Of a DNA stretch of 64,000 bases, positions 1 through 64,000 are shown in pieces; within the stretch, counting starts at the first letter, position 1; each line of letters opens with the position of its first letter. The stretch lies in assembly GCA_964016885.1 (NCBI GenBank), contig OZ024740.1, forward strand, positions 24,800,001 to 24,864,000, read 5' to 3'. The position numbers and the translations under genes are program-made. The stretch comes from Eledone cirrhosa (Eukaryota). The notes under the pieces are model-generated. The model had not been told where the DNA came from, ran no database searches, and worked only from the letters and a program-made list of their open reading frames with translations.

Positions 1-578
1 ATATCTGGAGTTATAATTTTTTTTTTTTTTCTTTTTAGTTTCAGAATGCAACTGATAGATAATTAAAGAGAGAGAGATAAAGAGGAGTAATTTATGCACA
101 AATATTCTTCAGACACATATAACATATATAGCCTTGGCAGTTAAATTTCAAAATATTTCATTTATGTTACTTTAGGGTAACGAATCAAAATTTTAGGTTT
201 TAAAAGTTGATGGTTATTTGTATTATAAATTTTATAAATTTTTAAAATGTGTTAAATTTCTAAAATTCTAAGTTTAATGAAAACAACTTTAAAGGATTTA
301 CTAGGCCCGCGAAAGAAAAATATATACTGTTCAATATTCTCGCATAGGTAATCTTTAACAATATTACTTGTAACAGTGTCAACATTTTCCATATGTATAG
401 TTTATGAAGTATTTACAGCTATAATTATCAAGGAATTTATTGTTAAATAGTTATAGTGTTTAGGTTATGACAATTAAACCAGGGTTTTCAGCTGTATATA
501 TATATATATATATGTGCTTTGATCGTAATAAGGGGACTATAAATTATTTTTTTTTAAATTATTTGTTCTCATATTATA

Positions 579-1271
579 GTCACCCTCTTCACCAAGAAAC
601 CTTGGTGGGGTTGCCAGTTTAGTCGCCAACGACTCGACCATGAGACAGGTTGTACTGGGATACATGTTACCACCAGTTGGTGCTACTAGTAACATGTACC
701 CCAGTACAACCTGTCTCATGGTCGAGTCGTTGGCGACTAAACTGGCAACCCCACCAAGGTTTCTTGGTGAAGAGGGTGACTTTGGACATCCTGCAGGACT
801 AAAAACAAAAGCTGCCAAAGGGCAACGGAGCTCTTAAGAGTCAATGGCCATCCAAAATCACCGGGAGAGATGACCCCTTAGCCTTTGTCAAGGCAGAATT
901 CTAGGAGAAGGAAAACTCTGATATAACATCTGCAACCCTGATGGTATCCAATGATGTTGACTTGTTCTTCTTTTTGGTAAATATCATCTTGGTTAAGAGA
1001 GTGGGACTGGCTTTGTGCAGTGCCTTTGCTCACTATAAAAGCTTCACGGCACAGGCATTGCTTTATATCTGGAGATCTCTCTGCACTTGTCGTCACATGG
1101 TACCATGGGCCCAGCACTATGTGTCAGTAATTGTCACAAGTGTAGTGTTTGTACCAGAGTTTATAAGTTGGTGGCTGGACTGAAAAGTCACACTCATTCA
1201 GCGCATCGGTGGGGGTTCTTCTACATGGATATAAAGTAGTGGCCGTACTCGAAAACGAGTTGGCAGCCACC
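579..1271 (+). mobile_element. Non-autonomous bipartite RTE-like retroposon (5' UTR-like part plus 3' end), with a 5' fold-back and a ~69-bp target-site duplication (TSD)
   Basis: Direct repeats at 510-578 and 1272-1339; the other PLE arm (~3432-3500) has the empty site with one copy. Contains the RTE 5'UTR-like motif ctaggagaaggaaaactctg and a terminal C2H2-like remnant HKCSVCTRVYKLVAGLKSHTHSAH (~1135-1206). Confidence 0.7.
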
Positions 1272-1916
1272 ATATGTGCTTTGATCGTAATAAGGGGACT
1301 ATAAATTATTTTTTTTTAAATTATTTTTCTCATATTATATTAAATCACTACATTAGTTCAGCCCTCTAGGGAAGAACCGAACTCTAATTATGATTATGTT
1401 AATATACAATATAAATATATTTTCACAAGCTATATATAGAGTTATACCGAACTAAAATTATGATTGTGTTATTACACATTATAAACATATTTGCACAAAA
1501 ACTATATACAGAGATATACCGAACTACAATTAAGATTATGTTATTATACAATATAAACATATTTGGGCCAACTACGTATAGAGAGATGTATTAAGTATTA
1601 GTGAGACTGTATACATTTAGTAAAGGATAACGATTATAATGTTAGATAATAGATTCATACATGCATAACTATAAAATACATAGATATATATAAAAATGTA
1701 AACGCATGAATGATCCACAGTTCAAAATAAGGTCCGTAAAAGTTTACAGGTTAGAAATCAAAACTATATTTAAAACGTAGATAGAAAAATGGAGGTCTGG
1801 ATCAAAGTTAATAATATCCCAAAAGCCATAGGTTATGTATATCATACTGCCAACATGTTCATAAGCAAGTGTCATTCATTCAAACGTTATTTCATTTATA
1901 ATGATTAGAAGATAAA

Positions 1917-2760
1917 TCAATATTTGATGAAAATGCAGGATACTACAACGAAGCGCTAAAAAGAACAGGTTACGAGAATAATATAGAATATGTAGATAAT
2001 AATAATCCAAGTTTTAATCCTGATAAAATTAATGGCATATATAAACGAAATTCTAATAATTATAATTCAAACACCTATACGGTGAACAAATCGATGAAAA
2101 GAACCAGAACTAAATCAGTTATATGGTCCCCCCCCCCCTGCTTCCGTAGCAGTAAGAACACCAATAGCAAACCTATTCTTTAAAGCTTTGGACAGCTCTT
2201 TCCCTAGCCAACATAAATACCATTCCATTTTTAATAGACATACTATTAAATTCTATTATTCGACAACTATGAATATGGCCCAAACCATTGCTAAAATAAA
2301 CAGTAAAATTCTAAAGCAGAATCCGCAAATCAAAATGTAATTGTAGAAATAAACCAGATCGCTCTCTGCAAAATAATTGTTTGGACAGTAATTTGGTGTA
2401 TGAATACGCCGTAAAAACTGATTACAACACATACACCTACATAGGATCGACTTCTACATTTAAAGCTAGATTTGCGAATCATAAATGCTCATTTTCGAAT
2501 TCTAATAGGAAATCATCGACTTCTTATCAAAGCTTATATGGTCATTAAAAGACAAAAATGTAAAATACTCTATCTTTTGGACGAAACTTTGTAATAGTGG
2601 AGTTTATTACTACTCAAGTATATCAAGTAACTGCCCACTTTGTACAATGGTGACCCTATTTATAATTAATAATTATGAAAACTTAATTAACAAAAAAAAA
2701 TGAATTATTCTCGAACTGCCTTCATAAAGCTTTGTCTACATTCCAAGCCTCGCATAAGGT
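1917..2760 (+). pseudogene. PLE RT-thumb/linker plus GIY-YIG endonuclease remnant (possibly Naiad-like)
   Basis: Manual translation across frameshifts: SIFDENAGYYNEALKRTGY...IW.PP...HKYHSIFNRHTIKFYYS...CNCRNK...NLVYEY...YIGSTSTFKARFANHKCSF...IWSLK...CPLC. Confidence 0.8.
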
Positions 2761-4229
2761 CAGGAAATAACAGTAAGCACACAACCTGGCTTCTAGACGT
2801 ACATCATCAATTGTTGAAAATATAAATCATAATGGCTTATACAACTTTAATAATGCTTTATCTTCTAATCATTATAATGGAAATAACGTCTGAATGAATG
2901 ACACTTGCAAATGAACATGTTGGCAGTATGATATACATAACCTATGGCTTTTTGGATATTATTAACTTTGATCCAGACCTTCATTTTTCTATCTCCGTTT
3001 GAAATATAGTTTTGATTTCTAACCTGTAAACTTATACGGACCTTATTTTGAACTGTGGATCATTCATGCGTTTACATTTTTATATATATCTATGTATTTT
3101 ATAGTTATGCATGTATGAATCTATTATCTAACATTATAATTGTTATCCTTTACTAAATGTATACAGTCTCACTAATACTTATTACATCACTCTACACGTA
3201 GTTGGTCCAAATATGTTTATATTGTATAATAACATAATCATAATTGTAGTTCGGTATATCTCTGTATATAGTTTTTGTGCAAATATGTTTATAATGTGTA
3301 ATAACACAATCATAATTTTAGTTCGGTATAACTCTATATATAGCTTGTGAAAATATATTTATATTGTATATTAACATAATCATAATTAGAGTTCGGTTCT
3401 TCCCTAGAAGGCTGAACTAATGTAGTGATCTAATATAATATAAGAACAAATAATAAAACATAATAATTTATACTCCCCTTATTACGATCAAAGCACATAT
3501 ATATATATATATTTACAGCTGAAAACCCTGGTTTAATTGTCATACCTTAAACACTATAACTATTTAAAAATAAATTCCTTGATAATTATAACTGTAAATA
3601 CTTCATAAACTATACATATGGAAAATGTTGACACTGTTACACGTAATATTGTTAAAGATTACCTATGCGTGAATATTGAACAGTATATATTTTTCTTTCG
3701 CGGGCCTAGTAAATCCTTTAAAGTTGTTTTCATTGAACTTAGAATTTTAGAAATTTAACACATTTTAAAAATTTATAAAATTTATAATAAAATAACCATC
3801 AACTTTTAAAACCTAAACTTTTGATTCGTTACCCTAAAGTAACATAAATGAAATATTTTGAAATTTAACTGCCAAGGCTATATATGTTTATATGTGTCTG
3901 AAGAATATTTGTGCATTAATTACTCCCCTTTATCTCTCTCTCTTTAATTATCTATCAGTTGCATTCTGAAACTAAAAAGAAAAAAAAAAAAAATTATAAC
4001 TCCAGATATCTTTAATCTTCCTCTATAGTCCTACAGTAGTATTTCAAACTTTAAAACTCTATAACTGTTAAATTAAAGCAATTTTTTTCTTACTCAGACC
4101 CTCTCTATTGATTCTATTACGTTTTCGCATGTTCTCATGTGTAGGGTATAAAGATCGAGTTTTGTCATAAGTTAATCACTACCTTGATTAAATCTTAACC
4201 ATCGAACATGTGAGGGTATGTCATGTATC

Positions 4230-4300
4230 ATTTTATTTAATCTGATGAGGACGTACTGTCGAACTTGATTCAAGTACCTCTGAAATATGTATAATAAAAT
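4230..4300 (+). ncRNA. Minimal type I hammerhead-like motif (decayed) at the PLE 3' terminus
   Basis: CTGATGA at 4242, GAAA-TATG-TA at 4282, flanked by ATTTTATT/AATAAAAT; homologous to 55388-55449. Confidence 0.5.
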
Positions 4301-4389
4301 TTAATTGATCACAAGAACATCTATCTTGTTAATATTTGAATTTAATATATATATATATATATATATATAAGGTAAGTTATTCCGGGTTG

Positions 4390-4536
4390 ATATATAAATG
4401 AAGAATTAGAAATAGAAGCCAGGACTATCCGTCATCAGTGATCTACTAGCCATCAAGAAATACCTATGATGGTTAGTAGACCACTGATGACGGATAGTCC
4501 TGGCTGCTATTTCTAGTTCTTCAGTTTTATATATAT
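4390..4536. repeat. Fold-back of ~65-bp arms, probably paired PLE termini
   Basis: tgaagaattagaaatagaagccaggactatccgtcatcagtg...cactgatgacggatagtcctggctgctatttctagttcttca; has CTGATGA but no GAAA. Confidence 0.75.
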
Positions 4537-5218
4537 CCTTTATGCAACAACACAGCTCGCCATTTTCCATTCATATATATATATAATATATATATATATA
4601 TATAAACACAAATAGAGAAAATAATGTAAGTAAAAAGCCGACAATAATTCAGACATATAAGTGACTATAACATCAAGATGAAAAATATTTAACTTAAGAT
4701 ATGTGATAAATAATTCAATATTAATTCAAAACAAGTCAAGAAGAAAAATTTCATCCTCAGACTTTGTGTAAGCTGGGGAAAAAAATCAATAGAATCTTAA
4801 CTCAAAATAAAATCAAGAAAGGATACTTAACCGTCAATTTGGGATAATCTACAAATGCACTATATAGTCTTAAAAGACTATTTCACGAAACTTTTCAGTG
4901 GGGTTAGTCACGGTTGGGATAGTTCATCAGTAGTGCTCAAGATGTTAACTAAAAGACACTGCTAAAATATGTCAGAGGGGAATTTAAAAGAAGGCAAGTC
5001 AAACATCGTGTTGCATTGAAATAACAAAACACACGTGGAAACTGGCTAGAGATGCCGGGATCAGACGAAAGTCTGTTTACAAGAAACAGCAGTCAAAACA
5101 TTCCGAAAAAACTCAACAAAAGATATGGAGTTCAGCATAAAGAGATATCGCAGTTTTTTTTTTTAAACTGGCATTTGTCACAAATAATAGTAAGCACCCA
5201 AGGAAACTTCCGAGTTTA

Positions 5219-5254
<36 letters not shown>

Positions 5255-5382
5255 ATTTTTAAATACAGATAGATATAGATATACCAAATTTAATAGAGAA
5301 GTAATTTCTACAATGGACTTGTATACACTCTAGTTATGAATTGAGTACCTTTCTGCGCTTACCCCGGATTGAACCCGGGACT

Positions 5383-5504
5383 CACACACACATACACACA
5401 CAAGCACACACGCACAGTCACACATACACATATATGTATATATGTATATATATATATATATATATACATATATATATACACACACACACACATACACACA
5501 CACA

Positions 5505-5554
<50 letters not shown>

Positions 5555-5669
5555 AACAAATAGTAGAAAGGAAAAAGATTTTTCCTGTAGAAAATGTTGA
5601 AGAGATATTTTTAGTGAAATTTGAAAGCAATTTTGTCAGTCCATCTTTCTCTGCTAATGGCTTTGTTGT

Positions 5670-5754
<85 letters not shown>
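5383..5754. repeat. (CA)n/(TA)n microsatellites
   Basis: Direct inspection; the overlapping ORFs are artefacts. Confidence 0.95.
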
Positions 5755-5755
<1 letters not shown>

Positions 5756-6030
5756 CTTTGAAAGAGAAAGAAGGCTTAACAATGCCAATTGGACTGTAAG
5801 ATGAGGTAACGAAAAGTAAGTTACCTGGTAATCTTTGTTTTGTTTGCTTTTTTGTTTCATCTTTTTTCTGTCCAATATTTCGGGATCTAAACGTCCCTTC
5901 CTTAGTGTTTAAGGAACTTTCAGTGGATAATGTTCCAATTTCCTATCTTTGGGATTTTTTCTAATTTTTTCTAAGTCGTGTTCAAGCGTTTTTATATGGT
6001 TACTAGTAGAAAAACCACGGGGTTTTTTTT

Positions 6031-6507
6031 CGGGTGGTTTTCTGCTAGCATGTGTAGCCAACATATTGATATTATACATGTAGATATGATATGTCAAATA
6101 AAATTGTAATTGATAATATCCACAGAAATTGAAGAGAATCTGTGTTACACTGTCTTATGTAATCAGTAACGTAATCTATGCTACATTAAAAAAAGACGAT
6201 ATCCTATATAAACTGCATTAGGAGAAAATTAGCGACGGAAACATATGCGATATTTTTATAAGTGTTTTAATATAACGGGTGGTAATCGGAAGTGTTGACA
6301 TTTGAAGATTTTAAAGAAGTGAATCTTTAAATAAGCAATAAATTATTTATATTTAATCGAGAGTTACGAAATTTAGTACATAAATTATGTAATATTCATT
6401 CATTATTTATTCAAAGTAATCCAATTTATTTTTCAAACGGGATAACAAAATATATTCTGGACGCAGTCCCGCACTCCTTACTTTATTATAGTTTAGATTA
6501 CGCTTTT
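6031..6507. repeat. Interspersed ~470-bp repeat, copy 1 (unclassified)
   Basis: Same-orientation homolog at 13128-13585 (shared ggttttctgctagcatgtgtag and acgcagtcccgcactccttactt). Confidence 0.85.
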
Positions 6508-6634
6508 CAAGAGAAAGAGGTTAATTGCCGATATAGTATTTCGCGAAATCAAGTTTCTTGTTTGTATGAGATGTTTCGTTTGTGTGCCTGTGGGTGTGTC
6601 TTTTTATGTTAAGTACTGTGTTTTCAGTTCTAAT

Positions 6635-6880
6635 CTATTATCTATTTGCAGGTTGAGTCGACGTATGAGCAAGGCTTCCTTAATTCTTAAATTGCCCACA
6701 TTTCTGTGACTGGTTTAATAATTACAGTAATATGTTTGTTGATGTTTCTACGTGTATCTATGTGTTTTTTTGAATGAGGATGTGTCTGCTGAGGTGTTCT
6801 TTAATGCGAGTGTGGAGTGCTCGAGATGTGATGCCAATGTAGAACTCCTTACATTTGTTGCATTCAATCCGTTATACCAC
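6635..6880 (-). pseudogene. PLE GIY-YIG endonuclease remnant
   Basis: Minus-strand translation VV*RIECNKCKEFYIGITSRALHTRIKEHL...LRIKEALLIRRLN. Confidence 0.8.
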
Positions 6881-6998
6881 GTGTCTGCTGGTATGCCACA
6901 TGTATCCGCTGGTATACCACATGTGTCCGCTGGTATACCACATGTGTCTGCTGGTACACCACATGTGTCCGCTGGTATACCACATGTGTCCGCTGGTA
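6874..6998. repeat. 21-bp minisatellite (about 6 units) expanded inside the PLE remnant
   Basis: Unit ataccacatgtgtccgctggt x5 plus one 19-bp variant. Confidence 0.95.
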
Positions 6999-7302
6999 CA
7001 TACCTGTATCGTGGATTGGGCAGTTAGTCAGCGAACAGTGATTGTTGTTGTCGATTGCGTTTTGCTCAGATAGATATCCACGCAGTGAAGGGCCGGGTGT
7101 ACTAGCTGTATATTCAGTCCTTATTTGCGGATAGTCGATTCACTGTGGATGTTGGTTTATATATATATATATTACTATATATGTATATACATATATATAT
7201 ATATGTATACCATACAATTCTCCCACACACATACACATATATATCAAATATATAAAGAGCGTCCACAACAGAAACATCACATTTGTATCCTACAGTTGGC
7301 AA

Positions 7303-7364
<62 letters not shown>

Positions 7365-7365
7365 A

Positions 7366-7414
<49 letters not shown>
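7303..7414. repeat. (CTA)n abutting its reverse complement (TAG)n
   Basis: Direct inspection. Confidence 0.95.
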
Positions 7415-7416
<2 letters not shown>

Positions 7417-7708
7417 ATCTGCACTAAAATTCGACACACAATTTAAGTATCATTATAAAAACAATGGGATAAAACAATTTGTACTTTTATTTACTCTTTA
7501 CTTGATAGTCATGTTTGGAGTACATTTGAGCATAAATCTTTTGGATTAGGATGGATTGACCTTGTGATATACAACACCAAAAATATTCAACATTATTCAC
7601 TAAATTTTTCATACTATTATCTTCATACTTGTTGTTTTGCTAACGTCTACTCCGGCATTATGTTGGTAATTCTCATATCGTGTAATATACTCGGAATTTA
7701 GAGTTATA

Positions 7709-8232
7709 CGAGGGGTGCTTCCAAAAGTTCGTGTAAAAATGGCTGTTGGAAAAAACGGTTAGATTTATGACGTTTATTTTTCATCTAGGTCTATACACTT
7801 CAGCAAGCGTTGATACGAGCTTTTAAGTCCATTTGTGTGAATCTGAGGGTCATGTGATTTAAACCATGTCAAAACAACTTGTTTTACATCTTCAGCCTCA
7901 TCTCGTCCACTTATCCATTTGCAGGTTGTGGATTTCTTTTGGGATATTCTCCCCCATAAACCTGCCACAGTGCGTCAATAATTTGGCTGCTCTTCCATCC
8001 TAGCTTCACCATGTATTTGATGTTTATCCTGGCCTCAATTTTGATGGATGCAATATTGCTCGAGTGGGTGCTGACTTCCAGCTGGTGGTACCACGTTTCA
8101 ACATCCATTTAAGGGTTCATGTTAGAACATGTTATAGCACGTTAGTACTAGAACATGCAGATACATAGATATCCATGATATATAGGATTTTCAGCTATCT
8201 ACTGTTTCCACGAACTTTTTGAAGGCCCTTAA
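7709..8232 (-). mobile_element. Internally deleted mariner, Hsmar2/irritans-like
   Basis: TA-flanked TIRs cgaggggtgcttccaaaagttcgtg / cacgaactttttgaaggcccttaa. Transposase N-terminus KIEARINIKYMVKLGWKSSQIIDAL is joined to the C-terminus VLTWFKSHDPQ...YQRLLKCIDLD. Confidence 0.85.
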
Positions 8233-8894
8233 TATACATGCATGTCGCTTCTGCACTTGATGAAAATATCAGTCATGTTAAAAGTGATGATATTATCCTG
8301 GAAAATATACTTATAATATTAAAATAGAAGAAGAAATATATTGCTTCTTTTTTTTGTAGCTTTTTTTGTAGCTTTTTTTGTAGCTTCACTAGAAATCAGT
8401 TAAGTTGAAAATGGAACCGTAATTTCGTTCCAGTTTAGTATAAATTATTTTAATTTACATATATATATATAACGTGTTATATATTTTCATATATATTTAT
8501 TTGATTTAATCATTCTTTCTAATTTCAAAATTACTATGTAGTACATTATCTTATATATGAACAACGGAATTTGAAACAAAAATTAAAATAATGAACATTC
8601 GTATTTAACAATACCTGGTGTTAGACACAGTGGGAGCTATCCATCCCAATATGTGTAAAACATTCTTTTACAGGTTCACATAGACAAAAATAACACAGTT
8701 ACACACACAGGTAGACAGTCACACACACACACACACTCACACATATATATATAATTAATAAAAGAAGGAAACAAAACACAAGGATGCCAAATTACAGTTA
8801 TATTAGGTTCATAAGAGTGTGAGGGCAAATATGTATGTGTGCGTGTGTGTCTCTAGATTTGGTTATGTATTATATTAAATTATATATACATACA

Positions 8895-8895
<1 letters not shown>

Positions 8896-8958
<63 letters not shown>

Positions 8959-8960
8959 TA

Positions 8961-8993
<33 letters not shown>

Positions 8994-9007
8994 AAACACA
9001 CACACAC

Positions 9008-9083
<76 letters not shown>

Positions 9084-9098
9084 TAGACATAGAGATAT

Positions 9099-9134
<36 letters not shown>

Positions 9135-9189
9135 GTATATACATATATATATTTATATATATATATATATATACAATATATAAATATAC

Positions 9190-9266
<77 letters not shown>

Positions 9267-9682
9267 TTTGTGTGCATATGTGTGTGTGTCTGTATATATA
9301 TATAAATACATACATACTGACACTCATATACATATAGATCATATAAACATGACAAATATAACGTGTGCTTCCTGGTGTGATTCATTAAGCTTTCATTATA
9401 TTTGATCAAGATGCATCTATTCAGTTTTCTCTTCTATATAATTAAATGTTTTCACATCATTCTAAGACATCATGCATCGAACACAAACATTCATTATTTC
9501 ATACAAACACAGGACTTGCAGAAAATGAAGAGACCATGACAGACTTAGTACAATGAAGCTGTTTCGTACTAAGTTCTAAATTGTAAAGATGATGGCTAGC
9601 GGGAGTTGCAATTCTTAAGCTAACATACAAATATTTTACTACATATATATACGGACATATATGTTATATCGATATACTTCGC

Positions 9683-9755
<73 letters not shown>

Positions 9756-9996
9756 TATATATGTGTGTGTGTGTGGATGTATGTATGTATGTATGTATGT
9801 ATGTATGTATGTATATATATATGTATCAACAAATATGTGTGTGAAAACCTCAACACACACATATTAGTAGACAGAGAAACACTCTCACAACCGCAAACGC
9901 ACACAAATACGGGTATGTTTGTGTGTATATATATATATATTAGTATATATCCCAGCACACTCACTACATGCATAAACATATATACAAATATATTTA

Positions 9997-10058
<62 letters not shown>

Positions 10059-10109
10059 TGTGTGTGTGATTGAGTATGTATATATATATATATGTGTGTG
10101 TGTGTGTTT

Positions 10110-10147
<38 letters not shown>

Positions 10148-10207
10148 GTGTGTGTGTGCGTGTGTGTGTGATTGAGTATGTATATATATATATATATATA
10201 TATACAC
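8896..10207. repeat. Clusters of (CT)n, (TA)n, (GA)n, (TG)n and (TATG)n microsatellites
   Basis: Direct inspection. Confidence 0.9.
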
Positions 10208-10329
10208 ATGAGTTTACAGTTTACTATGTGTGTATGTCTCTAGCCCGGCTGATGTCAACATGAAACTATTTTTTCAAAACAAACCAACATAATTATTCTC
10301 CTTAGTTCTCACTCACCTATTGCCATTCT

Positions 10330-10983
10330 CATCACCATCACCATCATAATCACCATCATAATCACCATCATCACCATCACCATCACCATCATAATCACCA
10401 TCACCACCATCACCATCTTAATCACCATCATCACCATCATCATCATCATCATCATCAACACCACCACCATCATCATCATCAACATCACCATCACCATCAT
10501 AATCACCATCATCACCATCACCATCATCTTCACCATCACCATAATCACATCATCCCCATCATCACCATCATCACAATCACCACCATTATCATCACCATCA
10601 CCATCATCATCACCATCATCATCACCATCATCATGATCACCATCACCATCACCACCATCACAATCACCATGTCATCATCACAATCACCATCATCATCATC
10701 GTCAACATCAGCATCATCACAATCACCAGCACCATCACCATCATCACAATCACCATCACCATCACCATCATCACCATCACCATCACCATCACCATCATCA
10801 CAATCATCATCATCACCATCACCATCACCATCATCACAATCATCATCATCACCATCACAATCATCATCATCACCATCACCATCACCACCATCATCACCAT
10901 CATCACAATCATCATCATCACCATCACAATCATCATCACCATCATCACCATCATCACCATCATCATCACCATCACCATCATCG
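10330..10983. repeat. Degenerate (CAT/CAC)n trinucleotide array
   Basis: Direct inspection. Confidence 0.95.
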
Positions 10984-11055
10984 TAAAAAAAAACATCATT
11001 GACATCACTGATGTCAAGATAATTACACGTGTTAGCAATGCAATTTTCAAGCAGA

Positions 11056-12395
11056 AACACCCACACACATGTACACACACATGTACACACACACATGTAC
11101 ACACACATGTACCCACACACATGTACCCACACACATGCACACACATGTACACACACATGTACACACACATGTACACACACATGTACACACGCATGTACAC
11201 ACACATGTACCCATACACATGTACCCACACACATGTACACACACATGTACACACACATGTACACACACATGTACACACACATGTACCCCCACACATGTAC
11301 CCACACACATGTACACACACATGTACACACACATGTACACACACATGTACCCACACATGTACACACACACATGTACACACACATGTACACACACATGTAC
11401 ACACACATGTACACACACACATGTACACACACATGTACCCACACATGTACCCACACATGTACCCACACATGTACACACACATGTACACACACATGTACAC
11501 ACACATGTACACACACATGTACCCACACACATGTACCCACGCACATGTACACACACATGTACCCACACATGTACACACACATGTACACACACATGTACCC
11601 ACACACATGTACCCACACACATGTACACACACATGTACACACACATGTACACACAACACATGTACACACACATGTACACACACATGTACACACACATGTA
11701 CACACACATGTACACACACATGTACCCACACACATGTACACACACATGTACACACACATGTACCCACACACATGTACCCACACACATGTACCCACACATG
11801 TACACACACATGTACACACAACACATGTACACACACATGTACACACACATGTACACACACATGTACCCACACACATGTACACACACATGTACACACACAT
11901 GTACACACACACATATACACACACATGTACACACACATGTACACACACATGTACACACAACACATGTACACACACATGTACACACACATGTACACACACA
12001 TGTACACACACATGTACACACACATGTACACACAACACATATACACACACATGTACACATACATTTACACACACATGTACACACACACATGTACACACAC
12101 ATGTACACACACATGTACACACAACACATGTACACACACATGTACACATACATTTACACACACATGTACACACACACATGTACACACACATGCAAACGCA
12201 TATCCACTTATATGTTTACATATTCACATATAACCGCACAAACATGTACAACATATACACTTATCTCTGTACACATACACACACATGTACACACACACAT
12301 GTACACATACATGTACACACACTCACATGTATACACTACACATGTACAAACATATACACTTATCTCTGTACACATACACACATAAACACACATCG
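11056..12395. repeat. Minisatellite of ~10-12-bp units (ACACACATGT)n
   Basis: Roughly 100 units, decaying at the 3' end. Confidence 0.95.
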
Positions 12396-12485
12396 TGATA
12401 AATGAAGAGTTGTTGTTGTAGCGAGGGAGGGTAATTGTTATTAATTAATATTAGTTGAGGTTATCAATAAGTAGCGATAGATATA

Positions 12486-12492
12486 TTACTGT

Positions 12493-12556
<64 letters not shown>

Positions 12557-12710
12557 GCTGCTCCTGCTGCTGCTGCTAGTACTACTACTACTACTACTAC
12601 TACTTCTACTACTACTGCTGCTATTACTACTACTACTCACCCCTCCTCCTCCTCCTCCTCCTCCTACTACTACTACTACTACTACAACTACTACTACTAC
12701 TACTACTACA

Positions 12711-12786
<76 letters not shown>

Positions 12787-12800
12787 GTAGTAGTACTACA
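12486..12800. repeat. Compound (CTA)n/(CTG)n/(CCT)n microsatellite
   Basis: Direct inspection. Confidence 0.95.
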
Positions 12801-13127
12801 GTCGATTCATCAGTAATCACACATTTTCTGTGGTTACTTCTCAATCCCCACTCGAAGGCACTGAATATCTTCCACCCCATCCCACCCCACTCTAGCTTCC
12901 TTTTCTCAAAAATACAGAGCGATGTTGGTTTCCTCCGTCATGTTTCCTCGCTTGATTTCTCGAGGCAGAAGAGAATATATTCTGTGTCATATCACTCTAT
13001 TATTTCCTTCTTGGAACTGACCCACATTCAGCACGGCCATTTGCTTCCCAACGTTAGTTTGGGTGTATTTGTTTCTTTTGCTATACATTTTTATAAATAT
13101 ATTTCTATTCATCATTAAACCACCCTT

Positions 13128-13585
13128 CGGTTGGTTTTCTGCTAGCATGTGTAGTGTGCATATTGATATTATATGCAAGTATATATGCATGTAGATAATG
13201 AAATAGTAATTGACAATATACACAGAAATTAAACGAAGACTGTGTTACACTGTCTTATGTAATCAGTAACGTAATCCAGGATGCATTAAAAAAAGACGAT
13301 ATTATATATAAACTGCATTAGGAGAAAATTAGTGACGGAAATATATGAATGTTTATTTACGCGATCGTTAACCGGAAGTATTGGCATTTGAAAATGTTAA
13401 AGAAGTGAATCTTTAAATAAGGAATAAAATATATTTAATCAACAGCTACGAAATTTAGTAGATAAATTATGTAATATTCATTCATTATTTATTCAAAGTA
13501 TTCCAACTTATTTTACTAACTGGATTAAAAGAAATATACATTACGCAGTCCCGCACTCCTTACTTTGTTATAGTTTAGATTGCAT
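13128..13585. repeat. Interspersed ~460-bp repeat, copy 2
   Basis: Homologous to 6031-6507. Confidence 0.85.
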
Positions 13586-14139
13586 TTGTTAAATTATTCT
13601 GTCACTCTTCTTTATACTTAACTGTGAGATCTCCAGCCTGTTGTGTGACAACTGAGTAGTCACCTCTATCGTGTTCTCATCATTCCAACGTGTTGATCTC
13701 CAAGATATAAACTTATCTATGTAATCTACAATCGTACATACTAATCTCCTCATAGTTTCATAAATTGTTTTCAGTACAAACACTGCTTGTTCCTGAAACA
13801 TAAGGTATGGAAACCAGCCATCAACAAAACTCCAAAAGACAGACATCGCACTTACCGTTACATATACTAATCCATTAAAATATAGCAATGTCAACAACAA
13901 CAACACGGCAATAACAGCAACAATAATATTGGTAAATGTTGCTAAGAGTACGACGATTATTGGAAAAGCTTGTCACATATTAGAGAAGGGGAGGTAATCA
14001 TACAATAAAGGAGATTGTTGGAAGAACAATCTAATAAAACATAAAAACAAGAGAAACATTAATATAAAGACGTGAAAAATAACAATAAAATAAATAGTAA
14101 TAATATTAATAATAATAATAATAATGATAATAATAAGAA

Positions 14140-14499
14140 TGCTTTCTTTATTAACCACAAGGGTTTACATAAAGTAGACATTAAGGACAATACAGGACAA
14201 TACAGGACGGTACAAATTGGCATTTCTGCGTGTAAAAAAAAACAAAATCAGAGTATGTAACAAAAATAGAAACAATGAAAAATTCCCCGATAAGGGAGAG
14301 ATTTCCGAGGGTCATTCGAGGAGAAAGCCCATTAAAAAAGCCACGGTGACCCTGACCACCAGGTCAAGTGCCCTCTCCCAGTTTTCCACATTCAATTTAC
14401 AGGCGCATACTCGGGCCATGCTTACCTCTCTCACCCATCTTACAACAAAATGCTGGGAAGAGAGCACTTCCCTCTCTACCCTGATTTTCCTTTTCAAAT
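14140..14499 (-). mobile_element. Tx1 family A 3'-end fragment (5'-truncated)
   Basis: Reverse complement of 30237-30600 (KRKIRVEREVLSSQHF plus 3'UTR); tail in AAT repeats. Confidence 0.9.
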
Positions 14500-14650
14500 A
14501 AAATAATGATGTTGAAGATGATATTCATTAGGGTCATGATGACGCCGCCGACGACGACGAGGCGGTAGTAATGAGAATGATGATGTTACGTGTATAAATG
14601 TCATAAACACCACCACCAACAACAACAAACGTAATAAAAATAATGAAACT

Positions 14651-14837
14651 AACTGTTTCTACTGTTTGGCACAAGGCCAGCAATTATTCAGTGTATTACT
14701 GGTACTTTATTTTATCGACCCCGTAAGGATGAAAGGCAAAGTTAACCTCGGCGGGATTTGAACTCAGAACCTAAAGGGCCGTAACTCTATGCTGCAAAGC
14801 ATGGTGTCCTACCTTCTACCAATACTGCCAATCCACC
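14651..14837 (-). mobile_element. tRNA-derived SINE with Nin/Deu-like central domain
   Basis: A/B-box-like head (tggcagtattggtag; gagttcaaatccc), core gcctttcatccttacggggtcgataaaataaagtaccag; several copies in this window. Confidence 0.9.
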
Positions 14838-14863
14838 TTAATAATAATAGCAATAATAATAGT

Positions 14864-14904
14864 TTGTCTCCTACATGTCGGCCCTTGTGGCCAATAAATG
14901 AAAT
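14864..14904 (+). mobile_element. ~40-bp Tx1 family B 3' stub
   Basis: ttgtctcctacatgtcggcccttgtggccaataaatgaaat matches 24441-24480. Confidence 0.75.
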
Positions 14905-14929
14905 AATAGTAATAATATTAAAGATGATA

Positions 14930-14968
14930 ATTGTTATTATTGTTATTGTCGTTGTTGTTGTTTTTCTT

Positions 14969-14999
<31 letters not shown>

Positions 15000-15008
15000 T
15001 TCTTCTTC

Positions 15009-15079
<71 letters not shown>

Positions 15080-15090
15080 GTTATTGTTAT
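14930..15090. repeat. Compound (TTG)/(TTC)/(TTA)n microsatellite, left edge of the nested array
   Basis: Direct inspection. Confidence 0.95.
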
Positions 15091-16657
15091 TCCTTGAATC
15101 TCAGTCATTGATGTTGGTTAACTGGAAAGTCCGTTGGATTGAATATCAAGCCACTACCTGCAGCCTCAGATATTCAGGACGTATCGGAGGGTTCTTGCCG
15201 TTCCAAGCAAGCATGCCTTTTGAAGCGTTCCAAAAAGCGTGAAGGGGCCGATTTTCTTTAACCATCCCTGGAAACCTTTGGAGATAGTCCCCAGTGCGCC
15301 TATGACAATCGGGATCACTTTGACTTCATGGCAGTTCCAAATCCTTTTCACCTCCCACTTTAGGTCCTGGTATCGGTTAATTTTCTCCCTCTCCTTCTCT
15401 TGCACTCTCGTGTCGAACGGGCAGGCCACATCCACAATCAGGCACGATCTTTTTTCTTTGTCCACAACCACCAGGTCAGGTCTATTGTGTTCCAGTTTTT
15501 TGTCCGTCTGTATCCTAAAATCCCACAGCACCTTCACCTGATTGTTCTCCATCACCGCCTCTGGCCTATGCTCATACCATTTCTCAGAATGTGGTAGATT
15601 GTTTACTTTGCACAGGTGCCAGTGGATCACCCTGCCCATCACATCGTGTCTCCAGCCCTTATAGTGGGTCTGGGCTAGGTGTTTACACTCGGACACAATG
15701 TGAGCCACAGTCTCCTCTCTTTCTCCACAGATCCTGCACAGTGGGCTAGCCTCCTCCTTGTAGATATGGTGCTTCAACCACTTCGTTTTGAGGGCCTGCT
15801 CCTGCGCAGCCATTAGCATTCCTTCTGTAGCCTTTTTGAGGTCTCCTCTTCTCAACCAGTTCCATGTCTGTGGATCTCTAAATTCAGTTTTCTCAAAGAA
15901 GGTACTATGAAGGGATTTTCCCTTAAGGCTGCTCTTCCTCCTTGATGTTATTTCCTCCTTGGGTATCCCCTGGCCTACTGTCCCCTCCTTCAGTACAGCT
16001 CTGAGCATTGGCTCCTTACTATAGGTCACGTATTTGTATAGGTTGTTTTTCTCCATCTGAACACAGTCCTCTATGCTGATAAGACCTCTTCCACCCTCAG
16101 ATCTCCTTAGGTAGAGTCTATCGACATCACTCCTCTTGTGGAACATGTTGTAGATAGTCAATAGCTTCCTAGTCTTCCTATCCATTTCTTTTTGTTCAGC
16201 AACATTCCATCTCAGAATTCCCGCACTGTACCTAATAATAGACACAGCTCGGGAATTTACTGTGCTTATGGCATTTTTGCTGTTCAGATGTGACTTCAAT
16301 ACGCTCCTTACTCTCCGAATGTATTCAGTTCTTAACAATTCCTTCATTTTTTTGTTCTTTATGCCATCAGCCTCCAGAACGCCCAAATACTTGTATCCTT
16401 CCTCAGAGTCAATTTCCTTTATCATCTCACCTGTTGGTATCTGGATCCCGTTACTTCTGCTCAACCTACCCCTCCTCATCACAATGACTCCACATTTACC
16501 AATACCAAACTGCATACATATATCACTGCTGAAAATACGGACAGTGTCAACAAGCACATCCAACTCCTTCTCACTTTTCCCGAAGAGCTTAAGATCGTCC
16601 ATGAAGAGGAGGTGATTGATGGTAAGCTCTCCCCTTGCCAACTTGTATCCTGCTCTC
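15091..16657 (-). mobile_element. R4/Dong-clade non-LTR retrotransposon copy 1, 5'-truncated
   Basis: ORF 15166-16641: HLLFMDD (RT), CRICGEREETVAHIVSEC (CCHC), RPD...D...K (restriction-like endonuclease); flanked by (TAA)n in its sense orientation. Confidence 0.92.
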
Positions 16658-16707
<50 letters not shown>

Positions 16708-19700
16708 GGCGACCTACGTAGTAAATCGTATCATCGTGTGCTACGCAAAGGTTTGTTATTTTCAGTTATTTAAAATTGCCATTTATAGAAATTTTTTATT
16801 GTTAACTATATATAAGTGCACATACATTGATTACTGAAAAGGACACTCAAAAATATTGGGGCCTTGAGCCCAAAATTTAAACTTTTTATAATTATCAAAC
16901 AAAAAATGTTTTCTTTGAAAAATAATGGATGACTCAGATTCACTCCTTCCTCACAATCCAACACCTCACACCGACACCACCATTGTAAACATTGCTACGT
17001 TTGCCAACACTGGAATTGTAAGCAGTAGCAATATTTTAAATTTGTCTCAGGCAGACGTTCATTTCCCGCCATTACCAATGACTGCAGGTGTTAAAACCGC
17101 CACCACCACCAACACAGCGACAACAGAAACAAAAGAAAAAAAACATTAACTCATGATATCGAAATGAATTCAACCAAAATGAACTATTCCACACCGAACA
17201 CCCCTGACGCCACCACCACCACAACTGAAACTGAAATTAACAATAGCAAAAATAACGATAATAACAACAGCAACAACGAAATTAAGAAAACTACCCTGAG
17301 TTTTGCCAGAGTAGCAAAAACGTGCGAAGCGATTCAGGTAACTCAGGAAGAATCAGACGAAGCCAAAGGAATGGTAAAGAAAGATGGGTACAGTGTCAGC
17401 CTCCCCCCCCCCCACACCTAATAAAATGGAGCAACGGCGCCTATACACCGTGTCTTATCGGACAATAAACATAAAATCGCGCCGAGTGGAAGGGCATCTG
17501 AGTCCCGAATCCAAAAAGCTTTGGGACATGTGTGGGCAAAAAAACCCCACATCTGACGTGGGCAGAAGTATGGAACCGTGGACGTGTTCTTTGAAACACC
17601 ACAGAAGGCCAGAGAACACTCCATGGACCCATTAAGAAGTGACGACTTCACACTCATCCCAAGCTATTGTGGCCAGAGACTTGTGAAGATCAGAGTGACC
17701 CACGTTCCACCGGCCATCGAAATTCCCTGGCTAATGGCTGCCGTCCTCGCCGGCATCGATGCCATCACCAAAATAATAGAAATAGCAAAAGAAAAGCAGG
17801 AGAACTGGTCCGGATCTGGGATGGAGCTCCTGATCCAAGCGGACCATAAAAGCATTGAAGATATCCCAGAGGTAATAGACCTCACTGACGGCAGTCACCT
17901 AACCGTAATCGTCGAGCGCAGAAGACCTAGGTATGTCGTTTGTGGTGAAGGAACCCACCTAAGGGCTTTCTGCCCTCAGGCTAAAAGGTTGAAGCCACCT
18001 CTCTTACCCACCCCAGTGACTCAACCATCAACACCACCAGCAGCAGAAATAGCAGCAAAACTGTAGCAGCAACAACCCCAGCAACAGTAGCAAAACCAAC
18101 GCCACCACCACCCAACGCCCCAGAACTAGCACCAGCGCCTACACCATCCACCACGCCACAACCAAAACCAACGCCTGCGGAGGATTTTCCACTCCCCGGC
18201 TTATCACAACTGGAGACAGATTTCTGACGACGAGGAGTGGGAAATGGTATCAGGAAAAAAGAAAAAAAAAAAGAAAGCAAAAAAGAAAAAATTCTCTTCC
18301 TTCCCCCTCAAAAAACAAAATACAGAGGGAAACAAATAAATTATCGAACAAGAAAGTTAAGACAGATATGCCACCATCCACACCAGCATCACCAACCCCA
18401 TCACCACAAACACCAACACCATCACCATCATTAACCCCAACACCACCATCACCAACACCATCACCATCATTAACCCCAACACCACCATCACCAGCACCAC
18501 AAAAGTCACCAAAAAGCGTAACAGAAACAAACCCACAACAAACGCAAACAAAACAAAACAACCAAAACGATACACACTACACAGCATTAAATTTGAACAA
18601 CAACCAATTATTACACTACATGCAACACAATACCAGGATCACAGAAAAAGACTACACAACAACCCAAAAGTTCACACCACCTCCACACATGCAAATCACT
18701 CGCATCACACAGAAAACGTTACACGACACTAAAACAAACATTCCCCAAATACATCGGAGAATTCCGACAAACACTCTCCAGGAGGATTTATAAGGAGATC
18801 CTTTCGGAGGAGGCCACAAGCAGTGAAAAGGATGGACAAACCATCCTTCCTCTAAGAGAAGTAAGGTAAGTTGTCTTTCCCATCTTTTCCACTCCATTTC
18901 AACATGACCTCACTCAGAATAGGCAGCATAAATGCGCGTTGCTTGGGGTCGTCATGGAAGTAGGGCCACCTGCTCAACGAACTCAGGTCACTAAACATAG
19001 ATGTAGTGGCCATCAGTGAGACCAGAATCTCCGAGGCACGAGCCTTCGCACCGATCTTCGGCGGCTACGATGTGTACGCATCTCCCAGCCGTCCTGGATC
19101 GGGGGGAAGAGTTGCTATGCTTTTTCGGAGAGGTTTGGATCTCGCCATACGGACCATCTTGCTGGACCCAGAGGGTAAGTTGGTGGTGCTGGACGTGACC
19201 AGCGGAAACGGGAAATCTTTCAGGCTAGTGGCCGTCTATGCCCCGACAGGTGCAGGGCGGCCTGATTTCTTCCGGCGTCTGGAGACCTTTCTTGGAATGT
19301 CCCGCTCTTTAGTGCTAGTGGGCGACTGGAACGGGATCTTAGATGCACGCTGGGACTGTGTGGGATTAGCGGATATGGGTGGAGGGAGCAAGAGCCTCAC
19401 CAACCTGCTCAGGCGTGTTGAACTGTCTGAGAGGTACCGATTGGATTTCCCGAATGTGCCAATGTGGACTTGGACAAATCGCATAGGGTCATCCAGATCA
19501 TATCTAGATAGAGTATTTTGTAGGGAAATAGATAGGTCTAGCATAGGCTGTCCACAATTCAAGATAGTCAGCTACACGGACCACAAATTCGTGATCTGTG
19601 TGCATGACTTAAATAGGCTTCATAGACGAGGACCCGGCTACTGGAAGCTAAACGCGTCCTTACCAGCGCGCAAGGCCTACAGAGACCAGATTAGAGAACT

Positions 19701-22136
19701 AGTTAATCGGGCGTTGACGGGGGTCATCGTCAACAACAAGTGGTGGTTTGCTCTGAAATGAGCGATTACAATAGAATCCATTAGGTTTAGTAAGGCTTTA
19801 GCAATAGAGAAAAATAGAGCAGAGGGAGGACTAGTTAGGAAATTAGACGAGGCACTTAGCAAAGGCATCGCGACCGACGTGTTTGCGGCGAAATTGGCCC
19901 TTGAACAATTCTTCAATGCAAAGCACCAAGGCTGCGTTGTCAGAGCTCGGGTACGTGCTCTCAGACACGAGGGGACGAAAGCCGTTCAATGGGCCCGAGT
20001 GGCGGAGGCGCGTCGTGGCAACAAAGCCACGATCCGGTCTTTGGTGGACCACGACGGGCGCATGCTACTTGATCCCGGGCAAATGTGTGAAGCTTTTCAG
20101 CGACACTTCGCTCAGCTGTTCGGGGGCAGCGGTGGGCCGGGTTGAAGGTTGGACTTTAGTGTCTACCTCGACGGACTGCCGCGGCTCTCGGCCACTGATG
20201 CGGAGTGTTGCGAAAAGCCGATAACAGCCGCTGAAGTACGGGATGCAATGACTGGCTGCACAAGGGGTAATTCGCCTGGTTTGGGTGGTCTGCCCTATGA
20301 ACTTTACGCACAGATGCCAGACTTGTTCGGAGATCTATTGGCGGACGTCTACTGCAACTGGCAACATAACGGGAGAATTCCCAGCTCTGTGAGCCGAGGA
20401 GCGGTGGCACTGCTGAGAAAGGATCTGAACAAGGGGGATAACATAGATAATTTCAGGCCCATAACTCTGCTAAACACAGAGTTCAAGATTTTGGCCAAAG
20501 TGCTAGCAAAGAGGTTGGTGCTTTTCGTTGGTGGTCTGGTGGGAGAGGCGCAGACATGCGCCATTCCCGACAGATCCATCCACGACAACCTCCACCTCAT
20601 GCGATGCATCGTAGAGAGGGTAGCTAGGGAACCTGGCACGGGTGGGTCCTTGATCAATTTAGATCAGTCGAAAGCTTTCGATAGGGTCGACTATCGTTAC
20701 CTAGCGGCAGTCCTGAGGGCGGCTGGCTTTGGGCCCGTCTTCAGAGGCTGGATCGCTGCAATCCACAGCGACATCTGCCTTAGGTGAGAGTGATCGGTCA
20801 CCATTCGGAACCGTTCAACATCATGCGCTCGGTCCGCCAAGGATGTCCCCTCTCGTCCCTCTTGTACGTTTTGACTCTCGAGCCATTACTGCACAATCTG
20901 GAGACGTTGAGGGGCGTCCCGCGCGAACTAGGATGCGGAATATCCGTGTCAGCATGTGCACGATGTCACGGTAGTGGTGTCAACCAGGAAAAGTCAGTGG
21001 GCCTGCAGCTCGGCACCTGGAGAGGCAGCTCCATGCCGTCCAACAGCGTCGTCGGACGCTGGAGGGACGGACCGGTTAAATTGCTAGGGTTCTGGTTCGG
21101 TCCGGACCTCCAGACGGACAAAAACTGGGACGAGGTGACGAGCAGGGTGGCTTCTCTCACCCAGAAATGGGCGGAGAGGAAGCTATCCCTGAAAGGTCGA
21201 GCGGAGGTGGCTAACGCGTACATCGCGTTTGTCATCTGTTACCGCCTGACCGTCGTACCTTGTCCTAAGCCCCGCCTGACTGCGCGGGAGCGTTTGCTCT
21301 TTCGCTTTTTGGGGAAGGGACGCGCTCCGATGATCAGGCGGTCCATCTGCTGTCAACACCCGCTACGTGGATGGCTGGGCGTGCCGTGGCTGATGATGCG
21401 AAGACACGCGCTCAGGTTACGACATCTCCACCTCCTCCTCGACGGTGATCAGGTGTGGTAGCCGTTTGCTAGACACGTATTTCCCCAGCTCGTTTCCTTG
21501 ACGGAGCTGCAGTCCTGGGTTAAGCGAAGACCGAGAGGGAGCGCCTGGAGACTGGAATGTCTACAGGCGCTCACAGCTCTCGACCAATCGGGCAACGTGA
21601 TCGGTGGAAACTCCACCTCGGCCTTCTATAGAGGATTAGTGGAGGGGAAGAGCGACGACGTACTTGGGGAAACTCTAGGCGTCGACGAAAATCAACTAGC
21701 CAATCTCTTCGGAAGAACTTTCGGGCCGGGACCTATGGACAACTTCCAGAAATCTCTGGCCTGACAGTGCTACCGAGGAGCCTTGCCAGTTCGGGATAAA
21801 CTCTACAGGCAACTCTATGCGCGCAGGGCGACGAAACCGTCCTGCAAGCACTGGTCCAGTGTCCGAGCATTGCTGACTTGTGGGTTTATGTCGAACACCT
21901 GCTGTCGCGTGTAGGACGGCTCCGGCTATTATCTGAGTCCATCGTGAGGATTGCCCCGCTCTCTTCCTTTGGCCGGGAAGGGATGGCAGCTTTTATCTGC
22001 CTGGTGGTCATGGCGAAAGAGATAGTATGGTGGACGCGTTTGAAAGGGTTGAAGACGAGCACTTACCTCTTCGGTGATGCCCTGATTGACTTTTTCAAAT
22101 TTCATTTGAAAAGGAAAATCAGAGAAGAGAGGGAAG
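16708..22136 (+). mobile_element. Tx1-clade LINE family A copy A1 (decayed; broken ~330 bp before its 3' end)
   Basis: Starts after (TTA)n. ORF1 remnants 16925-18869; ORF2 from 18904 has APE motifs (SETR, GDWN, YLDR, TDH) and RT motifs, with stops, frameshifts and a damaged YADD. Confidence 0.92.
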
Positions 22137-24480
22137 AATGCGAAAGGCCAATTACTTCAGCCGAGATTCAGGATGCCCTTGTAGGCTGTATGAGGCGCAA
22201 GTCACTCGGTTTGGATGGCCTGCCCTACGAGCTTTACGTAAATATGCCAGACTTATTCTCCAATCTCCTCGAAGCGCTCTACTGCAACTGGCAGCAAAAC
22301 GGAGTATTCCCAGTTCTGTGAGCCGGGGCGTAGTGACGCTGATAAGGAAAGACGAGAACAAGAGGGACACATTAGACAATTTCAGGCCCATAATTCTGCT
22401 CAAAACAGAGTTTAAGATTTTGGCTAGGGTGTTAGCGAAGAGGTTGGCGCTTGTCGTCGGGGATTTGGTTGGGAAGGCGCAAACTTGCGCAATCCCAACC
22501 AGGTCCATACATGACAACCTCCACCTAATGCGATACATCATAGAGAGGGTAGGATGTAAACCTGGCTTCGGTGGGGTTCTGATCAATTTAGATCAATCGA
22601 AAGCATTCAATAGGGTCGACCATCGGTACCTGGAGGCTGTCCTCAAGGCGGCTGGCTTCGGCCCCGTCTTCAGAAACTGGATCGCTGCAATGCACAGCGG
22701 CACCTGCTCGATGGTCAAAATTAATGGCCACCTGCCGGAACCGTTTCAGGTCTTCCGATCGGTCCGTCAAGGGTGCCCTCTCTCCTCCCTTCTGTACGTA
22801 TTGACACTCGAACCGGGACGCGGAAGGGCTGTGTCGGCTTATGCGGACGACATCACCGTAATGGTGTCGGACACCTCAGAAATCGAGGTGGTCGGCAACT
22901 TATTGGAGGAATATGATAGGTTGACGGGAGCAAAACTTAACCCGGAAAAGTCAGTGGGCTTGCAACTCGGCACCTGGAGGAGCAAGTCCATGCCGTCCAA
23001 CAGCATCGTTAGGCGCTGGACGGACGGACCGGTAAAGTTGCTAGGGGTTTGGTTCGGGCCAGACCTCCAGGTAGATAAGAATTGGGACGAGGTGACGGGC
23101 AAGGTAGTAAGTCTCACCCAGAAATGGGCTGGGATAAAGCTATCACTGAAAGGTCGGGCGGAGGTGGCGAACGCGTACATCGCGTCCGTCATCTACTACC
23201 GTCTGACTGTCGTCCCTTACCCCCGTTTGCGCCTCGCCATCTTGGAGCAGCTCCTCTTCAAATTCTTGTGGAGGGGTCAGGTTCCGCTGGTGAGGCGGTC
23301 CATCTGCTGCCAGCACCCTCTACGTGGAGGGCTGGGAATGCTGTGGCTAATGATGCGCAGACACGCGCTGAGGCTGCGACATCTCCAGATATTCTGCCTA
23401 AACGGTGAACAGGTGTGGTCGCCGTTTGTCAGACGGGCCTTTCCGCAGCTCGTTTCTTTAACTGAGTTGCAGTCCTGGGTCAAGAAGAGACCGAGACTGG
23501 CTGACTGGCATCTGGAATGTTGCCAGGCACTCACTACCCTCTACTAGGTGCGCAATGCGGTCAGTGGAACTTCCACTCTCGTGTTATATAGAGGATTAGT
23601 GGTGGGCAAGTGCGACGACATATTCGGAGAGGCTATGGGAGTCAACGAAGTCGAACTAACCAGTCTGTACCGGAGGACTTTCGAGCCGGGGACGTTGGAT
23701 AATTTCCAAAAATCCCTCGCTTGGCAGTGCTACTGGGGTGCACTACCGGTTCGATATAAACTCTACAGGCACGGAAGTGCTGTCAGACGGACCTGCCCGA
23801 GATGCGCGCAGAGCGACGAAACCGTTCTGCACGCACTCGTCCAGTGTCCGTGCATTACTGACTTGTGGAGTTATGTTGAACAGCTGTTCTCGCGTGTAGA
23901 ACGGATCCGGCTATCGGCCGAGTCCATAGTGAAGATCGACCCGCCGCCTTCTTTTGGCCAGGAAGGGCAGGGAATTTTACTCTGTCTGGTGGCAGTAGCG
24001 AAAGAGGTTGTATGGTGGACGAAGTTGAACGGACTGAATACAGACACTTTTCTCTTCGGCCAATCCCTCATCAACTTTTTCAGGTTTCACTTGGAAAGGA
24101 AAGTGAGAGTGGAGAGAGAAGTGCTGCCCCCCAGTACATTTTCTGAAAGGTGGGTGAATGTGGCGAGAATGGCCCGTGTGAGCGGACCTACTCTGGTCAT
24201 GCGGCTGTAGGTAGGTAAATTTAAAGAGGAGAGGGGTGCCCTTCCAAGGTTCTCTCGAAGCGTCGGGTCGTTCCGGACTGGTGGGGTACCTGAGCGAACC
24301 CTAGGTGGTCATCCCCCCTATTGGGGAATGTTTTCTTGTAATTTTCTTGTTAATTTATTGTTACTTTGTTATTGTTACTTTGTTTATTCATATTGTTTAC
24401 TCGATTTTTCTGTAAAACCCCACTGTCCCAGTCTTTTGTATTGTCCCCTATATGTCGGCCCTGTGGCCAATAAATGAAAT
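22137..24480 (+). mobile_element. Tx1-clade family B, 3' half (RT, Cys-rich C-terminus, 3'UTR)
   Basis: ORFs 22138-23547 (QGCPLS, YADD) and 23548-24210 (CPRC...H..VQC). Clearly diverged from family A, with a distinct 3'UTR and an (ATT)n tail. Confidence 0.9.
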
Positions 24481-24697
24481 CATTATTATTATTATTATTA
24501 TTGGCGACCTACGTAGGAAATCGTATTATCGTGAGCTCTGCAAAGGTTTGTTATTTCCGTTTGTTTAAAAATTGCCATTTATGGAAAATTTTATTGTAAA
24601 CTGTTTATAAGCACACATACATTGTTTTCCGAAAAGGACACCCAAAAAGATTGGGGCCTTGTGCCCAAAATTTTAACTTTTATTATTATCCAAAAAT

Positions 24698-24878
24698 GGA
24701 TTGGCAGTATCGGTAGAGAGTCGGACGCCATGCTTTCCAGCATAGTTACGTCCTCCCTTTACAGTCTTATTTCAAATCCCGCCGAGGTTAACTTTGCCTT
24801 TCATCCTTACGGGGTCGATAAAATAAAGTACCAGTAATGTACTGGGTAATTGATGGCCTTGTGCCAAAAGTAGAAACA
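24698..24878 (+). mobile_element. Nin-domain SINE inserted in the A2 5'UTR
   Basis: 16-bp TSD attattatccaaaaat at 24682-24697 and 24879-24894; absent from A1 and A3. Confidence 0.92.
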
Positions 24879-24908
24879 ATTATTATCCAAAAATTTCTTT
24901 GAAAAAAG

Positions 24909-26905
24909 ATGGCTAATTCCCCTCTGCACGAAGCAGCTGAAAGCCTTCCTCACAAAATAACACCTCCCACCGACATCACCATTGTAAATGTTACTACGTT
25001 TGCCAACACAAAAAAAAATATAAGCAGTAGCAATATTTTAAATTTGTCTCAGGCAGACATTCATTTCCCGCCATTACCAATGACTGCAGGTGTTAAACCC
25101 TCCACCACCACCACCACCGCGACAACCACCACCACCACCACCACCGCGACAACAGAAACAAAAGAAGAAAAAAATAAATTAACTCGAGACGTCGAAATGA
25201 AATCAAGCAAAATGGACTCTTCCCCACCAAAGACGACTGACGTCACCACCACCACAACTGAAAATAAAATTAATATTAACGATGGCAACAACAACAACAA
25301 TGACATTATAAAACCGACCCTCAGTTTCGCCATCGTAGCAAAACAATTCGAAGCGTTCACGGTAACTCAAGAAGATTTAGAAAATGCCAAACAAATGGTA
25401 AAGAAAGATGGGTACAGGGTCAGCCTCACCCCCCCCCCCCCCCCCACCTAATAAAATGGAGCATCGGCGCCTGTGCACCGTGTCGTACAGAACAATAAAT
25501 GTAAAATCGCGCCGAGTGGAACGGGCATCCGAGTCCCAAATCCAAAAAGCTTTGGCACATGTGTGGGCAAGAAAAACCCACATCAGACGTGGGCAAAAGT
25601 ATGGAACCGTGGATGTGTTCTTTGAAACACCAGAGGAGGCTAGAGAACACTCCATGGCCCCATTAAAAAGTGACGACCTCACACTCGTCCCAAGCTATTG
25701 TGGCCAGAGACTCGTAAAGATCAGGGTGACCCACGTTCCACCGGCCATCGAAATTCCCTGGCTAATAGCGGCTGTCCTCGCCGGCATCGAAGCCAACACG
25801 AAAATAATAGCAGTAGCAAAAGAAAAGCAGGAAAACTGGTCCGGATCTGGGATGGAGCTCCTGATCCAAGCGGACCAAAAAAGCATTGAGGAGATCCCAG
25901 AGGTAATAGACCTCACTGACGGCAGCCACCTCACGGTAATTGTCGAGGGCAGAAGACCTAGGTGTGTCGTTTGTGGTGAAGGAACCCACCTAAGGGCTTT
26001 CTGCCCTCAGGCTAAAAGGTTGAGGCCACCTCTCCTACCCACCCCAGTGACACAACCATCAACACCACCAGTAGCAGAGATGGCAGCAACAACTGTAGCA
26101 GCAACAACAGAAGCAACTATAACAGCAACAACCCCAGCAACAGTAGCAAAACCAACACCACTACCACTACCAGCAAAACCAACACCACCACCACCCAACG
26201 CTTCAGAACTAGCACCAGCGCCTACACCATCCACCACACCACAACCAAAACTAACGGCTGTGGAGGATTTTCCACTCCCCGGCCTATCACAACTGGAGAC
26301 AGATTGGTACGACGAGGAGTGGGAAACGATATCCGGAAAAAAAAAAAAGAAACCAAAAAAGAAAAAATTCTCTTCCTTCCCCCTCCAAAAACAAAATACA
26401 GAGGGAAACAAATAAACTAAGAAACAAAAAAGTTAGGACAGATATGCCACCATCCACACCAGCATCACCAACCCCATCAACTCAAACACCAACACCATCA
26501 GCATCATTATCCCCAGCACCACCATCACCAACACCACAAAAGTCACCAAAATGCGAATCAGAAACAAACCCACAACAAACGCAAACAAAACAAAACAACC
26601 AAAACGATACACACTACACAGCATTAAATTTGAACAACAAGCAATTATTACACTACATCCAACACAACACCAGCATCACAGAAAAAGACTACACAACAAC
26701 CCCAAAATTCACACCACCTCCACACATACAAATCACTCGCATCACACAGAAAACGTACATGACACTAAAACAAAAATTCCCCAAAGACATCGGAGACTTC
26801 CGACAAGCACTCTCCAGGAGGATTTATAAGGACATCCTTCCTGAGGAGGCCACAAGCAGTGAAAAGGATGGAAAAGCCGTCCTTCCCCTACGAGAAGTAA
26901 GGTAA
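24909..26905 (+). pseudogene. Tx1-A ORF1 (gag-like; single CCHC knuckle; Pro/Thr-rich), frameshifted in homopolymer runs
   Basis: ORF pieces 24909-25451, 25408-26415 (CVVCGEGTHLRAFC) and 26444-26905; breaks at poly-C ~25430 and poly-A ~26340. Confidence 0.85.
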
Positions 26906-26939
26906 GTGGTCTTTCCCATCTTTTCCACTCCTTTTCAAC

Positions 26940-29900
26940 ATGACCTCACTCAGAATAGGCAGCATAAATGCGCGTGGCTTGGGGTCGTCATGGAAGCAGG
27001 ACCACCTGCTCAACGACCTCAGGTCACTAAACATAGATGTAGTGGCCATCAGCGAGACCAGAATCTCCGAAGCACAGGCTTTCGCACCGATCTTCGGCGG
27101 CTACGATGTGTTCGCATCTCCCAGCCGTCCGGGATCGGGGGGAAGAGTTGCTGTGCTTTTTCGGAGAGGTTTGGATCTTGCCATACGGGCCATCTTCCTG
27201 GACCCAGAAGGTAAGTTGGTGGTGCTGGACGTGACCAGCGGAGACGGGCAAGCTTTCAGGTTAGTGGCCGTCTATGCCCCGACAGGAGCAGGGCGGCCTA
27301 ATTTCTTCCGGCGTCTGGAGACCTTTCTTGGAACGTCCCGCTCTTTAGTGTTAGTGGGCGACTGGAACGGGATCTTAGATGCACGCTGGGATTGTGTGGG
27401 ATTAGTGGATAGGGAAGGAGGGTGCAAGAGTCTCACCAACCTGCTCAGACGTTTTGAACTGTCTGACAGGTACCGAATGGATTTCCCGAATGTACCAATG
27501 TGGACTTGGACAAATCGCATAGGGTTATCCAGATCATATCTAGATAGAGTATTTTGTAGGGAAATAGATAGGTCTAGCATAGGCTGTCCACAATTCAAGA
27601 TAGTCAGCTACACGGACCACAAATTCGTGATCTGTATGCTTGACTTAGATAGGCTTCATAGACGAGGACCCGGCTACTGGAAGTTAAACGCGTCCTTACC
27701 AGCGCGCAAGGCCTACAGAGACCGGATTAGCGAACTAGTTAAGCGGGCGTTGACGGGGGCCATCGTCAACAACAAGTGGTGGTTTGCTCTGAAAAGAGCA
27801 ATTAGAATAGAGTCCATTAGGTTTAGTAAGACTTTAGCAATAGAGAAAAATAGAGCAGAGGGAGAATTAGTTAGAAAATTAGATGAGGCGCTTAGCAAAG
27901 GCATCGCGACCGACGTACTTGCGGCGAAATTGGCCCTTGACCAATTCTTCAATGCAAAGCACGAAGGCTGCGTTGTCAGAGCTAGGGTGCGTGCTCTCAG
28001 ACACGAGGGGACGAAAGCCGTTCAATGGGCCCGAGTGGCGGAGGCGCGTCGTGGCAACAAAGCCACGATCCGGTCTTTGGTGGACCACGACGGGCGCATG
28101 CTACTCGATCCCGGGCAAATGTGTGAAGCTTTTCAGCGACACTTCGCTCAACTGTTCGAGGGCAGTGGCGGGCCGGATCGAGGGATGGACTTTAGTGTCT
28201 ACCTCGACGGACTGCCGCGGCTTTCGGCCACTGAGGCGGAGTGTTGCGAAAAGCCGATAACAACCGCTGAAGTACGGGATGCAATGGCTAGTTGCACAAG
28301 GGGTAAATCGCCTGGTTTGGATGGTCTGCCCTATGAACTTTACGTACAAATGCCAAACTTGTTCGGAGGCCTCTTGGCGGACATCTACTGCAACTGGCAA
28401 CAGAACGGGAGAATTCCCAGCTCTGTGAGCGGTGGAGCGGTGGCGCTGCTGAGAAAGGATCCGAACAAGGGTGATAACATAGATAATTTTAGGCCCATAA
28501 CTCTGCTAAACACAGAGTTCAACATTTTGGCCAAAGTGCTAGCAAAGAGGTTGGCGCTTGTCGTTGGTGGTCTGGTGGGAGAGGCACAGACATGCGCCAT
28601 TCCCGACAGATCCATCCACGACAACCTCCACCTCATGCGATACATCGTAGAGAGGGTAGCTAGGGAACCTGGCACGGGTGGGTCTTTGATCAATTTAGAT
28701 CAGTCGAAAGCCTTCGATAGGGTCGACCATCGTTACCTAACGGCAGTCCTGAGGGCGGCTGGCTTTGGGCCCGTCTTCAGAGGCTGGATCGCTGCCATGC
28801 ACAGCGACATCTGCTCTGTAGTGAGAGTAAACGGTCACCTTTCGGAACCGTTCAACATCATGCGCTCGGTCTGCCAAGGATGTCCCCTCTCGTCCCTATT
28901 GTACGTATTGACTCTCGAGCCATTACTTCACAAACTGGAGACGTTGAGGGCGGTCCCGCGCGAACTAGGATGCGGAAGATCCGTGTCAGCATATGCCGAC
29001 GATGTCACCGTAGTGGTGTCGAACGCCAAACACATCGAGGCGATCGGCACTACACTAAGAGAATACGAAGCGGTGACAGGAGCAATGATCAACCAGGAAA
29101 AGTCAGTGGGCCTGCAGCTCGGCACCTGGAGAGGCAGGTCCATGCCGTCCAACAGCGTCGTCGGGCGCTGGACGGACGGACCGGTTAAATTGCTAGGGGT
29201 CTGGTTCGGTCCAGACCTCCAGACGGACAAAAACTGGGACGAGGTGACGAGCAGGGTGGCTTCTCTCACCCAGAAATGGGCCGACAGGAAACTATCCCTG
29301 AAAGGTCGAGCGGAGGTGGCGAATGCGTACATCGCATCCGTCATCTACTACCGCCTGACCGTCGTACCTTGTCCTAAGCCCCGCCTGACTGCGCTGGAGC
29401 GTTTGCTCTTTCGCTTCTTGTGGAAGGGACGCGCTCCGATGGTCAGGCGGTCCATCTGCTGTCAACACCCGCTACGTGGAGGGCTGGGCATGCCGTGGCT
29501 GATGATGCGCAGACACGCGCTCAGGCTACGACATCTCCACCTCTTCCTCGACGGTGATCAGGTGTGGTCGCCGTTTGCAAGACACGATTTTCCCCAGCTC
29601 GTCTCCTTGACGGAGCTGCAGTCCTGAGTCAAGCGAAGACCGAGAGGGAGCGCTTGGAGACTGGAATGTCTTCAGGCGCTCACAGCCCTCGACCAATCGG
29701 GCAATGTGATCGGTGGAAACTCCACCTTGGCGTTCTATAGGGGATTAGTGGAGGGGAAGAGCGACGACGTACTTGGAGAAACTCTAGGCGTCGACGAAAA
29801 TCAACTAGCCAATCTCTTCGGAAGGACTTTCGGGCCGGGGCCTATGGACAACTTCCAGAAATCCCTGGACTGGCAGTGCTACCGAGGAGCTTTGCCAGTT

Positions 29901-30358
29901 CGGGATAAACTCTACAGGCATGGAGATGCCGTCAGCCGGGCATGTCCGAGATGCGCGCAGGGCGACGAAACCGTCCTGCACGCACTCGTCCAGTGTCCGA
30001 GCATTGCTGACTTGTGGGTTTATGTCGAACACCTGCTGTCACGTGTAGGATGGATCCAGCTATCAGCTGAGTCCATCGTGAGGATTGCCCCGCCCCCTTC
30101 CTTTAGCCTGGAAGGGCAGGCAGTTTTTATCTGTCTGGTGGCCATGGCGAAAGAGATAGTATGGTGGACAATTTGAAAGGGCTGAAGACGAGCACTTACC
30201 TCTTCGGTGATGCCCTGATTAACTTTTTCAAATTTCATTTGAAAAGGAAAATCAGGGTAGAGAGGGAAGTGCTCTCTTCCCAGCATTTTGTTGAAAGATG
30301 GGTGAGAGAAGCAAGTATGGCCCGAATGAATGGGCCTTCTCTGAGTATGTGTCTGTAA
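26940..30358 (+). pseudogene. Tx1-A ORF2 (APE endonuclease plus reverse transcriptase)
   Basis: 895-aa open segment with SINARGL, GDWN, DH, QGCPLS and YADD; a Trp-to-TGA stop at 29625-29627 and a frameshift near 30172. Confidence 0.93.
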
Positions 30359-30600
30359 ATTAAAGGTGGAAAACTGGGAGAGGGCACTTGCCCTGGTGGT
30401 CAGGGCCACTGTGGTCTTTTAATGGGCTTTCTCCACAAATGTCCCTTGGAAGTCTCCCCCCTATTGGGGAATTTTTCTTTGTTATTTTATTTCAACCTCT
30501 GTTTTTTTACACGCAGAAATGCCCATTTGTACCGTCCTGTATTGTCCTGTACTGTCCTTAATGTCTACTTTATGTGAACCCTTGTGGTTAATAAAGAAAA

Positions 30601-30652
<52 letters not shown>

Positions 30653-30666
30653 GTTGTTGTTGTTAT

Positions 30667-33600
30667 TCCTTGAATCTCAGTCATTGATGTTGGTTAACTG
30701 GAAAGTCCGTTGGAATGAATATCAAGCCACTACCTGCAGCCTCAGATATTCAGGACGTATCGGAAGGTTCTTGCTGTTCCAAGCAAGCATGCCTTTTGAA
30801 GCGTTCCAAAAAGCGTGACGGGGCCGATTTTCTTTAACCATCCCTGGAAACTTTTGGAGATAGTCCCCAGTGCGCCTATGACAATCGGGATCACTTTGAC
30901 TTCATGGCAGTTCCACATCCTTTTCACCTCCCACTTTAGGTCCTGGTATCGGTTAATTTTCTCCCTCTCCTTCTCTTGCACTCTCGTGTCGAAAGGGCAG
31001 GCCACATCCACAATCAGACACGATCTTTTTTCTTTGTCCACAACCACCAGGTCAGGTCTATTGTGTTCCAGTTTTTTGTCCGTCTGTATCCTAAAATCCC
31101 ACAGCACCTTCACCTGATTGTTCTCCATCACCGCCTCTGGCCTATGCTCATACCATTTCTCAGAGTGTGGTGAATTGTTTACTTTGCACAGGTGCCAGTG
31201 GATCACCCTGCCCATCACATCGTGTCTCCAGCCCTTATAGTGGGTCTGGGCTAGGTGTTTAAACTCGGACACAATGTGAGCCACAGTCTCCTCTCTCTCT
31301 CCACAGATCCTGCACAGTGGGCTAGCCTCCTCCTTGTAAATATGGTGCTTCAACCACTTCGTTTTGAGGGCCTGCTCCTGCGCAGCCATTAGCATTCCTT
31401 CTGTAGCCTTTTTGAGGTCTCCTCTTCTCAACCAGTTCCATATCTGTGGATCTCTAAATTCAGTTTTCTCAAAGAAGGTACTATGAAGGGATTTTCCCTT
31501 AAGGCTGCTCTTCCTCCTTGATGTTATTTCCTCCTTGGACATCCCCTGGCCTACTGTCCCCTCCTTCAGTACAGTTCTGAGCATTGGCTCCTTACTATAG
31601 GTCACGTATTTGTATAGGTTGTTTTTCTCCATCTGAACACAGTCCTCTATGCTGATAAGACCTCTTCCACCCTCAGATCTCCTTAGGTAGAGTCTATCGA
31701 CATCACTCCTCTTGTGGAACATGTTGTAGATAGTCAATAGCTTCCTAGTCTTCCTATCCATTTCTTTTTGTTCAGCAACATTCCATCTCAGAATTCCCGC
31801 ACTGTACCTAATAATAGACACAGCTCGGGAATTTACTGCGCTTATGGAATTTCTGCTGTTCAGATGTGACTTCAATACGCTCCTTACTCTCCGAATGTAT
31901 TCAGTTCTTAACAATTCCTTCATTTTTTTGTTCTTTATGCCATCAGCCTCCAGAACGCCCAAATACTTGTATCCTTCCTCAGAGTCAATTTCCTTTATCA
32001 TCTCACCTGTTGGTATATGGATCCCGTTACTTCTGCTCAACCTACCCCTCTTCATCACAATGACTCCACATTTACTAATACCAAACTGCATACATATATC
32101 ACTGCTGAAAATACGGACAGTGTCAACAAGCACATCCAACTCCTTCTCACTTTTCACGAAGAGCTTAAGATCGTCCATGAAGAGGAGGTGATTGATGGTA
32201 AGCTCTCCCTTTCCCAACTTGTATCCTGCTCTCACTTTTCGCAGCATAATGCTCAAGGGCATCAGGGCAAGGACAAACAACAGAGGGGACAGGCTATCTC
32301 CCTGGAAGATACCTCTCTTGATCTTCACGCTTCCCAAGGATACTCCAGTTGATGTCAACTCTGTCTCCCAGGACCCCATACTCCTGCCCAGCATCTGTCT
32401 GATGTTATCTGCCACCCTGAAGATCTCCAGGCTTTTGGTGATCCAAGAATGAGGCACCATGTCAAATGCCTTTCTGTAGTCTATCTATCCCATGGCAAGA
32501 TCAGTGTGTCTCCTCCTGCAATTCCCCATTACAATCTTATCAATAAGTAACGAGTCCTTTGTACCACGTGACTTCTTTCGGCATCCTTTCTGTTCGTCCG
32601 GTAACAAGTTGTTTGTGTGGAGGTGATGGTCGATTTCCTCAGACACAATGCTCGTCAACAGTTTCCACATTACGGACAGACATGTGATAGGTCTATAGTT
32701 GGTAACATCATTACCATTGATTCGGTCTTTCATTATCAGAACTGTGGTACCTTTTGTCAACCACTCTGGCACCTCACCCGACACCAAGCAGTCATTGAAC
32801 ATGGCCGTCAGCTTCGGGTGGAGGGATGTTAAATTTTTAATCCAATACCCCTGCACACCATCTGGGCCTGGTGATTTCCAGTTGGTTAGTTTTTTGGCCT
32901 GCCCCTTAAGAGTTTCAACTGTGATACTCAAATCAGTTTGTTGGTGTGCCTCCTCACCGATCTCCCTCTATACTGTCTCAATCCACCCTGCCTGGACATT
33001 ATGTCTAACATCCTGCTCCCATATTCCTCTCCAGAATGTTTTAGTTTGCTCCGCCCCAAGGATCAAGTCGTTGCCTCTTTCTTTCCCCTCAAGCTGTCCA
33101 AACAGCATCTTCTGGTTGTTGTCGAACATGCGGTTCTGTTTATACTGACTGACTCTGTTCTCGTATAGCCTGATTTTTGCACTCTTTGCTACAATGCGTT
33201 GCTTCAGTTCCTCTATGATAATATTTAGCTTTTTCCTCCTAGTTTTGTACTTTATTTCCAGTCTATTTTTAGTGCCTATGTTTTTTAGTGTCCCATTCAG
33301 TAGTGACTCAAGCTTTCCTATGTCATTTCTCATTTCCCCGATTTGACCATTCAGTCGTTTCTTCCACCACGGCTCTGCTCTTTCTTGTCTGTTGTTTCCT
33401 CTCGCTTTTATACCAAGTAGTTTCCTCACCGTATTTGCTGTTGCTTTGAGGATATTGTTGCACTGGTGAAGGCTCCTCGCCTCAAGGTATGGGATGACTT
33501 TGTTTACCTTAGCTGTTGTTTCTTTTAACTTTTTCCTGTCTACAAATCTTAGGTTCATAGGTCTCCCACTATCATTGTTCAATTCATCTACCACTAAATT

Positions 33601-34660
33601 TAGGATGTCAACCGAATCTTGTCCCAGCCCGTCAGCATTCATCTCCTCAGTGGCCGTATCTCTGTTCCAGGTATTATTTATCTCAGTATTCAGATCATTG
33701 TCTGCTTCGGGTGGTTCCTCCGTACTCAGGACCTCTTCACCTTCATTTCCCACTGGCTCGCTTGTCTGGCATACTACACCCGCCATCTCAAAGCCATTCT
33801 CTCTGCTCAGTTCCTCCAGTTCCAGCCCAGCTCGCTTATCCACCCATTAGTTCTTATTACCCGAGCCTGCCCGGCCAATTTTTGTTAATCTAATTTAAAT
33901 AGACCAATCTCGTTCCAGATGTTATGCATCCGTCTCCTGTAGCCCCTCTCCTTGGGGTTACTTTTCAGGTAACATTGCATAACAGTTCTATTCAATTCTT
34001 TAGTCCAGTTGGTTCTGGCCCTTTTCCTTCTTCTTCTTCCTCCAACATCAGCAGTATTTGGTTGACAGTCAGGTTCCTGCTGCTGAGCCAGGGGGTACCT
34101 GTTGGGTGAGTGTCTGTCACATGACGTTCTAGTCTCCATTTCACCGTTATTCGAACTGTTTATGTTCGATATTTAAACACTCTTATCGAGGATTGGCGAA
34201 TGTATGGTTACATAGCCATCTGTGGATCCGCCGTTCCACTTGGCCCTTGTGTGGCATTATCACCACGCTGTATACGAAAACACATAAACAAACAAACACA
34301 CAGGCAGAAAGGGCCCCAAAAATGAATAAGCATAAGTTTCATTGTAATGTAGTGTTCGAATGTCTGACTTAGTTTTTGTTTTTTTAGTTTTAGTTTTTCC
34401 CCCTCTTCTCTGTCCGTCCGCCTGCTTCTCTCTTCATTCTTATTTTCTTTACGTTTTTTGTTTTTGTTTTACCCTGTTTGTTTTTCTCGTTTTTTGCTGT
34501 TGTTGCTGTGCTGCTTTGGTTTTGTTGTTTGTTTTTTCTTTTTTCTTTTGAGTCTATCTATATATTTATTTTGATGCCTTCCTCTTTTTTAGTAGTAGGA
34601 ATTCTATAATGTGGTGGCAGCAGCCATCTAGGAGAAGTGGGCCATTGGCGGCGGTAGCGA
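30667..34660 (-). mobile_element. R4/Dong-clade element copy 2, apparently full length, disrupted ORF (~34139 to 30742)
   Basis: N-terminal WTKELNRTVMQCY...GYRRRM..IW; RT SPGPDG, QGDSLSP, FMDD; RLE; ~520-nt 5'UTR; (TAA)n on both sides. Confidence 0.93.
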
Positions 34661-34733
<73 letters not shown>

Positions 34734-36847
34734 GGCTACCTATGTAGTAAATCGTATCATCGTGAGCTCCGCAAAGGTTTGTTGTTTTCGTTTGTTTAAA
34801 ATTGCCAGTTATGGAACATTTTTATTGTCAACTGTATATAAGTGCACATACAATGTTTTCCGAAGAGGACACTCAAAAAGATTGGGGCCTTGAGCCCAAA
34901 ATTTTAAATTTTATAATTATCAAAAAAAAACTTTCTTTGAAAAAACATGGACGACTCACAGCCACACGAAGCTGACAACCTTCCTCACAAACTAACACCT
35001 CACACCGACACCACCATTGTAAATATTACTACATTTGCCAACACTGAAAATATAAGCAGTAGCAATATTTTTAATTTGTCTCAGGCAGATATTCATTTCC
35101 CGCAATTACCAATGACTGCAGGCGTTAAAGCCGCCGCCACCACCACCGCGACAACAGAAACAAAAGAAAAAAATAAATTAACTCGTGATATCGAAATGAA
35201 TTCAACCAAAATGAACTCTTCCACACCGAACACCACTGACGCCACCACCACCACAACTGAAACTAAAATTAATAATAACAAAAATAACGATAACAACAGC
35301 AACAATGTTTTCTTTATTAACCACAAAGGTTTACATAAAGTAGACATTAAGGACAGTACAGGACAATACAGGACGTTACAAATGGGCATTTCTGCGTGTA
35401 AAAAAAACAGAGGATGTAATAAAAAATACCAATGAAAAATTCCCCAACAGGTGGGAGACTTCCGAGGGACATTTGTGGAGAAAGCCCATCAAAAGGCCAC
35501 ATTGACCCTGACGACCAGGGCAAGTGCCCTCTCCCAGTTTTCCACCTTTAATTTACAGACACATACCCAGACACATACTTCACTCAGGCCATACTTGCTT
35601 CTCTCACCCATCTTTCAACAAAATTCTGGGAAGAGAGCACTTCCCTCTCTACCCTCACTTTCCTTTTCAAATGAAATTTGAAAAAGTTAATCAGGGCATC
35701 ACCGAAGAGTTAAGTGCTCGTCTTCAGCCCTTTCAAACGTGTCCACCATACTATCTCTTTCGCCATGGCCACCATACAGATAAAAACTTCCTGTCCTTCC
35801 CGGCTAAAGGAAGAGGGCGGGGCAATCCTCACGATGGACTCAGCTGATAGCTGGATCCGTCCTACACGTGACAGCAGGTGTTCGACATAAACCCACAAGT
35901 CAGCAATGATCGGACACTTACGAATGCGTGCAGGACGGTTTCGTCGCCCTGCGCGCATCTCGGACATGCCCGGCTGACGGCACCTCCATGCCTGTAGAGA
36001 TTATCCCGAACTGGAAAACTCCTCGGTAGCACTGCCAGGCCAGGGATTTCTGGAAGTAACAACAACAGCAACAATGACATTAAGAAAACCAGCCTGAGTT
36101 TTGCCAGAGTGGCAAAACAGTGGGAAGCATTTCAGGTAACTCAGGTGGAATTAGAAAAAGCCAAACAAATGGTAAGAAAGATGGGTACAGGGTCAGCCCC
36201 CCCCCCCACACACACACAAACACCTAATAAAATGGAGCATCGGCGCCTATGCACCGTGTCTTATCGAACAATAAATATAAGTGGAACGGGCATCCGAGTC
36301 CCAAATCAAAAAGCTTTGGGACATGTTTGGGAAAAAAAACCCCACATCAGTCGTGGGCAGAAATATGGAACCGTGGACATGTTCTTTGAAACACCACTGG
36401 AGGCTAGAGAACACTCCATGACCCCATTAAGAAGTGACGACTTCACACTCATCCCAAGCTATTGTGGCCAGAGACTCGTAAAGATCAGGGTGACCCACAT
36501 TCCACTGGCCATCGAAATTCCCTGGCGGCTAATAGCTGCCGTCCTCGCCGGCATCGAAGCCAACACCAAAATAATCGAAATAGCGAAAGAAAAGCAAGAG
36601 AACTGGTCCGGATCAGGGATGGAGCTCCTGATCCAAGCGGACCAAAAAACATTGAGAAGATCCCAGAGGTAATAGACCTCAGTGACGGCAGCCACCTCAC
36701 CGTGATCGTCGAGGGCAGAAGGCCTATGTGTGTCGTTTGTGGTGAAGGAACCCACCTAAGGGCTTTCTGGCTCAGGCTAAAAGGTTGAGGCCACCTCTCT
36801 TACCCACCCCAGTGACTCAACCATCAACACCACCAGCAGCAGAGATG
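34734..36847 (+). mobile_element. Tx1-A copy A3: 5'UTR and first part of ORF1, interrupted and 3'-broken
   Basis: Homologous to 24503-26081; ORFs 34947-35435 and 36109-36672. Confidence 0.9.
35308..36056 (-). mobile_element. 5'-truncated Tx1-A copy inserted antisense in A3 ORF1
   Basis: Reverse complement of ~29851-30600; TSD aacaacagcaacaatg at 35292-35307 and 36061-36076. Confidence 0.9.
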
Positions 36848-39290
36848 AAGCCCGCTACCATCTCTGACCCGCCACTTCCCCCGAACAACCGAGCAAAAAT
36901 GTTGGCGAAAGGCCTCACACATCCTATTGGAATCGCTCAGCTCGAGCCAGTCTCGGTCCGTCAAAGACAAAATCGTGGTTTTATCACCAGGCTGCGCCTC
37001 TGCCACGCGGGCCCATCGAACAGCTTTGGTTCCCTCGTTTCTCAGAGCACGCGCCTTAGCTCTGACAATACAACCTTCGTGTTTCGCATTGAAGAAATGG
37101 TCTAATGCCATTCTCGCCGCTAGCACATCAGTTGCAATGCCACTACCAATAGCCTCGTCTAACTTATCTACCAACTCTCCCTCCTTTCTATTTTTCTCTA
37201 ATGCTACTTCTTTGCTAAACTCTATCGACATTACTCTAATCTCTCTTTTGAGAGCCTCCCCCACCATCTATTGTTGACGACTCCCCCTGTCAACTTTTTC
37301 TTAACTAAATTGTTGACCTGGTCCCTGTGCTGGAAATGACATGTTTAGCTTCCAGTAACCAGGTCCTAGCCTACGCATCTTATCTAGGTCAACCATACAG
37401 ATCACAAACTTGTGATCTGAGTAGGCGACCGTTTCAAAACGTGGACAGCTTACACTATATCTGTCTATTTTCCTAATGAATATCCTGTCTATATACGATC
37501 TAGATGACCCTATGCGGTTAGCCCAGGTCCACACTGGTGCATTAGGGAAATCTAGTCGGTACCTGTCAGACAGTTGGAACTGGCTGATCAGGTTCTTGAG
37601 GCTTTTGCACCCCCCGCTCCTATCGGATACTCCCACACAGTCCCAGCGTGCGTCTAAGATGCCGTTCCAGTCCCCCGCTAACAGTAAAGGGCGAGACGTA
37701 CCCAGAAAGGCTTCTAGGCCTCTAAAGAAGTCCGGCCGTCCTGCCCCAGTAGGAACATAGACGGCCACCAGTCTAAAGGCACCACCTTCATTACTGTTCA
37801 CGTCCAGGACAACCAACTTCCCGTCCGGGTCCCGGAAGATCGACCTTACCTCGAGATCCAGGCCTTTCCAAAACAGCACTGTTTTTTCTATTGGTGTTGT
37901 TTTTGGTGGTTTTGCCGGTGCAGGTGTTGGTTGTGGTCCTCGCCCCGGCGTCGGCAGCAGTGGAGCCTTTCAACCCCTTGCCTCTTTCAGCAGTTGAGGG
38001 CAGAAGGCTCGCAAATGGGTTTTTTCCCCACAAACAAAACACTGCGGCCTTTGCCTTCGGTCATAATGTGAATGACAGTCCCATTCTGAAAGCAGATGTG
38101 GTCTGGGATTGTCTTCACATTCTCGGGCCTGATCTGGAGAAGGATCTCCAGGTCAACCCAGGACCAGTCCTCCGTGGCCGTTCTGGTCACTTCTATAGGG
38201 ACTGTATCAATCCCCTCCACAATCACACATCCCAGAAGCCACCACATGTCAAGTCCTGGTGGGATTCTGGGAATGCGGAGACGGGCCGTCTTTTTCCCAT
38301 GTGGGAGGGGTACATTATGACCTTGCTGGTTTTGCAAGGAGTCATGGCGTGTTTCATCGCGAGGGCTTCTGACTTGAACAACACCGAAATGGTGCCATAC
38401 TGTCTGCCCCTCTCTATGTACTGGGTGTCTTCTCTGATGCACCTCAGCGCGACTTCGATATCTTCTTGTGGGATTAACGCTGCCCTTTTGGTCTGTGCTG
38501 AGATGCATCTATAATGCACCGTTTTGCCCTCCACTGCCTCAATAGCTTCTACCGGGACAGTTAAAAGTTGGCCCAAGTTTGCTGTTGCTTGATGAGCTTC
38601 CATGCTTGGGCCAACCTTTCATCTTTGTTTGAGAGGTCCATGTTGAAGCATGGCCTCTTTTTTGCTGCTGCCGCAGAGAAAGTGGTCTTGTTTTCGTTGG
38701 GGGTGTTGTTGACGTTGTTCTTGTTGGTGTTGTTGTTAGCACTGTCGCTGTTATCATTGTTGTCTTTGTTGCCACCGTTGTTCTCGGTGCAGTTTGTATT
38801 GTTGCTGTTGGTGTTGTCGCTATTTGTTTTCATGTTAGTGGTGTTGATATTGTTGTTGTATTTGTTATTTTTTTTTTTTGTTATCAGTATTTTCGTTGCC
38901 GCTGTTACTGTCATTTTTTTTCAAATTAGATTTCTTATTGGTATCATTGGTGTCTTTGTTTACCTTGTTTGTGGTGGTGTTTGTGTTATCAATGTGTGTT
39001 AATTTCGCTGTAGCGCTTTTCTCAACTTCTAAGTCGTTGTCGCACGACAGCCGACATATCGCTGGGGGGCGTGGCTCAGCCATGTTTTTTTTTCTTCGTA
39101 AATTTTTTAACATATAAAAAAAGTTCAAATATTTGGACCAAAAGGCCCAAATATTATACTTTCCCCTTCACGGGGCAAAGTATAAGGGCTTATATCCCTT
39201 ACACAACAAGAAATATTTAACAACAAATAACTTAAACAGGCAAATAAAGCGACTTACTGTTGTTGCGAGCAAAATACGTCCGCTTAGACC
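36848..39290 (-). mobile_element. Tx1-clade non-A element (probably family B), 5' half with an internal deletion
   Basis: 5' end abuts the 39291 microsatellite; ORF1 ATG at 39083, RGRQYGTISVLF, CFVCGEKTHLRAFC; APE GDWN/SDH in ORF 37301-37879. Confidence 0.88.
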
Positions 39291-39332
<42 letters not shown>

Positions 39333-39333
<1 letters not shown>

Positions 39334-42300
39334 TCATGTAACAGACTCTCACCCAGAAGGTGCTCCCTGGCTCAGCAGCAGGGACCTGGCTGTCAACCAA
39401 ATACTGCTAGTGTCGGAGGAAGAACAAGAAGGAAAGGGACCAGAACCAACTGGACGAAAGAATTGAATAGAACTGTTATGCAATGTTACCTGAAGAGTAA
39501 CCCCAAGGAGAAAGGCTATAGGAAACGGATGCATAACATTTGGAACGATATTGGTCTATTTAAATTAGATGAACAAAAATTGGCCGGGCAGGCTCGGGTA
39601 ATAAGAACTAATGGGTGGCTAAGCGAGCTGGAACTGGAGGAACTGAGCAGAGAGATTAGGTTGGAAATGGAGAGTGGAGTATGCCAGGCAAACGAGCCAG
39701 TGGGAAATGAAGGTGAAGAGGTTGAGAGAACGGAGGAACCATCCGAAACAGACAATGATCTGAATGCTGAAATAAATAATACCTGGAACAAAGATACGGC
39801 CATTGAGGAGACGAATGTTGACGGGCTAGGAAAAGATTTGGTTGATATCCTAAATTTAGTGGTAGATGAATTGAACAATGATAGTGGGAAACCTATGAAC
39901 CTAAGATTTGTAGACAGGAAAAAGTTAAAAGAAAAAACAGCTAAGGTAAACAAAGTCATCCCATACCTTGAGGCGAGGAGCCTTCAACAGTGCAACAATA
40001 TCCTCAAAGCAACAGCAGATGCGGTGAGGAAATTAGTTGGTATAAAAGCGAGAGGAAACAACAAACAAGAAAGATCAGAGCCTTGGTGGAAGAAACGACT
40101 GAATAGTCAAATCAGGGAAACGAGAAATGACATTGGAAAGCTTGAGTCCCTACTGAATGGGACACTAAAAAACATAGACACTAAAAATAGACTGGAAATA
40201 AAGTACAAAGCTAGGAGGAAAAAGATATATATTATCATAGAGGAACTGAAGCAAGGAATTGTAGCAAAGAGTGCAAAAATTAGGCGATACGAGAGCAGAG
40301 TCAGTCAGTATAGACAGAACCGCATGTTTGACAACAACCAGAAGATGTTGTTTGGACAGCTTGAATTGAAAGAAAGAGGCAACGACTTGATCCCTGAGGC
40401 GGAACAAACTAAAACATTCTGGAGAGGAATATGGGAGCAGGATGTTAAACATAATGACCAGGCAGTGTGGATTGAGACAGTACAAGAGGAGATTAGTGAA
40501 CAGGCACACCAACAAACTGATTTGAGTATCACAGTCGAAACTCTTAAGGGGCAGGCCAAAAAACTAACCAACTGGAAATCACCAGGCCCAGATGGTGTGC
40601 AGGGGTATTGGATTAAAAATATAACATCCCTCCACCCGAAACTGACAACCATGTTCTATGACTGCTTGATGTCAGGTGAGGTACCAGGGTGGTTGACAAA
40701 AGGTACCACAGTTCTGGTAATGAAAGACCGAATCAAGGTTAATGATGTTACCAACTATAGACCTATCACATGTCTGTCCGTAATGTGGAAACTGTTGACA
40801 AGCCTTATGTCTGAGGAAATCTACCATCACCTCCACACAAACAACTTGTTACCGGACGAACAGAAAGGATGCCGAAAGAAGTCCCGTGGTACAAAGGACC
40901 AGTTACTTATTGATAAGATGGTAATGAGGAATTGCAAGAGGAGACACACTGGTCTTGCCATGGGATGGATAGATTTCAAAAAGGCATTTGACATGGTGCC
41001 TCATTCTTGGATCACCAAAAGCCTAGAGATCTACAAGGTGGCAGATAACATCAGACAGTTGTTGGGCAAAAATATGAAGTCCTGGAAAACAGAGTTAACA
41101 TCAGCTGGAGAATCCTTGGGGGGCGTGAAGATCAAGAGAGGTATCTTCCAGGGAGATAGTCTGTACCCTCTGTTGTTTGTCCTTGCCCTGATGCCCCTGA
41201 CCATTATACTGCGAAAGGTGAGAGCAGGATTCAAGTTGGGAAAGGGAGAGCTTACCATCAATCAACTCCTCTTCATGGACTATCTTAAGCTCTTCGGGAA
41301 GAGTGAGAAGGAGTTGGATGTGCTTGTTGACACTGTCCGTATTTTCAGCAATGATATATGTATGCAGTCTGGTATTGGTAAATGTGGAGTCATTGTGATG
41401 AGGAGGGGTAAGTTGAGCAGAAGTAACGGAATCCAGATACCAACAGGTGAGATGATAAAGGAAATTGACACTGAAGAAGGATACAAGTATTTGGGTGTTC
41501 TGGAGGCTGATGTCATCAAGAACAAAAAAATGAAGGAATTGATAAGATCTGAATACATTCGGAGAGTAAGGAGCGTATTAAAGTCACATCTGAACAGTAG
41601 GAATGCCATAAGTGCAGTAAATTCCTGAGCTGTGTCTATTATTAGGGAATTCTGAGATGGAATGTTGCTGAACAAAAAGAAATGGATAGGAAGACTAGGA
41701 AGCTATTGACTATCTACAACATGTTCCACAAGAGGAGTGATGTCGATAGACTCTACTTAAGGAGACCTGAAGGTAGAAGAGGTCTTATCAGCATAGAGGA
41801 CTGTGTTCAGATGGAGAAAAATAACCTACACAAATACGTGACTGATAGTAAGGAGCCAATGCTCAGAACTGTACTGAAGGAGAGGACAATAGACCAGGGG
41901 ATGTCCAACGAGGAAATAACAACGAGGAGAAAGAGCAGCCTTCATGAAATATCCCTTCATAGTACCTTCTTTGAGAAAACTGAATTTAGAGATCCACAGA
42001 CATGGAACTGGTTGAAAAGAGGAGACCTTAAAAAGGCTACAGAAGGAATGTTAATGGCTGCGCAAGAGCAGGCCCTCAACACGGAGTGGTTGAAACACCA
42101 TATTTACAAGGAGGAGGCTAGCCCACTGTGCAGGATCTGTGGAGAGAGAGAGGAGACTGTGGCTCACATTGTATCCGAGTGTAAACACCTAGCCCAGACT
42201 CACTATAAAGGCTGGAGACATGATGTGATGGGCAAGGTGATCCACTGGTACCTATGCAAAGCAAACAATTTACCACATTCTGAGAAGTGGTATGGGCATA

Positions 42301-42776
42301 AGCCAGAGTCGGTGATAGAAAACGATCAGGTGAAGGTGCTGTGGGATTTTAGGATACAGACGGACAAGAAACTGGAACACAATAGACCTGACCTTGTGGT
42401 TTTGGACAAAGAAAAAAGATCGTGCCTGATTTTAAATGTGGCCTGCCCATTCGACACGAGAGTGAGAGAGAAGGAGAGGGAGAAAATTAACCGATACCAG
42501 GACTTAAAGTGGGAGGTAAAAAGGATTTGGAACTGCCATGAAGTCAAAGTGGTCCCGATTGTCATAGGCGCACTAGGTACTATCTCAAAAAGTTCCAGTG
42601 ATGGTTAAAGAAAATTGGCCCCGCCACGCTTTTTGGAACGCTTCAAAAGGCATGCTTGCTGGGAACAGCAAGAACCCTCCGATACGTCCTGAATATCTGA
42701 GGCTGCAGGTAGTGGCTTGATATTCATTCCAACAAACTTTCCAGTTAACTAACATCAATGACTGAGACTCAAAGAA
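39333..42776 (+). mobile_element. R4/Dong-clade element copy 3, lacking the 5'UTR, inactive
   Basis: ORFs 39133-41628 and 41682-42608; RT motif mutated to FMDY; (TAA)n on both sides; stem-loop tgaatatc...gatattca over the stop codon. Confidence 0.93.
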
Positions 42777-42787
42777 CAATAACAATA

Positions 42788-42817
<30 letters not shown>

Positions 42818-42818
<1 letters not shown>

Positions 42819-43073
42819 TGTGTCTGTAAATTAAAGGTGGAAAACTGGGAGAGGGCACTTGCCCTGGTGGTTAAGGTCACTCTGGCCTTTTAATGGGCTT
42901 TCCCCACAAATGTCCCTCGGAAGTCTCCCCCCTATAGGGGAATTTTTCATTGTTATTTTTATTACATCCTCTGTTTTTTTTACACGCAGAAATGCCCATT
43001 TGTACCGTCCTGTATTGTCCTGTACAGTCATTAATGTCTACTTTATGTAAACCCTTGTGGTTAATAAAGAAAG

Positions 43074-43075
<2 letters not shown>
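42818..43075 (+). mobile_element. Tx1-A 3'-terminal fragment (candidate missing end of A1)
   Basis: Matches 30347-30603; (TAA)n on the left but (TTA)n on the right. Confidence 0.88.
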
Positions 43076-43113
<38 letters not shown>

Positions 43114-43313
43114 ATTATTAACATTATTATTGGTTGTCTTTAGAATTAATGGCGTCACATATTCCCTGCCTTCATCAGTACCGCACTGAAATGAACTCCA
43201 TTGAGACGTTTTGTCTATTTTTCACTATCTTTAAATCTCCACCATTTTTTCTACATAGTATCATTGGTGTTGATGATGCTCGTATTTGTTATTGGCTTGT
43301 TGTTTTGGACGGT

Positions 43314-43665
43314 GTAATTGTTGTTGTTGTTATCGTTGTTGTTGTTGTTGTTATTGTTGTTACTGATATTGTTGTTGTTATTGCTGTTGTTGTTGTTGTT
43401 GTTATTGTTGTAGCTGTTTTTATTGTAGCTGTTGTCGTTATCGTTGCTTTTGTTGTTATTGTTGTTGCTGTTGGTCTTATTGTTGCTGCTCTTATTGTTG
43501 TTGCTGTTGTTGTTATTGTTGTTACTGTTGTTGCTATTGTTGTTACTGTTGTTGTTATTGTTGTTGCTGTTGTTATTGTTGTTGCTGTTGTTGTTATTGC
43601 TGTAGCTATTGTTATTGTAGCTGTTGTCGTTATCGTTGCTGTTGTTGTTATTGTAGCTGTTGCCG
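43314..43665. repeat. Degenerate (GTT)n array
   Basis: Direct inspection. Confidence 0.9.
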
Positions 43666-43916
43666 CAGTGCACATTGTTTCATTATTGCCTTCTCTTACA
43701 AAATAGATTGTCGTTGATAAGATAAGACAGACGAAGTGGTCTGATCCAAAGTAATTAATATAACTTACACACACACATACACACACATACACACACATAC
43801 ACACACATACAGACATATACACACTCATGCACACTCATGCCACACATGCGCATGTGAGATTACATATACTCACACGAGAACAGGCATTCGCGAACAAGTG
43901 CATACACACATAGAGG

Positions 43917-43964
43917 TATATATATGTTTATGTATATGTATATGTATATTTATATATATATATG

Positions 43965-44016
<52 letters not shown>

Positions 44017-44267
44017 CGTATATATATGTACGTTTGTGTATATATTTATGTATATATGTTATATATGTATATACATATGTTTACATGTTTAATTGTTGCA
44101 TATATATGTGTATATATACATATATATAAATATATATATGTATATATATGTATATATATACATATATATATATGTGTATGTATATATATGTTATATATGT
44201 ATATACATATGTTTACATGTTTAAATGTTGTATATATATGTATATATATACATATATATATATATAA

Positions 44268-44298
<31 letters not shown>

Positions 44299-44318
44299 CA
44301 TATATGTATGTATGTATG

Positions 44319-44416
<98 letters not shown>

Positions 44417-44539
44417 TAAATATATATATATACATACACATGAATACATTGAAATAATCGTTTGTCTAAGTAGAATGTGTAATGGCGTAATAACGAAAGT
44501 TGTAATTAATAAAGAGATGATTCAAATTTGTTAGCTTTT

Positions 44540-44589
<50 letters not shown>

Positions 44590-44648
44590 GCACGAATACA
44601 CACACGCATATATATATATATATATATATATACGCACGAATACACACA

Positions 44649-44687
<39 letters not shown>

Positions 44688-44696
44688 GCACGAATA
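43917..44696. repeat. Long degenerate (TA)n arrays
   Basis: Direct inspection. Confidence 0.95.
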
Positions 44697-45126
44697 GATT
44701 TCAGTAGCCATTATTTACAGTGATGGCGATAATATTGATATTGCTGTTGATGATATGTTGACGACGACCAAGAGGATAATGGTAGTAATAGGATAATATG
44801 AAGTATATGCTGACAATGATGTGGGTCATTATTATGTATGATATCTTCAGCTTTTAGTTGTCGATAATGGTGACTATGATGATGACTATATCTGTAATAC
44901 TGTTGATGTTAGTTTTGATGATCATGAAGATAATGGCGTTGAAGGGCAGACTAGCTAATTGTTTCCTGCTGGGAATTGTACTTTGAAAGTAGTTAAAGGA
45001 TGATACATAAAGGAATGTATTCACACTTGTGAATCCTGTTATATTTAACTATTTCTAATATCAATTGTATTAAATTCTTCCCAAGTAATGTATGTCTAAC
45101 CTATTAATTGAATGTGTATGTAGATG

Positions 45127-45242
<116 letters not shown>

Positions 45243-45282
45243 CCTTCGTCTCTCTGGTTCTTTCCGTCTCTCACTATTATAG

Positions 45283-45436
45283 GCAAATGGGATCTCACGA
45301 CCTGGCAGCCCCATGGACCCGGCGGACAGAATAGTGAAGACGAAGACGTTTCCCTGGAGAATGGTAAGGGAGTCGCATTGGAAGAGCCATTCCAGTCATC
45401 GAGACTGCCACCTGCGGGTAGCCAACTCCGATGGTG
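45283..45436 (+). CDS. Candidate internal exon of an unidentified host gene
   Basis: Long pyrimidine tract plus TAG acceptor at 45280-45282; GC-rich; donors GTAAGG (after 45363) and GTGAGT (after 45436); two frames open. No homolog recognised. Confidence 0.4.
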
Positions 45437-45749
45437 GTGAGTAGTGAGGTGGTCCTATGGATAAGATTACTAGAAGTCTCCACTGCCTTATTAAAATCCT
45501 TGTTGGCAATGCTACCTTTGTTGATTGGCTGAATCGTTAGATCTTCTGATAAAATGGATTTAGATTCGGTGTTCAATCATAGGGAGGTCAAATGGGTAAT
45601 TCGGCGTTTCATGATCGATAAATTAAGGGAAATGTCAAGAACTGGAGTTGAATTATTTGTCGAAAACCTCCTCTACAGTTTCTGTATCTATAATAGCAGT
45701 CGTTAGAACGTTCTATAGAATGATTTGTTGTATTCGTTTCGGTTCTTTA

Positions 45750-45840
45750 TTTCCGAAGTCCAAATCTCGCCGAGGTCTACTTTGACTTTCAGCCATTCCA
45801 GGTCGATAAACATATACCAGTAAACAACTGGGGTCGATTC
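45750..45840 (+). mobile_element. Old partial Nin-domain SINE
   Basis: cgccgaggtctactttgactttcagccattccaggtcgataaa. Confidence 0.65.
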
Positions 45841-46260
45841 TTCTATATATCCTTCTTACTTATATTCTCTCACGCCCTATCTTTCTCTGGAAGTAACCTG
45901 ATGTCTTCAGACCCGAGATGGGCTCCAACAGATTTCAACAATGCCCTAACACGGCCGTATGTCAATACAGAGCCTCTACCCCCTCCCCAGGGGTCCCCAG
46001 AGTTAACTCCTCTACGACACCCCCAGGGGTTACGAGTCCGTACATGCATCTATGGTAGAGACTAAAAATATCGTTATTGTTAGACCGACGAACAAAAAGG
46101 CTTAGCCGTATTTAGTTCCGGCTCTCTGCTTTCCGGCGTCAATAAGATAAAATGCCAGTAATAAACGGTGGGAAGGGGCGTTGTGTTATCGATTTTCTTC
46201 TTTCCTAAAACTGTAGTCAATGTACCTAAACTAGAAAATAATAATTATTATTTGTAGAAG

Positions 46261-46657
46261 GGCGGTGGATTGGCAGTATCGGTAGAGCGTCGGACGCCAT
46301 GCTTTCCAACATAGAGTTACCGCCCTTGCCATTCTGATTTCAAATCCCGGTTAACTTTGCCTTTCATCCTTACAGGGTCGATAAAATAAAGTACCAGTAA
46401 TGCACTGGGACATATTTAATCGACTTTTCCTTTCCCTTCAAATTACTGGCCCGTTGTAGAAACAATTATTGTGGATTGGCAGTATCGGTGGAGAGTCGGA
46501 TGCCATGCTTTCCAGCATAGTTACGTCCCTTTACGGTCTGAGTTCAAATCCCGCCGAGGTTAACTTTGCCTTTCATCCTTACGGGGTCGATAAAATAAAG
46601 TACCAGTAATGTACTGGGCAATTGCTGGCCTTGTTCCCATTGCAGAAACAATTATTA
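46261..46657 (+). mobile_element. Two tandem Nin-domain SINEs (46261-46470 and 46471-46657)
   Basis: Two head-core-tail units, each ending in agaaacaattatt. Confidence 0.9.
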
Positions 46658-47541
46658 GTATTGCATATTTGTCATTGATGTGCTGGGGTCCTCCCTCGTT
46701 GTGGTGTTTCGCACTTGTTTTCAAGGCTGTGTACCCCAAATATATATATAGAGTGTCATACTGGGGCACCATGGATGGAGACATCATAACAGTTGTATGA
46801 TAGCAACAACGGCAGCAACTACGATAGCAACAGCAGCAACAACGGCAGCAACTACGATAGCAACAGCAGCAACAACAGCATCAATAACAAAAACGGCAAC
46901 AACGGCAGCAACGGCGACCTACCATTCATATGAAGTAATATAACTTTATCCCTATAAGTATACCTATCAATTAATTTCATTTCTTGTTATAGATCTAGAT
47001 TCCTTGTGGTTTAAATAACATTGCTATTTCTCACTACTAGCCTTACCCTAAAATGTTATTGCCTTCGTTTTTAACATTATTCTTTGATAGCATCAAATTT
47101 TCGTGTACCCTTCAATATCTTCTTGGCTAGACCTCTTTTCATCCCCAAAGTATTCTTTTCATTCAAAACACAAGTCTGCACTCCTCTACCCCTAAATTAA
47201 ATATCTACTACTGCTATTCTATCAACTTGACCTCTAACTACTTTTCTATTGGTCAATTCAAAACCTGTTCCCAAACAGACCTTTTATATTAAATATTTGT
47301 TGTTTTTTTTCAATAAACACATCTCATCATTTCTGAGGACGGCATGTATATGTGAAGGTATGTATATTTCCTCTGATAATTTGTAATATCTTTACATAGA
47401 TCTATATAAAATATACATACCAACACACATATACATCCCAGAAACGATCGTAAAATGATGAATTTTTTTAATATAAGGAACTTGTTCTTTATTTTTATTT
47501 CATTGTTTTTATTAATTTACACACACACACACACACACACG

Positions 47542-47626
<85 letters not shown>

Positions 47627-47631
47627 ACACG

Positions 47632-47724
<93 letters not shown>

Positions 47725-47823
47725 TTAAGGTAAACATTGTTGCAAATCAATTCAAGAATTCAACCACTCAACGTACTTTTTCCACATATCTGTGACGAAG
47801 TATATTTAGAAAATGAAAATGCG

Positions 47824-48091
47824 AAGTAGTTTCAGATGTTAAAGTCTTTATTGATAATGCTGTGATATATATTTCAATGAGGGCAGTGGCCACACTCTTC
47901 AGTATACCCAGTGCCGTGACATCACCAGACAGTTTCTTTCATAATGTTTCCGAGGCAATCCAAATTGAATCGACAAGGGAACGGAAAACGCGGGTGTTCT
48001 TGAATCCTTCGTCCTTTCCCTTGTCCACTTTCGTCATTGAAATATGTATCACAGCATTATCATTAAAGGACTTTAACATCTGAAACTACTT
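47824..48091. repeat. Fold-back with ~57-bp arms (47824-47880 / 48034-48091) and a decayed HHR-like motif on the minus strand
   Basis: Arms are near-perfect reverse complements; minus strand reads CTGAAGA...GAAATATATATC. Confidence 0.75.
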
Positions 48092-48258
48092 AGCATTCAA
48101 AAGATGAAGTTGGAAATAACACTGGAGATACATTTAAGGATCTGCTTTTCTTTTTTGATTCGTCAAAGTGACATTATTGAAAAGATAATGTTATTAAAAA
48201 ATGAGAGGGACAATTCTTTTTTAAAAAAATATTTATTATATATAAAAAGTATATGAAG

Positions 48259-48301
48259 ACATTACCGGTTTCGATGTATTAAAATCCAACTCATCAAATG
48301 T
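48259..48301 (-). ncRNA. Minimal hammerhead-like motif with a C3-to-U core change
   Basis: acat-TTGATGA-...-GAAA-CCGG-TA-atgt; palindromic ACCGGT stem III. Confidence 0.5.
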
Positions 48302-48392
48302 AGAGTATACAAAATTAAAATCCAACTCATCAAATGTAGAGTATACAAAATTAAAATCCAACTCATCAAATGTAGAGTATACAAAATTAAAA
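48279..48392. repeat. 36-bp tandem repeat x3
   Basis: Unit ttaaaatccaactcatcaaatgtagagtatacaaaa. Confidence 0.95.
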
Positions 48393-48429
48393 AGAGTTGA
48401 TAGGAGTAAAAAAACGAAAGGTTTAAAAT

Positions 48430-48547
48430 TATAATCAAAATCAAAATCGAATGTTTGAATAAATTTACTTCCATTCTGCTTGCTGAAATGTTGGGTTCAG
48501 CAAGCAGGATGGAAGAAAATGTATTCAAACATTCGATTTTGATTTTG

Positions 48548-48553
<6 letters not shown>
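48430..48553. repeat. Hairpin with ~58-bp arms
   Basis: ataatcaaaatcaaaatcgaatgtttgaata...tattcaaacattcgattttgattttgattat. Confidence 0.9.
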
Positions 48554-48586
<33 letters not shown>

Positions 48587-48708
48587 GTAGGTCCCGGGTT
48601 GAGTCGGGGATAACCACAGTAAGTAAGGTACTCAATACATGGCAAAGTAATTTTTTTTATTTTATAGAAGGAGCTTCTACAGGACTAGTTCAGATGAAAT
48701 CTTCAGGA

Positions 48709-48759
48709 AGCTTCCTGAAGATTTCATCTGAATGAAACAGTACTAGTCCTGTAGAAGCT
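48709..48759 (+). ncRNA. Type I hammerhead ribozyme motif within a palindrome (48655-48776)
   Basis: agcttc-CTGAAGA-(ttca/tgaa)-GAAA-cag-8nt-ctg-TA-gaagct; the mirror copy lacks the GAAA segment. Confidence 0.7.
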
Positions 48760-48772
48760 CCTTCTATAAAAT

Positions 48773-48799
<27 letters not shown>

Positions 48800-48808
<9 letters not shown>

Positions 48809-49376
48809 TAAACGGAAAAGAAAATGCTGACAAATTGTTCCCAGTGAAGAATAGTTTAATTAGGAATAAGTAAAAATAAGTAATATATTGGTTAGTATTC
48901 AGTTTTGGTTTTAAGTTTTACCGGTTGCGCATTTCTAATGCTTTTCAAAAATAATTTTGTGATAGAGCGCCCGTGATGTTTGCTCTAATCTGATTAGTTT
49001 TGGAAATTCTAGTTGTTTTATGTGAAAAAAGTGGCTCCAGGTGTATTAAAATAAGTTTCGCACCAATTCGTGTTGCAAAAATTCTTGTGGTTAAAACAAT
49101 TTTGATTGGTCGGTAGAGGTCATGTGAATGTTAAATATGATTTTGCGCCAAATGTAGGTTTGTGTCGGCTGATTGAGAAGTCACTGAAAAATAAGTCTTT
49201 CAAAACAAATATGTGTGTGTGTGTGTAGTAGTAGTAAAGAGGTTCGTTGTTGTGATAATGGTCAGCAGGGATGTGTGTGCGGACCAATATTATTACTAAT
49301 TTTTGCTTATTCCTAATTAAACTATTTTTCACTGGGAACAATTTGTCAGTATTTTCTTTTCCGTTTACCAATATAT
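48800..49376 (-). mobile_element. Short PLE-like fragment with ~92-bp inverted arms
   Basis: 48800-48892 is the inverse of 49283-49376; the spacer has a weak ALEMR...KPKLN GIY-YIG C-terminal remnant. Confidence 0.6.
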
Positions 49377-49465
49377 CATAACTCGTGTGTTACACCTCTA
49401 TTCTTTTATATATATATATAGTGACGAAACATAAGTCAATTGCATGAACTCATAATCCTTTATTT

Positions 49466-49521
49466 ACTGCTATATATATTTCGATGATAGCCATTGAATG
49501 GCTATGACCTCATCAGGCAGT
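49466..49521 (-). ncRNA. Minimal type I hammerhead ribozyme motif
   Basis: actgc-CTGATGA-ggtcatagccatt c aatggctatcatc-GAAA-tatata-TA-gcagt. Confidence 0.8.
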
Positions 49522-49831
49522 TAGTCAGTTCTTAGATATGCCAGCTCTGTGTTTATGGTGTTGATGGTATCAGAGCCTTGGGACATATGAGCTTGTTAGG
49601 AATAATTTAATGTTGTCAGCAGGAATAGTCATAATTCTCACTGGTCAGTTTGTAGATGGTAGTAGGGTTAGTATTTGATCTGAAAGAGGCAGGTGGTGTT
49701 GTAAAGTCCAAACCGTCAGGCAAGATAACAATAGTTCCATATGACTGATTTTCACAAAAAGCATTCCTGGTCAGATATATATTCAATTGAGGTTTATAGT
49801 GTGAAATTCGATACTACAGGTCATTCTTAAC

Positions 49832-50140
49832 TTGAGGAATTTATGTGGAGTGGTACTACTGAAAAATTATGTTTAGAATAGAATACTAGAAAATTTACAT
49901 ATAAAAAGACTTATGTTGGTTGACTTGCACATATACTCACACCCACCCCCACAGACACACACACACATCCACACATACAAATTGAGGAATTAATATGGGG
50001 TGGTAATACTGAAAATTATGGTTAGAGTCAAATACTTAGAAAGTTTAGAAATTTTAGAAATAAAAAGACTTATGTTGGTTGACTTGTACATTCACTCGCA
50101 CCTCCCCTTCAGACACACACACACACCTACACACACAAAT
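49832..50140. repeat. Diverged ~155-bp tandem duplication
   Basis: 49832-49981 resembles 49982-50140. Confidence 0.85.
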
Positions 50141-50734
50141 CCATACAGGTGTGTATATATATATGTACGCACAAGTGTATATATATATATACAACAGAGG
50201 CCCCAAATCCAAGTATAAGGCAGACATAAAACTAGGTGGGTGTTATTTTTAAAGAAAAGTAAATGGGTGTTTGGAAAAGTTATTGTTTAGACTAGACAAA
50301 AGTAGAGTGTGATATATATCTTCGAAGCAATAGCTTGGGTGCCTTGGAACTTAGGCGAATCCCTTAGTACAGACACACACATCCACCCAGACTGTTATAC
50401 CTCTGGATGCGCGTGTATGTCTATATACACATGTGCACTCATACAAGAGAGCATATACAAATATACTCTTAAGTATACACTCGAACATTTTTCAAATGCA
50501 ATATTGATATATATATATATGCTTGATGGTTTCTTTTGACTGAAACTGTTCTTATCATGTAGAAGGCATTTATATATATATATATGAACATTGCATTGAA
50601 TTACCATCTTTGCCGTATTTTTTTTACTACAGAATATAGTCTAATATTAACAGACATATAAGCCACTAGAACGGTGAATGCACTAATTCAATTCAATTTT
50701 CAAATTACTCCGCCATTCTCAAATCACGTGATGT

Positions 50735-50776
<42 letters not shown>

Positions 50777-50892
50777 TTAAAGTCATGAGTTCGAATACAT
50801 TTTAAAAGGAGTGAAACTACAAAATGGAATATAGAATTATGGAATATGAGGAAAAACAATATTTTCGGAAAATATATCATCGTTTAGTCTCA

Positions 50893-50958
<66 letters not shown>

Positions 50959-51464
50959 TCTATTATATGCCCCACTGTCCTTTTTCACTCCTCACTCTCT
51001 CTCTCCCTTTCTTTATCACTATCCCCTCCATACAGACACAGACACACACACACACTCTCTCTCTCTCTCATACACACACACACACGCATTTACACACAAT
51101 CTTCCATCACTGCTCAGTTTTCTCTGCCTCTATCTCACCTACTCATTCTTACCATACACTACTCATAGATATTTGAGATAACAAAATACATATTCGGTAA
51201 TGTCGCCACCTATACCATCATCACTCTCGTTCTTATCTTTCCCTGTTCTAGCTTCAAATACGTTTATACTAACAGAAATGCCAGGTTTAATGTAACAGAT
51301 GTTTACATTGAAATCTGTGTGGTATATTAATTATTTACCGTATGTTCTTTGTTTTTTAGAGTTTGGGTGTGATGTTGACAGCAAGGCTTTTAATTCTTGT
51401 GCTAGGGGCTTGCTCTGGTGCATATCCTCTTCAGTGTTCAACTTTCATTATCTTATCATGCATT

Positions 51465-51576
51465 CTGAGTTCAAATCCCGCCGAGGTTAACTTTGCCTTT
51501 CGTCCTTACGGGGTCGATAAAATAAAGTACCAGTAATACACTGGGTATTTGCTGACCTTGTGCCAAAAGTAGAACA
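51465..51576 (+). mobile_element. 5'-truncated Nin-domain SINE
   Basis: 18-bp TSD attatcttatcatgcatt at 51447-51464 and 51577-51594. Confidence 0.9.
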
Positions 51577-51600
51577 ATTATCTTATCATGCATTATATAA

Positions 51601-51787
51601 GGGCGGTCGAATGGCAGTATTGGTAGAGGGTCAGACGCCATGCTTTGACGCATAGAGTTACAGCTCTTTCCATTATGAGTTCAAATCCCGCCGAGGTTAA
51701 CTTTGCCTTTCATCATTACAGGGTCGATAAAATAAAGTACCATTAATGCACTGGGTAACGGCTGGCCTTGTGCCAAATGCAGAAACA
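51601..51787 (+). mobile_element. Full-length Nin-domain SINE
   Basis: Head, core and tail present; TSD attatataa. Confidence 0.9.
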
Positions 51788-53185
51788 ATTATATAACTAG
51801 TGTGCATACATACACATACTGTAATTGTCGGTGAGTGAGGAGATGTGTTTTTCTTTTACGGATGCACTTTTGGATTGAGAAATGATTTGTAAGAGTTTTC
51901 ATGCCTAAGCGCCACGCACCCAGTGGGGCAAGTGAGCTGTGAAGGGAGAGCGTCTAACTGGATAGGGGCTGCCCAGCTTGAAGTGGGTGGTAGCTGTCCA
52001 GTGAGGCACAATCACCTTGTAAGAGAGAGCGGTACGTGGTATTAGAATGATCTTTCAGTTTAATTACAATGTTCAGTTGAGTTCGAAGACCTATGATCCT
52101 TCAATAGAAAGCTGAAATAGGCCTGAAAATGCCTTCATATTTCGTATTGTTGTTTCTATTATTGTTGTTGTAGTTGTTATTGTGAGTCTTCGGGTTGTCG
52201 TTGTTGTTGTTGTTGTTGTTGTCGCTATTCCTTTAAATATATTAATGTTGTCATTCTCGTTACTTTTCATTTGAGGTTATCAATTCAATTCTGTCCATGT
52301 TATTATTGTTATAAGGGTTTAGGATTTGCCTTCGTAACACTAGTACATACAATAGTAATAAAGCAGTTTCAAATATACAGTTAATACGATGTGGTGAATA
52401 AATTAATATAAATAAATAAATAAATATATATATGCAACCACGCAACACTCCATTTTTCTTATATTTATATTTTGTTCTCAGCTGCGACCTGGCTGTTTCT
52501 TTCTTACTGCTTCCTCTCTCTCTGTATCTCTCACCTTCTTTTTACCCACTTTCCCAGTCACACTCTCTCTCTCAGCTGGCCCCAACCTCACACTACCACT
52601 CACTTACTCTCTGCTTCTTCCCTCTCTCACTTCCTCCCGTTTAACCTGTGTGAAATCCTTTTCTCGGTCACATCTCACCCAGGTCGGATGGGCTATATCT
52701 CCCGTCCATGATTTCACCAAGCTTAAGCTTATAGATATCATGTACTTGCCTCTTCCTATCTTTCCGTTGCAATACCATCGTTGTTTGTTTACATTTCTCG
52801 CTCGCTCCACCCTATTTTACTTGTCCCAAAAACTTTATTTAGTTATTGCTCGCACCAACCAGAGGTATATGATTTTTAAAGCGATGAATTACCAATGAAG
52901 GTTGGAAGATCACTGATGAAGGACTAATTTTATTCATATGTAGCCCATGTGCAACCACGCAGCACTCCATTTCTCTCTCTCTCTCTCTCTATATTTATAT
53001 ATATATATATATATATGTCATTTCAGTTTCACCTGCTTTACGCCATATTTCAGTTGATTACGATAGTGGAGAGAATGGTGCAAAATATTATTGTATGACA
53101 TTCCAGCTCAAAATAATGTCCACGCTATAAAATTAGATTTATGAATTTATAAATGTACTATATCCTATTTCAAACTCGATATTCA

Positions 53186-53350
53186 GATTTTTCCACTTTC
53201 GCATTTTGGATATCAGGTGGACTGACTAGGTCACCAACAATTAAGTGCTCAACCGCGTCACGATAACCAGCATTAACATCTTTCTCAAACTGCATCGTAC
53301 GTCGGACGGAAGGATCCCAAAATATTTATAGTATGGGGGATTAACAACAC
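53186..53350 (+). pseudogene. Old RTE-like LINE ORF remnant
   Basis: IRWTD*VTNN*VLNR...SI and DGRIPKYL*YG resemble the post-RT region of RTE proteins. Confidence 0.55.
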
Positions 53351-53436
53351 ACCCAGGAGCTGGACAAATCGATGTATTGTCAAGGTGGAACACACTTCAA
53401 CAACATCTGTACCTGTCTTTTCCACACCAATTAGGA

Positions 53437-53489
53437 CTGCCTGAAGAGGTCACAGCCAATAATAGCTGTCACCGAAATATATATAGTAG
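53437..53489 (+). ncRNA. Minimal type I hammerhead ribozyme motif (same family as 49466-49521)
   Basis: ctgc-CTGAAGA-ggtcacagc...gctgtcacc-GAAA-tatata-TA-gtag. Confidence 0.75.
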
Positions 53490-53541
53490 AGAATTTATAA
53501 TATATAGTAAACGACGCCAAATTTTACATGTTTGACTTACT

Positions 53542-53600
<59 letters not shown>

Positions 53601-53876
53601 CATACAATACACGTTCCCACGGCTTCCATATCACCTTGGAATACTATCTTGACTACCGGCTAAACCCCGATCTAATCCGCCGTGACCACTCTCTGAACTT
53701 TCCCCACACCTTCCCACATTTACTCTCTTCCCACACACATTTCGCCTGAAGAAGAGCTTATGCCCGAAACCTCGTTCCCCACCATCACCCCACTCGCAAG
53801 AGCGTGAAACTAATAAACCTTTGTTCGTACTGCCTTTCTGTTTTGTTCCCGTTTCACTTTACACTATATATGTATG

Positions 53877-53945
<69 letters not shown>

Positions 53946-53966
53946 TATCCCTATATATACATATAT

Positions 53967-54024
<58 letters not shown>

Positions 54025-54130
54025 TTTTATCTTGTATTTTCCGTTTGTTTCACAGTTTAAATCCGTCAATCCAACATGGTCTTTCAACTCTTGTAATTTT
54101 AAACACACTATTTACTGTGTTTATTTCTAA

Positions 54131-54172
<42 letters not shown>

Positions 54173-54334
54173 GTCTATGGTTGTATATATTTATATATAT
54201 ATATTATCCTTATCGAGCCCACTTCGGATTTTCGTCTTCATATTTATTATTATTACTATATATATATATATATATATATATGTAAGTATGTGTGTATACG
54301 TACATACATATATGTATACAGACGTACAGTACCA

Positions 54335-54390
<56 letters not shown>

Positions 54391-54542
54391 CAGGTACACA
54401 TACATATATGCACGTATCAGTTTAGCGGACGCTTATTATAACGCCGCTTTGTTCGTTTGTAAACAAACTGAACAGCCTGAATTGTTATGCCGTACGGTGT
54501 TAAGGCAACCACGTCAAGTTTTTGTTCAATACTGTCACAGGA

Positions 54543-54585
54543 ACGATGTACTAGTTTCAAGCTTGTTAGCTATCATCAGCACCGT
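54543..54585 (-). ncRNA. Minimal hammerhead ribozyme motif (left arm)
   Basis: Exact reverse complement of 54920-54962. Confidence 0.75.
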
Positions 54586-54919
54586 ATACCCATCTGCCAG
54601 ATAGTTGACCGTTCGAAAGCATATACTTTCCTTATGAAAATTAACGGCTGGGCAGCCTAATTTGCATATCGAGTGAGCTAAGTCGGTCAGGCATACCGAA
54701 AACGATATATGTATGTACGGATACACACATACTTACATTTAAGTAAGTGCCGAACTAAGACTGAGAAATGAAATTTCGTTTTCATTTTATTTCAACTTAT
54801 CGTTTTCGGTATGCCTGACCGACTTAGCTCACTCGATATGCAAATTAGGTTGCTCAGCCGTTAATTTTCATAAGGAAAGTATATGCTTTCGAACGTTCAA
54901 CTATCTGGCAGATGGGTAT

Positions 54920-54962
54920 ACGGTGCTGATGATAGCTAACAAGCTTGAAACTAGTACATCGT
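54920..54962 (+). ncRNA. Minimal hammerhead ribozyme motif (right arm)
   Basis: acggtg-CTGATGA-t-agct-aaca-agct-t-GAAA-CTAG-TA-catcgt; palindromic ACTAGT stem III. Confidence 0.75.
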
Positions 54963-55118
54963 TCCTGTATCAGTGTTGAACAAAAAGGTGACGTGGTTGC
55001 CTTAACACCATACGGCATAAAAATTCAGGCTGTTCAGTTTGTTTACAAACGAACAAAGCGGCGTTATAATAAGCGTCCGCTAAACTGATACGTGCATATA
55101 TGTATGTGTACCTGTATG

Positions 55119-55204
<86 letters not shown>

Positions 55205-55387
55205 CATACATTTATATATATATATATATATATTAAATTGTTAAACAATATTCAATGATAATGTCAAAGAATGAGTTTTACAGTAGATTGGAAGCACTCA
55301 ACGGTCAAATAATTTTCTGGAGTTAGTTATATTAAAATATAAATATTAATAAAATACATTTAACATCTCAGGGTACATCATGTAACA

Positions 55388-55449
55388 TTATATTTTGTCT
55401 GATGAGGACGCACTGTTGTACATCCGAAATATGTATGATAAAATGTAAT
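55388..55449 (+). ncRNA. Hammerhead-like motif in a solo PLE terminus related to 4200-4345
   Basis: ttatattttgt-CTGATGA-gga...tcc-GAAA-TATG-TA-tg-ataaaatgtaa, followed by (TA)n. Confidence 0.6.
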
Positions 55450-55486
55450 TGATCAAAAGAACATCTATTTTATTCATACTTATATT

Positions 55487-55619
<133 letters not shown>

Positions 55620-55641
55620 CATACATATATATATGTATACA

Positions 55642-55764
<123 letters not shown>

Positions 55765-55933
55765 GTGAATTAGAGCATAGTGGCAACATTCGATAGTTAA
55801 TGAAATGAATTGATATGCCTATAATAGGGTGATATGATTCTAGCAGAATATAATTGTTCTAGATTCAGCCTTGATCTTATATCAAAGTATTCCTGGAACC
55901 AGAGATATGATGCTTTATACATACATTATGCGC

Positions 55934-55990
<57 letters not shown>

Positions 55991-56069
55991 TGTATATATA
56001 TCGGTCTCTCTCTCTCGAACTTTTAAGTCATTTATATATATAGCGAGAGAGAAAGTGAAAGAGAGATTG

Positions 56070-56115
<46 letters not shown>

Positions 56116-56559
56116 TTGCGTGTGTGTGTGTCTGTGTGTGTGTCTGTGTGTGTGTTTGTGTGTGTGGTGGGGGGTGCTTGTGTGTGTGAGTATCTAGTTT
56201 ATATGTTTGTGGTGGTGCTGGTGCATATATTGCCACCACTCACCCCTCCACCTCCGCTTATGTATCCATCTGTATTTGTCAGCATCTTCCTTTACTGTCC
56301 TCTACCAATCACTGTCCTGAACATCAGGCCCACCAGAACCACTATCAACATCCGTACCTCCACTGCCAGCATCCTCTCCCTAGTATCACATCCCCAGCCT
56401 CACCTCCCCACCCACTTCCTCTACCACTACCATCACTGCTCTATTTTTCCCATTTCTCTATTACCATCCCACCTCCATCTCCACAACAATCACCCTTCAT
56501 AAAGAACACAGATATATTGCAGTAATACAAGCAACAACACCATTAAAATCAGTAAAAGT

Positions 56560-57305
56560 ACCGCCACCACCACCAACTCCACCACCATCACAGTCCCCAC
56601 CATCACAACCACCACCATCACAGCCACCACTACCACAACCACCACCATCACAACCATCACCATCACCACCACCATTACAGCCACCACCACCACCACTACC
56701 ACCACAACCATCACACCCATCATCAACAATGCCACCACCACCACCACCATCAGAGCGACCACCACCATCACACCCACCGCCATCACACCCAACGCCACCA
56801 TCACCTTCATACCCAACACCACCTCCACCACCACCACCACCACCACCACACCCACCACCACCACCACAGTCACCACCACCAACGCCACACACTTGTACAT
56901 ACCACAAGGAACAGTTATGTCTAATATACATATACATCATTTTAAGCTCACATTTAGCAACAGTAAGCGTCTCTGTAAGACACTAACCCCAACAACACCT
57001 CACCGCACTACCGCCACCACCCCACCACCACTACCAACCACACCCAACCCAACAACCACCACCAAACCAACATCATCAACGACACCATCACCACCTCCCC
57101 GACCAAAACCATCCATAATATCACGACCACCATCACCACCGCCACAACCACCACCCCCACTTCTACCACCAACACCAACAATAATATCACCACCACCCCC
57201 ACCTCCAACACCAGCCATAATATCACGACCACCAAACCAACATCACCACCAGCTCCACCACCAACACCAACAATAATATCATCACCACCACCATTATTAT
57301 CATCA
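56560..57305. repeat. Degenerate (CAC/CAT/CAA)n low-complexity region
   Basis: Direct inspection. Confidence 0.9.
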
Positions 57306-57695
57306 ACACTATCTCCATTATTTAGCAATATAAATCTCATTAATTGCTATACAAACATGAATTCCTTTGTCTGTCTGTATGTCCCGACCGCCACTTAAAG
57401 TCTTTTTCAGTCAACACTTTTCTTTGGTGAGGCTCACTCAATTAAAAACGTATTCACACACACACACATACACACACATACGCACACACACACATATACA
57501 CACACACACACATGGACACATACATCAGTCGATCTTTATCACTCATATATATATATATAGCTAAACGTAAAGGCTCTCTCTGTTCACGAATAAAAATGTG
57601 TTTTGTTTCTAGAAAGTTCCCCTCCGAGATACAATCACAAGCAAGGTGTTTTTGAGAAACACTAGCATATTCGTATATATATTTTTTTTAATATA

Positions 57696-57917
<222 letters not shown>

Positions 57918-58310
57918 ATACATTAACAGAGAAAGCTATTAGCGATACTCCGACCATATATATATATATATTTAGGTTTGAGGGTTCACCACTGTCAATT
58001 CCATGTCGTCAATATTGATGTAATAATATGGAGAGTACTCAACGTAAAGCAGCTCAACCATCTTTGTTTGTGTAGTTGGTGGTGCGAGTACGGAGTTAAC
58101 AATTATAATAAAATAACAGGAGGCTGGACTTGTGTAAATCCTTGAAAGGTTTATTATTGAGGACGACCGGCTGAAGTGGAAGATGCTAGATGTTCGGGCG
58201 TCCTCGGGTCTATGATTTTCAGCCCCATGGATTTTATCTGTTACATTCATTTATTATATTTCGAATACCTGATGATATCACCGGATTCATACGGAACCCG
58301 GTCATTGAAA

Positions 58311-58355
<45 letters not shown>

Positions 58356-59027
58356 AGTACAGCATTGACGAAGCTTTAGAATACGGCCAATCTAGCGGAT
58401 ATGCATAATCGGTCTGTAGATTGAGCACTCAGATGAGGAAAGACCCCAGAGTAATAACATTACGTTCAGACAGCTTAGCAAATCAGATATAGCGGTCGGC
58501 AGTCCAGCCGCATCATTAGAGCAACGAAAATACAGGACCCAGGAAAAGATGTTATACTGACCCGGACATAGCGGTGAGGCTGTGCGCAAAATATATAATT
58601 TACATCGTATATCAACAATATACATCACATATAGCATCCAACATCACCGCTAAGTGTCTGCAAATCCAAGATCGCCAAATTCCTATTGCAGGATTCTGCA
58701 ATATAATGGTTTTTGACGACAGAACATAGGATTTACTTCTTCATATATATATATACTATATATATATATACTATAAGTATAATGAACAAGGATTAAGTGT
58801 TGCATAATTACATATTTAATAACATATTACATATGTTTCACTATCGATCAGCTAGAAGCAAGGCCTATTATAGATCGAACCTGACTCTGTAATCGAAAGA
58901 TCATCAGATATGCTTGCTATATGAAATTGGCTACTATTCTATGTGTTAAAATCTGAAGTTATTAGCTATCTACAGCACACACACGCATGCACACACACAC
59001 GCACATACACACACACATATCATTATA

Positions 59028-59091
<64 letters not shown>

Positions 59092-59109
59092 TACATATAC
59101 AGACAAACG

Positions 59110-59171
<62 letters not shown>

Positions 59172-59578
59172 TATACACAGACACATATTTATGTATGTAT
59201 ACACACACACATATATATATTCAGACTTTTTGTTGAAGCTACCGGTTTTTCTAAATATATGTATTCAATGAAATTCAATGCAGGTGACCCCCCCCCCCCC
59301 CTTGACATCCAACATTTTCTGTTATGGGTTTGGTCATGTCAGTGGTTTATTCGTACTCACCACACATGACCAGTTGTGGTTGGTGAGGCTATTTAACCCA
59401 TAGCAGAAATATATGCACATACGTCGCGATAGGTGAAAGGAACAAGTGTCTTGCTCAAGGACATAACACATCGCCCGGTCCAGGAGTTGCGACCGATAGA
59501 TAGTACTAGCAACTGGAAAGACAAACGGAAGCATTATTTCCTCGGCCCGATTCGACAAAAGTCGATCGGTTCAATGTA

Positions 59579-59790
59579 GGCGCGTGGCTGATTGGTTAGA
59601 GAACTGGATTCACAATCGTGAGGTTGTGAGATCGAGACCTGGACCGAGCGATGCGTTATGTCCTTGAGCAAGACATTTTATTTCACGTTGCTCCTTCTAC
59701 CTGGAGTTGCGACCGATCTGTAGTATTAGCAATGGGAATGACCCGTTGGAAACATTGTTTCCTCGGTCCGATTTGACGAATGTCGATCGA
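59579..59790 (+). mobile_element. Second tRNA-derived SINE family, with an inverted partial copy at ~59420-59484 and a duplicated segment at ~59483-59570
   Basis: Head ggcgcgtggctgattggttag...gagatcgagacc, then tgtccttgagcaagaca. Confidence 0.7.
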
Positions 59791-59912
59791 CTGACGATAC
59801 GTCGAGAGACAAGCGGATGGAGACAGGAAAACACACGTACAGACAATAGGAAACACTTCAATAAGCATATTTCCATATACAAACACGTATATACCTTATA
59901 TACATACGTTTG

Positions 59913-59985
<73 letters not shown>

Positions 59986-60225
59986 ACTCTACTACCCTAA
60001 GTATTGAGTACTCTGGTGCGTTATGGTCGATCTGGTTCCTTACCACAATTCCTTTCTTATATATATATATATATGTGTGTGTGTGTGCGTGTGTGTGTGT
60101 GTGTGAGTGAGTGTGTGTGCGTGCGTGAATGTATGTATGCATAAATAATTAGTATACAATAATATTTACATACATATATACATGCATAGATCTATTTATC
60201 TATCTATGTATCTATCTCTATCTCC

Positions 60226-60257
<32 letters not shown>

Positions 60258-61042
60258 GTATATATATTTATATACACATATTTAAGACCACTTAGTACAC
60301 ACACACACATGCATACATATATATATATATATATGTTCGTGTGTGTGAGGGTATATGTGTACATATATACATAGCTGCACACATGCGCAGGAAATAATTA
60401 CATGCATACACAGATCATATACCTATACATATAGAATCATATATACACACACATATTGAAATGCACATGGAGCACACATATCTAAGCAGTTAATTGCCGG
60501 CACCATACATATAATTACTATGGTGCTTTACATGCCACGAAGATATTCTACGATGCTGAAAAACCACCGATGTGGTTTGGAATTCACAATTTCCAGATGT
60601 GTCTTGCAAATAATACAATTATATTCACCGTTTAGAAACTTTACCTCCACATACACGTACACATGATCTCAAAATACAAGGTCTCGTGTGTACAGACACA
60701 CAGAAAAGCTCAAACAAATTCGCATACACATATACATATCTAAGTATACACACATACATATATACATATATAAGTATACACACATTCACAGATATGCAAC
60801 ACAGATTGTATGGTCCGCCACTGACATCGGTGTAGGGTTACAACAATAAATTTGTTGAGACATTTTTATACAGTAGTCGGAGAGCGTCCTTTATTATAGA
60901 AACACTATATTTACAAACGTGCGCACTGCTATTTCGTATAAAATATGCAATATATACATACATACATCTATACATATATACATAAATACGTCTATACATC
61001 TATGTATTTATTTGTATATATACATATTTGTATATATATATA

Positions 61043-61155
<113 letters not shown>

Positions 61156-61274
61156 ATACTTGGGGAGGGTCATATTTGTGTAATATTGCCAGAATGAATA
61201 ACAGAACACACTCACTGTTTGGTTGGTTTTCGCTTTTCGCTTCTGTGTCTTTTATATCGGTAATCTAATATAAT

Positions 61275-61459
61275 TGTTTCTACGTTAGGCACAAGGCCAG
61301 CAAATTACCCAGTGCATTACTCGTACTTTATTTTATCGACCCCGTAAGGATGAAAGGCAAAGTCAACTTCGGCGGGATTTGAACTCAGATCGTAAAGGGA
61401 CGTAACTAGGCTGGAAAGCATGGGGTCCGACCCTCTACCGATACTGCCAATCCACACCC
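61275..61459 (-). mobile_element. Full-length Nin-domain SINE
   Basis: 14-bp TSD taatctaatataat at 61261-61274 and 61460-61473. Confidence 0.92.
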
Positions 61460-61499
61460 TAATCTAATATAATATAATATACTCGGTCCTCAATGTTGC

Positions 61500-64000
61500 C
61501 ATTAACTGACCGACGGTCAAAAATAATACAGATACAATATAGACACAAACACATATATATAGTTTATCAAAAATCTTTCGTTGCACATCTGCAACATCGT
61601 CAGTGGTTCTATTGTTTCCTCCTGTTGAATTGTATGGCTACGCCATTTTTATTCAGTCTGTCTATATATTTATTTATTTATTTGCTTGTTTGTTTATTTA
61701 TTTTGTCTTCTTTGCGCATGCGTTTGCGTGTGTGTATAGTGTTTTGTTTGATGTGTGATGTGTCTTCGTGATTGGGTGACTAATGTGTGTTTATGTGTTT
61801 GTTGTTATTGTGCTTGTGTATGTATTTATTTATTTATTTATTTTATTTTATTTTATTTACTTATTTATACTTCTCTTAGGTCAGTGTTGTTTGTTTGGGT
61901 GTTGTTGTTATTCCATTCATTCTTTCTGTTTAGTCTTGGTCTTCTAATTTCTGTTTCACTGGCCTCTCTGATTTGCCTATCTGCTGGGTCATTTCTATGT
62001 TTAGATATTATTCTAATTTCTATGTTGTCTATGTTACCGTCATGTTGTTGTCTGGCATGTTTGTATAGCACTGACCCATTTTTTCGTCCTTTTAGTTCCT
62101 CCCAGTGTTGGTCTATCCTTTCACCTATGCTACGAGCTGTCTCGCCTATGTATGTTGTTGTCATGTTTCTGCAATTACCCTCTGTACATCTTATGCTATA
62201 GACTACGTTTCTAGTTTTACAGTTTATCCGGGGGTTTACCTTACATATGATACATTTCCTATTAGTACAGTGGGTTTTCTTAAAAGGGTAGGTTTTGCTG
62301 ATCAGGGATTTTATGGTGGTTCCTGGCTTTTCTACCACCTTAATTTTTAAGTGGGTCTTTCTCAGGGCCTTTCTACACTGGTTAGCTAATTTCCCTCCAG
62401 GGGTAGCGTCCACAAACATGACACTCTGGTATCTCTGGTTGTCATACCATGAGGTGGCTTTCCCTATCTTATGTCTAGCCCTATCTAAGCTATTCCATGA
62501 TTTTCTCCTGTATAATGGGCAAATTCCTTTCATGTCCAGTTCTATGAGGGTCTTATACTTCTCCATGGCTCCTTCGTATACTCTGACTCTGTCTTTTTGG
62601 TTGTAGCCAGAGAACTGCATGCGGTTGATGAAGTGTTTGATGTGTCTTTCCATTTCTGTTGGGTCGCACATGCGGGACACATTCTTCATCACTCGTATCA
62701 AATCTGCGATCAGAATATTAAACTTAGCACTACTGGACATTGCTGAGTTTTTGAGTATCAGGTATTTGGAGGCCATGGGTTTAGCATAGTGTGAGTGGAG
62801 AATTTGGGCTCTCTCGTCTATAGCATTAATCCAGAGTTCTGTGTCTAATACAGGTAGTCTATTGTTAGGGTGTTTGGAAGGGAAGTCGATAGTTACAGTT
62901 ATACTCTGGTGTATGGAATTAGCTATCTGCTGGATGCTTTCCATTGTGCTACGTTCTAAATCAAACTTGTTAGTGCTCTCTAGTGGGGATGTTCTTATAA
63001 CTATATTGATATCGTCTACATAACGAGAGAACATGATGAGGTCTATGGAGCTCTCATTAAGGAGATCTTTAAGTCTCCTTTCCCACCATACCATGAAAAG
63101 GTTGGCAACATCACCAGTTATGATGACGCCAATGGCTGCTCCTTCATTTTGGGTGTAGATCTTCTCGTTGAATTTAAATATGTGGCCCTTGAGGGTAGTT
63201 TTGATACTAGCCTCTATTGCATGTGCGACAATTTTTCTTACCTGATCATTGTTTTGTGGGGTCCGTATAGCTTTGGTCCACCCAATCCACCTTCCCATGG
63301 GAGTCTTTTTTGCCATTGAGGTTATGGTGGGGGGGGGGGGGTCTACCTCTTATTGGTCTACTAGGGCAGAAACGTCTAAGGTCATGGCTGTCTAGGTAGT
63401 CAGTGTCGTAGGTAAGTCTAAGTAGGAGGCCCAGTTCGTCTGTGTCGACGTCGCAGAACTCCACCTCACTCTCAATGATCATCTCCACACATTTTTTCAC
63501 AGCAAAATCAATGTTAATGGATGAGTACAGTGACACTACATCCATGCTGCCTATTATGCAGTTGGATAGGTTCCTGTTTTTGTTGCACTCACTGACTCTG
63601 CTGAGGAGGTCCTCTGTACTGTCACATACATCCGGGGACATCTTGATTATGGGGCGTATAAAATATAGAGAGGAAGTAGGAGATCCTCTAGTAACTAGCT
63701 ATATTAGTTCCGCATACGGGTCTTGTTGGTGGTCCCGTTGTCGGGCCGTCGACTGTCTTGTGGTCTTTGCGGAGCCCATACAAGGGTGGTATGCCATTGT
63801 TAGACGCCTGGAAGTTGTTGACAGTGCGTCTGCTTGGCTTTAGGATATCAGTCCACATCATCATGTGAGCGTTGAGGATTTTCTCTCTCACATCGTGTGT
63901 TTGTTGTGCAATTTCGCTCGTGTTGGTGATGTGGGGTTGCATAGCCTTGATGTAGTTCGGCATGCTATCTATTGACATCCTACCAGACTTATCCGTGGGT
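61500..64000 (-). mobile_element. Penelope-like element (RT plus C-terminal GIY-YIG), frameshifted, continuing beyond the window
   Basis: ORFs 63688-63978 (PPLYGLRKDHK), 63246-63641 (SMDVVSLY) and 61865-63316 (RYVDD; Cys-rich linker; NVVYSIRC...YIGETARSIGERIDQH). Confidence 0.92.
61566..61607 (-). ncRNA. Hammerhead-like motif in the 3' region of the PLE
   Basis: CTGACGA-t-gttgca-gatg-tgcaac-GAAA-gatt-TT; perfect stem II, weak stem I. Confidence 0.6.

Follow-up and report, generated by a model that had tools for sequence, protein, structure and literature searches.

In the genome assembly of Eledone cirrhosa, a LINE (A1) located in a (TAA)n-targeted LINE array is cut in two by other LINEs, which form a 20.7-kb block with two parts in opposite orientation, as determined by self-BLAST of a window of 64,000 nt (GCA_964016885.1, contig OZ024740.1, positions 24,800,001-24,864,000 of the forward strand; the window denotes this entire stretch). 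Using intact A and B copies from the same 3.0-Gb assembly as mapping references, we confirmed this split-and-inverted layout in the assembly, and a single insertion resembling twin priming is a likely origin of it. As a more specific but tentative proposal, the block in A1 may stem from a single concerted event of copying from two ends, with the geometry of twin priming, most probably on a read-through RNA transcribed in the sense of its Dong-like elements.

Results

At its left margin, the plus-polarity array has a (TTC)n(TTA)n tract (14964-15091; TRF and sequence), which contains the tail side of Dong1, a 5'-truncated Dong-like LINE of the restriction-like endonuclease (RLE) type (15026-16657, minus strand; self-BLAST and minus-strand ORF) that is 98.2% identical to Dong2 in self-BLAST. 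Directly after (TTA)17 at 16658-16707, the left portion of A1, here called P, begins with the A 5' start GGCGACCTACGTAG and runs on the plus strand to a break (16708-22136) equivalent to position 30269 of A2. At the first junction (J1), the alignment places two filler bases, AA (22137-22138), between A1 and the 3' half of a B element (22139-24502, plus strand; RT and zf-RVT), whose 3' end, ..CCAATAAATGAAATC, carries an (ATT)7 tail (24481-24502). It is followed by A2, a full-length A element (24503-30667, plus strand; APE, RT and zf-RVT) with an (ATT)22 tail, which contains a SINE-like insert (24697-24885) flanked by a target duplication of ~14 nt and without a match in ARAGORN or Rfam. Dong2 (30668-34660, minus strand; self-BLAST and ORFs), likewise Dong-like, lies tail to tail with A2, and a (TAT)24 tract (34661-34733) separates it from the 5' part of A3 (34734-36847, plus strand; A positions ~1-1390), which in turn harbors an inverted, 5'-truncated A 3' fragment (35306-36056) with a target duplication of ~15 nt. 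The second junction (J2, 36847/36848) leads into the B 5' half, including its APE region, on the minus strand (36848-39290). An (AAT)14 repeat (39291-39332) lies between the B 5' end and the truncation point of Dong3, a 5'-truncated Dong-like element (39330-42819, plus strand) that has RT, CCHC and RPD..K nuclease motifs and ends in an (AAT)14 tail (42778-42819). Beyond the third junction (J3, 42819/42820) lies an A 3' end, here called S (42820-43137, plus strand), which starts at an A2-equivalent position of ~30345-30349 and ends in an (ATT)n tail (43075-43137). The flank to the right of S is non-repeat sequence and natural. The block is thus composed of a left part, Q (22139-36847, 14.7 kb), and a right part, R (36848-42819, 6.0 kb). 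The locus touches no gene among those examined.

When mapped on intact copies, the three junctions fit together in the manner described by the initial annotation. Relative to the intact A copy L007, 20980-22136 of the window corresponds to positions 469-1650 and 42820-43109 to positions 1730-2024, with 79 nt missing in between, so that the break at 22136 stands, while the start of the downstream A-type 3' end shifts from 42818 to 42820 and its distance from ~78 to 79 nt. On three intact B copies (L002, L004 and L006), the minus-strand segment 37881-36846 corresponds to positions ~408-1450 and the plus-strand segment 22139-22826 to positions 1501-2190. Eleven other genomic B copies, each matched by both half-queries, have the two halves uninterrupted, at a spacing of 52 nt between the matches, and the stretch lost in the window is visible in the alignment (50-52 nt). 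The two halves belong to the same family, consistent with the earlier suggestion of one B element that was split and inverted. The junction sequences read A..GGGAAG / AA filler / TGCGAAAGG..B at J1, A3..GCAGAGATG / AAGCCCGC..rcB with a 2-nt microhomology (TG) at J2, and (AAT)14 / GTGTCTGTAAATT..A with a 2-nt microhomology (AT) at J3. Each of them was spanned by the window alone among the best 40 of 5727, 3480 and 681 first-look candidates, respectively.

An assembly artefact, be it a wrong joining of repeat copies that stem from different loci or the product of chimeric reads, is the least probable of the explanations considered here. The region does consist of high-copy repeats that are 92-100% identical to copies elsewhere, and the locus has neither a second haplotype copy nor an empty allele in the assembly, in which the Dong1/A1 junction is unique. 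Among the public sequencing runs, none contained half or more of the sequence words, the best being runs of ~1.4 Gb. Four runs compared with 21500-37500 and J2 gave no read-level support: they yielded only repeat unitigs of ~30-90 nt, at a coverage too low to inform on the junction, none of which crossed J2, and the loose ends at 36848 ran on as ordinary A sequence, which is equally uninformative at this coverage. However, the junctions connect non-homologous positions, one of them with filler, whereas overlap-based misjoins occur at homologous positions, and three random chimeras would neither map 79 and 50-52 nt apart nor keep the order expected from twin priming.

The elements in the window fall into two architectural types. 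A2 and B contain Exo_endo_phos, RVT_1 and zf-RVT domains (Pfam), and both families display the architecture of the Tx1 group (APE, RT and a C-terminal zinc-binding domain) as well as target-specific insertion, as judged by their ATT-type flanks. An Atlas look-up of A and B returned only generic APE+RT clusters and no clade name. The Tx group of L1-clade LINEs has been described as target-specific (PMC3747384), and RLE LINEs as targeting repeats such as microsatellites (PMC4640811). The ORFs of Dong3 match RVT_1 only, without Exo_endo_phos, and their C-terminal motifs read CRIC..H..C and NRPD..K. We take the latter to be a PD-(D/E)XK-type nuclease, with N in the position where an acidic residue is expected. 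Coding in the Dong copies runs opposite to that in A and B, and Dong1-3 are all flanked by repeats in Dong-sense TAA polarity. Kojima and Fujiwara reportedly described (TAA)n-specific LINEs of the Dong/R4 clade and other microsatellite-targeting LINEs in 2004. Like members of this clade, the Dong copies combine an RT lacking an N-terminal APE with C-terminal CCHC and RPD..K motifs, carry (TAA)n tails and flanks, and form nested tandem copies in one tract. Unlike in that clade, the tail of Dong3 adjoins the non-repeat A 3' UTR, and the likeness is one of architecture and target. On these grounds the label "Dong-like" appears to fit, and an Atlas look-up returned only unnamed RVT_1 clusters, with no clade name.

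The microsatellites give the block a clear polarity. ATT/TTA-type repeats were detected by TRF at 16658-16707, 30602-30667 and 34661-34733 and read from the sequence at 24481-24502; AAT-type repeats follow at 39291-39332 and 42778-42819, and ATT-type repeats again at 43075-43131. The reported polarity switches are thus real and fall exactly at 36847/8 and 42819/20. The sense strand of A and B runs along (ATT)n and that of Dong along (TAA)n; since each type is oriented along the repeat, one microsatellite becomes filled with nested, tandem copies. The idea that flipping one part restores a uniform array therefore holds for microsatellite polarity but not for the coding strand, because the Dong copies are opposite to A and B. 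In loci fetched from the genome, some of which overlap, so that the counts are not all independent, ATT-type repeats follow B 3' ends in 30/30 and A 3' ends in 13/16 cases, ATT- or TTG-type repeats precede all 42 A 5' starts and also lie at the 5' side of all five naturally truncated A copies, and AAT-type repeats follow both Dong 3' ends analyzed beyond the window (2/2). The 5' side of S directly adjoins (AAT)14, against this rule, which identifies it as a breakpoint rather than a natural truncation. The A fragment in S (42820-43074) is thus probably the end of A1. Taken alone, the 79-nt fit between P and S is weak evidence; 4 of the 23 A copies sampled start inside the same interval. At the insertion site, the 19 A copies that extend across it are all uninterrupted. 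As its target, the block has non-repeat sequence in the A 3' UTR rather than a (TAA)n tract, the environment in which the Dong copies of the window reside.

These data also bear on a stepwise local history, which we regard as rather unlikely. It would start with an off-target seed of a minus-polarity array in the A1 3' UTR, followed by site-specific growth and an inversion of the left 14.7 kb with loss of the A3 3' part; in a variant, a natural eight-element array would have been reshuffled by a multi-break event, with S being independent. Such a history does not require a donor, and site-specific nesting is indeed common, as illustrated by 29 B-to-A tandems and by inverted A insertions that recur at a single internal position of A, while the A copies that start within the 79-nt interval make an independent S possible. 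However, an independent S should have kept an ATT-type repeat at its 5' side, as do the truncated copies and starts counted above, and the lack of A copies interrupted at the same site also counts against this history. By reasoning, the inversion breakpoint would, in addition, have to coincide exactly with the left boundary of the array, or five breaks would have to occur at once. Single and double local inversions, worked through by hand, all called for exact reuse of breakpoints or at least five breaks.

An attempt to link P and S by subfamily through their nearest copies was discarded, as the rankings differed (P was nearest to L007, S to L044-L046); because the reference set was too small, private-substitution loads were used instead. 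They amount to 4.0% (45/1122) for P vs 2.9% (7/239) for S, and to 2.5% (25/1014) and 3.0% (47/1584) for the 5' and 3' halves of B, values compatible with the same age within each pair. The junction-forming elements (A1, ~4%; A3, 3.0%, 21/692; B, 2.5-3.0%; Dong3, 2.2%, 35/1621) look older than the passengers A2 (1.6%, 23/1471) and Dong2 (98.2% identical to Dong1). A2 and Dong2 are the youngest members and may have arrived by later site-specific insertion, a timing derived from relative ages only, and the SINE-like insert in A2 could be a later insertion as well. Given a late entry of A2 and Dong2, the original insert may have comprised ~10 kb rather than 20.7 kb. The description of the block as three times longer than a LINE may hence overstate its original size. 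It appears quite unlikely that twin priming at a non-canonical break allowed a Dong-type RLE LINE to reverse-transcribe a read-through transcript of the whole 20.7-kb array, A2 and Dong2 included.

The initial annotation had envisaged an intact donor locus with the order Dong3-B-A2(+SINE)-Dong2-A3. Searches of the genome, each scoring the best 40 of ~700-10,000 candidates, returned no match to it with junction queries, B halves or 29 tandem loci. Among the best 40 candidates scored, the junction of the SINE-like insert with A2, the right-hand edge of the inverted fragment within A3, and the junction comprising the Dong3 truncation, (AAT)n and the B 5' end were each spanned by the window alone. 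Near-identical B copies were absent among the matches scored: identity reached at most 96% with the 5' half and, counting gaps, 93% with the 3' half. The adjacency of a B tail and an A 5' start was spanned by 29 of 39 non-self matches, so that the B-tail/A2 query detects a common tandem arrangement and is not diagnostic of a donor. The 29 B-to-A tandem loci fetched included no outlier (B mismatch 4.0-6.9%, A3 mismatch at least 4.2%). The minimal template would need an ordinary arrangement only.

Discussion

The event that we tentatively favor would have begun with a break in the A1 3' UTR, accompanied by the loss of 79 nt. Its template would have been a transcript that read across A3 and B, both in antisense, and continued into the 5'-truncated Dong3. 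The 3' end on the S side would have primed on the (UAA)n end of this transcript to produce R, whereas the 3' end on the P side would have primed internally, with two untemplated A's, and been extended toward the 5' end of the RNA to produce Q, before the two cDNA ends were joined at the TG microhomology. A2, Dong2 and the SINE-like element would have entered the (ATT)n tracts afterwards, enlarging the insert from ~10 kb to 20.7 kb. In the assembly, R keeps Dong3 and its tail beside S, Q carries the same template further upstream in reversed orientation, and 50-52 nt of template separate the point beside P from the point at the inner junction. Read in the Dong sense, with Q inverted and R direct and its (AAT)14 tail beside S, the block corresponds in order and orientation to a twin-priming product whose template ends in the (TAA)n tail of Dong3. 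Against this proposal stand the donor searches, negative among the best 40 candidates each, the non-repeat target, and the 19 A copies that are uninterrupted at this site. Twin priming in the B sense was rejected because it would place the direct 3' half at the wrong flank.

The topology of the block is the same for an RNA and a DNA template. FoSTeS/MMBIR denotes a replication-based mode of complex rearrangement, and a double-strand break in A1 might have been repaired at the DNA level, either by end-joining capture of two fragments of a shattered (TAA)n LINE array or by microhomology-mediated, MMBIR/FoSTeS-like copying of a donor array from both ends, a possibility that we consider real but doubtful. 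Microhomologies of 0-2 nt or a 2-nt filler are typical of end joining, an array full of endonuclease target tracts is a place where breaks would arise, and the negative donor searches agree with a cut-and-paste capture, for which no donor has to survive. Replicative copying, however, predicts that a donor persists, mostly in the vicinity, and the searches detected none among the best 40 candidates each. Furthermore, the template end coincides exactly with the Dong 3' tail, as predicted by an RNA template but not by capture, and a random capture of two fragments would, by reasoning, mimic twin priming in only two of the eight combinations of order and orientation.

Twin priming of L1 is said to have been described by Ostertag and Kazazian in 2001. 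The block shares with it an inverted 5' part upstream of a direct 3' part, with the tail adjoining the target, a direct-copy end and an inverted-copy start that are close on the template (50-52 nt here), a probable small loss of target sequence, and short microhomology or filler at the junctions. For human L1, 5' inversions are reported in 18-22% of insertions, with the two cDNA ends lying within 20 bp in 132/287 cases and median germline cDNA lengths of 751 and 571 bp (PMC12016303). The parts observed here are larger, at 6.0 kb and 14.7 kb, although the inverted part would measure ~3.7-4.5 kb if A2 and Dong2 arrived later. In contrast to L1, a read-through RNA of several elements, and not a single element, would have served as template, the tail stems from an RLE LINE rather than an APE-type L1, and the target is off-consensus, with no source element among the candidates scored. 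We know of no report of twin priming for an RLE LINE. L1 5' transduction and LINE-mediated complex rearrangements (PMC11702581; 10.1101/2024.08.27.596794) resemble the present case in that flanking sequence is carried along with the element and that retrotransposition intermediates or template switches produce inversions, deletions and short microhomologies. Unlike those rearrangements, the block is germline, fixed in the assembly and confined to a single locus, and it lacks a visible duplicated donor or a change in flanking copy number.

As a single locus in a repeat-rich region, known from the assembly alone, this case carries modest weight. An RNA-mediated event would extend twin priming beyond APE-type L1 elements, and promoter-less, co-transcribed LINEs could carry along many kilobases of upstream array. 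Such a process would allow composite repeat blocks to be moved and inverted, thereby complicating repeat annotation and dating. If the whole array was copied, microsatellite-targeting LINEs would be able to retro-duplicate entire arrays as one unit. If, on the other hand, the event was DNA-mediated, the locus would be an example of endonuclease-targeted microsatellite arrays becoming hotspots for complex rearrangement.

The split-and-inverted block

Three LINE families make up the array at 14-43 kb of the window (C1:24,800,001-24,864,000 in the 3.0-Gb assembly), as determined by self-comparison, the ORF list and a Pfam scan. Two of them, families A and B, share about 79% identity, and both encode an APE endonuclease, an RT and a zf-RVT domain. 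The Dong-like copies encode an RT without an APE domain, and the C-terminus of one of them, Dong3, also contains CCHC and RPD..K motifs, the architecture of restriction-like-endonuclease elements. Neighbouring A/B and Dong copies have opposite coding strands. In the B 5' half (37882-38400, minus strand), the 519 nt upstream of 37881 are matched by only one of 40 scored loci; since most B copies match only from 37881 downstream, the B 5' region is modular or variable among copies.

The A copy A1 (5' part P, 16708-22136) stops at 22136, and an A 3' fragment, S (42820-43137), begins 79 nt further on the element, with the intact A copy L007 as the reference. The minus-strand B piece (39290-36848), when placed on the intact B copies L002, L004 and L006, stops 50 nt short of the start of its plus-strand counterpart (22139-24480). 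In 11 further genomic B copies, found by both half-queries, the halves are contiguous and their matches are separated by 52 nt, and the stretch missing between the window halves is visible in the alignment. The first block junction, J1 (22136/22139), contains a 2-nt AA filler, J2 (36847/36848) shows a 2-nt TG microhomology, and at J3 (42819/42820) (AAT)14 directly abuts A sequence, with AT common to both sides. Repeats are of the ATT type through 34733, of the AAT type at 39291-39332 and 42778-42819, and again of the ATT type at 43075-43131. Among the 40 candidates scored per genome search, no locus except the window spanned J1, J2 or J3. The split-and-inverted structure is real in the sequence, and both the three-junction geometry and the single-family origin of the B halves proposed in the initial annotation are borne out. 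That the block of about 20.7 kb represents an assembly artefact appears improbable from its sequence: overlap misjoins would not be expected to yield non-homologous junctions, one of them with filler, or breakpoints whose coordinates pair up on both A and B.

Private substitutions are similarly frequent in the two B halves, at 2.5% (25/1014) and 3.0% (47/1584), compared with 1.1-1.8% for other B copies in three of five references. The loads of P (4.0%, 45/1122) and S (2.9%, 7/239) are compatible, and both exceed that of A2 (1.6%). By itself, the 79-nt fit is weak evidence, because 4 of 23 A copies, sampled by their likeness to S, start inside the same interval (at A2-equivalent positions 30288, 30316, 30327 and about 30340); one of the 23 starts at 30232, the truncation point of an old fragment at 14504. 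All of these natural truncations carry ATT- or TTG-type repeats at their 5' side, whereas S adjoins (AAT)14, of the wrong polarity, and has no ATT remnant. At its 3' side, S has an ordinary tail and then non-repeat flank. The 5' end of S is therefore a breakpoint within an A element. P, which shares the orientation and polarity of S, is the obvious and, in our judgement, very probable partner.

CpG transitions account for only 1 of the 45 private substitutions in P (20980-22136), and other A/B copies are alike; CpG decay is slight in the GC-rich bodies of these LINEs. The old inverted A 3' fragment left of the array (14074-14504, minus strand) carries 6.9% private substitutions and shares its truncation point (30232) with the unrelated copy L047; truncations of A seem to fall preferentially at ATT-like stretches of the element. 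At another locus (L044:1400-1560; C6:35.537 Mb), an A tail with (ATT)n is followed by only about 26 nt of antisense Dong 3' end, directly joined to an A 3' fragment. The start of this fragment, at about 30340, lies within 5-7 nt of that of S, which may reflect coincidence or a recurrent joining point.

Origin of the block

Twin priming predicts that the left target is followed by the reverse complement of the template from an internal point x to its 5' end, by the template from x' to its tail and by the right target, with x and x' close together. Read in the Dong sense, the rebuilt array comprises antisense A3 (from position about 1390), Dong2, antisense A2, antisense B, Dong3 and (TAA)n, and the window order agrees with the prediction: x adjoins P, x' lies at J2, the two are 50-52 nt apart, and the tail lies on S. 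No such agreement is obtained with a template read in the B sense. Histories in which a natural array underwent one or two inversions were worked through case by case, and each demands exact breakpoint reuse or at least five breaks. The most economical history is one concerted two-ended insertion into A1.

For this insertion, an RNA template, i.e. true twin priming, is our tentative best guess, and a DNA template is somewhat less probable. In human L1, 18-22% of insertions carry 5' inversions, the two parts of which have germline medians of 751 and 571 bp (PMC12016303); by comparison, the present case would be an outsized variant, and of another LINE type. The target was not a (TAA)n tract, and none of 19 uninterrupted A copies has an insertion at this A site, both of which count against a templated copy.

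The main weakness of every copying model is the absent donor, which should persist under such a model. Among the 40 candidates scored per query in this single-haplotype assembly, only the window spanned the three array-specific junctions: that of the SINE-like insert in A2, that at the right-hand side of the inverted 751-bp fragment within A3, and that between the Dong3 truncation point and the B 5' end. No B copy was outstanding (best of the 40 scored, 96% and 93% for the two half-queries), and none of 29 B-to-A tandem loci was close (B mismatch 4.0-6.9%, A3 mismatch at least 4.2%); identity would not distinguish a donor copied shortly after its own B insertion. The donor locus that the initial annotation had proposed to look for was not recovered among these candidates.

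A2 (1.6% private substitutions) and Dong2 (98.2% identical to Dong1) seem to be the most recent arrivals in the array. Greater age is indicated for the elements that form the junctions (A1, about 4%; A3, 3.0%, 21/692; B, 2.5-3.0%; Dong3, 2.2%, 35/1621), in an order that is rough because reference sets differ between families. Since every (ATT)n tract within the block is a normal target, A2, Dong2 and the SINE-like element may be later additions. In that case, B, Dong3 and the 5' part of A3 would have made up an original insert of about 10 kb, with an inverted copy of about 3.7-4.5 kb and a direct copy of 6.0 kb.

Microsatellites as shared targets

The SINE-like repeat, about 185-190 nt long, has at least five copies in the window (24697-24885, 14650-14861, 46265-46660, 51461-51792 and 61270-61479) and is present with 99% identity at many genomic sites; neither ARAGORN nor Rfam recognized it. 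The insert in A2 lies at a TTATTATT site and is flanked by a target duplication of roughly 14 nt. Window positions 1-4009 contain long inverted repeats (1-578 versus 4009-3434, 96.7%; 1272-1924 versus 3500-2849, 95.9%), whose arms each carry 72-nt tandem repeats; a foldback-type element may be present here.

Inverted, 5'-truncated A 3' fragments lie at one point of the A 5' region, an AAT/AAC-rich run: in A3 (34734-36847) at 35306-36056, in L016:1623-1842 and in L017:1619-1980, with lengths of 751-794, about 220 and about 362 nt, respectively. The window copy has a target duplication of roughly 15 nt. It seems that A elements contain their own target internally, in reverse polarity, and that the family has repeatedly inserted into itself there.

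(ATT)n forms the 3' end of A and B and also precedes their 5' starts, and (AAT)n forms the 3' end of the Dong copies. At loci elsewhere in the genome, some of which overlap and are not all independent, ATT-type repeats follow 30/30 B and 13/16 A 3' ends and precede 42/42 A 5' starts; AAT-type repeats follow both Dong 3' ends found elsewhere (2/2). The tandem of B tail, (ATT)n and A 5' start (window 24250-24560) is common, being spanned by 29 of 39 non-self matches in the genome search (L067-L095). B tails may be a frequent landing site of A, or the two may spread as B-A pairs. Because of these ATT and AAT flanks, a single (TTA)n.(TAA)n tract gathers A and B elements in one orientation and Dong elements in the opposite one.
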